The notes below the pieces were generated by a model. That model made no database searches. It worked only from the letters and a program-made list of their open reading frames with translations, and was not told where the DNA came from. DNA of 62,645 nucleotides, filler included, from Rhabdomonas costata (taxonomy: Eukaryota): the NCBI GenBank assembly GCA_019059605.1. It is 35 parts of 35 records of this genome, joined end to end, with 100 filler letters (N's around TTAATTAATTAA, not from the genome) between each part and the next. Parts side by side here need not be neighbours in the genome. Positions count along the whole stretch, not along the records: positions 1 to 1,694 come from JAHMHO010010556.1; 34 more parts are not named here. The stretch is one strand, 5' to 3'. Below, one piece after another: positions 1 through 62,645 of the stretch. The stretch's first letter is position 1. Each line of letters begins with the position of its first letter. The translations under genes were made by a program, and so were the position numbers.

Positions 1-453
1 TGTTCTTGGCCAATCGCGCAGCTTTTGAATTTATTAGAATCTTTTCTTTTCCGTGTGGATTCACCTTTTAGTAGACTTTTCAGTGCGTGCATCATCAGTT
101 TCTCACTTCGTGGCGTTAGCAGTGCCAAAGGTTCATCACTAACTCACTAAATCACTAAAATTCATGTTTGCTCCAACCCAAGCGACGTCTTGCGTTGCTT
201 TGTGTGTCCCCAGACGATCCCAAGACGAAAAATATCAAGTTCCCCCATTAAAGCGTTAGTGTCCGCTGAAATGTCAAGGTCGTACGAAGCTTTTCTGCTA
301 TCGGTGTGCTGTGAAGTCAATACTACACAAAAAAGTTCAATGCACCGTTCTTAAGCCAGTTTCCAGCCAGTTCCCCCTTTGCTTGTCACACCAGGTATGC
401 TCGCTCCTTGCTCCCTGGCTCGGATGTTCTCTCCTATGCCACCCTCTCAAAAG

Positions 454-1619
454 GCCTCAGCCAGGATCGCGTGGTGTGGATCCACGGCGACGCCATGGAG
501 CTAGCCAAGCTTGTCCCCAATGTGGTGGACATGGTCTTCTTGGCGAACACTTTTCATGGGATCCCGGAGAAGGCCAGGCTCATCGCCGCTTTGGCGACCG
601 TGTTGAGGCCCGGGGGCCGCAATCTTTTACTCTTGGGTTTCGAGGGACGGATGCGCCTCCACTCATTTGCAGAATTTCTTGAGCACAGCTCGGGGTAAGA
701 ATTCCCCGCCTGTGTTAAACCATAACATCATTTGTAGCTCGGTAGGCTTTTGACCCCCGGCAGGCCTCCCGGAAGTCGGGATGTGTTGTATTTCACAGTG
801 TACTGCTTTCAGACCATGCCTGGAAGTTATGGAGAACCTCTCATGCACATTTGGCAGTGTGTCGTCATCCCGTTGTCCGGCCTGAAATCGAGGGCTGGCT
901 GGGGGGCCACTACCCTATACCCTCTTGACCTTATGAGCAGGGTAGGCAATACCACTACATACCTCTACACCCGGAACCCCTCAAGGTCTCATGGCCTAAC
1001 TATCGGGCTCACGGGGCGGATCGGGCTGTTCAGTGGTGTTGGTGCGCAAGCTGTGCAAGCTAGGCAATTAGCTTGGGCCTGTATTTGGAGACTGCTTAGG
1101 AGACTGGAGGCTGTTGTTTGTATTTGTTTTCTTACTTATTTATTTGTCTTAATTATCTGTTTACGTACTTAGGTGTTTAGCATAGCCCTCTTCCACATGA
1201 CCGCATAGGTGTGAGGGAAAGGGGGTGTTCGTGTCGTGTGGATTTCCTCCGAGGCTCAATTCCTTTCGAACTTTTGGTTCAGCCATCACCCAGAGATCGC
1301 TGTTGGGTCCTCGCCTCAATGGTGTGGCACGACAACCGAAATATTTAATGTGGATCTAGTTCTTTTTTATGAGTGGAGGACGTACCCTTCATAAAGCCCG
1401 AGCCCATTCCGCTTCATTGTGGTAAACTGGCACCACATTCCCCGGGAAGAGACTGTAGTCCTGGGTGAGCCCAGCGGTCCCCCGACAGAAATGCGGATGT
1501 CCCCGAGGGAGACAGCTGAGGCGGTGGAGCCCCAGGGGTTTGCCTTGAGGAAGGTCATTGAACTACCACCGTACCACTACGCCTCGGTTTTCGAGAAGAA
1601 GCACAGCGTAGGTGCCTGA
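454..1619 (+). CDS. Class I SAM-dependent methyltransferase, last two exons (about 454-620 and 1413-1619), 5'-partial
   Basis: The joined translation GLSQDRVVWIHGDAMELAKLVPNVVDMVFLANTFHGIPEKARLIAALATVLRPGGR|FIVVNWHHIPREETVVLGEPSGPPTEMRMSPRETAEAVEPQGFALRKVIELPPYHYASVFEKK contains the post-motif-I GDA, the motif II D-x-V and the LRPGG motif. There is an AG acceptor at 452-453; the internal intron is non-canonical (see findings). Confidence 0.85.
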
Positions 1620-1694
1620 GGGCAGGCTGCGGCAGCGCTGAGCTGCGTGCTGGAGCTGCGGAGCTCTTTTTTCACCCCTTTTCACCCCCCCCCA

Positions 1695-1794
1695 NNNNNN
1701 NNNNNNNNNNNNNNNNNNNNNNNNNNNNNNNNNNNNNNTTAATTAATTAANNNNNNNNNNNNNNNNNNNNNNNNNNNNNNNNNNNNNNNNNNNN
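1695..1794. other. Artificial contig linker (N44-TTAATTAATTAA-N44), first of 34 in the window
   Basis: An identical 100-nt spacer with stop codons in all six frames starts at 1695, 3489, 5283, 7077, 8871, 10664, 12459, 14252, 16045, 17836, 19633, 21426, 23219, 25016, 26809, 28602, 30388, 32181, 33973, 35766, 37568, 39361, 41154, 42947, 44735, 46528, 48320, 50112, 51889, 53682, 55474, 57266, 59059 and 60851. The contigs between them are all about 1693 bp, consistent with a length-sorted concatenation. Confidence 0.99.
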
Positions 1795-4700
1795 TGGGTT
1801 TTGTGAAGCGAGACAGACGATGCCACAACGGGGGTACGTCCGAGATCCCTACTCCGTCGCAGGTATGCAAGTGAGTTGGCGAATGAGTGAGTGACTGAGT
1901 GAGAAGGTGTGAATCTCACTTCGCAGCCGTTGTTTGCACAGCAGAAATTGGACATTTTTTTAATCCTTCCTGAATGGGTTGTCGCCTGATGGAGACGCGT
2001 GACGTTTTGTCCCCCCCCCCCCGCAACCGATGGTGTGCCCTTATCTTTTGCATAGGCTTCAGGGACATCGATTCACCTCCCGACCCGATCATTGGAGCAG
2101 TGCAGCTTCGTTTGGCGGCTTCCGCTGATCACAGGTTGCGTTTCCCTTCGTTCCGGGTCAGGGATGTCTGAAGGGGTCGGGATGTGGGATGCTTATACCA
2201 CTGTTTTATTGCCAGTGCCATCTTAAAAGGGACAGTTGGAAAGTTGTATCAAAAAGCAACCATTAGGATTTGCGGGTGCGGGGGAGTGAAAAATTCGTGT
2301 CATGTCAGCACGGCTGCTGCCTGCGCATCGGAAGCTCCCATATTTAGGTTACCTTTTCTGGGGTATGCCGGCGTTTCCCAAGTGCTTGTGGCATAAGGTG
2401 TAGTTTTTGTTTTCTCACCTTTGCCTGGTCGCGGGCCACTTTTTTTCTGGGCCCCCCGCCCACCAACCGGACCAGGCTCTTCGTCGTTGCATTCCCCTTG
2501 CTCACACAAAACACTTTTTTCGCGGTTTGTGCAGTGAAATGCTGTCATGCGTTGCAGCGTTCCGCCGCGGGGCAACGTTGCCCGTCCCGCACGTCCGCCT
2601 GCCCTAGCGGTTGCCGCTGCCGCTACTTTGCCTGCCACGACGCCCTTTGTGCCATTGCCCGGGGTGGTGCTTCCGGTGGTGGTGTCGCTTCCGCCACCGT
2701 CGCCCCCCTCGCCGCAGCCACTGCCGCTTCCTTCGACGCCCAGCACCCCTGGGAGCTCGGCGGGCTCGGTGGGGCCTGCAGGGGAGGAGCCCTGGCCGTG
2801 CCCCCACAACCGAAGCTGGAAGCGCCTTCGGGTGAAGAAGGTGAGTTTGCCGTTTCCTCAGAGTTCTCTTTGATGAGCTTAGTTCCAGAACTTGTCCTTA
2901 TCCATCTGGTGGCACTGAAGGCATTCTGCTCCTTCGGCCAGTCGTTTTTTTGCCGCAGGGCAGGCGGACAAGTGTGGACTGCGTCGTATGCCTCACTCGG
3001 GACACAGCTCGAAGAGTGGTATTTAGTTCCCTTAGCTTTTTGGGTGGCCTCCTGAGCCTGACCCCCCAATCTCTCACCTTAGGGCCTGAGCCACTTCCTG
3101 TGCACGCATTGCGGGGCCAAGTGGAAGGGATCTCCGTACTTCCTGCAGTTCATGGGGCAGCACAGCGGGGCCGAAAATGGGGTGGTGACACCAACTGTGT
3201 GCCAAGTGTAAGGCCGAAGGCCTTCCAGAGGCCTCCCCTTCCCAGTGTTCCTTTCCCTTCATCTTCGTTGGATTTCGTTACATTCTTTTTTTTTTGCTTC
3301 TGTGCGCATCTGCCTCACTCCCGTTGCCTTCCGTGCCCCTTATCCACAGAGTGTGGGGGGTGGAGGCACGGGGTAGGGAGGTGCACGTTCAAAAAATGAT
3401 GCCCCCAATCCTTTTTCTGGTACAACTTTTGTATCGCTGTGCACGGTGGTTGCACTGAGTATGTACATTCGTTTCGAAAACACACCCCNNNNNNNNNNNN
3501 NNNNNNNNNNNNNNNNNNNNNNNNNNNNNNNNTTAATTAATTAANNNNNNNNNNNNNNNNNNNNNNNNNNNNNNNNNNNNNNNNNNNNTGTGGCAATGAT
3601 TGGCGGGGTCATTGATCTCGGCGAAGGAGATGGACGTGCTCACCTTGTACGAATCCCAAACAATCGAGTGGCCGTCTGGTCATGAAATCCCATCCCACCT
3701 CACGTGGCCATAGGATTTATGTACTACTTTTGAAGCGCTTTCCGAAATCTCGGCTGGGAGTGTTAACTTCATGCAATGGCACTTGCTTCAGAGAAGTGCG
3801 GCTGTCCCAAGTGTGCTCTAAATAGGCAAGGGTATTACCGATGGACTTGCTACACTCTTCGCTGATACTGAAGTATTACGCGTCAAAAACCACACAGACT
3901 TCGTGGTTGTTCAAGCGCCACTGCGGATCCACCTTACGCATGAGGAGCAGCTCTTCTAGGTTAATGGCATCTTCGAATGGTGCTCAAGTTGGAACTGGAA
4001 TCGATTGGCCTAGGAGTCGATGGAGGGTATGCACAAACTTTGGTCGCATGTGTGTGTACTGTTGCTGGCTCTTCTGCGGTGATGGCTACCCTGAGAGTGA
4101 CACTGATTTTTGCATCCCCGATTCCAAAGTAGCGGCTGCTGGATCATGAATTGTTGAATGTAGTTTAACTAACGTGAGTTCATTGCAGACAATGAACTGA
4201 AGGAGCTGAATGAGCGTCCTCCACATTGCGCGGTGTATCCGTTAAAACGATTGCTTCTTCCGCACCTGCCAACGGACCGATTGATGGTGGCGCGGAAACC
4301 ATCTCTGGTGAAAAAGAAGCGTGATCAGTCGGTTGTGTGAGAGGGGACCAAACATCCGTCCCGTTAAAGTGAGTGGTAGTTGATTGTACAGCAAATCTAA
4401 TAATGGTAGCAATGTTACGGCCAGTAAGGCAAAGTAGTCTTCAAAAGCGAAAAGGGTTCTGGGGTTTGAGACATCCTGCACCTGATGTGAAGTCGACAGC
4501 CAATGATGTTCGCTCAGTCCGACCCTCTCATAACTGCACGTAACCCATCATACTGCTGCTCCGCATCACTGGAGCATTTGCCCCAAGCGGATATTGTTTT
4601 ACAGATCCTCGTGATTCCATAGCATCCACTTCTTGGCGAAGTTGTGCTCAAGCCACTCGCGCACATAGGCCCAGTCATGGCGCCTGTAGTTGAAATCACT

Positions 4701-5563
4701 ATGATATATATCATATATCATAGTGATCATATATATATGATGCGGGTAATCTGCAGTACATGGCACAGTGCCTCATGGGTGCTCATGAACTTCCTGAATT
4801 CTGCATTTGTGGCAAATTATCCCTCCAAATAAATCCCGCGTACCATTGGCAGGCGGGAGTGTCAGCTCTGCAGGTTTCCTGATTGAGCCGACCTCTTGAT
4901 GGAATATGCCAGAATGTACCCCTTTTCAACACCTCGTTGTCCAAGGCAGACAAATGGAAAAGCGTCGAAAAAATACCGTTCCACGATGAGCTCGCGCCAC
5001 GGACAATAAAAATACAGAATCGTGAGATAAAGAAGTGTTTACCAGTATTTGAGCTTGAGCTCAAAAGTACATGTGCGCTGATAGCAGAGTGACTGTATTA
5101 GGCGCATCTGTTGGCTTTGAGGTTATGTATAACCAGAGAATTATTGGAGGACACAAAGAAGTAGGTAGATTATGTGCTGGAGTTCGATTTTGCGTACGAG
5201 TTGGTTGCACATTTCTATGACGCCTGCATAGTTCTTGCAAGCGGCGCAAGCAAACGCCAGTGGACTGTTCTCCCCACACCCCNNNNNNNNNNNNNNNNNN
5301 NNNNNNNNNNNNNNNNNNNNNNNNNNTTAATTAATTAANNNNNNNNNNNNNNNNNNNNNNNNNNNNNNNNNNNNNNNNNNNNTGTGGTTGGGGAATGGTT
5401 TTCAATACTGCATGGAGATACATGTCAAAACTAAGCTGAGGGAGCCCAACAAGGCACAAGTGTGCAAGCTTCGGTTTGACATGTATCTCCATGCAGTATT
5501 GAAAACCATTCCCCATCCTCAGCCGCTCGCTCCGGGGGGGGGGGCATGTCAAGAGGTGCACAC

Positions 5564-6737
5564 CTCCTCCCCCTTCTCGACCTCACTGAACAGTGTCCAG
5601 TCCACGAAGGTCTTGCCGTTAAGGCGAACCTTCAGCTTATCCCCATTCACGTCCACACCCAAGGTGCGAGCCGAGACCTTTCCTGAAACAACCCCGCCCA
5701 CTGTACGAAGGACGAAGGCCTAAAAACCAGCGCCGTGGATAATATGTGTGATCAAGTATTGCGCGCGTGCATCGCCTCCCTGTTCAGGTTGCAGTGTGTG
5801 CAACGAGAGTCCCGATTTTACGAAAAATAATTTTTCTTGAAAGAAAGGGTTTCGGATGGTGGTGGAAGGCCCAAAAACCCCGCAGCTGTGTAAATGCTTC
5901 CGCGGGTGCTGCGCTGTGCAGTGGCCCTGCGGGGTACATCAGAGGGAGGGGGGAAGTTTCTTTGCATCCCGCTTGATGCGCTTGAACCGTGAGCTTCCGT
6001 GGGGTTACGGTCGTATCTCACCTCCTCTTATCCCTCTTTCCTAATATTGTGAAGGTTGTTCACGCAAACTGAAGCCCAAATCTTTCTGTCCCCGAACAGG
6101 TTGTCGAACTTTTGACGGTGTGCTGCTTTTCCTGCTTGTTTACTTTTTGTGCTTTGTTCGCCCCTCTTAATCCAGAAAGTTGGCTCGGATGGGAAATCGG
6201 ATTGAACGTTTTCCAGCCTCGGAATCAACAAGGAATACCTGCAAAACACGGCAATCCATTCCATTCCCTTAAATGGAGGTGAGCCTGATCGAAACCTTTT
6301 GCGGCATCGCATATCAACCAGGTTGCATCGACAGCTAAAAAAACTTGTGAATTGTCGGACACGGGCACAAGGGCAATCGAGCCTTGGAGGAACCCCACCA
6401 CACACACTAGCCAAATCACGATCCCACGACCTTTCACAACAACTCAGGCCAGATGGGTCAAAGGCCATGATACGCCCGCCAGCACAGCACACCAACACTG
6501 ACAGTCTCCCATACGTACTGAAGTGCCCCATGGGAACGACATTCGACGCTGGAATAACCGGACTTCCCAACGATGGATGGGATAGGGGTGAGGGGTAAGG
6601 GGGTGACCTGCATCGGGTGGGAGGTGGAAGTGGAGGTTGAGGGTCTCCTCAGACTGGTCGTAGTCCCACGTCAGCTCGGACAGCGCCCGCTCGGCGTCCC
6701 GGTCCTTTGTGCCCTGCACGGGCTCCGGCGCGGGGGC
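5564..6737 (-). CDS. CS (p23/NudC-like, HSP20-fold) domain protein, internal exons 6737-6608 and 5682-5564
   Basis: An in-frame GT-AG join (phase 1) gives ...LTWDYDQSEETLNLHFHLPPDAG KVSARTLGVDVNGDKLKVRLNGKTFVDWTLFSEVEKGEE, matching the CS-domain pattern W-x-Q...V.V.LP...L.V...L..EV. Confidence 0.7.
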
Positions 6738-7334
6738 CTGGCCATACCCCACCCACGCACCCACCACCGCTCTTCTGTTGTGCTGTTGCACTTGGAACTG
6801 AATAGTGGCTGTCAATAAATTCCGATGAGATGACAATTCACGACAGACGGTGAATAGCAAATAATGGAGACATAAACTTTTCGAGAGCAAATGAGTTGTC
6901 GCGTAATATTTACGACTTCGGCTAGAGGAGGGCTAAGCCGAAGCAGGCCTGGGGTCTTTCGTGTATAAAGCAGGCCTTTGGCTAGAGCAAGTCGTAAAAA
7001 AAATCTTTCTCTCAGACTAGCATGCTTGAGGTGAGCTCCGATGGCCGACACTCTTCCCTTGGGTTACCACCCCCCCNNNNNNNNNNNNNNNNNNNNNNNN
7101 NNNNNNNNNNNNNNNNNNNNTTAATTAATTAANNNNNNNNNNNNNNNNNNNNNNNNNNNNNNNNNNNNNNNNNNNNGGTTGGGTACATGGTAAAGACTTC
7201 GTTCGGAATGTTACAGACTAATCTCTCAGTTTCCGGGTGGACCTAGCCTTATATCTAAGTGCTTTTTTGGGGGTCCGCAACCAAGACCTTTCTGGGCTCA
7301 TAGTGTGGTGATATTCTGAGGGAGGGCGGCACAC

Positions 7335-7695
7335 CCTTGGAGCTCAGCGCGAAGTCCATCTGCAGCTGCACCAGGCTCTTCCGCAAACGAATCGCGGAGA
7401 GCTGGTTGAAGTCGTACGGCCGCCACGATGGCCGCAAGGGGTACTGCAGCAGCAGGAGCTGATTCGCCGGAGCTTGGCTCAGGTACACATCAAACGTCGC
7501 CACCACCTCATCCGTAGTTCCGTCGACGTCCATTGCGGCGGGAGCAGAGGACGAGGACGAAGATGAGGATGATTCCGCAGAGGAAGAGGAGGCAGGGGCT
7601 GATTCAAAAGTGTTGGGGCCTGGGTCGGTTGCAGCACTGGTGGTTGCGAAGGAAGTGGAGGGAGGCTCCATAGCTACCTCTCCGTCGATGTCCAT
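7335..7695 (-). CDS. POLR3E: RNA polymerase III subunit RPC5 (POLR3E/Sin-like), first exon
   Basis: DEVVATFDVYLSQAPANQLLLLQYPLRPSWRPYD matches the RPC5 N-terminal D.VV.E.DVYL...L.L.QYP.RP motif. There is an S-rich leader, ATG at 7695 and a GT donor after 7335. Confidence 0.85.
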
Positions 7696-10600
7696 TCTAA
7701 ATGGACTCTTCACGGAATGGGAATCAAAAACCTTTCGCAAGAAAGCGGGAAAAAGCAAAGGCAGAGGGCAATCAATAACGGCAAAGCCAAGGGCCCAAAA
7801 TTTCTGCAGAAGAAAATCAAACGGGAATCAGGTGGGCTAGCGGCTGGGCGTGACAACATGAGAAAGGCAGAAGAAAGGTCTCCAACGTCAAGGCTGCAAG
7901 GACAGTAAGGAAATGTTGACAAAAGCTCCACTAACACGTCATGCAATTCCAGTACACTCAGAATTTATACTCCTCTGAAACTCGAACATGAAGGGGGAGA
8001 GACATTCGTCTCACCCTTGTAACACCCTTGGGGAAGCAGCTGCATTCCAAAATGGAATCGCAAACATGCCTTCCAGAACGAAGTGCGGTGAATGCTCGGG
8101 GAGAATCCCAATGAACATCCTCCTGAGGATCCGAGGGACACCCCTTGGCATTTATCATTTGCAGGGTGCGTTGCTCCACCTGCTGTCGTGCCTCCCGCTG
8201 TCCACTGCATCAACTGACCCCACCCCCCATCCCCTGCGTCTATACAAAGAAGTGTCCTGACTTGCTTTCACAACTGTCTTTACTTCTGTGCACAGAGTCT
8301 GTTTGGGCCACTCCCCAAGCGGCAGAAAACTACCCGCGCTTCAGCTTTCGGCTCCAAAGAAAAGCAGCATAGGGTTCCATACAGCAGAGGCTGCATCCAA
8401 ATGGATCCAAACCAACCGCCCTTCGTCCCACAGATCAAGGACTGCCGCGATCAAATCCGATCCGGATGTGAAACGCTCATTGACTCCGAGAAGTTCTGTT
8501 ACGAAGGTGACGGCGGCGGTGCAGCGGGTCGTGGCCTCCTTACAGAGCCATTACAGAGGTGGCTTAAGAAAAGCTCCGCCCACAGGTCCGCAACGAAGCC
8601 TGTGTAGTGGCCCCCGTCGGCCGCGGTGTGGGCCATGGGGTAGGAGCTTTGGTAAAGATCGATTATCTCCAGCCTGCGTGGGAAGCGGAATAGCAGAGAG
8701 CAAACCTCTCGTCCCCTTCCTCTTCTTCCTCACTGATACAGTGCCGGAAACCAGTCGTATCGTTATGGCTGTCGGTGTGAGGATCACACAGCTGGATTGG
8801 ATGCTGGTAGTGTTTTGGGGTAACTTTTCAAGGACAGCCAAACAAGCTGTGTGATCCTCACACCAACACCNNNNNNNNNNNNNNNNNNNNNNNNNNNNNN
8901 NNNNNNNNNNNNNNTTAATTAATTAANNNNNNNNNNNNNNNNNNNNNNNNNNNNNNNNNNNNNNNNNNNNTGTTGGTTGTGACGTGACCTTCATCCACTT
9001 GAAGGATTTCCACCAGCCTTTCCTCTTTTTTTCCTGGACCCTGGGCTCCTCACCCTCCTCGGGGAATGGGCACACACACAGAGACACACCTCCTGGAAAG
9101 GAAGGTGCAACAGAGGGGGGCCCTGCGGGCCCTCGGGCTCGGGCCTGTCCGACGTCGAGCCCTCGGTCGGGGAGGAGTCTGACATCGGCGAGGACCCACG
9201 GAGTGGGGGCCGGCCCCCTGTTAGGCATAGACCCATATCCAACTCAGACGCCGCTGCACTGAAGTCACGAAAAGCATCTGGAATGCTGGGCAACTGTCCA
9301 TGGCACCGGATGCACTGACTCGCACCGAAGTCCAGCGCATCACACACTGCGGGGCCGGGAACTCATTATCAGAGAGAGAGAGAGGCATTGGAAAATAGCA
9401 GTCCGATGCAATCAAGTACAATGCACCACAACGACGCATCATTGCTCCACTTTGCACGCCACCTCCTCTGCGCCTTCCTGGCCGCAAATACATGCTTAAC
9501 GTGTCATCGACGTCTTCTCTCCCGTACTGGAGACCTCCCAAAGACAACTACCAAGTCTGCATGCGACAGAAGCCAAAGTAGCTCAGATCATGCAAGAACC
9601 CGTCTGTCACACTGAGATTTGATGAAGGAATGGTTTTGTTGGTGTGAGATGCACGCAGTGCCACCACCACCGAGGCAGTGGTCCGCCACCCGAAGGAGGT
9701 AGAACCAGCAGCCGAGGTGGCAGAAAAATGGATGGGTGAAGTGAGAGCAGACCTCTTCTTGGGCGCCGATGCGCTGCCCGCCTGCGGGTATGCGGGGAGA
9801 AGTGCCTGCCGTCGGGGGGTACTCCATCCGGCTCGGCCTCTGAAGAGGTGCGCACCATGGGCACCCCCCGCAACACAAAGCTTCCAGCGGTGGTGGTGGA
9901 GGCACCCGTGCTGTCGGAGCGGTGGTAGCGCTGCATGGCCAGCGCGGAGAGGGAGGGCGCCCTGGGGGTTGTGGTGGAGTGCACGGAGCACTCCAGGGAG
10001 AGGGTGCTCATCAGAACGGTGGAGGCATCCAAGTCCTGCGCGGGTGACGCCCCACACGGCATGAGCGGAGTGAGCGGCACATTGTATCACCACCCTAAAA
10101 AAGTGCTGGTCCTTGCAAACCTTCAAACCCACCGCATACCATCAGTACGCCAGGTGAACGACCTTCTAAGGACTCTCGGAGCCCGGCTAGGACCCTTTTG
10201 CCATTTTGACCTCTCGGGAACGTAAAAACTGCCGAAAACCGCGAACTGCCTGAACGACCCACAAGATTTTTGAGCAGAATGTCCTGGGGCCCCAACAGCC
10301 CTTTGGGCATCGGCGTACGGTGCTCAACTGCCTCACTGGAATACTCCGTACACTCCTGGTCCTCCACCATTATTTTCTCCGGATTCGTACCAACTGGGTA
10401 CTTACAAAAGAACCTCACCATGTCCACTTCTTTTTTCATCCGAGACTTCTCAAACATGGAGGTTGACCTTTGCCACGACTCCTCCGCTGAGGGCACTTGA
10501 TATATCAACTTCTCAGTCGCTACCATCCCTACTTCCTCCTTGTCTTCTTCAGTGGTGGGCGCCATAATGACTGCCAGATGACCGGCGGTGGGGGTGGTGC

Positions 10601-11384
10601 TCTCCGGAAGGTCCATCGTGAGAAGCACGGGGTTAGGTGTGGTGGAGTCCCCAACCCACACCCNNNNNNNNNNNNNNNNNNNNNNNNNNNNNNNNNNNNN
10701 NNNNNNNTTAATTAATTAANNNNNNNNNNNNNNNNNNNNNNNNNNNNNNNNNNNNNNNNNNNNGGGGGGTGGTGACTTTCGGAAAAAACGCGGACAACCA
10801 GATCCTCACGTCAGGAGCACCCTGCTCCAGCCACGCCTGCACACGGGATTGAGTGCGGGAGGACAGGTGAGCGCTGCTGAGGTGGGGATCTGGTTGTCCG
10901 CGTTTTTTCCGAAAGTCACAACTGAAAACTCCAAATCAGACATTTTTCGGACTTAGAAGCGAAAGCGAAAAGGGGGTGGAGATAAATTGGCCATTATCTG
11001 GAGGTGGTTGTGCTTCCTTTCGGCCTGTTTTTTGTGTATCAAAAAGTACATCTTACTTTTGGGCCATATTTACCCACCATGGCTCGAATATCCCTGGTAT
11101 ACACCACCTGGGTTCTGGGTCAAGGTAACATTTGGTATTCGCTTCTCACCTGCTGTCAAATTAAGTGGCACTCGTCTCTTACAGCATGTCAAAGCAACGC
11201 ATTCCCATGTTCAGAGGTTGATCTGAAAACGCGAATCTCTCGAGCCAAGACTACCCCAGCCCAACCCCTACCCATTTCTGCTATATCTCAAGATGGAGCA
11301 ATTGCAGAGGGAATGGTCGATACAGGCAGCCCCGCGGAGAAAATGAAGTCCGCCACAAGGGTCACGGAAAGGGCACGAGGGACC

Positions 11385-12186
11385 ATTGTTTTGCTGAGAG
11401 GGTCGTCCTTCAGATGGACCATGCGAATATAGTTGTGGTAAAAGTCCCAGAAGAGCCGCGTCAGTACAAAACCCACCAGAACGTCCAAGCTGAGGGCGAG
11501 GAGACCGATGCAGGACAAGGATTTTATCTTAATAAGAGTTTTTTTTTGGGGGGGGGGTGCACCTGTCTTCTCCTTTCTCAGTTATTTTATGATAGCAAGT
11601 GTTGCGTTCGTACCAAAAAAAATACCTATCAAGTTTCTGCGTGCAAACGACGCCTATATCTTTGTATCTGAAAACAATATTACCGAAAGGACGTTAAGGA
11701 AGGATGCAACTCTATTGGTTTATTTGTTAACTTGCATTACTTGCGATACTTGTTTGCTTAAGCGTGACAGCTTTTTGTTTCTGGTTCCAGATTATCAGAT
11801 TATCCAAACAAACGTGTCCATGGCACTAGCACACCATTTCCTCACAAACAAGTACCCTTCTCCCGAGTGAAAAAAGTCGCAAAAACCTATAATGGAAGTG
11901 ACTGCACACGATCAGGGCAAAGCCCACCACCATCGCGGCCCAGGCCAGAAGCTTGGCCGTGGTGCACCGCTGCAGGCTCCCGTCGCGGGCCAGCAGCCCC
12001 TCAGGGGTGGCCAGCCACTCGCCGCAGACGCAGCCGGGGCATGCGGTGTACAAGGGGTCCGCCGAGGTCCACGGGTACACGTGCGAGTACGTGTACCACA
12101 CCAGCGTGACGAGGGTGAGATTCACGCTGTGCCCGCTGTACAGCACGTCGGCGCAAGTGACGTGCTGGCCCGTCAGAATCAGCCAC
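11385..12186 (-). CDS. Sphingomyelin synthase / inositol-phosphorylceramide synthase-like (PAP2_C), exons 12186-11887 and 11489-about 11385
   Basis: TCADVLYSGHS (D3-type motif) and HFHY|SLDVLVG (D4-type motif, reconstituted across a phase-2 GT-AG intron) supply the His-His-Asp triad, flanked by hydrophobic segments. The downstream exon end is uncertain. Confidence 0.85.
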
Positions 12187-12890
12187 CTGAAAAGCAAGCA
12201 ACTCCGCTCTCCCCTTCCAAATCCAACCAGAGTAGAAAAGCCAATGCTCGGCCTTTCTAAAAAATCCATTTGTTCACGGAAACCACGCAATTCGAAATGA
12301 AGCAGCAAATCAAGTAAACTAATAAACATGCAAAAGTGGAAAACAAACAAGGACACCACAAGCACGTGGTTTGCAAGTTGTTCCTGCTCAACTTTTCAAC
12401 TACAAATGCCCATATATCGACTCAAGCGTCAAATTAGCTATGAACACCATACTCCATTNNNNNNNNNNNNNNNNNNNNNNNNNNNNNNNNNNNNNNNNNN
12501 NNTTAATTAATTAANNNNNNNNNNNNNNNNNNNNNNNNNNNNNNNNNNNNNNNNNNNNGGAGACGATGAAGCGGCGGCCCGCAGCCTCGGGAACCTGAAA
12601 TACGGAGCAGCCGGAAACGTTTGTGTGGGGCACTACAACAACAGCAAGGGAATTGCCCGACGTCGTTGGCGATGAGATTGACATCCCTCGGGGTGGATCG
12701 AGGAGAATTGCCCAGAAAGCTTTCCTTTAAAAACGGTTGCCATGAACCTTTGTGGCTAACACTGAGCAACTCTGAGCTGCAGCGACTGCTGTTGTAGAAA
12801 TGGAAGGTGGTCAAATATTTATTCAACGCCACTATTGATTGGTCTGTCATTTCTGCGCTCTGTATCCAAATTATTCAAAGAGGAAAGCAC

Positions 12891-14070
12891 CTCAAGGGCG
12901 GCCACATGGGCCTGGGCCGCGTCCCGCACGTCCACCACGCCGTAGCAGCCCGGACCCGTCCCACTAGCGAATAGCCTGCCCTCCAGCATGTCCTTCACCA
13001 GAGCCACGCTGGTACCATCGGTGCGGTTGGCGAGGGGCGGCCCCAACATGAAGCTGGGGTTGATCGCCACCATCTCCATCCCCGCTCGTCGCTGCGAATG
13101 CTCCTGACCCCGCCCCCACAAAAAAGCCTGCAGGAAAAACGTTCAGTTTGGACTTTCGGAAAGTTCGGAGCATCCATATCTTCATTATCTTTTCACCCAA
13201 GTAGGTGGGCGGGGGTCTGCTGTTATAATCCAAGGTCCATCCTTTACGCTAACAGACCACCAGAGCAAGCGGCTGCGAACATATGCGGCAAATAAGTATC
13301 CTCCACACAACTTTACCAGATACACGAAACTAGAAAACTTGATATTCACTGAGATAATCCATCGGAACAGAAAGCACAAACCAACAGCGAAGATCGCTGC
13401 ACACCGAGATGGACCGAAACTCCTGGAAGAAGCGCCACGCCGACTGCTCCGCCATCCGCTTGCTGTACCGGTACGGATTCTGCCCAAGGTGGGACTCCAG
13501 GTTCCAGTCCTTCTCCGTGAATATCTTCCGTGGGTCCGCCGGAGGGCTGTCCGGAACCACCGCGGAGGTGCCGGACGTCAGCACCACCCGGCGCACCCCC
13601 GCCGACGCGGCATTCCTCAGCACGTTCAGCGTGCCCTGCACCGCGGGCACCACAAGTTCCCGCGTCCGGTTTCGGGAGAACGGTCGGTACGGAGAGATCG
13701 TGTGCACGACCCATGGGCAGCCCTGGAACACCTCCCGAAAGTTTCGGCTGCGGAGCAGTTCCGTCTCGTAGAGGCTCACGCTGCCCGGGGGCAATTTGGC
13801 GGCCATGGCTCGGAGATGGGCCGTGCGAGAGGGGTCTTGCAGGCTGCGTACGGTGCCTCGAACGGTATAGCCTCGAGCCAGTAGGGCGGCAATGATGTGC
13901 CCGGCGAGGTACCCCGAGGCTCCGGTGACCGCCACACATTGGATTCCTGAAGAACGCTGGTGACGACTGCTGTGATGCTGTTGAGTGATGGAGGGGCTCG
14001 GTGAAGTTGCCTGAGTTATTTCCAGGATGGCGAAAAACACGACGACAGATGTGACAGCGAGTGCGGACAT
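12891..14070 (-). CDS. NAD(P)-dependent epimerase/dehydratase, dihydroflavonol-reductase / aldehyde-reductase-II-like extended SDR; exons 14070-about 13423 and 13103-12891, 3'-partial
   Basis: Contains the VAVTGASGYLAGHII Rossmann motif, GYTVRGTVR, PAVQGTLNVL, the catalytic YRYSK (YxxxK), and then VAINPSFMLGP and VDVRDAAQAHVAALE in exon 2. The N-terminus is hydrophobic. Confidence 0.92.
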
Positions 14071-14376
14071 CGTGGAAAGCTAAGGCCACCGGTGGTAAGG
14101 TCGAATGCGGAAGCGCACAGGTATTACTACCCGGAAGCTGGACCTTACATTGACCCGCTGAGAAGCGGTGAGGAAGAGGAGGGGGGGGTGTCGAAACACA
14201 CGCCAGAAAACACTATATTATTCTTCAAAAAGGCCTGAAGAAACAAAACAANNNNNNNNNNNNNNNNNNNNNNNNNNNNNNNNNNNNNNNNNNNNTTAAT
14301 TAATTAANNNNNNNNNNNNNNNNNNNNNNNNNNNNNNNNNNNNNNNNNNNNTGTTGTTGGGACGTCCCTCCTCCAG

Positions 14377-15938
14377 GTGACGATGCTCAGTGCCACGCTA
14401 TGCAACTTCGCCGGAATGGTCACTCACCTCACCGCCGCTGAGCTGGTGCAGTGGGTTGGCTACACCTTCAGTGTGGTGGACCAGGCCGCGGAGTTCTTTG
14501 CGGTGCACCGCGTCCGCGTGGCCGGGGACACCTACCTCGCCATAACTGGGCTGCCTGGAGGCACCTCTGACCCTGCACTGGGGGACAACCACAGCTTTCG
14601 GGTGCTGCAGTTCGCGGCGGTCATCATCCAGGCACCTCTCTCCCCCAACTTTGTTTTTGCGGTGGTTGGGGGCCGAGCCTAATACCACAGGTCGCGAACG
14701 GCAAAAAGGAACTTTTTCAGTGAAAACTTACCTGCACAAGAAGCAATGTTGCAACACGTACGGGGGGGGGGGTTCGGTCCCTTCATACACACACCACCCA
14801 CTCACCTGTACTCCCAAGAACTCGCGCAGAAAATTTTGACTTCCTAAAAAATCAGTCGAGTTCGTTTCAAAGTGTTTGGGAACCTCCACAAACTGATCTC
14901 TGAGTTGAGTTACTTTTTTGGGGGTTCGGTTGTGCAGCTCGTTACTTTTTGAACTCGTACTTGTTGAATCCCCCCCCCTCTCTTCCCAAACTCTATAGCT
15001 CCTCTTTTGAAGCTCTGACCGTCCTGTAGAAGTTCCATGTGAATCCCAGTTGGGCAGCGCTTGCTATTTGCGAGTGCTCAGTACGCACCGTGAATAACCG
15101 AGGGTGAGTAGGGGGTGGATACCGGGATGATTCTCCAGGCTATCGCCTCGCAGTCCGCCGTGAGCAGCTAGCCTTATCGACAACTTCGGCTCTGAAACTC
15201 CACTCTACCTTTTGACCTGTATCCCTACCCCTGGACTCTCTTAACCCCATTTCTGGTTCCCTCTGTGCTGGCCCCTGAACCCTAACCCAGGGCGTTGTTC
15301 TCAGTATTTAATTGTTGCAGCGATTACCGCTTTAAAAGGGCCAACGCGAAGATGGCAGGCGGCGGCTATCAAATGGATGCTCTCAGGAGCGTTGGGCTGC
15401 GAAACACCCTGCAACTCCTTCTCGCCACCTACAAATCTTCTGTCTTCTGGTTGTGGATCGTAATCCACAAGTGCGTCGTGCGGTGTCCTCATTTGTGAAC
15501 AACCGGTATGTGGGAGTGGGGGGGGCTGCAGTGCCCCAGAGCTATTGACGATCAGAGCCGCTGCTGGAATTGCTCCTTTCTCATTCGCAGCTCTTCAGCG
15601 GACGCTACGACCACCCGGATGCGGGGATGATCCTCCAGGCCATTGCCTCGCAGTCCGCCGTGAACCAGAAGAGGGCCCGCAAGCCCCACGGCCACCGCAA
15701 GCACTCCACCGCCTCCCGGGCGTTGTCCCGGCCAGGCGACCTCCGCAGCGTGGCCTCGTCGTCGTTCAGCTCGGGCACGACCAGCACAGCGGCAGGGGCG
15801 TATGCGTCCCGCTCTGGGGGGAGGTATACCTTCCAGATTGGGGTAGCCTCTGGGCCGGTGACCGCGGGGGTACTGCAGGGGAAGTGCCCGACCTTCGACG
15901 TGTGGGGCCGCACGATGCACTTGGCTTCCCGTCTGCAG
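14377..15938 (+). CDS. Class III adenylate/guanylate cyclase-like domain (degenerate), exons 14377-14631 and 15591-15938
   Basis: VTMLSATLCNF...VHRVRVAGDTYLAITGLP and FQIGVASGPVTAGVLQGKCPTFDVWGRTMHLASRLQ align to the cyclase consensus VTILFADIVGF / KIKTIGDAYM / RIGIHTGPVVAGV...YDVWGDTVNLASRME. The exons join in frame through a GC-AG intron. Confidence 0.88.
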
Positions 15939-17152
15939 GTGGCCAATGAGCGCGAGGGATTCATTCGCTTTTCCAAGCGTAAAAACAAACAGCTGGGGCC
16001 CGAAGACAAGGTTTTTCTAAGGAAATATGATGTTAACAAAACACNNNNNNNNNNNNNNNNNNNNNNNNNNNNNNNNNNNNNNNNNNNNTTAATTAATTAA
16101 NNNNNNNNNNNNNNNNNNNNNNNNNNNNNNNNNNNNNNNNNNNNAAGACAACCACAACGTGAGGAGGGGTGTAATTGTGATTAGCAGTTGTTATCGGGCA
16201 GCGTCGCATAATGCTATGCTTGCGAAAAAATAGTTTTGACTGTGGCAACGCATCCTTTTCGACTTCATGGACAGTGATATGTTTGGAAGTTTGGAAGGCT
16301 GCCACGGGATTGTTTATTGCTGTACTTTGGAAGAGGAGGCCGGTAGGCAAATGAAACGGGAACGTGGGGCTTGTGGGACCTTCAAATCATATTGGGTGAC
16401 TCGTCTTGTTTTTTTTGGTCCTGTTTATTTTTTCGCCATGACTCATCATGGGGCCTGTTGCCTTTGTTTTCTAGGGGGGGGGGCGTTCAATGTTGTGGGC
16501 CACTTTCAGCCTTTTGGGGATGTTTTTCCGAACTCCCCGCGTGCAAGTCCCGTTTACCAATTCTCCGAGTCAGGAGAACTCAGAGAAAACCCAAACCGAA
16601 CAAACGTACAAGAAAAAAGGCCCTTGTGAGCTGTTACACGGTGAAAAAGCATTTCTTTTACTTTTTCGCTGTAGAAATCCGAAATCGTATGGTTTAATAT
16701 ACCGCGAGTAAAAACTCCCCGACTATTTGAGGTCATCCGGGCAGCTCGCACAGCAGCTCTTGCAATGTCGCTGGGGCATTTTCCTTCAGCTGCACCCACC
16801 GCGCAGTCGCCTTTGCTGCTTATGATGGGTCTCAATACGCTCAATATGAATGCGAGTCGGAGAGGAGGGAAGAGTATCTATCCACGGGACTCCTTAAGGT
16901 GGTGGACAGCGGTCACTGCAACTTGTCCTTTCTAACCCAAATTTCTGAAATTAGTGTCATATGCATCCTCCTAACTGTGGAACGTATGCCCCCAAAAAAA
17001 CATCATCCTGTTCTCGGTCGCCTGCTTTTTTGTACACAGGGAGAAACCATAAGAACAAAGAATTATTTATTGTAATATTAAAAAGGAATCCCTGCTTCCT
17101 TCTCCATTCCACCCAAAGAAAAGCTCATGGGTGCAAAAAAAAAAATCAATAG

Positions 17153-17231
17153 GAGGTTTCTCGAGCACGGCTACGCTGTGGTCTTCCTGCACCGTGCCCG
17201 GGGGCTCTTGCCCTTCCAGCGGCCCTTTCAG
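17153..17231 (+). CDS. PPCS: Phosphopantothenate--cysteine ligase (PPCS/CAB2), single internal exon
   Basis: RFLEHGYAVVFLHRARGLLPFQRPF matches the eukaryotic PPCS motif E.FL..GYAVIFL.R..SL.P(Y/F).R.F. The exon has an AG acceptor and a putative GC donor. Confidence 0.75.
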
Positions 17232-18820
17232 GCAAGTTGTTAGTGGATCCATGCTTGGAGCCGCGGGAGATTCGAGAAGTGGGCATGTAAGACGACAGCT
17301 TTTGCTGTAAAGTCAATGCGGGAAAGGCTCATTTATGATGGGACGAATGTGCGACCGTGAAACCCGAGCAAGATTTCCAGTGTGTTATACGGTGTGTATC
17401 TCCCGGGAAGCCGACCAAACCAAACCTGACCTTAACGGATGCTGTGATTTCCAGCTTGACGCTCCTCTTGATATCTATACGTCTCCAAAAGGTGTGGCAG
17501 CCGGTATATCAGTGGTCGTCGGAGGGATCATTGTCCTTCGTTGTATGGTTTCTCTCTCTCGTAGTGCTCCACGATTCGTGTCGTTTGTATCATTAGAGGG
17601 GGGGGCTTTGGTTCGCAGAAAGGGGAGCTGTCTTTTCTGGACTGCTTGGAGCTGGACGATAGTGGGAAACCCGCAGGTGTGTGGGAGGTGGCGGTGAAAT
17701 GCGTTGTTAGAACACAAACGATGTGCAGGTTTTGTTTGCTTTGTTTCTACTGACGAGGTCCCACTTTGTTTCGGCTCGCGTGGGCGCTTGAGACAAAGCA
17801 GCAACCAAAAAACAAAAGCAAAGGTACAAAAACCCNNNNNNNNNNNNNNNNNNNNNNNNNNNNNNNNNNNNNNNNNNNNTTAATTAATTAANNNNNNNNN
17901 NNNNNNNNNNNNNNNNNNNNNNNNNNNNNNNNNNNGGGTGTTGGTTCCTGCCACCGAAACAACTTGCCATTCGGAAAAGACAACAATTTATCGCCACTGC
18001 ATTCAAGGGCATCATTTAACTCTTGCCGAATGGCAAGTTGTTTCGGTGGCAGGAACCACCACTTAATCACACCTTCACAAAAAGGAAGGGTCTATATGAG
18101 TGGTGTGTCTGTGAGTGTAAGTGCGTGTGTGTGGGAGGGGGGAGGTGAGTGGCAGCGCCTCGGCCGTGGCAGCTGAAACTCAAGAAGGGGGTACTAAAAC
18201 CGAAGTGCAGAGTCGGATGATCTTGGAATGGGAGCATGAGTGGGAGAGGGGAGGAGAGAGGAGGCAATTACCCGTGCCTTCTCTGCCTCAATGTCGCCGT
18301 GCATTGCCGCACTGTAACGTGCCCCCACCTGCACAAGCGCACAGAAAGCACAGTAGTTACGTTTGGGGCAACTTCACTGTGTATGCGATCAAATCAACGG
18401 CCTCCTTCAGACAGCTATCAAAACAACTCTGTCGCATCCGTGGCAGCGGTTTTTTTGGGGGGAAGGGCTGACCACTTCCATACTTCTACACCCCAGTAGT
18501 GGACCGCGTTGATTGATGGGCGTCTAGCCTTTTATGATTGCCCACTGCTAAAATCCACCTAACCTCGGAGAGCCCCGACCATGGCACCGTCCTTGGAGCT
18601 CTTTGGGACAGAACACAAAGAAGGGCGACGTGGCAGCACAGTGTGGGTGATATCATCCACGGTGCATGCGTGTAAGCAGCAAGTAACCCCCCACCCGTAA
18701 ACAAACTCGGCTCCGTATTTCACGCCGGCGATGGTGTTCTAAAAACAACAAGCACTGCCACCCCTCCCGCGTCTCTCTTTACACACACATGATACTGGCG
18801 TCTGCACGAACACCTTACAC

Positions 18821-18821
<1 letters not shown>

Positions 18822-18851
<30 letters not shown>
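18822..18851. repeat. (AC)n microsatellite
   Basis: About 15 AC units read directly. Confidence 0.95.
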
Positions 18852-18854
<3 letters not shown>

Positions 18855-20515
18855 TTGTGCACTTGGCATGGTTGAATTTGTTTTCTATGAAGGACTCGGG
18901 GGAAACTTCCACAATTAGCATTCCCAACCATCGACGGGCATTAGCCCATCATGTGCCTCAGCCACTGCACCATCCATGGTGCCTTGCCACTCTCCCTTGT
19001 CACGCAGCCTTGACCTTCAGTGTACGAGCACTGGGAACAATGAAGCAAATATAGATTTCTTTTTGTGTACCCAACCTTCCGCGTTATACACTCTCACTTG
19101 GGCCACACTGCCCTTGTGGGCTTCTTCCCGCTTCCATGGTGATTGGTATTGGTAGCCTTACTTTGGCGCGCACAAACTCACACAAAACAAATAGCAACAA
19201 GCATTCCGGTCACACCACTGCAACGTTTACATTTCCTAGCAATCGCTGACCTGACACGCGTTGAATCCGGGTTTTTATTGCAACAAAACCTCTTGATGGA
19301 TGAACTTGCTGATGGCTGCTTGCTTTGCCTTATTTAATTTGATTAGAAATGGAGAGGCTGGAAACATGAACAACCACAACGTCGGATTTCTCGCTTCTAC
19401 TGCGGAATATCCACCCAGTTTTTCAGCCTGGAGTCTCACATGTCGGAAGCATGTAGTCTCGTCACATCCCCAAAAATTCCTTGCCGTGCGTGCACCAAAT
19501 GCCGCGACGACGCAGAGATGACATCGGGTGCTATTTCGTGTATGCGTGTGGGCCATACCATTCCTGGAAGATTTCGAATCCACCTTTGAATGTGTGTTCA
19601 CGTCCTTGCAAAGCTTAACAAGTCAAGCAAACNNNNNNNNNNNNNNNNNNNNNNNNNNNNNNNNNNNNNNNNNNNNTTAATTAATTAANNNNNNNNNNNN
19701 NNNNNNNNNNNNNNNNNNNNNNNNNNNNNNNNTGTTTTGTGTATGTTCCCTTGATGTGTTGACACACATCGGCGACATTCGGCAACGTTTTCGGAGGATA
19801 AGTGCGAAGGTTAAAAAAAGGGTTCAAAAACAAGCTCCCAGAAGGCCAAATGCAGGCACATTTACGAGAAAGAAGAGGTCGGTTTCTAAATGCAGCGCGG
19901 GGTGGGGGGCTGTTCGCTTTACAGTTCGGAGCGACCCGCAAATTAGCACCTTTTTCACCTGTACGTGTGGGAACAGGAATTTATATGCCAGCGATCTGGC
20001 ATCCATGGAACTTTGCAAAACTGCGGCAGCCGGTTACATCAGCTCCCCATTTTTCACTGGTTGGGAAGCAGGAACAGATAGAACATTATGCTCCCCTTGG
20101 TTTCCCTCGACGATTTGGGTTCGGCGCTTATAGGTCCGACCACTGTCCTAATGGGCCACGGTAAAATTATGGTTTCACAAAAACGGGTGGCGCAAAAAAC
20201 TTCCGTTCTCAATTCCCTTGGTCCGTGTGTTCATCTGGCATTGGGAAGACCGAGAACAGCAATAAAAAAGTCTCGCTAACCCGATGTTCCGATGAAAGAA
20301 CGTAACGAGCGCAGCAGTGGCAACGCGAGGGTTCTTGCCCGACGAATGTATTGAATCAAAGGCGACAGAAAACAAAGTTATCAAAGTAAAAAGCAGTCTG
20401 TAAGCCAAAGGCAGGCACAAGGGGGCGATTCAGCTATGACGATTCAGCTACTCGTACGCAGGCGAAAGCATGGAGAAGGCGCGATTGACGTGGCCTCCGC
20501 TTCCAGCCTCCAATC

Positions 20516-21160
20516 TCACACAAACTCGTCGCAGGGGTCCTCAGGAGTCAGGTTGTCTTTCATGCCGAAAAGTTCGCGCATCTCTTCCACCGTCTTGCCT
20601 GATGAAGTGAGGAAAAACCAAGGGAGAAGGGTGCGCTCCGTTTATCACAAAACAAGCTCATTTCTCGGGTTGCGTCGGGCCTTGGAATGAGGCTAGTGCT
20701 GGGGTTCTGGGCTGCTGGGGAAGTCGAATTGCACAAAACTAACCGATCTATAGGGGTCGTGTTCAAGTCACTCAGTAGGATCTGACATCTCTTGTCACAA
20801 AAACAGAGACTAGGGAAGAACACTCTACCACAAAGCAGGCGGAGGTCACCCAAAATGTGTAATCGAAGGAAGTCATAATAACCACCTGAAATACTGTCGC
20901 ATCTGTCCGAGATGCCCCCCCTCCAGGAGATTACGTGCGACGAGAGGGCAAAATTCAAAAACTCTTCTCTGTCGTGACTTATGTCTTACCAACAGGATGA
21001 AGCTCTGAAATGCACACAGTGGAACAAGCGAACCATAAAATACATCCGAGTATTCCACAACGTACTGCAGAACACTGCTGCTCACCTTCAAGAGGGGTAC
21101 TACCGTGGTCTCCGGATGAATCTCGAGAATGTCCTTGATCATACCCGACATGGCAGCCTC
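20516..21160 (-). CDS. Skp1-like protein (divergent); N-terminal part near 21160-21050, last exon 20598-20516
   Basis: AAMSGMIKDILEIHPETTVVPLLKVSSSVLQYVVEY resembles the Skp1 POZ region (S..IK.M.E....IPL.NV.S.IL.KVIE), and GKTVEEMRELFGMKDNLTPED resembles the Skp1 C-terminus GKTPEEIR..FNI.ND.TPEE. I could not place the middle AANYL exon. Confidence 0.7.
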
Positions 21161-21525
21161 TCAGGAAACTCAGGAAATTCCTTGGGGGGGAGCGTCATTC
21201 GAAAGGAGGACAACAGGTATCTTGAAGTCAACAGTGAAAGGATGACTCTTCGCGTGTGGTTTGGACGATGCATTTCCCATTTTGTTTGAGAAGAAGTCAA
21301 ATGGTAAAGGTAAGGAATGCCTGTTTTCAATGAAGAAACATCACGGAAGAAGATGGATCACTTGCTTTACCCCTCATTTTACTTCTTCTCAAACAAAATG
21401 GGAAATGCATCGTCCAAAACCCACANNNNNNNNNNNNNNNNNNNNNNNNNNNNNNNNNNNNNNNNNNNNTTAATTAATTAANNNNNNNNNNNNNNNNNNN
21501 NNNNNNNNNNNNNNNNNNNNNNNNN

Positions 21526-23217
21526 GGCGGTGTGTTCTCGGGGGCGCGACGAAGGTCTTGTAGCTCTGTGGCAGCCGCTGCTCCGTCTTCGTCGGGTGCG
21601 GGGAGGGCACGGCAGAGGTGATCCACACCTGCAGTGTGTCAACAGTCAATTGCCCGCCAGGGCCATCGGACAACCACCGGCCAGCCACACACCCACACGG
21701 TGCCTGCTCGAGCCAAAATACGTCCAACGTTACTCGTCATTACTCAGTGCGGGTGACGAAGGACATCTCCTCGCCGTCGCCCGTCATCTCCTGCGCGGCT
21801 TCGGCTCTTTATCTTCCTTTTCTCCTCGTTATCGTCCTTTTGATGGAGTGTGCTCTGGTCACCTCTTTTTCCTGCTTTTTGAGTTGCTTTGCGTTTTCCG
21901 TAGAATTCCAGCAGGTCAGGGAAGTCAACTGGCACTCGGGTTACAGCGCGACGCTTGCATCAGTCCTGCATTTTCCTCACTATTCGCAGGTCCCTCGGGG
22001 TTCGCTGTCTTCAATGCAACCGCTGAAGAAAGACCCATAATCACAAAACAAAACACCAAACCACGACCTGCATATGTCCGCGCACCTTTGGAAGGTCCGT
22101 GGTGAGTCGGAACGGGCTGACCCCGGCCATGGGGCTAGTGGAGCTGACCACTGAGGTCATCTCGTTGGGGGTGGAGGCGTTCCGGGGCACCACTAAAAGC
22201 GGGGCTTCGGATTGCGCGGGCGCCCCACTGGGCACCGCCCCGGGGGCAGAGGGGCCCAGGCTGTGCCGCAGTGCGGCAACCTTGGCCCGACGCACACCCT
22301 CCGTGATCAGCTCCTCTCGCTGCACCTTCCCGTCGCACACGAACACCGCTGCGATGGGAGAGATGGAGGGTTGGGGTGGACCGATCCAACGTGCAACAAA
22401 TCTCCGCGATCATTTGGCAGACCTGGAGAATCCCGTCCAAGGCCACTTTCCACACTGGAGCGATGTAGCAGGTGTGTAAGTTAGTCCATATGCTCTACTT
22501 GACCCCACCCGCGCTATGCGTAACTTAGGGATCAAGGTTCCGGTGTGGGCAGCTTAGAAAGCAGATTGGCCAACCGAAACAGCAACAAAGAAAATAGTGA
22601 GTCCCAGAGGAGGGTAGCAAGAAGCAAGCATGGGGTAGGGGGAAGAGACCTCGATGAGCAAAGTTCTTCAGATTCGAGTCGTGCGTCACCTGAACAACAC
22701 CGGCAGAAAACGGGAGGCACAGAGGCAGAGTGCGATTCCTGAATACCTAATACCTCCTCCAGAGGTATTAGGTATTCAGGAATTAGGTTTCATATGTTCG
22801 GCGGCTCCCCCTAGGCACACGTGTTACGTTTGCTTTTTGACGTTTCCCGACTTCGCCAACTTCCTCGGAATGAATTTTCGTACAAGCACCGTCATAGCGT
22901 CGTAGGTGTGCTCTTGGCTCTGCGGTTGCGGGTGTGAAACGGCTTTGTTCACGTATCTCACTGCAGTGGAGCCGGCCACCGACTAGATAGTCGATGGCGA
23001 CGACGGCGGCGGCGCGCGATGGAATGCGATGGCCAGCGTTTTTCCGCGATAGCGCAAGATGGAGTTTTCGAGACTAACCATTGAGAATTTTCTGTGTACA
23101 GAAGGCACTCGAACCACTGGTCACCCACTCTTTGGCACATACCATCACACAAGTAATGCCCTGCTCGTTGAGTCGCACTAGGAGTTCCATGATGATCGCC
23201 GTGTTGTGGGTATCCAG
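21526..23217 (-). CDS. ABC transporter ATP-binding protein, LolD/MacB-type (protist ABCH-like); exons 23217-23143, 22689-22650, 22348-22086, 21628-21526
   Basis: Phase-consistent GT-AG joins give LDTHNTAIIMELLVRLNEQGITCVM|VTHDSNLKNFAHR|AVFVCDGKVQREE, containing the D-loop LD, the H-loop VTHD and the terminal DG motif. Confidence 0.88.
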
Positions 23218-23498
23218 GNNNNNNNNNNNNNNNNNNNNNNNNNNNNNNNNNNNNNNNNNNNNTTAATTAATTAANNNNNNNNNNNNNNNNNNNNNNNNNN
23301 NNNNNNNNNNNNNNNNNNAACCCTATTCGCTTCTTTTGGAGCTTTCGATTCTTATCTCACAACACCCAAGCGTTTTGATATTTCGGTAGAAAAACTAAAC
23401 CCTGCAAAGTACCCAAAATGAAAGCCATTATTCACAGATGAGGAACGGAACCGTTACCAACAGCGGGCACAGAAAGCGGGAGGGGGGATGGGAGGCAC

Positions 23499-23662
23499 CA
23501 GAACACGTGGAAGGGTAACGTGGCCAGCGCTACCCACAGGACGGGCAGCACCACGTTCTGACACCGCAGAAAGCGCGACAAGCCCTCCATTCCCATCCGC
23601 GCCGGGAGGGCGAACAGGTAGCCCTTGGCAAAAATGCTGGCCAGCCGCGCCACCTCGGGCTC
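23499..23662 (-). CDS. MATE family efflux transporter, internal exon
   Basis: EPEVARLASIFAKGYLFALPARMGMEGLSRFLRCQNVVLPVLWVALATLPFHVFW matches the MATE pattern .PEV..LA..Y......LP......L.RFLQ.Q..V.P. Borders are AG and GT. Confidence 0.8.
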
Positions 23663-24454
23663 CTAAAACACAGCCACCAGCAGGTGGGGGGAGGAGGGGG
23701 CAGAAAACCGATGAAAATGGTCGCTTGCGCCGGGAAATATCTCCTCTGCTCAGGTGAGTGCGCAGTGTCCTCTATCTACCATACATCGCAACGTTGACTG
23801 TACATCGCCAGAAAAACGAACTCAAATATGGCAAAGGAAAAACTCGCCATTAGCATGGGGGACACAATTTACAATGTGAGACTCATTTGCGGTTTCAAAA
23901 ATCTCGTGATTCAAAAGGTGGCTGTTCCACAGTACCTTCCGCTGGTCACTTTCAAGGCAACACAATTATTGCCAAACCGTCGGAGTAGGGGGGGGAGGGC
24001 GGACCTGCCCGCAGAGCAGCAAAAGCTTCTTGGAGTTTAGCCACAGCGCGACAGCAGCGATGTACCACATTCCCACCGTAAGCAGACCCCGCTGCAGAAG
24101 AATGCCGATCCGGCTGAAGTTCCGAGCTCCGAAGGCCTTACCAATAAATACACCCACCCAAACTACACATTGCAAAAGCCTTTGCTCCCAACCAGCCCCG
24201 ACAAGAATCAAAGCATGGGGGCAAAAAAAACTCACTCCTGCCGCCTTCTCTTTGCAGTTGGGGTGCTGGCTCTGTGGTATCCGGGTTCGTGTATTCGGAC
24301 CCTCCTGAGGTGTCTGGGAGAGAGCGGTGCCCGGTGGAACCTTGGGGCGTGTTGTCTTTGCCGGAGTTTGTGTATTGCTCGGATTGTGCCCGCCTACGTG
24401 AGTGCGTCCGTGACGTACGTGCAAGGCTTGCCATTATCGCTCTCCTTCACTTGC

Positions 24455-25010
24455 GTGTGTGTGTGTGTGTGTGTGTGTTGGGCGCATTGCGCGCTGGCTG
24501 TTGCCTGGTTGACTGGTTGACTGGTTGACTGGTTGGTGGTGACCACTGGGGACTGACTGGCGCACGCGCTGTTGGCCGCGGGTGCTCGCGACAGGTGCCG
24601 TTGGAGCGAACGGTGCCGTGGGGAACCGAAAACGGCTCGTCACGGAAAGTTCCACATCTGGTAACCTCCCTTCTGCCCCACGGGTCCCGGGCCATTGCCG
24701 CACAGCTGCTCTTTTCCAGCGGCTACCTGCATTGCTCCATTGCGGCTCAGGTCTCTGCGATCCACACTCCTTCCTTGGGGGGCTGGGGTCTTTTCTCGCG
24801 GGAACGGCCCTTGGAGCTTTTCCTTCGGATGGGTGAACGGGCAGTACCGGTATCTGCAGGCGTCGCCGTGCCAGCACCCCACCGCCGAACGTTCCACCTC
24901 TGGTGACCTCCCTTCTGCCCCACGGGTCCCGGGCCATTGTTGCGCAGCTGCTCTTTTCCAGCGGCTACCTGCATTGCTCCATTGCGGCTTAGATCTCTGC
25001 GATCCACACC
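24455..25010 (-). repeat. Interspersed repeat family copy 1, with a (GT)12 end, (GGTTGACT)n and an internal ~120-bp duplication
   Basis: 24478-24661 is the reverse complement of 26920-27107 at high identity. 24649-24768 recurs at 24891-25010 (offset 242). Confidence 0.9.
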
Positions 25011-25227
25011 ACCCCNNNNNNNNNNNNNNNNNNNNNNNNNNNNNNNNNNNNNNNNNNNNTTAATTAATTAANNNNNNNNNNNNNNNNNNNNNNNNNNNNN
25101 NNNNNNNNNNNNNNNGGTTGGGTGTGAAGCACTTGTGCCGAAAAAAGAACTATATCTGAATGTTTTTTTTGGCGAACCCTTCTCCCCCCTTTTCTGGGGG
25201 CAGTCGGAGGAGTAACTCAGGCTTGAC

Positions 25228-26738
25228 CTGCTTTTCATTGTAACTTGCTTCGTTGAAACGAATGAAATCCAGTTGCTCTACCTCCTCGGGTTCCCCAGGG
25301 CGGGTTTGCCGCTGTCTGGTGGGCCAGCCGTGTGCTGCCCACGGTCGGGATTTTTCTGCCGCCTCTAATCCCCCTGGCAACGGGCTACCCCTCCCGGACA
25401 TGTTGCCTCTGCCCTGCAATTCACACCGTTCCAGGAGCCTTCCCAGGCGTACCCAGTGGTGAGCCAATACCTGTGGCGGTGGACAAAGGGGGAAATGGCA
25501 CACGGCTTCAGCCTTCCCTCGACTTGCGCAGCAGCTCGTGTCAGCGCCATGATGGGATGTCCAGCCAAGTTATTGCGGCAGCGTTTCTGTTCCTTCCAGC
25601 GCCTCGGGCGCACGCGTTTTCTTCTGCCCCGTTCACCTGTGCTCACTCCATTACAGCTCACTGCAGAACGTGATCGTGCATGTTGAGCGGTTTCACCTCG
25701 ACAAGGTACCTGGTCCGGTGCCTATCCGTTTCCTGGAGGAGGACAGACCGTGGTGGTGGTGTAATCGGCTCCATTGCTTGACTAATCCTTTGCAAGATGT
25801 CCCGAATTCCATTCCGGTGCGGGAGGTACCCTCGCCACGCATGCTGAGCATTCTCCGGCATAGCGACCGTCAGCCGCACAGAAGCCAGAAGCCCTCTGCC
25901 TGTTGTCAGGACCCCTTTCTGCCCCGCCGCTGGATGGAGAACGACCGCTCTGCTCCATCCTCAGAAGCCGTCATTTCCTCACAGCGCCCAATGTATCGGT
26001 GTCCCCTGTGCAGCTCTCGCAGCTGGTCCCACCTGGACCCCATGCTCAAACATAGCGTTTTCTTCTCGCATCTAGAGGTTGAGGTTGTTTGTTCGCATGA
26101 GGCCACTAGTGTAAAACTAAAACTCGTCTGATGGACACACCGGAGTGTGAGTGTATCGACTCACAAAAGGAACGGTTGCGACGGGCTGGGGTTGCTGGTC
26201 CGTGTAAACAGAGCTATAGAGGCGCTTTCTTGAAGGCAGAGCAGGAGGAGGGGCTGGAACGCCCGTCAGCTGCACAGGAGACGAAATGTGGTCAGAAAGC
26301 GGGGAAGCTGCGGGAAAGAAAAAGAAGTCGGCGGAAAATCACTATGGAAAAAATGACGGAAAAATGACCCTCGCCCACACCAATCTGGTTTTTGAACTAC
26401 CTGAGGTGGCTACGACGGGCACAGCATGGAGGAAAACCGGTGGGCTCAGGCCGTATGCACGCCCAGACTTCCTTTTTTTATCCCCGCAAGAAAAAGAAAA
26501 CAAAAAGCACAATCCATGAAGGCCACGGCTTGGGTCAGAGTAACTTGCACACCTGGGCCTCGTCGGCGTGCGCCAATGGGCAGTTGTTCGAGAAGAGGCT
26601 TTGACTGAGTTCTGCGTACTGCGAAGAGGATGCCAGGCGCCACAGAAAGCTGTCAAGAGTGCTTCCCGTGATCTGTGACGCAGGTTCCCATGACTCATCG
26701 GCCAAATGCTTCAGCAATAACTGCTCCAGATCAGACAT
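25228..26738 (-). CDS. Putative multi-exon hypothetical protein
   Basis: Several GC-rich coding-like segments lie on the same strand, some ending in CAG|GT (MSDLEQLLLKHLADESW...DEAQ|; ...RYLVEVKPLNMHDHVLQ; VLAHHWVRLGRLLE...YNEKQ|). No family recognised and the exon chain is not fully resolved. Confidence 0.35.
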
Positions 26739-26919
26739 AGCTTGCCCACAAAAGACAGAACAAAACCTGCCCACAAAAACACAAAAACACATGAGGGGAC
26801 ACCAACAANNNNNNNNNNNNNNNNNNNNNNNNNNNNNNNNNNNNNNNNNNNNTTAATTAATTAANNNNNNNNNNNNNNNNNNNNNNNNNNNNNNNNNNNN
26901 NNNNNNNNGGGTGTTTTTA

Positions 26920-27107
26920 CCAGATCTGGAACGTTCGGCGGTGAGCCGGTTTCGGTTCCCCACGGCACTGTTCGCTCCAGCGGCACCTCTCGCGAGCACA
27001 GAGCACACGTGGCCAACGGCGCGTGCGCCAGTCAGTCCACAGTGGTCACTAACAACCAGTCAACCAGTCAACCAGGCAACAGCCACCGCGCAATGCGCCC
27101 AACACAC
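26920..27107 (+). repeat. Interspersed repeat family copy 2
   Basis: Shares ...TTTCGGTTCCCCACGGCAC.GTTCGCTCCA.CGGCACCT.TCGCGAGCAC...GCGCGTGCGCCAGTCAGTCC.CAGTGGTCAC...(CAACCAGT)n CAACCAGGCAACAGCCA.CGCGCAATGCGCCCAACACAC with the reverse complement of 24478-24661. Confidence 0.9.
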
Positions 27108-30100
27108 ATGGCGCCTTGGCGCGGTGTGCTGTGGCGTATCCTTGTGCTGCTTGTTCTGCACACCTGTTGGTTTTTTGGCGCGTTCACGGTGCTGCTGTTC
27201 GTGCTGGACGACACGACACACACACACAGTCAGTATGTCCCAGGTCCCAACATAAGTTTGGACGAAAACGCGTGCCAACAGGAGCGCGACATTTTAAGTA
27301 AAAAACTAAACCCTGACTACGCACGCACACACGGAAAGACGCCAACACGAGTATGGAAGCCTGACGGCAGGGGGAGGAACCTACAAGTACCAAGCTGCCT
27401 ATGCGAAGACCCGAGCAGAGATCACGGGAAAGAACGAATGGTAAATGCAAATGAAACATATCAGCACCAGAGCAATTGCAAAGAGCCATAACCGCCTCCC
27501 TCCCCTCGCATCATATGCAAGACTTGAAAGACAGCAAAATAAACACGCGTTGAACGTTGCGTCTTCAAGGGTGCCGTTCTCCTCCAGACGACCGTGCATA
27601 TAGGAGCCTTATCTTACCATCAGCGTGAATAGTCGCTGAGGAAGCCTCCAAAGAAGAGGTTATCTGAGAGAGAGTGAGAGAGGGCTGAAATTGGCTGCTG
27701 CGCGGCTATACTTAGCGGCGCTGCAACCCCTGCAGATGCCGCTGCTGCTTTACACAACCGTAGGAAAGGTGCCTTTCATCAAGAGAAGGCCTGAGCCCCT
27801 CCCCCTTCAGTGTATTTGAAAGGTCTCAGTGCCGACGCAAGGTGTCCAATTACGAGTTGGAAAACCGATAGGGGCAGATGTTGTCGGGCTTTTGCTCTCA
27901 TGTGCTGAACCTGCGCTCTCTGCAGCAAACTCTTCGCCCCTTTTCACCGCTGCCTGCATCCCAAGAGACGGCCTTTTCCGTTTTAGACGATCCCAAGAGA
28001 CGGCCTTTCCCATTTGCGCGAGTGCGTGAGGTCTTCTTTGCAAAATGGATGCTGCCGCTGCAGGTTACTGCAATGCTGGGTGGGGCGTGGGAATGGGGGC
28101 GCGTCTTTGGTGCGCAATGAATGCCCCGCTCTCAGAAAGCTCTCACAGTCACAGATATTACGCATTGTTATGGAGATTGTTACCGGAAGGTTTTGAAACA
28201 TACACCTCCCTGCTGTTCATTCTCACGATACGGCTGGGAAGTGGTCCACGTTCTACAGGTTCCACAGTGGCATTGCGGGAACGTGTAGCAGTGCTGTAAG
28301 ACCAAAGAGGGTTCTTTTAGTCGTTTCTTTTTTAAGGGCACGGTGGCTGGGAAATTTTTACCATCATAGGGTCATTTGGCAAAAACGGAAATAAAAAAGG
28401 GCGTGCATCGGACAAAATCGCCCCCCGCTCCTCGTCCAACAAACTGGAAACACTGTGCAAGTTCCGTTGTGTCGTACTGCCATGAACCAACATAGAAAAT
28501 TGTGGGATCCCAAAACGGACAAAAGAGGAAAAATAGGGCCAAAATGGAGGCATGTTCAAAATTGGGGAGGCGTGCAACGTTAATTTCCCTTAAACGTTTA
28601 CNNNNNNNNNNNNNNNNNNNNNNNNNNNNNNNNNNNNNNNNNNNNTTAATTAATTAANNNNNNNNNNNNNNNNNNNNNNNNNNNNNNNNNNNNNNNNNNN
28701 NGTGTTTTTGTACTGGCCGTTTTGTTGGTCAGGCGATAATCTATCGAAAAAAGCCTCAACTCGTGAAAACTGGCGACTTGACCAGCCCAGGATTCACGAG
28801 TTGAGGCTCTTTTCGATAGATTATCGCCTGACCAACAAAACGGCCAGTACAAAAAAGTACAAAAAGTACAGCCTACTGCACTTTGATGATCCTCTCTTCG
28901 CTGCCTTCTTTTCTGCATGGCTTCGGCTTTGAAAGTGATTTTGCAGATTAAATAACGTCGGAGATTTTGATGAAAACTGTTTGTCATGTACCCATCCTTG
29001 AAAAACACCCTTCTCGTCGTAAATCCCGCTTTGAGCCGTACATCGTCTCCCACTGCTTAGCAGCGTCCGCCCTTACCACCAGATATTCTAGGAAACCCTG
29101 CAGCGCGAATCCCGACGGCGGAGCTCCGCGCTCTCCCTGACTTCTTCCTCGAGCCCCTCGTGAACACCCAGGGCAGTGCAGGAAGGTCAACTGGCGAATC
29201 GCGTGCTGGCTCTCGAGGAGCCATTTCTGTCCTGGAATTTGTGAGTGCATCGTTTCTGTGCCTGGCAGGTGTACTTCCATGAGAAATCGCTTCATTCCTT
29301 TTTGCAGTGACCAACAAATCAACATATCAGGACAATAAAAAATCGCGTTCTACAGAAGATAAAAAAGGTAAGAGGGGTGATGTGCCCTTTTTCCATTGGT
29401 TTCCGAGTGATATTATTGAACTGAAAGGACTGCCAGTGCAGCAAAGCCATCGCCACTTATATGTACTCTTTGAGAATTTCGTGGGGGTCGAAATCTCTCC
29501 CAGCACTGTGAAAGGAGAGTGGTAACCTGCGGTTACATGCTTTGACAAAGACCTGACCACGCGGTCTTGCGCGTAGAGGTTTCGGTTCACGTTTTGTCAA
29601 CCTGTCAATTTGCAGCCACGTCTTGTTCAATGACCCTCTCGTTATAGGCTTGCTCCATTTAATCAACTAAAAATGCAACACTACGAATTGTGAGAGAATT
29701 TCGAGCTGAAAGAGCCCTCCAATATGTTCCCCGTGGTTTTTTATATGTTCTCCGTCAGCGAATTGCAACTCTTCGAAAAGTCGCTCTGATGCTGGGAGAA
29801 GAATGGAAGCTGCGAGTTACAGAATACCGTCACAATTGGACAGTAATTCCTTGTAGATTGTGCTTTCGTTAGCTGACGGAGGATCTTTCGCCAGTGAGCT
29901 GCGCGAAACTCGAAAGCTATGAGCAGATTCGCTGGACCGCGACAGGCCCCTGGAGGGGTAGCAGCCTCGCGGCGGTTTGGTGACCGACGGGAACCAAGAC
30001 GTACTCACGAGGAGCTCAGCGCTTAGCCATTCAATGGGAGATGAGCGCCCCACCGAGGGCGGTTCGCTAGGACCTAGCAAGTTCGTTCCTCCATTGCTGC

Positions 30101-30651
30101 CTGGGCGAGTGTGAAGAACCGACTTCACTGCCAGGCTACCGGAATGGACGCTCCGTCAGGGAACCTGGAACAAATGCCGTTGGAACGTCCGCTCGGTCTA
30201 AACCTGGTGTATGAATTCGAAGAGCAATTCCGCCGGATGGCGCCCACATTTCCGGACCCCATTCCCGGCGGTAGCTGAGAATTACAGGAAAAAGGCCCCA
30301 GCAAGAAGCGGCGGATGGCAGCGGTGTGGAGTTCTGCTGGACTTGAAATGCCAATCAGCACCTCCAAGGGCTGAGGCCAACCCCCACNNNNNNNNNNNNN
30401 NNNNNNNNNNNNNNNNNNNNNNNNNNNNNNNTTAATTAATTAANNNNNNNNNNNNNNNNNNNNNNNNNNNNNNNNNNNNNNNNNNNNGTGTTTTTTTGAG
30501 AGAGAATTAATCCTTGCCATGCCCTGGGGGGCTGTTTTAAACTTCGGCAGACTCCTCTTTCTCCTTTTTACGCTCGTTACAGCAGATTTACAGTGCTAAA
30601 AAGGAGGACAAAGATACACCACAAACGGCTCAAATCGGCGTAAAGGGGGTT

Positions 30652-30998
30652 TTTCGGCACCCCGACCTCAAAAACGTAAAGTTGGGTCGAATTCCGGGAG
30701 GTCGAATTTTCACCCCATTTCGGACCTAGTCAGTGGACCCCGTTGGGCCAAGTGAATTACAAAATCACGGAGCATGCCCTCAAAAACAGGGTGCCAGTAT
30801 CCATTGGGATGTAACAAGCACACACAACTGTACAGCGGTGCTGCGGGCGGTCTGTGGTGTTCTATGCATGCGGGGGGGTGTTGGGTTGCATGCCAGCTGG
30901 TCTTCGGGGTCGGCTCTTGTGCAGTCATTTCGCACCCCCGACCTCAAAACCGAAAGTTGGGTCTATTTTCGGGTGGTCGATTTTGACTCCATAGACCC
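30652..30998 (+). repeat. Imperfect ~70-bp direct repeat pair (about 30652-30722 and 30928-30998)
   Basis: The core CCCCGACCTCAAAA.CG.AA(A)GTTGGGTC..TT.CGGG.GGTCGA.TTT is present twice, about 276 bp apart. Confidence 0.7.
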
Positions 30999-31281
30999 CT
31001 ATTGGACCCATTTTGGATTACCTTTAGAATTGTCTGTTTGTTGCTGAACTCCGCTGCAAGAGCTGCTGCACCTGTGCCGCAGCGCCGTATTTTTTTCACC
31101 CAAAAATCCGCGTTGAAGGATTAAAATGGTCGATGCTCTTTCCGTGCTTCCCGCCCCTGAAAGAGGGAGTGATAGATCACTTTTTCACAATACGTTCATC
31201 TTTCGTTTAGTTCCGGGTTCCAATCGAATAAATAAAAACTGATATGCAAAAACACTTTTAGAAAACAAATAAATCGAACAC

Positions 31282-31441
31282 CTTTCCCAAAATACCACAT
31301 TGATCCCGCAACACAACCCATTGCAAAGGCTCCCCCGCAGTCGTCCATCACTCGAAAAGGGCATGGCTCTCTTCCCTTGATGAAGCTTTCCTGAGTAATA
31401 GATTGATCAAAGTGCTTTTCCCATCTCAACCAGTCGAACAT
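31282..31441 (-). CDS. TIM17: Mitochondrial inner membrane translocase subunit Tim17, first exon
   Basis: REPCPFRVMDDCGGAFAMGCVAGSMWYFGKG matches the Tim17-specific signature R(E/D)PCP.RI.DD.GGAF.MG. ATG at 31441; G|GT donor after 31282. Confidence 0.92.
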
Positions 31442-33392
31442 TTCTTCGCCACCCAAAGTTCCGACGTCAGTGCCCAAACCCGACCTATTTCTGTGAATTC
31501 CGGTTTTAGACCCTCGTTCCCAAAAAATGTGTTTCGTTAATACACGATAAAATAAAATTCTGTTGTTTGTATAAAATATACACTATGTTGTGTATAATTT
31601 TGAGTCATTTTTTGATTGCTAACAGTCTGATCCTCAGGTCTCTTGAAAAATGCAAAGGACCTCCGTCGAAGTCTCTCTACATTTTTTTCGCACTTATTTT
31701 GAACTAATGTTCGCCATTCATCTTGAGACACCTTGACAAGAGAGAGCGCCAAAGTGAAGAATACATATATAATAATATCCCCAGCACTGCAAACGAATAT
31801 GGTTCAATGGTTTTGCTTTCTTTGATGATCCAAACGGCGCTGTTCAAAAAACTGTTGGGTTGTATCAATCAATCATTCCTGGAGGGAAATAAGCTGGTTT
31901 CTTGCTTGCGCGGCTTGGCGCTTTCTTTTTTGTGGGAAGACTATGTACGTGAGGCACATGTGCTTGCACGCGTCTCGCAACGCGACAGCGAGGTTGGTTT
32001 GCGATGGTTCACTGCACGTCGTTGATATCATCCCCAAGCATCCCCAAAGGAACCGCGAAGGTGTTAAGGATGCGGTTCAGTTTGTTAAATGGCCCCCCTT
32101 TTTACAGCAACGCCATAATTTTTTAAGTGAAAAAACACATCATCATCACCGAAGTTCAGGAGTTCAGCAACAAACAAACCNNNNNNNNNNNNNNNNNNNN
32201 NNNNNNNNNNNNNNNNNNNNNNNNTTAATTAATTAANNNNNNNNNNNNNNNNNNNNNNNNNNNNNNNNNNNNNNNNNNNNGGGTGGGGTGCGCCATTCAT
32301 CTGAAACTTTTGCGACTTTTGTACGCGCTGGAAAAGTTGGGAAACGGAATGCAGACTTTTTCTCTGCCCCTTCGCCCCACTCCTTCATGCCCCCAACGCA
32401 GTTGAGCCTCAATCCGCTGCAGTGGAGGAGCCGGGGGTCCTTCCCTCGGAGGTGGAGACCTAACTCTGCGCTCAGTGAGGTCCGTATCTTCATTGCTCCA
32501 TCGTGTGTGCGGTTTCACTGTCAGACAACTATTTGAACCACACAGCGGGAGCCTATTAGTTTGGAAAGAGAGAATGAAAAGGATCGCGAAGAAACTGACG
32601 TTTCCCCCATCACGTGCCCATATTTTTTTTTTGTTGTAGTTGCTCTTTCGTCTCACTCAAGCGCGGATGCCAGGCGAAAAATCGAACAAAACGGAACTTT
32701 ATCGGTGAAACAATGGCTGTGAATGAAACAACTGCACAAGGCAATAACATTCTCTTTTCTTTTGGCGCCCCCCTCTTACTATTATGTCTTCAATATGACC
32801 CAGAAGATATCATACAGTCTGTATCTTTCCTCCCCTTGCCTTCTCCTGTTCCCCTGGCAAAATATCTCTATTTTTGTGACAAAACGCGAACACTTACCTT
32901 TTGTTAGGTTTTTGGGAGTAAAAACAGTCCTTCCGGATGTATGCACCAATTTGGGAAGCAACACAAATCGTGGTCACAACATACTTCGCGAAATGCTTTG
33001 TTGACCCCAAGGGGCATGTGTGCACAGGATGAATGATCGAAAACCACGGTTGAAGGGCAGCGGAGGGTAAAATGACGTATTTCAACTAAATTTTTCTGTC
33101 CTGAAGTTCCTTTGCTGTGAAGCCATTGCTGTTGGAAAACTTTGCTAGCCATGAGCATTGACCATTTCCTTGGTGGTGAAATAAACGTGTCAATATCGGT
33201 CCATTGTCCCGATAACTGCTGCCTTTGGAGTGGACTCCGCACTTTACGAAGCACTGGAGTGGCATCTGCCGTCATCGGTTTGGGGCAGTCATGAAAAGAA
33301 GTTGAATTCCGGGAAGACACAACCGAACTGTACGGAAAGATAATGAGACGCATCACAAAGAGGAGTATTGTGCTGTGACTTCATCCTCTCAG

Positions 33393-33560
33393 CTTTACTC
33401 GTTGAAGGTCAAGCCCACCACCCGACTGATCTGCGCCGTGCTTGTGCTTTCCTTCGTGATGGTGCTGGTGGTGGCCGCAATGGCGGTGGGCTTGGGCTGG
33501 GTTTCCACGCAGAGCACCATTCAAGCCTCGCTGACAAGAGAGCTACAGCTCGTAGCGAAG
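33393..33560 (+). CDS. Putative exon encoding a transmembrane helix (receptor-type protein N-terminus)
   Basis: AG acceptor at 33391-33392, followed by LICAVLVLSFVMVLVVAAMAVGLGWVSTQSTIQASLTRELQLVAK with exon-like codon usage. The family is not identifiable. Confidence 0.45.
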
Positions 33561-35017
33561 GCTGTGGGCTCGTTCAACGGGAAAAAGAGGGCGGTATGCG
33601 GAGGAAACGAGCGGCAGAAGGACGGTGTGGTATAACCTTTCGCTGGTAACAGTCTGACGAGGACCAGACCGCAGTTATGGGGCTGACAGAAGAATCCGCT
33701 CCCAAGCAAGCAGTGCACCCTTCCTCCAGTTCTGCGCTTCTCCACAAAAATTCAAAACGAATTCAAAATCCACATAAATTCTTCTTTTTTGTGGGCTTCA
33801 GTCGGCCACGAGCCGTGTGCCTAGCCCTGTACCGCGCCCTCAAGGGTGAGTAGCGCGACTACATTACGCAATTATTTGCCTCCATCCCCTAATGCTATCG
33901 TCACCTGCTAGACTATTGACCATGCGAATGGACTCTACCCTTTTAAGCTTGACACACACAACCCACACACACNNNNNNNNNNNNNNNNNNNNNNNNNNNN
34001 NNNNNNNNNNNNNNNNTTAATTAATTAANNNNNNNNNNNNNNNNNNNNNNNNNNNNNNNNNNNNNNNNNNNNGTCGAGGGAGTTCCTACACGGCTACCTT
34101 CATGCAAAGTTATAGGATTGCAGAAGAACGCTAACAATCGTTACTGTGATTTATCGGACCCTTTGGGCGATGTATGTCAGCCTTTCTTCTGGGCCTGAAA
34201 ATATGATGCATACAGAGTGCTCCCCTGGTCAGAAGAAGCTAGGTTGAGGATTTCAGGCACAATGGAGACAAGATAGCCCCCAGAAGAATGAACAGCAATT
34301 GACAAGCTGAGGATGGGTATGATGAGGGGACCGGAAGTCAGCGACCAAGATGCACGAGGAGCCGGCAGCGGAGGCCTCGGAGCAGCTCGTACCCAAGAAA
34401 CAGCAAAGTCTGACGTGATTTGCGCAGGCCGTTGAGAGCAGCAGATAAGGATCCAGAAAGGTCCAGAAGGTTCGTGCCCTGGCGAAGAAGGTTGGGCTTT
34501 CTGTTGTATGGAGAGCGTACCTGAGGATCCCAGGTTGAAGAAGAGTTGAAGAAAACCCACCCTGCGGTAACCAGCAGAGTGGGCGAGCATGGAGGGTTGC
34601 TCGAATTAGCTCGTTATTGAGGTTTCCTAAGAACCCCAGCCCAGCCGAAGAGGGGTGATCCGTACCCTGAGCTGGGGCCAGGCAGAGGGAGAGTATTTGA
34701 AAGTCCCAGGGGGGTGGGGGGCTGAAAGAACTGCACCAAAACCTTGCCTTGTGCACTGTGTGCGTATGCGTTGCCGATGAGCTTGGGTCTTTTTTCGTGT
34801 GGATTGTGCTGCTTACATTTGCCGTCGCTTAACACATTGGAGCCAACGTTTTTTCGTACCAAATTATGACGTTTTTGTCCTCCATGTTGCGAGGTTGTGG
34901 TTCCAATAGGACACCACGCGCGCACACACACGCACACACCACTTGTCATGTGAATAACGTTGGTGGTGCGGCTGTACAGCTGAGTATCTGCTCGTGTGTC
35001 TTTCACCCTAACCAAAG

Positions 35018-35188
35018 CCAACACCTGCACCCTGCCCGGCCCTATCACCACGGGCTACACGGCCACCTCCTGCTCGGGGCAGATCACGGCGGCGAGCTGT
35101 GTGGTGTCGTGTGCCTCGGGGTACACGGGCAGCCCTGTGGTGAGCTGCGCCTCGAACGGGGGCACGTTCACGCTATCGGGCTGCACTG
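35018..35188 (+). CDS. Cysteine-rich extracellular module (sushi/CCP-like), symmetric phase 1-1 exon
   Basis: NTCTLPGPITTGYTATSCSGQITAASCVVSCASGYTGSPVVSCASNGGTFTLSGCT has six Cys and a C-x3-C-x2-GY-x-G...C...F-x4-C pattern. The 171-nt exon has AG and GT borders. Confidence 0.7.
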
Positions 35189-36161
35189 GTGCGTTGAAGA
35201 GTTGGCGCGCACACGTTTGTGATGGAGTGCTTAAGTGCAGGAAGGTCGTTTTCTCTTTTCCTGAGCATATACTGCTTGTGCATGTCCAACGTGAGACATG
35301 GAAGGCTGTTTTTCCCTTTTGTACGTGACGGGGGAGGGGTGTAAGGATCTTGAGAAAAACGTCGTGAGGTTTGTTTTTGGAGGAGCAGCGTCAGGTACTT
35401 GCGTGGCCTGGGGGGTGTTCAATGGTTCAACAAGGACGTATTGCGGTGTCATCCCCAAACGCACACACTTAAAACGGATTTAAGCGGATCGTATGATGAC
35501 ACACGTATGCACATAGGATCTTGGAAAAAACCCCGTGAACATGTGCATCTACCTGCCCCCCTGCTCGCCTTCTATTCGAATCCCAACCCCCTGCCAGTCT
35601 ATGATTAGAATCCCAGGGGCATGTGAATCGCATCATAACTCCCTGTAAAACCTTGTGTTGAAATCCCAGGGAACATCCGCACCAACCTCTAACCTCCTGC
35701 CAGTCTTCGAGTCATATGGAGAGGTGCCAAAAAATTGCAGAGAGAGAGGGTCAGTAAAACCCAACNNNNNNNNNNNNNNNNNNNNNNNNNNNNNNNNNNN
35801 NNNNNNNNNTTAATTAATTAANNNNNNNNNNNNNNNNNNNNNNNNNNNNNNNNNNNNNNNNNNNNACAAGCAATCTGGGTGTGCGTGAATGCCGGGGTAT
35901 GTGTGTGTGGGGGGGGGTATGCAGTGGAAAAGAAAATGCAAACTAGCGGTGAGAGAGGGACAGTGCTGCTCAAGTCAAACACTATGGGGGGGGATTCATC
36001 ACAGGCCACGAAACGTATGTACCAGACTGGTTTTTCATGAGATTTCTTGGGGTTGGGGCTTAACTATAGCCCATCGAACTCGCAGGCGCCGTAGCAATGG
36101 TGCAGACGTGCAGATGTGCAGAATGTGCAGATGAAGGCACAAAATACGGGAAATGGACAAC

Positions 36162-36162
<1 letters not shown>

Positions 36163-36210
<48 letters not shown>
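36163..36210. repeat. (CAA)16 microsatellite
   Basis: Read directly; it explains the poly-Q/N/T/V/L/C pseudo-ORFs in the track. Confidence 0.97.
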
Positions 36211-39200
36211 CGGAAAGACGGAAAGAAAAGGGAAGGGAGAAGGAGAAAACTGGAAGACATACGCGTGTGCACACACATATGCACACGCAAGTGCCCAGCT
36301 GGAACGGACTGCCCGTCGTTGGTCTTCTTCGTCGGATACTTTTTGCGACTATGTGGCTTTGAGGACGGCTTCGTGGGAGCCGTTCTGATCTGAAATCGGG
36401 TGAATCAGGTTCTGCGGGCTTCGAAGTGTGTGCGAGGTGCGGTGGCGAACAGGTGAAACAAGCAGGGGGCGAGAAAGAGTTGGGGTAGAGAGGGAAAATA
36501 GAGGTGGGTAGTGCTGCTCGTTTTCCAGTGTGTCCAGACAGTGAGGTGGGGTGCACCCAGAGGAACGAATAGAGAATCCAAGGAGGCAAGGAGAAGGAGG
36601 CGGGAGACACAAAAATAATGCCTTCACACAAGTGCCCTGCACATTGGTAACCGAGTGGATACTTCCAGCCGACCACCTGGGTTCACGGCAAGCCAGGGAA
36701 CTGCACGGTCTGGCAAAGAAACCCTACGGAGAACGGGATGACGAGGATTCAATGATGACCCTCACTGAAGGTGGACACATGTGTGGGTGAATGGAACGAC
36801 ACACAGACAAAATAAAGTTGGGGGGAATGAAAAAAGACAAAATACGAGGGAACCGTGGGGAACCAATCATTACATTCAGCTCAGCAGGAGCACAAACCAC
36901 CCACACACACAGCGAGATATTGAGTTGCTGAAAGAAACCACATTCTCAGTTTTTTCGTGTGTGGGGGGGAGCAAAATAAGACTTGGGAGGGAAGAGAGGG
37001 AAGAAAAGTGCTACCCTGCTTCAGTCAATAAGCACATACTTGCCACTACAACCGCGCATGGAGAAAGAGAAGGCAAGCAGAAGTCAAATCACCCGTATAC
37101 AAGATGACATCGCCGAAAAAAAACTCGGAGTGTACGGAACGCGGCGGTGTCTGTTGGTCTTTTCCCCTCTGCGAAGAGTGAAGTGCCAATCCAAAGAAGA
37201 CCAGCAAACCAATTAACCCAAGAGGGAAAAGGGAAGCTCCCGAAATACAATCAGACCGCTAACGTTTGCTTACCGCTGCGGAGTCTGGGGGAGTAATTTA
37301 AACCTCCCACACACTTACCCAACAGCCGAGGGAAAGTTTAAACGGGAGCCGAGTGCGCCTCATCCATGAAGCTGCCCACGTTCTGCACTTCTGCATTCGA
37401 CTTGAACTGGGCCAGCCCGGAGCTCAGCCCGCCCACGCCGTGCTCGGCCTCCCCACACGCAGGGCCCGGCCCAAAGGTGAACGGCGAGGGAGGACCGCTG
37501 GTCACTGCGATCGCCCCTGACCCTCCTCCTCCTACAGCTCCGCCGCCACCGGCGCCGCAACCACCACNNNNNNNNNNNNNNNNNNNNNNNNNNNNNNNNN
37601 NNNNNNNNNNNTTAATTAATTAANNNNNNNNNNNNNNNNNNNNNNNNNNNNNNNNNNNNNNNNNNNNGGGTGGTGTGTTGGAAAAAGTCGAACATTGGCA
37701 AAGTATATAAAATGACGAAATACCAAAAGCATATACGAAACTCGTAACATACCATATATACGGTATGTATGGGATATAAGGTATTGTCCGCGTCACCTCA
37801 AAAAGACACAACTTACAAAAGTGTGCGGTGGTGAAAAGTCTGGTTTCCAGTGCATATCGGTTGTGCTTGCTGTTTCAAGCTGATTTCGACCTGCTACTGT
37901 CACCTCTAACCTTTGAGGTGACACGAGCCATGGTAACACCAGCTGAGCTCGGAGTCTTTGAGCCAGCGCGCCCGCGTCACCTCTTCCCTTTGAGATGACG
38001 CGGGACCATATGACCACAGTCTGCACAACTGTGGGGTACAATCAGAAGGATGACGCGAAATCAATAAACTACAGCACCCCATGTCACCTATACATTCAAG
38101 ATTCGGGGGACGGAGGCGACGCTCACAGCTCCACCGCTGCAAACACTTGACATTTTAACGCTGCCTGCCTAAATTTCACAAGGCGCACTTGTGCCAAAAC
38201 ACACACTCTCGCACCACGGAGGGAGGGCAGCTGCAGCACAACCACCGGGACAGGCAGGAGGGCTTCTTGGCTTCCTGAGGTGAGCCCTGAAAATGAAAAG
38301 GATACTCATGGCTGGTTAACACTGGTGGCACCTTTCCCCAACACGCCAAACACAAACTCTCTCTGCACAAGGCACGCGTTCGTTCGGAGTTTCCTTCAGG
38401 CACCCACGCGTCTGAAGTAATGCGCAGTGGAATCATCACGCAAACCTCAGCTAAACATAGCATAGCCGCGTTCACTCAGCAGGTCGTGTGATTGCTCATG
38501 GTATGCAAGCCGATATTTCCCCCCTGCATGTGTGCATCTTTCACCACTTCCCCTCCCCTTCTGTCTTTTGGTTCGCTGGCCACGGCTGATGCGCTGCACT
38601 CAGCCTCTTGGTTGCAAAAATGAAAAAGTTTGTGACCTTGGTTCCCACCTTCTCCCTGGACACCGGAAATAAATTTTCAGAAGGAAATCTACATTTGGCA
38701 AAGCCTCACCCCCAATTGAGAGAAGGCAAATATTACAGGTTTTGGAAAGAAACGAAACGGCGCTATTGCATTTGAGCCCCCCCTTTCAAGTGCATTTATG
38801 CCCCCCCACCCTTGATAGGGTGAGCTGTGAAGTTATCTTTTTTTGTCGCCTTTGCAGGGTGTTAGGAGGTGATGCATGTGTTCCCTGGGATTCTAGTATA
38901 GCGATTTGCAGGGGGTCAGGTGGCGATGCAGGGTTCCCGGTTCCCGGGACAAAACTCGAAATAAAAATAAAAAGGGGCTTGAAGTGGACAATAATTATGA
39001 ACCTCGGTGCTCCCTTTTCCGACTGGGCGATATATAGGCGAGGCACAGGTCCCGATGGGACATTCTGCCATCAAGGTTTCGGACTCCATATTCACTGTAT
39101 GGGGGGACTCGAGCAGAATTTGAGTGAAAAATGCCCTAAATAAGGCAAAACCAGGCAAAAACAGTCGAAAATATGGGGGAACATGACCTTGGGGTCATTG

Positions 39201-39530
39201 CGAGTGGAAGTTGACTATTTTCGAAACTCTCCTGAGATCCCGTCATGCCAAGGGGGAAACAGGAACGGGAGAGGTTTTGTATGTGAGAACTCGATTTTTG
39301 TCCATTTTTTCCACAGTGATGACCCCTTTTTAAATCGAGTTTTAACATATAAAATGTCAGNNNNNNNNNNNNNNNNNNNNNNNNNNNNNNNNNNNNNNNN
39401 NNNNTTAATTAATTAANNNNNNNNNNNNNNNNNNNNNNNNNNNNNNNNNNNNNNNNNNNNTTTTGTTGGGATACAGGTGGGACTCTGTTCGTTTTCTGCT
39501 CGTTTTCCCCATCTTGTCCGTTTTCCGCAG

Positions 39531-40435
39531 AGGTGACAAAGGCTGTTGAGCTCCTCAGCGATGAGGCCGTGCTGGAGCGGTTCATTGAGCTGTTCCGGAA
39601 CAAAGAGAAGCGCGAGGCTTTCGAGAAGGACCCCGCGAATGTGCAGAAACAGTGCGCGGAACCCAATCTCCCATCCCCCAACCCCTGCCCTCTCTGTTCT
39701 ACTACCTGCTTTCATCCCGATCGGCCAAGTGTCGGGATCCCTCCTATTCTGAAAGCAGTGGAAGTTGAAGTGTCGTCGCACTCCTGCAACGCGCAAGCTT
39801 TGAGACGGAAACGTGCCCGAAAAGCTGAACAGCATGCCCTGTCACACTGTGAATCGGCACTTGCAAAGTCCAAACGTCACGGCACGATCCTGTTTATCAA
39901 CTCACACAGCACCTTGTCACAGTGTGTTCCTGGTTTGGGTCTGTGGAGTCACAGACACACGCATTCCACCGACGGTGAGCTGTTACCCCACGGCACCGTT
40001 CGCTCCGAAGATATACCTCTCGCAAGCACCCCTCGGCGTACCCGTCAGTTGACAGCGGGTCACCAACACCCATCCACCGAGCGTGCGCCAGAACGCACAC
40101 GTTTCACCCCGACAAGGGAGAGCGAGAGGTAGTCATTGGCACCTGGAGCGATAGCAGCGAGAGCAGCGAGAGCAGCACTGCCATCGTCCCAATCCAAGGC
40201 AACCGACAAAGGGCGGAGGTGTCAGCTCCGCAACTTAAGTGCGCTGTACACGATCACACACACACACACATTGTCTGCTTTTTTATGTGCGTGTGGTAGG
40301 GAGGCAGAGCGGAAGCGGCGGCGAGACGCGGGGGAGGTTCTGTTGGACGAGACCTCGGTCTCCGCGCAGGCCACCAAGCACCAGAAGGTCGACGAGCTCG
40401 AGAAGAAGCTCTCCGAGCACCGCCAGCAGATGATG
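39531..40435 (+). CDS. Hypothetical charged coiled-coil protein, exons 39531-39651 and 40300-40435 (possibly the C-terminal end of a J-domain protein)
   Basis: A phase-2 GT-AG join gives EVTKAVELLSDEAVLERFIELFRNKEKREAFEKDPANVQKQ EAERKRRRDAGEVLLDE...KVDELEKKLSEHRQQMM. 'KAVELLSD' only weakly recalls J-domain helix III-IV. Confidence 0.55.
39962..40070 (+). repeat. Interspersed repeat family copy 3 (diverged), intronic
   Basis: CGGTGAGC...CCCCACGGCACCGTTCGCTCC...ACCTCTCGCAAGCACC...GTCAGT...GGTCACCAACA is shared with copies 1 and 2. Confidence 0.7.
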
Positions 40436-41969
40436 GTCGCTGTCACACGCGTCCGTCACCCTACTTAAACCGCTCCCCTCCCCTGCTGCCCTCACACCTC
40501 ACACCCCGCACGTAGCGCAGCAGAGCGGTCTCAGATCCGTGGTGACGTCCTGAATAGTATCTCAGGTCGAGCCAACAAGCTTTGGTGTATGTTGGTGCAC
40601 TTAGCAGCCGGCTGTGCTCGGAAGGTCTCCACGCGCATGTGCCTTCCACCCAACGTTGTGTCTACCTTGAATGGGCGCTGGCGAAGAGAATCTTGTCTAA
40701 ATCAAAATCTACCGCGAAATCGCAGGAAACACGTGAATTTCAAACCTGGTCCCATGCAAAATCTTCCCTCGGAATTCCACGGGACACGTGCTTCGCTTCC
40801 TAACCCCATGTGGCCTGAACAGTATCTCCAGTTGATACAATCCTGAAAACTCCCTCCGGTCGAGCGAGCTTGTTTGTGTGAAACGAGCCCAGCGAGAGGA
40901 AATTGCCTCTTTGCCTGACCTGATTTCGATCCGGACTGTTTTTTTATGTGGCACTCAAGGCACTCCTCTTGCAAGGGGGTCCAAGAGCACCACGAACACA
41001 GACACAGGGCACAGGACACAGGACACACAGGACCCGCAGGGTCTCAGAGTGTGTGTTGCCTAAACCGTTCAGAATTCATCCGAAGGCGAGTGCATGAGCA
41101 GATCTTATTCTGTTTGGATGCCGCACCACGCCTTCCCGGCAGCAGCCGACTTCNNNNNNNNNNNNNNNNNNNNNNNNNNNNNNNNNNNNNNNNNNNNTTA
41201 ATTAATTAANNNNNNNNNNNNNNNNNNNNNNNNNNNNNNNNNNNNNNNNNNNNCACGCGGTGGGCCACCAGCCGGGTGCCCAGGCGGGGCCGCTTCTCCA
41301 CGGTGGGTGGAACCGGGGCTGTGGGCGCAGCGGCCCAATCGGTGGGCCCGGATGCAGGGCTGGGCTGCAGGACCTTAGGGGCGGGCGGCTGTATGGTGGG
41401 AGGAGCGTCCCACTCTGCTTGTCGGTCTACTCTATCAGAAGGGAATAAATACCTGCCACCACCCCTTCGGGTTCACCCTGGAGGGTTGAGCTCAAGCTCG
41501 AGGATGTCACCGCGGGGCCGTCTGCGGGGACGAACCGCAGGTACTCCTACACCGGTCGCGTCAGCTTCAGGAGCGGTAGTTGTCCGGAGCGGTGGCGGCA
41601 CCGCGTCTGGGAGACAGGTGTCGTCCACGCCCCCGGTAGCGAACGGCCGCAGGTCCAGCACACTCCGGCTGCGCGTCTCCAGGTAGTACTCCGCCGCCTT
41701 GGCCACAATTCGTCGATCCCGTCCGGAGCTTGTATAAGCCGCGTCCAGGTTGTGGAGCCCAGCAGGCGGTGGCGATGGCGTTCTCCTCCGGCACCGTCAG
41801 GTGTTTGGTCCACCGGTTCGTGGGGTTGACCAGGGGGTGTAGCACGCGAAGAACGTTCGCCGCGTAGGGCTTCAGGTTCAGCTCCAGGCGTAGCGGAATG
41901 CGATTGGGGAAGTGGTAATCGCATCTGCACAAGCGAAGGTGGAGGGAAAATAACCTCAAACAGAGGTCC

Positions 41970-42551
41970 CATTAGCTTCACGGCAAAGCTCTTTCCTTCT
42001 CGGCAGTCGGTGGCGGCATGAACGCGGCCATAGGTTCTTGGTGGGAAGGGCAAAAAAGACCAGAAGCTCCACCTACAAAGACGTACCCAGGAGCAGCGAG
42101 GGGTGGGTGTAGCGCCCCGTGCTCCCCAAAGACCAAGGATGCGGACGCAGGGCAAGGACGCCACAGCTTGCCATCATCCCCGTCACTCCTCCCCTCCACA
42201 AGATCACCATGCGGGTAAAGTCTGAAAAGCCTCTGGAACCAATATTTTCGGCGTGTAATTCAATAGCAATACCAGAAGATCAATATTACAGATGTTGGAT
42301 GACATATTCTTATCTGGCGCGGATACTTGGGTGGGCCACCGTTCGCATCCCAATATGTAAAACATAAATATATGGCACATAAGGCAATTATGAACACATG
42401 ACGAACCACACTCACGATAAGACGACACTGAAAAAAGGATAGGAGAAGGTGAATTGTTCAGAGCTCAACCTTGGCCGAGCAGGCGTCCCTGGCTGGCGTA
42501 GTATTTGCTCCACGTGCAGTCGGTGTCCTCAGGTCGACGCTGAACTTCACA
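41970..42551 (-). CDS. Protein kinase N-lobe fragment (exons 42551-42470 and about 42037-41970)
   Basis: WSKYYASQGRLLGQG + TYGRVHAATDCREGKSFAVKLM gives the GxGxxGxV loop and the AVK lysine. The in-frame join needs one non-canonical border or a 1-nt deletion. Downstream kinase exons were not found. Confidence 0.65.
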
Positions 42552-45185
42552 CTGCGGAAGAAAAACACGGATCATCATCCGAATAATATCCCATGAAATG
42601 GGTGCATCGTTGCAGCACGGAATAGAGTGGCGGAAACTTCTTCTCTGGCAACGAAACCTCAATTCTTCTTCACGTGGACGTAACTACTAACTACAATTGA
42701 CTCCCAGTCGAATCAAATGCGAGAGAAAGAGAAGAGAAAGAGAAAGATGGAGGCTGAACTTCACCAGTGCCCACCACCTGACGCGATGGTGGAGGGCCCA
42801 CCCAACTGTCGCCATCAAGCATCAAAGGCTTGCATCCACCTACCTGAGCATGAGACGTTCTTGCAGCTGTGGAGATACTTCTTGGAAACTCTTGGATGGG
42901 ACCGGAAGGGCCTTCAGGCGTTTCAGGCGGCGCTTGGACCGAAGCGNNNNNNNNNNNNNNNNNNNNNNNNNNNNNNNNNNNNNNNNNNNNTTAATTAATT
43001 AANNNNNNNNNNNNNNNNNNNNNNNNNNNNNNNNNNNNNNNNNNNNAAGCAGCAGTCGACTGCTGCTGTGGCCACAGAGCTCTTCCGACGTGGCAAAGGC
43101 CGAGAAGAGGCTGCGCTCTGCCCTGAGCAGCTCTTCTTACGTATCTTTCACCAGCTGCTCTGCACCTCCTCTCACTTGCACAGCCAACCTGTGCGGGGAA
43201 CAGAAAACGAGCGGTAGCGGGGCAAATTTCCTGTGAATGTGACTTACCTCCTTGCGCGAACACCTCCCGCCATATGTGTTTTCATATGTGTTTTCTCTGA
43301 ATCTGGATCGCCTTGTATTCGTGTGCAGTCATGCCGTAGAATCTTCATCGCAATTTTACTTGTGTCCCAGCCCTCTGGTCAATTTTACTTTTTTCCCAGC
43401 CCTGAATCTCAGCGGAACATTGGTTGTTTTGGGTTGTTGTTCTTGTTTTCTGACCCCCTGTGAAACGCCAACCTAGCTTTACGGTCTGTGGCAACTGCGT
43501 ACCGAGTTCCGGAGTGAAAGGTGCCAATTGCTCTTTCCTTGCACTGTTGTGAGGGCATTCACGTGGTAATCTGGCCCTATATGGTTATTCAGGAGCGGTT
43601 GGCACCTCGCCCGCAAGCCATTGGAATATGGTCCGATTCCGACTTTCCCAAAAGTCATGGAGGTTCCTTCTTTTACCCCGCTGCCGCGTTTTCCGGGTTT
43701 TTCTAACCAGATTTGAAGATCGCAGCGTACGAAACTCAAATCGAATTAAAAGGGTTATCGAGCCCGTTTTCCCCAATCGAGTTCTCCTTCTTAATGTCGC
43801 ACCCTTGGTTTGTGGGAAATGGAGCTTAAAGTATGATTAGCAGGACTGCGTCTTCCGAGGAAGTACCAGACAACTAATGCTATTCACACCAGGTTTGGCA
43901 TGCATCGGATGGCTTCCCGATACGCCTACTCCGGACTCATTTCTCTGGGCTGCTGTGGCGAATTTTGTTCTAACAACCATTCGGGGTCGTTTTTGTGCTT
44001 GTTGCTACTTCTCTTTATTATTATTTTTGTCCTTTGAGGTGGTTCTTGTGTTGCTGGGCGGTCCTACAGGTGACAGTACTGGGCTGCTCAGTTGTACCGA
44101 AATTCCTGTGCAGCGAGAACCTTCAGCCTGGACTGTCCTTCCCGTGTACAGTCACAGAGCAACGCTCGCCCCCGCTCCGGGGCCGCAGCGTTCGTTCTTC
44201 TATTCAGGTGCGCTCTGGACTTGAGGGAAGGGGGTTCTGTCTGCCTTTCATGGTTACTCCGGTTTTCCGGCGGTTGGAGTTGGCGGGTGCTTTTTTCAGC
44301 AATGGGGATGGTGGTTTGCTCCTTCTTCTGTTTATATTTTCCAATTAGGGCGGGGGGCCGAGTACTTGCCGACGTTTCAGTCATCAGGCGCCTTTACAGT
44401 CTTCCTGGTATTTGCGTTTGTGCTACGCTTAAGAGTAATACCCTATCCCTGTCTCCCGTCCAGGTGGTGGATGGCATATGAGCATGGCAGAACCATGATC
44501 TGCTCATTTTGACCCACTTTTTGCCAGGTCTAAGTGAGAGTTCCATTTTTCGATTATCCTGGTCCCACTGTTTCAGGGGTTCATTGTTCAGCGCTCGCCA
44601 CTTTTTGACTTTCCAATTCCAGAGTTCCCGAAAAAAGCGTAATTCGTAAAAAAAAATATTTGTAAAAAAAATTCGTGTATGATTTTGGGGAAAAAAACGC
44701 AAAACCCTGATACGTGTTCTTGTTACCACCAAAANNNNNNNNNNNNNNNNNNNNNNNNNNNNNNNNNNNNNNNNNNNNTTAATTAATTAANNNNNNNNNN
44801 NNNNNNNNNNNNNNNNNNNNNNNNNNNNNNNNNNTGTAGGACCCGCTGCTGTCGGCGCGGTGCGCGGTGTGGTACATTCGGGGCCTTCAGGGCGGCGGGG
44901 TTTCGGCGTGTGTGAAGCACCTGATCTGCAATGACGTGGAGTTCCGAAGAATGCAGGTGGGCCTGCGTGCGCATATTGTGTTTCCGACTTTCCATTAGCG
45001 CCACACCTCGAACTGCAATGTATGCCCTAACCCAGTGATGCTGATTGAAAGGGAAATACCATTTTCACTGGTTTCACTTTGCATTGGTTGGTTTGGACTT
45101 CCTTGCCCTCCTGGAGAAAATGGCATTGTAACCCCTGACACTCCTTTCCGGTCCCTGCCCCATTGATTTTTCGCGACTATCAAAG

Positions 45186-46527
45186 GTCAGCGCAGAGGTC
45201 TCCGAGCGGGCCCTGCGGGAGCTCTACCTGGTTCCCTTCGAGGCCGCCGTGAAGGAGGCCGGGGTGTGGGCCGTGATGTCGGCCTACAACAAGCTGAACG
45301 GGGTGTACTGCAGCGAGAGCACCTGCTTGTTGTCGAAGATCCTGAAGGGGGAGCTGGGGTTCCAAGGCCTCGTGATGTCGGACTGGGGCGGCGCCTACAG
45401 CACCGTACCTCCGGCCCTGGGAGGGCTGGACCTGGAGATGCCCGGGCCTCCAACGCAGTGGGGAGACCACCTGCTTGAGGTTTGCTGGAAAAAGGAGCCA
45501 CTGAAATTGCCGCAGATATTTTGTTCCGTTTTGGCGTTTGGTGTTGAACAGGTGGGCCGCAGGATGGTTGTACGGGTGAAGTTGATGGCGCGGCTTGCTC
45601 ATTGTCATCTTCACTGTTTCCTTTGTGAAACGCTGCGTGCCATAGGCACTGCCATTTGACGGGATCAGAACCGGAAGTCGCCTCGGGGGCAACTAACCGG
45701 CCTTTCGTTCAGTTGGTCAAGTTAGAACCGTATTATTCTGTGTGGGTGTCTGTGTGGGGTGCTATATGAATGAAGCTAATTAACCAATCTGGATGGGCTT
45801 TGCCCCTCCCCAGCCCACCCTCCTGGGCATGTGCTTTGTTGCTTTCCTTTGTTGTGCATCGCAAGTGAGATCTAGATCTGCGCCCTAGACAACATCCCCG
45901 CCCAAACAAAGCCGTCCCAAACGTCCGCCCTTGACAAGATGGAAACAAAAAACAAACAAATTTCTGACCGCGTCATCGTCATTATGAAGACTCCAAAAAG
46001 TATCAATAGTTTTGATGAGGCGTGGGAGGAAATATTAGTCCCGTCCCCCGAAAAGAAGGCCTTGCAGATCCAGGAGGAATGCAATCCTTCAGAGGTGTAG
46101 TTTTTGTGGAAGGTGGTTATTGCGCTTTTCCATACCTTCAGGCCGTGCGAGCAGGTACAGTTCCGATGGCCTCCCTGGATGACAAAGTTCGCCGCCTGCT
46201 CCGCCTTCTTGCTCGTACCGGGGTCCTGGAACGAGGCACCTTGGAGCCTCCACCTGAGGCCCCCGCCCCCGAGGACCCTGCCACCCGAGAGCTCCTCCTG
46301 GACGCCGCCACTCAGAGCATTGTCCTCCTGAAGAACTCCGGTGGGGTGCTCCCCCTGCACCCTGAGAAGTTGACCAAAGTGGCGGTCATCGGGCCTGCGG
46401 CGAAGGTTGCGCTCGCTCAGGGTGGAGGCAGCGCCTCGGTCCGGCCCCCGTACGTGGTCACCCCGTTCGAAGGGATCTGCCGGTTCCTGGGCAAAGCCGC
46501 GGAGAACGTCCATGTGGCCCACCACCC
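45186..46527 (+). CDS. Glycoside hydrolase family 3 beta-glucosidase, exons 45186-45479 and 46142-contig end
   Basis: SERALRELYLVPFEAAV, VMSAYNKLNG, ILKGELGFQGLVMSDWG (catalytic nucleophile Asp), GLDLEMPGP, then SIVLLKN...LPL...KVAVIGP...GGGSASV.P.YVVTPFEGI. Phase-0 GT-AG join. Confidence 0.96.
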
Positions 46528-48493
46528 NNNNNNNNNNNNNNNNNNNNNNNNNNNNNNNNNNNNNNNNNNNNTTAATTAATTAANNNNNNNNNNNNNNNNN
46601 NNNNNNNNNNNNNNNNNNNNNNNNNNNCCAACAAAAAAACCGAGGAGCTGTCCAGGGGCTGAGAAAGGAGGTTCCCTATACCACACCTTGAGGTGGAGCA
46701 AGTCCACCAGGCTCTCTTCCGAGTGGTCGTTCCATACCACAGAGACAGTGAGAATCCCCACCTGAAACCATCCGTCCGAATCATGGCGCGGCGTTGACAC
46801 CGAGAAAACTGTTTTTAAAACGCGGTCTGGCGTTGGAGGAACCAATCGCGCTTCGCCATGCTTAGCAGCAAGTAAGTTGTCACAATGGGGGTGGCGCGTG
46901 CTCCTTCGCCGTGGCACGCCGCACATTCCCCGAAATTCGATAAAAATCCCGCTTTTCAGCTAAAGCAACAAAAGAAGATATACATCGCAAGGAGCTCCGA
47001 TGCGGGAACAAGAATGGTTTGCCACAAAATTCGGTAGGCAAAGGGCGGGAGCTCCGACCCAGCTCTATACAAAGTATCTGCCAGGTTTACGCGTGGAATA
47101 CTCCTTCCCCTCCATCTCCAGGGGCCCTCGCAGCATGCCTGCTCCTCTCGAACGGCTCTTTCGTCGGGGCCAACGGGAATCGCGCGGGCAGCAGCGTAGC
47201 ACAGACACTCCTCCTGTGGGATCAGCGACACGGAAGCGGTGGGTGCCGGAACAGCGGACGACAAACAACAAATAAACCCACAGTTCACTTTCGTCGTGTG
47301 TCCCGGGAATATATGCCCGGGGGAGCATATGTCCAAATGAAGATTTCAGCCTTCCCTTCACTCTTCTTTGAGCACCATGAAAGACAGAACCAGGGGAGCC
47401 GCGTGGGGCATCTTCTGAAGCAGGGGAAGAATGCCTCATCTCCAGCCTCGGAACTAAAGGCTGGTCATAAACTCATGGAATTGTTCTCATCAGTCTTCGG
47501 AGAATGCTCTCATCTCATGTAAGTGGAATAAATGGCAAAAAGCTGATTCAGAAAAACCACTATTTCTCGCCCCACCCGCAGCCGTAACCATCGGAGTTTG
47601 TTTCAATGCCCCCTGCAATAAACCCTACGTAGAGCAGAATACCTCAGAGCCCTTTGATAAGGAGAGCGTCTGCGAGGAAGATGCCTCATCACTCGGATGC
47701 AGCATTGCACTAACACGTTCTGGGAGGCTTTCCAATGAAAGACACAAATCCAGTCACCCCCAATAAGAGTGGAAGAAAATGTTGACCGAAAACACAACAA
47801 TCTTCTGCGAAGAGAAGTAAGCTGTTGCAGTTGGGGGTGAACATGAAGGCAAGTGTTAACCATGATAACTTTGGTGATTGATGATAACAGGGACGCGCAC
47901 TTCTCCTGAAAGGGAATCAAGGTCCCCCAGAGCGACGCAGTTGAAAATCAAGCAGCTTGAACTGCGGTGGGAGCACCCTGCTTGAGCCCTCCTTGCCGCC
48001 AATATCGCGGAAATCAAATCAGTACATTGTGTGGAGCCACCTGTAATCGTTGTTACCCCACCCCCCAAACCCCCTTCAGTGCCATTGCACAAATTCCGAA
48101 AACTTTTCCCAAACGTCAACTCCAAGGCGATGAAGGCCAATAAAAAAACTCTCGTGGAAACAAAGCCACGCTGATCTACACGCCGTTGAATCCAATGTTA
48201 AAATCCGTCACTATGGATATGGATTTCACTCTTCATCTCCAAATTCCAAAATGACAGCCACGCAACAGTCGACACTCAGACTTCCTCGTCTGAATACCAG
48301 ACGTTGCCCCACCCCACAANNNNNNNNNNNNNNNNNNNNNNNNNNNNNNNNNNNNNNNNNNNNTTAATTAATTAANNNNNNNNNNNNNNNNNNNNNNNNN
48401 NNNNNNNNNNNNNNNNNNNTGGTTTGTTGTCATCCCATTTGGTACCCTTCGGTGTGTTTACCCTCTCTGGACAACAAAGAGTACCCAGAGAAG

Positions 48494-49582
48494 ATGCCGA
48501 GCATCCGCCTGAAGTTCATCATGAGCGGCGCGGGCACCAGCCGCCACCCCGGGGCCACTGTGGAGTTCACCGTGGACGACTCTCTCACCGGTAGCCAGCT
48601 GAGGGACCACATCCGCTCTCAATGGCCCGAAGGTGAACCCTCCAGCCTGCCTCCCACCCAACCACGGGCAATGAGAGCGCAGAGAGTGATGGGGCACCTG
48701 TTGAAGAAGGCGCCATCGCCGTGTCTGGGCCCGTAAACCCGATCCACACCTAGCTATGAGAGAAAGTGGGCGAAAAGTGTTATAAAGATGCTACGATACC
48801 CAGAAAAAGGACCGAGATGCCCTGTCCAAAACGTGTTGTTTCCACGTGCCTCTGGTGCCGTGTTTAGATGGAAGAAACTGGACGGCTTTTCATTTCTGTT
48901 GGTGTGAATCTATCACCTAAAAAGGCAAACGTGGCTGAGGGAAGCAAGCGAGCTTCTTTCCCGGTGGAGATGCGAAGCGCATATGAAAGTTGATAGATCG
49001 AGGCCAGTACATCCGGCATCCTTCACTCGCAATCCTTCGCGCACACATACAGACACCCCCCCCGCGGTTACCATGCACAGTTCAGCCCATTCGCTTTTTG
49101 TTGTGCACCCCCGGGGCTCACAGCCTACGCGGACGTGCAGATCGACCGGAAGAAGATCAACATCATCCACTCTGCGCAGGTCCTGGAGGACGGCCGCATG
49201 CTGAGGGACTACGGGCTGGGCAACCAGGACCCCCCGGTGACTCTCCACCTTATGCTGCAGCCCCTAGCTGTGGAAGGTACCCTCTCTTCCTTTGAGGGGG
49301 ACCCTGACTTCTCCTGGCCACGGGGGGTTTGCTGTGGTGAACAGTGCCATCATTGCCGCCAATGTTATCCTGTAAGGGGACCTCTGATTTACAGGGGGTG
49401 GATTGCAGTTCAAGGTTGCTGGCGATGATCCATCGCAACTGACAATAGTCGCTGGTTGCACTGGTAATTGTGCTCGCCACCGTCCTGAACTGCTCTCTCT
49501 GTCTCAAAATCCAGACCAGACCACTCGACAGGAGGATGACAACAGACCCCCAAGCAAAGAAAACAATCCCCAGGACTGCTGA
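48494..49582 (+). CDS. UBL3 / membrane-anchored ubiquitin-fold (MUB)-like protein, exons 48494-48632, 49124-49276 and probably 49515-49582
   Basis: MPSIRLKFIMSG...VEFTVDDSLTGSQLRDHIRSQWPE|AYADVQIDRKKINIIHSAQVLEDGRMLRDYGL...VTLHLMLQP shows a ubiquitin fold with the MUB/UBL3-typical 'WP' and 'MHL'-like strand. Phase-1 GT-AG joins. Confidence 0.8.
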
Positions 49583-51990
49583 AAAAAGCTGCCCAGGTCA
49601 AACCAAACTGTTTTTTATTTACAAATGAAAGACAGAGTAGAGAATTTAGGGAGATACCCGTGCATCAAGGGAAAGATTGGTCCTGTGGAAAATCATTTGC
49701 GTATGTGCGTGAGCGTGTATGGTTGAGTTTGGTCGCTGGGGGTTGCCTTGATTTTTCATCTCATTCAACCCTTGACCATTGACACAACCGTATTCTCCAT
49801 TTGTCTTTGTTCGGACCCGAATGCATCTGATTGAGCGATAAGAAATGACGTGCCCGTTCCTGCCGTGATCTAAAATTTCGAGTGTGTGATATCATCTGTG
49901 TGAGTGGGTTCATGCTCGCTCAATCGTGTTGTTGCGGTTCTGGTGTTGGGGCTTCAGCTGTGCCTGAGAAGGAGAACCCAAAGGTGGACAGAAGCTGCCC
50001 GTGCACCATCCTGTGAATAGTGCTTCTCCGCCTCCCCCTCCCCCTCCCCTGTTCTGTCCTCCTCGGCTCTCACTTGCTGGCATGTGTTGCCCGTGGGGCT
50101 GCCCCACAACANNNNNNNNNNNNNNNNNNNNNNNNNNNNNNNNNNNNNNNNNNNNTTAATTAATTAANNNNNNNNNNNNNNNNNNNNNNNNNNNNNNNNN
50201 NNNNNNNNNNNGGTGTTGTGGTCCTCCTTGTATTCGTTGACATTTGTTGTGCACCCTTCCGGAGGACGACGTTGTGTTACGCCTTCCAAGACGCGTGTGC
50301 TGTTGTCGACCGACGAAGTGAAACGAGATGCTTCTCACATCACGTGCAATTTTAGGCGGAATGAAGGCCGAACACAACGTTGGGTGGATTTTGTTCTCCC
50401 TGAATCAAAAGGTATGGCGTTCCTCACGACGCTCGGTTTCATGGTGATGCAGCCCCACGGGCCGTTACGATGGAATTTGTGACCCCTACCACTCTGAGCC
50501 GCAGGCAAGTACCGGCAGGTTGGCATCGTTTGCCGAAAACTCTTGTCAGCAACCTGGTCTCAGCAACATCAGTGAAAGCGAAGGGCAAAGTTCCGAAGCA
50601 GTTCACTTGAGGGGTCAACACCGACAGCGGCGACAGACCTTTTCCCGCATCGCTTTCCAGGACCTGTATCACGATCAGGATGCAGGATGCAGGTAACGCA
50701 ATGTCGAATCGACAGAAGTTATCAAGAAACTTTTCTGGGAGCCTAACACGTACCGCAACATGCACGGAATCCCAGACTGCTTTGAAAGACCTGAAAAGCA
50801 CCCATTTGGCCAACTCGCCTGCAGCGTACGCTTGCGTCCTTTACTAGATCTGCCGAATCGCTCGCAAATGGAGATGTTTTTTCTTGGCCGCTCACTGGAC
50901 TTCATCTGCCAGTTTTACCGGATTTGTTAGCCCACAACACCCTCAGGTGTCCTCCCGGGAGTGCACTGGAAAACAGTGTTGTAACCGGCTCGGAACCGGA
51001 ACCTTACTGTTGAGCTGAACTCCTGTGCTCCATTCCCAACGGCTTGGCCGCTCCAGCATACTAGGAATGGTTGAATTTCCCAGTGCCTTGTAGCGAACAG
51101 CGCCGAATCCGGGAATTCCAGTGGTATTGATGGACGAGGTTCTCTAACCTGTCCCCCCAGCTCAGCTGAGGGTGCTCATGCTTCATTGTTGGATCCCAGC
51201 TCGTCGGAAGTTGGTGTCTAGATTTTCCACCGGACTTAGCTGGCTGAACAGCTAAGCTAAGCCTTTCCCTCTGGCCCATTTCCATCCAAGGCCTTTTGGG
51301 GAGCTACGCACGATGCCGCACCGCGAAATTATTTCAGCGTTCAATCTCTGCAGTGCCGCTTTGTGTTTTTCTATGTTTCGGCCATTGTGACGTTCGAGCC
51401 GCGAATCCTCCCTTCCCCCTCCCCCTTTCCATCCAATTCAATACGCTCTTACACGACTCTGCGCACGGCTCGTCCCAAAAATGCCCACTCAGGTCCACTC
51501 CCCTGCACCGGTCAGCCCTCCGCGGTTGAGCCTAGGGGCCAACCCCATTCCCCTGGACGTCAGCACGTGCTCCAGCCTGGCTTCATCCCCAAGGGGAGTT
51601 CAAAGTCAGTGCCTCACGCCTCACGTTTTTTTTTCTGCTTCACAAATGCCCAATCTCCCTAAGTAGCATAGATATACCCATATGACGAAGGAGAGAGAGG
51701 GCTGAGCTGAGCCGTCGTTGCTGGCAACCCGTTTCTGCGGGCGTGTCCTTGACACCGTTTCTCTCACTCGTTTCTTAACTCCTCTCACAGGGGTCTCTTC
51801 CGCAGCCTCCTCCAATCTCCGCCCCGCCTGCTCACCCGCCACCATGGTTGTGGTCTCCAATATTCAGCTCAATTTCGACCCCAACCCCNNNNNNNNNNNN
51901 NNNNNNNNNNNNNNNNNNNNNNNNNNNNNNNNTTAATTAATTAANNNNNNNNNNNNNNNNNNNNNNNNNNNNNNNNNNNNNNNNNNNNGC

Positions 51991-52845
51991 GAACTTGTTT
52001 GTGATGAAAGAAGAAAAGGAGATATTGATGTAAAATATAAAGTTATAGGTGAAGAATGTAAAAATATCGGAAATTCTGCATATGGGCGAACATCAATGAA
52101 CAAAGCAAAACATAATAAAACAATTTATGGAGATCAAGCAAAATATAGAAAATCTGTAGCTTCACCATATTTTAGAGATGCTGAACAATTCGGCAAACTT
52201 TATGAGATTCAACAAAGAAAAAGACAAACATATCAGAACATGCCTATTCATATTTCAACAGCTATTTTGCAATATGCAAAATTGCGGATGTTACAATTTG
52301 TGTATGATTTTCTGTATAAGTATGTTGATCGTGAAGATTTTAATTTAATGTACATGGATACAGATAGTATGTACATGGCTATAACAGCTGATAAATTCGA
52401 ATATCTAATTAAACCAGAAATGAAAGATAAATATAATGAAGATAGGTGTAACTGGTTCCCAAGAAATGACACAAAAGAGAATGAAAAGTATGACAATCGA
52501 ACAGCTGGTTTATTTAAAACTGAGTTCATTGGTGACGGGATGATCTGCTTATCAAGTAAATTATATTATTGTCTTGGTGAACAGAATAAGAAAGACAAAT
52601 TTTCGAGTAAAGGTGTGCAGAAAACCAAAAACAACAAACTTTTAAACTACAAAAATTTCAAAAAAGTTCTGTTTTCAAACGTTGATATGATGTGCGAAAA
52701 TATAGGAATGAGACAATTTAACGGCTCTATATACTGGTATAAAACATCGAAAACAGGCCTTAGTGCAGAATATAACAAACGAAATATTATGTGTGATGGT
52801 TTATGTACTGCCCCGCTTGAAGAAACAGATAATAAAACAGAATAA
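51991..52845 (+). CDS. Family B DNA polymerase, protein-primed/Polinton (Maverick)-type, C-terminal palm and thumb, 5'-truncated by the contig end
   Basis: The frame is open from the contig start. It contains motif B CKNIGNSAYG (KxxxNSxYG), QYAKLRMLQFVYDFL, motif C YMDTDS, RTAGLFKTE, SKLYY, KFSSKGVQK and GLSAEYNKR...DG..T.PL. It is intronless and strongly AT-rich, unlike host exons. Confidence 0.93.
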   Translation, partial: ELVCDERRKGDIDVKYKVIGEECKNIGNSAYGRTSMNKAKHNKTIYGDQAKYRKSVASPYFRDAEQFGKLYEIQQRKRQTYQNMPIHISTAILQYAKLRMLQFVYDFLYKYVDREDFNLMYMDTDSMYMAITADKFEYLIKPEMKDKYNEDRCNWFPRNDTKENEKYDNRTAGLFKTEFIGDGMICLSSKLYYCLGEQNKKDKFSSKGVQKTKNNKLLNYKNFKKVLFSNVDMMCENIGMRQFNGSIYWYKTSKTGLSAEYNKRNIMCDGLCTAPLEETDNKTE

Positions 52846-52872
52846 AAATTATATAATTATTATATAATTTTT
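52844..52872 (+). terminator. Perfect 14-bp AT-only palindrome overlapping the PolB stop codon (putative 3'-end signal)
   Basis: AAAAATTATATAAT-T-ATTATATAATTTTT begins inside the TAA at 52843-52845. The function is inferred. Confidence 0.55.
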
Positions 52873-52900
52873 TTAATAAATTATACAAAAATATCCTAGT

Positions 52901-53005
52901 ATGCGCTAGAGATTATGTATGGACTGGGTGGTATTATGCACTGGATATTATGTCTGGACTGGATGGTATTATGCGCTGGATATTATGGACGGGCTGGGTA
53001 TATTT
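52901..53005 (+). repeat. Three imperfect tandem copies of a 35-bp unit
   Basis: ATGCGCTAGAGATTATGTATGGACTGGGTGGTATT / ATGCACTGGATATTATGTCTGGACTGGATGGTATT / ATGCGCTGGATATTATGGACGGGCTGGGTATATTT. Confidence 0.9.
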
Positions 53006-53369
53006 AACTTGTACAGAACAGTCAGTTTAGTGACTCTCTCACAAACAGATAGTCTAATGGCGGCGGCGCGGCGGCGAATGAAAGTGAACGTAAGTTGGGC
53101 GCAACGTCCTAGTTTTCCGAAGCCGCAGGCTTCGTAAAACTGGGACGGTGCTCCCAACTTACTATACTACTACATAAGTACTATTACACTATATATATTA
53201 TTGTACTATTACATATATATATTTAATTATAATTGAAATATTGTTAGATGAATCTGATAACGAATGGTAATATTCGAAGTATATAAATACTTATTATTTT
53301 AATGGAAGAAAACATTGATAAATCAGTATATGATATACTTTTAAACAAAATATTTTTAACATGCAATTA

Positions 53370-53404
53370 ATTTTTCTTTTCAAAAGTATTTTGAAAAGAA
53401 AAAT
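53370..53404 (+). terminator. Perfect 16-bp AT-rich hairpin directly after a 22-codon ORF (53302-53370)
   Basis: ATTTTTCTTTTCAAAA-GTA-TTTTGAAAAGAAAAAT. The function is inferred. Confidence 0.45.
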
Positions 53405-54590
53405 ATATAAGTTCTAGAAACTCGCATTTGCGAGCTCAGTTTACTTCAGTTCGGTTATTCAGCGTGCGCCGCCTTCGCGCTTTTCCTTTTTTCTCTGTTT
53501 GATGCACCCAACACACCACGGAACAGAGGGACTCACTCGGTGCCTTTGTGCACATGTCTTGCACCAGCTGTGAAACTCTGTTCGACAGTTCTCACACCAC
53601 GCACAAGCAGTTTGCATGTCTGTGTCAGACAATGGATATCTGCACGTCTTACAAAAGTTATTGTACTTCTCACCAACCCCCNNNNNNNNNNNNNNNNNNN
53701 NNNNNNNNNNNNNNNNNNNNNNNNNTTAATTAATTAANNNNNNNNNNNNNNNNNNNNNNNNNNNNNNNNNNNNNNNNNNNNTTGTGGGGTTCTCGAACTG
53801 TTTGACTAGGGACTCCCCCCCCGCCTTGCTCTTTACTTTCACGTATCGGCGCTTTTTTCGTTAATTCACTAAGCCTGAATAGCGTTCGCTACTTAACGAT
53901 CGCACAGTGTCCTTCGTAGGCGAAACATTGCTCAAATGACAGCACCTTGACACAAGTGCATGTGGTGCTCGGGTGTGCACCCAGCACTAGGCACACCGGA
54001 GCGCCACTTACCTTCCCCCGGATTTTGGATGCGGTGCACGTTCGGGCGGGCTCCCCGACCGCTGGGTCCGTTCCGAAGTTTGTTGCTGAGCAGACGCTAC
54101 CCCATCGGTGAGGGGAGATTCCAAGATCATTGGTTTGGCTCTTCGGGGCATTGGTTTGCAGCGGGGCCAGTGGTACAAGCATTGTTTGGGGGTAGGCCAG
54201 CGGGTGAGGACCCGACCAAAATTGCACCATTGTGAACATGCCTGATTGCTATGCGCGCTTCGTTTTCATTTGTGACCCCCCAGAATCACGCCTCGATGAT
54301 TAGTCTACTCTTGATTTCACCTGCCCCTCGCCTCCCTACCAGCTTTGCTCGGGATGCTCCTTCCTGAAGCTGGAAACTTTGTTTTCTGTGATCACCAGTA
54401 CTCTTTTCCACCGGCAGCGACTTGCTTTCATCCCAATTACCCTGCGGTGATGATAGTCACAGAGAACGACGATGACTTTCAGTAGCCCGCCCTCCCCCTC
54501 ACATCCAAAAAGTATGTTCTTGAAGGTTAGTGACCGCCTGTGACTGTATTCCTTTTTCAAGACATTTTTTCCTCTCTGCCGATTTCTCAG

Positions 54591-55106
54591 CTGACCTGCC
54601 AGCACGGGCGGTACATCACCATCCTCCACGACACCGTGGGGGAGTGGCACGGCGTCCTGGACAAGGTCGTCGGGGACTCTGCCTTTGCCCTCTGGAACGT
54701 CCCTCGCAGCTGTGACCACCCCGAGTACCGCGCCGTGAGCTGCGCTCTGGCCACGGTGAAGGCCTGCGGCCTGCTTGGCAGCCCTGGCTCGGGCACCCCT
54801 CCCGAAGCTCCTTTCCCCGAGAACGCTGCAGAACCTATGAACCCTTTGCTAGGGCTCCCTGCGCCGTCAGCCACGCCTCCGCACATCGCGGCAGATCTGC
54901 ACAGTAAGGTCCAGAGCAGTGGGATCCAGGGGTTGCCCAGAGTAGGGGTGGCCCGCTCTGCGGTGAGGCATGGGAAGGTCTGCAGCAGTGAGCTCAGCTG
55001 GTTTGTGATCGCGGGAGACGCCGTCAGCGAGGCCCTGGCGCTGCAGAAGGTGGGCTGCCGGGCTGGAGCCGTGCCAGTACTGATGACAGAGGACGTGATG
55101 TCCCAG
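54591..55106 (+). CDS. Class III adenylate cyclase-like domain (degenerate), internal exon
   Basis: HGVLDKVVGDSAFALWNVPRSCDHPEYRAVSCALA and PRVGVARSAVRHGKV...FVIAGDAVSEALALQ...VLMTEDV align to G.LDKFIGDA.MA.WNAP...H..RA...AL and RIGI..G....GN.G....Y..IGD.VN.A.RL. AG and GT borders, 516 nt. Confidence 0.82.
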
Positions 55107-55644
55107 GTGATTCCTTTTCCGTTTGGAACGCGCGACTACAATTTAGGAATGAATTAAGTACGAGGTTGTGCTTAGATGTGAGCATTCAAAGGTGCAAAAG
55201 CGAGTGCTAGATTTGTAAAGCGCTTGGTTTTTCGCTGATTTGTGGCCCCGCAACGCTCAGGCAATGGCACGCGATGAGGGTGTGCGAGACCTATGTGAAC
55301 TCGTCTGAGAGGTCAGTGGTGTGCCCTTCCATTGTTTGTGCCTCGGGTTAAAGCCATGCGTTCATTGAATGCGGCAAGCGTTTTACACTGCGCTTTTGTG
55401 CCAAAATTTAAAGGTGGAGGACCGCATGCCCGTCAGGCCTGGGCTGGTCCTGCGGTACACGTCTGTAGAGAAGNNNNNNNNNNNNNNNNNNNNNNNNNNN
55501 NNNNNNNNNNNNNNNNNTTAATTAATTAANNNNNNNNNNNNNNNNNNNNNNNNNNNNNNNNNNNNNNNNNNNNGTGTTTTGCACTGAAGTGGACTTCCTC
55601 TTTGACTTTGCTTTCCGTCCTTATCCATCCCCACTCGCTCACAG

Positions 55645-56916
55645 GGGCACTCGCGGATTGACCTGAAGAAGCTCAAGCCCCCTCCGAAGCACATCAAAGA
55701 CATGGACGAGGGTGCCCAGGCGGTGATCCAGAAGGCGTGGACTGGGGCAGGGGAGGGGAAGGAGGATTGTGTGATGTGTGTTGGAGTCTGGGTTTTGGCT
55801 TCCCCATGTTCCCTCGGATAGAAGACCCTTTCCGGTCACTCATAACATGTGCTTCCGGCCCAGCGGAGCTTGTCCTCACCATCATTTGAAGAATTGCTGT
55901 ATCGCCTGGGTCCTTCCTTTTTTTGTGCTCGTGAAGCACGTGCAACACGGCGACCCAAACTGACGACGTTCACCCAAACTGAGCACACGCAAGATAACTT
56001 TAGCAGTGTTGGGAACAAAACGTCGCCAAGGTTGACACGGTGCTGACGACCTTCCTTAGACTGTTCACAGGGTCCCGAGAAGCTGTGAGAGGCTACAAAT
56101 GAGTACCTTTGTTTGCTTTGGCCACTCCTCTGTGTCCGCTCGCAGCAATTTCAGTAATGCCGTTCCATGTATTGATCGTCACTGGCACATGAGTTTATTT
56201 GGACTGAGGATGTCCCGGCTTGTTTGCGTTTGTCTTCTCTGCGGTTTCGTGGCACACATCGGTTGACGGCTCTTTCTCTAAGATGATGTTTGACCAGCAC
56301 CAGAAGCGCATGGGGCTTCCCACTTCCGAGGAGTTGATGCACCAGGTACCGCAGCCGCGTTTGTTAGTGGCGGGGAGAGGGATAAAGGCTGTCGCAGAGC
56401 AGCGGCTGGTGCACTGCACATATGATGCACATCGTCGCACATAATTCTTGCCCTCGAGCCCACGCTGTGCGTTTTTTCCACGTTAGTTTCTGCTTTTCGG
56501 CGATGAAAATCAGGGACGAAACGAGGTGAAGGAGAGTGTAAGGAGAGAAGCAGAGAAGCTGCCCCTAACGTGAGCACACACTGCACACACACAGTGGCTC
56601 TGAAGGGCCCCCCAGCAACGGCGGTCGAACACCCGGCTGTTCACATGACAATTTTTTCCGCAGTTGAAAAGGTAAAATTCAACTCCGCAATGCTGTTGCA
56701 GCTGCCGGAGCTGGATATATTTAAATGATGGCCACTGTCCACTGGCACGTCCCCTCCTTATCCATACCTTCAGTGGTGCTTTCTCGTCGAAAGTCGCAAG
56801 AGAAGCGCCTTGGAAAACCCTGCGCTCAGGACGCCCTCCGAAGACTCAAGGAGCAGTTCCCGGACTGTGGCGTGGATATCAACAGCGTCAAGTTCGCTAA
56901 CTCTGGGCCGTTCTGA
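55645..56916 (+). CDS. nudC: Nuclear distribution protein NudC family, last three exons (55645-55734, 56283-56345, 56830-56916)
   Basis: GHSRIDLKKLKPPPKHIKDMDEGAQAVIQK|MMFDQHQKRMGLPTSEELMHQ|DALRRLKEQFPDCGVDINSVKF carries the NudC C-terminal signature KMM(Y/F)DQ.QK.MGLPTS(D/E)E. Introns are GC-AG then GT-AG, all phase 0. Confidence 0.93.
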
Positions 56917-57379
56917 GAAGAACCTGCGTTTGGCTGACATTTCCCGACGCGCTTGTCCGTCGGAATATCCAGCAGCGTGGCGCTGACAGTGGCTGCTGGG
57001 ACTTCTTTTGCATCTAGTGCACCAGTCAATCAGTCATAGTGACTGTAGTATTCTCCCCCTTTTCCGTTCCAACCGACTACCGCGTTGGTTGCTGCTGTCA
57101 GGACGCTGCAGTAGCGAAAGGTAATCCTGTGCAGCTTTCAGGCGACCAAGGAGAGGGTTGGGGAATGCTGGAGGACTTCATATTTTTGTGTGCATTCTCG
57201 GCTTCCCTTGAAGCATCGCCTTCTTTACCTCTGGTTATAAGGCAAATCCTGCGGCCCAAGGTTTGNNNNNNNNNNNNNNNNNNNNNNNNNNNNNNNNNNN
57301 NNNNNNNNNTTAATTAATTAANNNNNNNNNNNNNNNNNNNNNNNNNNNNNNNNNNNNNNNNNNNNGGGGGTTTGGGTAG

Positions 57380-58502
57380 GAGCTCGCTGCTGCGCGAGAC
57401 CGGGGGGTGGACGTGCGAGTCATCGTGGACAGCAAGACTCCGCACTACAGCACTCAGCGCCGGGGCTTCACGCCGAATGGGCCGAAGCACATCAACGAGT
57501 GGGCCATTGAGCGGTCTGGGCTGCAGGTTTTGACCCCCCCCCCGACCGTGCCTTCTTGCGAGCACCGATACTGTGGTGTGCCCCCTTCATCATTTTTGCT
57601 TCGTTGTATTAATTAATTTTGTGGGGATGGCCGAAAAGTTGAAGCGCTGGTTGCATCTCTTCCCAACGGCGTCAAGGCCACACATTCTAACATATGCCTC
57701 TTTTTGCTGCAAATGGCCAGGCTGCCGCTTGGACCACGTCAAGCAAAAAAGCGGATCTGCGTCAGGAAGATCAGCCCAGCACCTTACCGCCCCCCCCCCC
57801 AGCCAGGCGAAGGGCATAGCCAGGGTCAACGGCGACAGTAGCCGCTTTTTTCTTTTGTACCACTGTCTTCTCTTCTTTTCTTTGCGCTGGACACCCCTAC
57901 CCTGCAGCACCTGACGTGATAGAAGGCTCGAGTGACGAGCTCCCTATAGCTTTCCAATGCCTGTGCGCCGCCACACCAGAGCAAGTGGAAGCTCACGCAC
58001 TCAGGTCAACCGGAAGTCACAACTTGATCTGAGCCCTTGGCAGGGGATCACAATAAGCTCACCACAACGTCGTCTTCCTAAATCGAAGAACGTATTCCCC
58101 AAAAATGAAACTACCCGCGATCACGCGATCACACGCACTTGAGCAAGTCTTCGCTGTTTGACCTGGTGGTGCATTGCATTGAAGAAAGATCGGGCAGTCT
58201 TGTCTATGGGTCTGAGAGCGGGAATGGTGCTTGCATTGGAGTGTCTCGTGGTGACAGCTAAGCTCCGAGCGCAGAGTGCCACGCCCCCCCACAGACACAC
58301 GTGCTTTTCCTCAGGACTGTGTGATCCCCCGGTCCCAGCCCCACAGCGCTATCTGCCACCACAAGTTTGTGCTGGTCCTGCGCGACGGCGCCCCAGTGGC
58401 GCTGTGGACGGGCTCCACCAACTTCAAGGCGGGGGGGCTGTTTGGCCAGCTCAACGTCGGAATTGTGTGCCGGGACCAGCACGTGCTGGAGAAGTTCCAC
58501 AG
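57380..58502 (+). CDS. Phospholipase D superfamily protein (bacterial PLDc_2/Nuc-like type), exons 57380-57526 and 58315-58502
   Basis: ELAAARDRGVDVRVIVDSK...|DCVIPRSQPHSAICHHKFVLVLRDGAPVALWTGSTNFKAGGLFGQLNVGIV has the 'A..RGVDVRVI.D' element and an HxK...TGSxN motif. Phase-0 GT-AG join. Confidence 0.88.
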
Positions 58503-58755
58503 GCCTGAACCTCCCCTCCCCTCCAGGCCTCCCCCTGAACTCTGAACCTCTCTGGGGATGCACCAGGTTCTGAAACACCTAGCCCAGAAGAGTGGCTGCA
58601 CCATTGCATGGCATTTGTCCAGAAAAGGAAGAAGCCTGGGGTTTCCTTTCCTTTCTCCTCTTCTTGCCTTACCTGGCTTACCTCTCTTTGCACCCCCCTC
58701 CCTGCACTTCTCGGTACGTGGTGCGTGATTGGCATCCGTCCTCGCACCATGAGTT

Positions 58756-58757
<2 letters not shown>

Positions 58758-58789
<32 letters not shown>
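58758..58789. repeat. (GA)16 microsatellite
   Basis: Read directly. Confidence 0.95.
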
Positions 58790-58791
<2 letters not shown>

Positions 58792-61700
58792 CGGCTAATG
58801 TATCGAGCCACAACGGTATCCACTCCTCCCCACTCGTACGACTTTTAATATTCATCCTGATTTCGACGGTTTCGAATGAAGCGGCTCGTCCGCTCCCGCA
58901 GCACTAGTTTTCCGCTATCCTTTGGATCTGGGGACTGAGACAGGGAAGGGCAAATACGAAGAGATGGGGGTGGGGGACACCGCAGCTACTGGGACGTCTT
59001 GAGCCGGGACCCACCCCCGGACCAACTCCGGATGACCTGCGAGGGCCTCACCCCAACCNNNNNNNNNNNNNNNNNNNNNNNNNNNNNNNNNNNNNNNNNN
59101 NNTTAATTAATTAANNNNNNNNNNNNNNNNNNNNNNNNNNNNNNNNNNNNNNNNNNNNCGTGTTTGTTTTTCTGAAGGAGTGTGTGTGTTGCAGTGTGTT
59201 GTAGGTAGGGTGTGCATGAGTGTGTGGTGCGCTTTTTCATGTCAAGATTGGCTGACGTATTGAGTGTATTCACGGGCTAGGAAAAAGCCTCGCCTCAGGA
59301 GTCACATGTGCCGGCAAGTTCTGGGATCTGTGCTTTACTGTACCTCCATGTTGGTGGACTGGCAGCCCGTGAATCGCTTTCTTTTTCAGAGTGGTCTCCT
59401 GAGAATTGTAATTCAATTTTGTTCAAGTCAATGAAACTTTGGTTCGGGCTTAATTTTCCTTGCTTGGTTGTTATTTTCTAAAGATTTGAAAGTGTAATTC
59501 GCAAGAATAAATACTCTCTTGTCTAGTGACTTTACTATTTGGGGTCGAGGAGGTCAGTAATCGTTTTCGGCCTGTTCACATCGCTTGGACACAGATTTAT
59601 AATGCCAGAGGTTCAGTATTTTGCAGGTTACTTTAGCCGGGGGGCTAGCTGGGCTGGGCTTATACATACACCATCCATCGGTTCCAAAAGTACCTCCCCC
59701 CCCCCTTCGCCGCAGTGATCTGATCATTAAGGACCACATCTCTGTAGGATCTGGATTAATTGACCACGACCCCAGAGGAAGCGGACTGTTCAACCACGTA
59801 AGCAAGGACTGCCACGTTAAGAAGGGTAATTGGGTGGTGCAATTGCTGTTTTAGTACATTGCGACATCCTCAGTGCTAGTTTTCCCTGAACTGCAGTAGT
59901 TCGTTCGAGGTGGAAGAGGTATTTCATTATCTGGAGTTGTTTTGCAGTCTCTTCGGAACCCCAGGTCACACCACTGACGACCGAGCCCGGCGTTCCCGGC
60001 GTACCCGGCGTTCTACTTCATCTTTTGGCCATACCAAAAAAAAACGGCCGCGCCACCGCAGCATCGCTTCTTTCCCACGTCCCTATTGCGGGGGTTCCAT
60101 TTGGTTCTTTTCAGCCTCTTCATCCCCCCTCGGGCGCCTTTCCTGCCATCGTGCGCGTGATCAAAAATGGGGGTGCTACGGCCCTTTTTTTTTGGTCCAT
60201 GCTACGACCCTTTATTTTGGTCCGAATCCCTTGGGGAACGTAACCCTTGGTCTCTAGGACCGGCCGGCGGACCCGGCGATGAACCACCCGCGAAGGTAGA
60301 AGGGAAAACTCGGTTGGTCAGCCGGATTGGTTGGTCATGGCGCCCTTTCCCCCGCCAAAATTCAAACGAACCCTTGAGAATACCAAAAATTAAGTAGGGA
60401 GGTGGTGCTTGGCCGCCCTCTTGCCCCGGTACCTGAATACATCAGGTTCGACCATGTTTCATCCCTTGAGAGAAACAAAAATTGTAAACTGATGTGCGCC
60501 GGTGGCCGCGGCCCCAAGAAAAACAACAATGGGTAAACCGATCGGCCCATTCCAGCACATAGAAAAAGCTCAAACGGACGGGTTTTGCAGAAAAGCACGA
60601 CTGATTCAAAGCTTCCAAATGAAACATCTCATAATATCATGGGCGTTTTGTACGAGAACACCCGTGCATCATTGGCTGGGAATATTTTCATCTTACACGC
60701 CGTATTGTTTGAAGGGAAATGATTTGTATGCGGGTGGTGCTTAATGTGGTGTTTGCGGTGTTTAGACTCTTCTTGATTTCATGTCCTTCCCACCTTTAAA
60801 CTTGAATATTTGCTCTGTATGTGCGTCTGGCAGGCCATTTGTTTTACAGANNNNNNNNNNNNNNNNNNNNNNNNNNNNNNNNNNNNNNNNNNNNTTAATT
60901 AATTAANNNNNNNNNNNNNNNNNNNNNNNNNNNNNNNNNNNNNNNNNNNNGTAGAAAGCTGGGTGTGGCGGTAAAAAGTTCGAATTGCAAGAAGAAAGTT
61001 GAAAGCAGAGGAATCTGCATTCGTACAAGAACTATATTGAAAGAGTTCGACGAGGAGAACGCGGTGGAGCAAAGAATTTCCAAGAATTTCGAAGGATTCC
61101 GAGGACGATATGGTGATGAGAAGATTACGCTCAGTTGAATCTTCAAGACTTTCTACACCGAGTCGGATAATCAAAAGGGGGTTTGGAAGTGTTTTGTGGC
61201 TTTTTGACCTGACGTGTTGGAATAGGAGTTTGATGACTGCGAAATGCTATGGGTTGAGTTTTGGTGTGGGAGTTTTGGTGTTTGATTTCCTCTTTCTTGC
61301 ATTTGTTTGGGGTTTTGGTTGTAGGGGTTGAGTTCGTAGGGTGCCGCGCAAAAGGTTTTGTGAAGGTTTGGGCGGTGGAGCTGTGTATAGTAACTCGTGC
61401 GGTGTTTGGCTGGACTTGTCTTGTTTGCACTGTTTGGCTGTTGCTGTGCTCGCCTTGCTTCTACGCACAAGCCGGGAATAGGGGAAAGCTGTGAAAGGCC
61501 AAAGGGCGCACACTCACACCCCATGAAGTGCGCGTGTTTGTTAGAAGGGGCGAAGCCAAAGCACACCACAGGCATCAGGCAGTCGAAAGCACACCCTCCA
61601 CGCGGAAGGGCAGCCCACACGCAGGCAGTTTGCCAAGAGGTTTGGGTTTTGGAGTTGAAGCTTGCGCGCACTCGCACCCTCGTAGCCCCGCCACCCCAGC

Positions 61701-61949
61701 AGGAAGAGATCACCGAGGAGAAGCGGGAGTCGCCCAGCGCCGCGAAAGGCGGCTGAGTGTATTCAAAGCCAGGTACTTGGTGTATACCAAGGTAAGCCCC
61801 GGCAGCGCCCAACGCGCTTCACAGGCGTTCTGGAAGCGGTGAGCCCCAAGCCGGGTCCGCAGTCCTGTGAACCCACCGGGACAGGTAAGTGGCCGGGCAG
61901 AAGGCTGGGCCGTCACACTAAGCACCACCTTTAACGAGTCCAGATGGAG

Positions 61950-62410
61950 CAGCTAACGATGCCCATGAGGCCGTGGAGGTCAATTTCCATGGATTGTACA
62001 AACCTGCCGATAATCACAACGCCACATAGTCAGACGTTCAACAAGGTCATTACTGTCACGGACCGTGGCTCAAAGCAAGTGATCTGAATTCCATGTTCGA
62101 AAAGATCAGATCACCCCAAGTGGCAGAATTGTTCTTCCTGGAGGTGATGTGTTATCGCGGCTTACCTTAGAGCATCATAACCAACAGGAACACGAAGTTC
62201 ACGAGGGCAATTTGGAAGGCATTTTGCCGCATAATGAATATTTAGGAGCCGCGGAGAACGTCAACCAGACCAGCACCACCGTGTTTTCAAATATGCCGGA
62301 TGGGCGCTTCACCAATTGGCTTCGCCGGCTGAGCTTTGTAGAATCGCCATCAACAAGGCCCCGCTGTGGGGCACCAACCCTTTTATCTTAAACCTGTGCC
62401 ACCATCCCAA
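61950..62410 (+). mobile_element. Decayed Ty3/Gypsy LTR-retrotransposon integrase core
   Basis: Read across stops and frameshifts: LTMPMRPWRSISMDC...KVITVTDRGSKQVI*IPC / QVAELFFLEVMCYRGLP*SIITNRNTKFTRAIWKAFCRIM / NWLRRLSFVE / AINKAP...NPFILNLCHHP. This matches the Gypsy rve consensus PW..ISMDF...VVVDR.SK...IP...VA.LF...I....GLP.SI.SDRD.KFTS.FW...W...L...EFA.N...SPF.L.YG..P. Confidence 0.85.
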
Positions 62411-62645
62411 CTTTTTTATACGCGAGAACGCGGCCAGTGATCAAGGCAGTTGTTTGCTAAGCTGAGCTCAGAGGGAGCATTTGTGAGCAAGCGGTGGGCG
62501 TTCAACCGCAAGTGGGCCGACGGGGCGCGATATATTGATTAACTTGCACATCTTGATTAATCATGGGGCGCTCCGCCGGAACCAGCTGGGCCATGACGGC
62601 CCGGAGCCAAGTGCCAAACGGCACCGTCGGCCGTTTTTCAAAAAA

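Follow-up and report, generated by a model that had tools for sequence, protein, structure and literature searches.

A 792-nt intervening sequence with complementary ends in a methyltransferase gene of Rhabdomonas costata, a candidate atypical nonconventional intron

Nonconventional introns with borders that slide within short direct repeats are well documented in euglenids (PMC12501133, PMC11170887, PMC4770533, PMC3935182), as the original prediction for the locus described here had said, and they are the majority class in Euglena, with 57-72% of the introns. They are reported to make up 71.8% of the introns of Euglena agilis, where 84.4% of introns are slidable via short direct repeats (PMC12501133), and 16,151 of the 28,337 introns of Euglena gracilis, with a mean length of ~520 nt (PMC11170887). 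A splicing code, 5'-N3-CDG ... CH'G-N5-6|R, has been described in 61.2% of the E. agilis nonconventional introns, and single changes in the CDG/CH'G code abolished splicing in knock-in tests (PMC12501133). Close to the intron ends, positions +5,+6/-8,-7 were reported to be paired in 55 of 55 introns and +4/-6 in 54 of 55 (PMC4770533), and a pyrimidine|purine (Y|R) step at the junctions is the stated consensus (PMC3935182). A terminal 10-nt pairing energy of 0.0 kcal/mol is given for 131/4498 and 436/11,653 E. gracilis nonconventional introns, compared to 35% of GT-AG introns (PMC11170887).

We analysed a stretch of R. costata DNA of 62,645 nt, linkers included, which we call the window. In its first contig, of 1694 nt, a gene for a class I SAM-dependent methyltransferase (Methyltransf_11 type) is split by 792 nt at the exact boundary where the R of LRPGGR meets FIVVNW. 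By direct reading, an open frame at 315-620 closes in ..VLRPGGR, with the final CGC at 618-620, and the frame at 1413-1619 has FIVVNW.. at its start and TGA at its end. The penultimate coding exon (453-620, plus strand) matches Pfam Methyltransf_11 with an E value of 5.1e-07 and is covered over 450/477-617 by tblastn matches to proteins P0001-P0003 at 45-62% identity; its 5' limit is uncertain, with AG acceptors at 451-452 and 393-394 and a C/T-rich tract before each. The last coding exon (1413-1619, plus strand; 68 codons and TGA) is matched gap-free over 1413-1598 by the same three proteins at 55-61% identity. GC3 is 0.84 and 0.71 in the two exons compared to a flat 0.53 in the insert. The enzyme is a bacterial-type class I SAM methyltransferase, and the insert lies just 5' of its last exon. 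We also observed that the gene seems to carry a conventional intron upstream.

Searches with longer proteins gave only 3 matches for the penultimate exon, all at most 62% identical, and 72 homologues for the last exon at 52-71% identity, none of the 72 from EukProt. In these searches of 5.8 billion clusters, a collection that includes the EukProt proteomes of E. gracilis and R. costata, identity to either exon never exceeded 71%. Metagenome contigs yielded 21 loci, all at most 67% identical and bacterial in look. The N-terminal half of the enzyme was not found by tblastn in any frame of 1-449.

The insert, written here as 621-1412 on the plus strand, is one of five equivalent registers that run from 617-1408 to 621-1412, as its borders slide across a direct repeat, CCGC, with an upstream copy at 617-620 and a downstream copy at 1409-1412. 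Direct reading confirmed this predicted slide and showed that it is exactly 4, because 616/1408 and 621/1413 differ. A slide of at least 4 occurred in 208 of 9755 random placements of equal length (2.1%), and the repeat is in this sense rarer than chance would give. The ends of the five registers are CC..TT, CG..TC, GC..CC, CA..CG, and AA..GC, so that none ends in AG, as predicted, and GT/GC-AG borders are absent from all five at the CCGC-slid junction. Register 619-1410 (GC..CC) has C|G, a pyrimidine|purine step, at both junctions, and the other four registers do not.

The position of the join is dictated by the protein. In tblastn, residues 77-130 of P0001 correspond to 450-617 and residues 132-193 to 1413-1598, so that a single residue remains for the R codon. 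Of 75 homologues, 74 have a span of 30 residues from FHG to NWx and one was not matched by the search pattern, and 30 residues are obtained only with the CCGC-slid join, the alternatives giving 28, 34, and 29. Several homologues read PGGRFIVVNW exactly at the join. Both comparisons bear out the LRPGGR|FIVVNW join that had been proposed, and they support the view that the insert would have to leave at a non-GT/GC-AG junction to yield the conserved protein. The insert itself is non-coding, with 7 in-frame stops, the first at 696; none of its five ORFs has a Pfam match at E up to 0.1, and a tRNA search of the insert found none. Neither the insert nor its ends were found again in the other 34 contigs (60 kb), where the best match was 18 nt with an E value of 0.15. 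Nonconventional introns have no polypyrimidine tract before the 3' end; the pyrimidine fraction at -27..-3 of the insert, 0.60, is not clearly below the 0.64-0.72 of four conventional introns that the window contains.

We found all three complementarities that had been described between the ends of the insert, 632-640 with 1394-1402 (9 bp, 2 G-U), 642-649 with 1381-1389 (8 bp, with A1384 bulged), and 656-666 with 1369-1379 (11 bp, perfect), the last being the sole inverted repeat of at least 10 nt in 560-1480. They had been read as three stacked helices; two describe the fold better, because the middle one (pair probability at most 0.12) is out-competed by 652-655/1381-1384 (0.92-0.98), an extension of the 11-bp helix (~0.99). 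The predicted core helix has its 5' arm at 652-666, which pairs with 1369-1384 through the 11 perfect bp and 4 further bp, with A1380 bulged (0.92-0.99). The outer closing helix, with its 5' arm at 632-640, is only moderately probable (0.42-0.66) and is present in the minimum-free-energy (MFE) structure. With both 3' arms placed at 1369-1402 by the MFE structure, the inverted repeat, and the pair probabilities, the ends of the insert on the plus strand form an imperfect rod of ~29 bp, 632-666 with 1369-1402.

This pairing exceeds chance. As a duplex, the two 60-nt ends have an energy of -44.4 kcal/mol, compared to -24.4 +/- 4.0 kcal/mol in dinucleotide shuffles, with 0 of 2000 as low; 14 of 849 natural segment pairs of matching spacing from the other 34 contigs are as low as -44.4 kcal/mol, and a perfect complement of at least 11 nt was found in 2 of 2350 natural placements. 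When folded as a construct, the rod has -40.6 kcal/mol on the sense strand and -34.9 kcal/mol on the antisense strand, making the sense strand, where both outer-helix mismatches are G-U, more stable by 5.7 kcal/mol. Folding was a check put forward with the original prediction, and it returned the closing rod in the MFE structure, whereas the fold of all 830 nt has an unexceptional stability (z = -1.6, 20 shuffles) and only the ends are special. A local hairpin is also predicted at 602-623 on the plus strand (602-605/620-623 and 607-610/615-618; in the MFE structure, probability 0.42-0.56). Its 3' arm contains the 5' junction, and the hairpin may be no more than a consequence of the RPGG codons.

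Even with the rod in place, 11-15 nt separate the 5' junction from the helix, and 6-10 nt the 3' junction. A hand check showed that at most one of the three pairs +4..+6/-8..-6 can form in any of the five registers, and a test that joined the first 10 nt, U7, and the last 10 nt gave 0.0 kcal/mol for every register. None of the five registers carries the N3-CDG/CH'G-N5-6|R code, and a scan of +/-15 nt yields only the pair 608-1405; the remark that a CAG/CTG pair is missing near the ends was correct, both in the motif scan and by direct reading. What stands of the proposal that this is a euglenid nonconventional intron is thus the intervening sequence, its paired ends, and the euglenid context, and what is missing is the near-terminal pairing and the splicing code. 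Because both of these fail, membership in the class holds only in a loose operational sense, and the insert would fall in the ~39% of annotated nonconventional introns without the code and the 3-4% without terminal-10 pairing.

The gene context in the window, judged from its sequences, fits a euglenid. On a different contig, a reductase exon matches a EukProt R. costata protein at 72% identity (69/96), and the eight other best matches carrying one matched stretch reach at most 52%. A GH3 exon, in contrast, is no closer to an E. gracilis protein than to bacterial ones. The introns that we placed are GT-AG (two in GH3, one in MatE) and GC-AG (cyclase), and a reductase intron at ~13404-13092 on the minus strand is ambiguous in its placement. 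The donors of the conventional introns are of the GTG type and never have A at +4; the consensus reported for conventional donors of E. gracilis is GTGTG (PMC11170887). We found no rRNA, SL RNA, or tRNA in the window, and no other nonconventional intron with homology support in it, by an intron finding that favours GT-AG. Stems that comply with the code number 359 at 9 bp or more across the window, compared to 299 +/- 20 in shuffles, and 140 compared to 117 +/- 15 at 10 bp or more, a small excess that is too noisy to show the code operating in this genome and in which the strongest matches are fold-backs at contig ends.

Since the neighbouring contigs point to a euglenid, a euglenid-type nonconventional intron is the best reading of the insert. 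We put the probability that it is a nuclear intron of this kind, excised at the CCGC-slid junction, at roughly 0.5. That excision truly takes place at this junction in spite of the missing CDG/CH'G pair and the lack of pairing within 10 nt of the ends is a proposal that we make tentatively and with some doubt.

A true intron could also be cut at other in-frame sites, 608-1405, 629-1408, or 608-1402, which we consider unlikely. All three keep the frame and have a terminal 10-nt pairing of -8.5, -8.1, and -10.8 kcal/mol, respectively, compared to 0.0 at the homology junction, but they give spans of 28, 34, and 29 residues, and both 608-1405 and 608-1402 delete the conserved PGG turn that is intact in the DNA (608-1402 removes RPGG). 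The pair 608-1405 (GCC-CGG ... CCG-AGCCC|A), which would turn PGGR into FR, is the sole Euglena-code pair within +/-15 nt and agrees with the motif, spacer, and purine rule as given in PMC12501133. However, code-compliant pairs arise within +/-15 nt by chance in 1003 of 2615 placements, and frame-keeping ones in 542 of 2615, so that 608-1405 carries no weight by itself, and its CGGG/CCCG pairing has a probability of 0.0 in the ensemble. With borders 3 and 6 nt outside the closing helix, 629-1408 has the helix-to-border geometry of typical nonconventional introns, but its motif is CTT/GAG and not CDG/CH'G, its 12-nt footprint adds NLFR to the protein, and the next exon would open with C, a change reported to give an unstable transcript in a knock-in test (PMC12501133). 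The third pair, 608-1402, is the GC-AG alternative already named in the original prediction and would imply spliceosomal removal. It has G at +5, and this G is described as the one base that stands out in the GC-AG donors of E. gracilis (PMC11170887), and the window holds one more GC-AG intron, at 14632-15590; on the other side are a poor pyrimidine tract and a GCCCGG donor. It is also the only candidate left by a test for conventional U2-type introns, which failed, as this GC-AG pair alone is in frame, with its span of 29, and a GT at 600 is without an in-frame AG.

It is improbable, in our judgment, that the insert is a recent insertion that is never spliced, either a MITE-like element or filler DNA left by the repair of a double-strand break, which would make the locus a young pseudogene or leave a protein truncated after LRPGGR plus 25 residues. 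The flanking 4-nt direct repeat resembles a target-site duplication and the insert has inverted repeats near its ends, but these are subterminal, 11 and 6 nt from the CCGC copies and not abutting them, unlike those of classical MITEs, and the other 34 contigs, which are just 60 kb, hold no further copy. The insert also lacks every signal that has been demonstrated as needed for nonconventional splicing, and we found no transcript-derived protein of the gene, even though EukProt euglenid proteomes are part of the collection searched. Were the exon to start at 395, the gene might have lost the acidic residue that is conserved after beta-2 (YARS, compared to YALD in the homologues). In contrast, the two exons are intact, align to homologues without gaps at 55-62% identity, and have a strong codon bias, and an intron is the likelier prior where nonconventional introns are most of the interruptions of genes. 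We regard as very improbable an assembly artefact, in which a chimeric short-read contig would have brought into the gene 792 nt that lie outside it in the real genome. The assembly is extremely fragmented, the window being 35 contigs of ~1.69 kb joined by linkers, and four contigs open with artefact-like fold-back repeats of 40-69 nt. Such a chimera, however, would need foreign DNA placed exactly between adjacent codons, with both halves of the gene on the same strand and in order, as well as a 4-nt repeat and mutually complementary ends, and there is no N or linker within 1-1694.

Several other classes were considered and rejected. U12-type introns have the 5' motif RTATCCTT, and the 5' end of the insert is unlike it. 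A bulge-helix-bulge site of the tRNA type would have an exon-exon helix beside the junctions, and we found none. Rfam gave no match at gathering score in the window and none at E up to 1 in 1-1694, which speaks against a group I or group II self-splicing intron. An extended exon with a GTAAGA donor at 694 finds no in-frame AG acceptor and would add 25 residues. The absence of the N-terminal half from 1-449 and the eukaryote-like context of the AG acceptor speak against a gene from a bacterial contaminant that was interrupted by an insertion element.

If the insert is a nonconventional intron cut at the CCGC-slid junction, the rod 632-666/1369-1402 would bring the two junctions together in the pre-mRNA. 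Excision by the euglenid nonconventional splicing machinery would then follow, most likely in register 619-1410, and the intron could leave as a circle once the conventional introns have been spliced out, by analogy with what is reported for nonconventional introns of Euglena. The nonconventional machinery, or a second one, would in that case find cleavage sites 13 and 8 nt outside a distal rod and would use a guide other than the published code, for which the hairpin 602-623, the Y|R steps in the direct repeat, and a trans-acting guide are candidates. The only genetically defined code covers ~61% of nonconventional introns, and the protein-dictated junction here violates both this code and the near-terminal pairing rule. 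The locus would be a compact natural substrate for the rules of the ~39% that the code does not explain and, if it is spliced, a ready test case for them. If it is unspliced, it would represent a recent pseudogene or an insertion seen at an early stage, and would bear on the transposon or double-strand-break-repair origin proposed for such introns. Spliced or not, the insert is a single instance of a known phenomenon and not a new kind of element.

Among described systems, the insert shares with transposon-derived introns (the introners of Amoebophrya, those of Micromonas and dinoflagellates, and MITE-like elements) a 4-nt repeat, 3-5 nt in Amoebophrya, as well as inverted repeats, the absence of an ORF, and stem-loop potential. 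Unlike in those introns, the inverted repeats here are subterminal and no copy family is present within 60 kb; the GY-AG sites, partly built from the target-site duplication, that Micromonas-type and dinoflagellate introners use are not seen; and the context genes point to euglenids and not to alveolates. The introns of hemistasiid diplonemids (Artemidia, Namystynia; PMC12621601) likewise have variable non-GT-AG ends and extensive end pairing. However, they are described as short (median 37-91 nt), as making up ~97% of all introns there, and as having the terminal 9 nt paired (PMC12621601), whereas several introns in the window, of 229-959 nt, are GT-AG or GC-AG. The euglenid "intermediate/nonconventional" introns have one canonical border, usually a 5' GT or GC, together with a stable end structure, and register 619-1410 resembles them in opening with GC, in its non-canonical 3' end, and in its stable end structure, although the GC depends here on the choice of register. 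The GC/GT 5' ends of intermediate introns have themselves been argued to be a mere purine preference at intron position 1 (PMC4770533).

The closest resemblance is to the euglenid nonconventional introns of E. gracilis and E. agilis (Milanowski et al. 2014/2016, Gao et al. 2024, Nomura et al. 2025). In contrast to these, the insert has its helix set back from the junctions, where they have it at 3 and 5-6 nt, and has neither the +4..+6/-8..-6 pairing nor a CDG/CH'G pair, with a terminal pairing energy of 0. Like them, it has non-GT/GC-AG borders at the inferred junction, complementary ends, a slidable short direct repeat, a length in the usual range, Y|R at both junctions in one register, and, seemingly, a conventional intron upstream in the same gene. 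On these sequence features, the insert would be an atypical member of the nonconventional class.

A 792-nt insert with complementary ends interrupts a class I SAM-methyltransferase gene on the first contig, and its removal at a repeated CCGC (617 to 620 and 1409 to 1412) restores the protein exactly. On direct reading, the frame is open from 315 to ..ATVLRPGGR, where CGC is 618 to 620, and continues for 25 further codons to a TAA at 696, while translation from 1413 gives FIVVNWHH.. as far as TGA (1617 to 1619). The Pfam family Methyltransf_11 matches the exon 5' of the insert (E = 5.1e-07, profile positions 42 to 92 of 95), and homologues from metagenomes and Rhizobium-type bacteria, 195 to 218 residues long, carry an uninterrupted ..LRPGGLFAIVNWH..; several contain PGGRFIVVNW, as in the proposed join. 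When the homologous protein P0001 was used as a tblastn query, residues 77 to 130 aligned with 450 to 617 and residues 132 to 193 with 1413 to 1598, leaving exactly one residue, the CGC codon. Of 75 homologues, 74 share an FHG-to-NWx span of 30 residues, and the remaining one lay outside the search pattern. The reading, the alignment blocks, and the spans confirm the original prediction of an LRPGGR|FIVVNW join that slides within CCGC and has no register ending in AG; none of the five registers (617-1408 to 621-1412) has GT-AG or GC-AG ends. Because the bases beside the two CCGC copies differ, the slide is exactly four positions; when a 792-nt gap was placed at random in the other contigs, a slide of at least four turned up in 208 of 9,755 cases.

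The insert is non-coding and its flanks are coding. Third-position GC is 0.84 in 450 to 620 and 0.71 in 1413 to 1616; the value for 621 to 1412 is 0.53, with flat periodicity and seven in-frame stops, and no Pfam family matched the five ORFs of the insert at E up to 0.1. Rfam gave no match at the gathering score in the window and none at E up to 1 in contig 1, so a group I or group II core is not seen. No second copy of the insert was found within 60 kb of window sequence.

With tblastn, no coding match to the N-terminal half of the enzyme was found anywhere in 1 to 449, and AG acceptors follow C/T-rich tracts at 393 to 394 and 451 to 452. The gene therefore has at least one more intron upstream, which is probably conventional, and the same two observations rule out a bacterial gene struck by an insertion sequence. 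All methyltransferase homologues found with 450 to 620 and 1413 to 1616 are of bacterial type (Rhizobium and metagenomes, 52 to 71% identity), and none came from EukProt, which was within the collection searched. The restriction to bacterial-type homologues suggests that the gene may have been acquired laterally, with its introns gained later.

Three complementarities had been predicted at the insert ends, and all of them are present, although in place of three stacked helices we found a rod (632 to 666 with 1369 to 1402) of approximately 29 bp with bulges. The perfect 11-bp helix, 656 to 666 with 1369 to 1379, is the only inverted repeat of at least 10 nt in 560 to 1480 and has an ensemble pair probability of approximately 0.99 when that region is folded; it is extended by 652 to 655 with 1381 to 1384 (0.92 to 0.98). 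Since 1381 to 1384 is contested by this extension, the middle helix, 642 to 649 with 1381 to 1389, is improbable (at most 0.12), and the outer helix, 632 to 640 with 1394 to 1402, has values of 0.42 to 0.66. The 60-nt ends form a duplex of -44.4 kcal/mol, compared to -24.4 ± 4.0 kcal/mol for dinucleotide shuffles, none of 2,000 being as low. Among natural 60-mer pairs with the same spacing in other contigs, 14 of 849 reach -44.4 kcal/mol, so loose pairing is fairly frequent in the GC-rich DNA of this genome; perfect complements of 11 nt are far scarcer (2 of 2,350 natural placements). On the sense strand, the outer helix has G-U pairs at both of its mismatches, and folding the rod construct as sense rather than antisense gains 5.7 kcal/mol in stability; together these hint weakly at selection acting on the RNA. 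The interior shows no unusual degree of structure (z = -1.6 for 601 to 1430, 20 shuffles). The observation is real and more than a chance arrangement, and its interpretation as an intron is reasonable but unproven.

We propose that the rod would form in the pre-mRNA and keep both junctions close, and that the insert would be removed by the euglenid nonconventional pathway, after the conventional introns as in PMC6221363, and released as a circle as summarized in PMC11282704 and PMC12501133. We place the probability of this whole statement, architecture included, at about 0.5, and that the insert is a nonconventional-type intron at some junction is fairly likely. An intron cut elsewhere, at any of three alternative in-frame pairs, is unlikely, and here the evidence divides: known splicing rules favor the alternative junctions, and protein conservation favors the CCGC-slid one. 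The code reported in PMC12501133 is 5'-N3-CDG ... CH'G-N5-6|R, with splicing abolished by single CAG/CTG changes or by altering the 5' spacer by 1 nt, and the insert complies in none of its five registers. The only compliant pair within 15 nt on either side is 608-1405 (GCC-CGG ... CCG-AGCCC|A); chance alone yields a compliant pair in 1,003 of 2,615 random placements, and in 542 of the 2,615 such a pair also keeps the frame. The four base pairs of 608-1405 have an ensemble probability of 0.0, and its product would lack the PGG turn, though the DNA still encodes PGG. Cutting at 629-1408 would place the borders 3 and 6 nt beyond the closing helix, which is the typical geometry, and would leave a 12-nt footprint that adds four residues; its motif is CTT/GAG, and the next exon would start with C. 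The GC-AG option of the original prediction is 608-1402. The FHG-to-NWx spans of the products are 28 (608-1405), 34 (629-1408), and 29 (608-1402) residues, compared to the invariant 30, and thus protein conservation singles out the CCGC-slid junction.

A recent insertion that stays unspliced is improbable. On the basis of direct and inverted repeats, others have proposed that such introns derive from MITE-like elements or from double-strand-break repair (PMC3935182; PMC4770533); the inverted repeats of this insert do not abut the CCGC copies, and an origin of either kind is neither supported nor excluded. Misassembly is very improbable. The window is an artificial chain of 35 size-ordered contigs of approximately 1.69 kb joined by 34 linkers, N44-TTAATTAATTAA-N44 (1695 to 1794, 3489 to 3588, and so on), so adjoining genes are not genomic neighbors, but the insert and both exons lie wholly within contig 1 (1 to 1694), which has no N.

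Fold-back inverted repeats open four other contigs, starting at most 5 nt from the first base (5383 to 5521, 10769 to 10922, 17938 to 18062, and 28705 to 28855). Their arms are 40 to 69 nt long and 92 to 96% complementary, with loops of 13 to 54 nt, and they look like assembly or amplification artifacts or real fold-back elements. A 22-nt perfect palindromic hairpin lies inside another contig (22735 to 22783). In the AT-rich contig 51989 to 53681 (GC 0.34), a plus-strand ORF of 284 residues (51991 to 52842) contains YMDTDS, which we take to resemble motif C of family B DNA polymerases. Searches with this ORF against Pfam (E up to 10), against PHROGs (E up to 0.01), and against PDB sequences (E up to 1) all came back empty, and it could be a polymerase fragment from a mobile element or virus. 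A Skp1-like gene (20519 to 21160, minus strand) has one exon that matches Skp1_POZ and a last exon ending in ..GKTVEEMRELFGMKDNLTPEDP..; the conserved middle between them was not found in any frame, so the gene either has several small exons or is a degenerate copy. No rRNA, spliced-leader RNA, or tRNA was found in the window.

Conventional introns split other genes of the window. A GH3 beta-glucosidase fragment (44840 to 46525, plus strand) has GT-AG introns at 44957 to 45185 and 45480 to 46141, with junctions that agree in alignment with a PDB enzyme and the EukProt Euglena gracilis protein EG_transcript_3032; its middle exon is 69% (tblastn) or 71% (BLASTP) identical to the latter, and bacterial GH3 proteins are equally near, the E. 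gracilis protein ranking 6th of 120 by summed score. A cinnamoyl-CoA/dihydroflavonol-reductase-like gene lies on the minus strand at 13405 to 13962 (the first exon) and 12822 to 13142. Over 96 residues, 69 (72%) of the first exon agree with a EukProt protein of Rhabdomonas costata; of the ten best matches inspected, eight more consist of one matched stretch, and these reach at most 52%. Neither the reductase-like nor the GH3 exons are identical to EukProt entries. The reductase intron probably starts with GTGTGC at 13404, with candidate acceptors at 13105 to 13104 or 13093 to 13092. The GT-AG intron of a MatE gene (24004 to 23663, minus strand) has a strikingly C-rich acceptor tract (23700 to 23681), and an adenylate/guanylate cyclase gene is split by a GC-AG intron (14632 to 15590). 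Within the latter, 15117 to 15163 is a 47-nt, 89% identical copy of the downstream exon start (15617 to 15663), exactly 500 nt upstream of that exon start; a pseudo-exon and a partial duplication are both possible. The conventional donors at 44957, 45480, 24004 (minus), 15939, 23497 (minus), and 12889 (minus) are GTGGGC, GTTTGC, GTCCGC, GTGGCC, GTGCCT, and GTGCTT, respectively. Most are of GTG type, none has A at +4, and acceptors follow C/T-rich tracts; these donors recall E. gracilis, whose reported consensus is GTGTG (PMC11170887). With the reductase match, the clearest taxonomic signal in the window, they make it probable that the genome belongs to a euglenid or a near relative.

Euglenid nuclear genes are described as having both conventional and nonconventional introns, the latter with variable non-canonical borders, ends drawn together by RNA structure, and an unknown removal mechanism (PMC4770533; PMC6221363). 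Nonconventional introns are reported to make up 71.8% of 649,158 introns in E. agilis, where 84.4% of all introns are slidable via short direct repeats (PMC12501133), and 16,151 of 28,337 in E. gracilis, with a mean length of approximately 520 nt (PMC11170887). A slidable 792-nt non-GT-AG intron with complementary ends is therefore of the commonest kind in such genomes. The absence of a CAG/CTG pair near the ends, as originally predicted, is correct, and the departure from the class is broader, extending to near-terminal pairing, the code, and the 10-nt energy. Each of the 55 introns in the set of Milanowski et al. pairs at +5,+6/-8,-7, and 54 of them pair at +4/-6 (PMC4770533), whereas the insert allows at most one of these three pairs in any register. 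Gao et al. folded the first 10 nt, U7, and the last 10 nt as one sequence and report a value of 0 kcal/mol for only 2.9%/3.7% of nonconventional introns, compared to 35% of GT-AG introns (PMC11170887); the insert scores 0.0 kcal/mol in all five registers. Its helix lies 11 to 15 nt inside the 5' border and 6 to 10 nt before the 3' border, compared to the usual 3 and 5 to 6 nt. Like nonconventional introns, register 619-1410 (GC..CC) has pyrimidine|purine at both junctions, a step described in PMC3935182. For a euglenid, the insert would be an intron of a commonplace type whose ends are unusual, and it is a candidate substrate for nonconventional splicing outside the published code.
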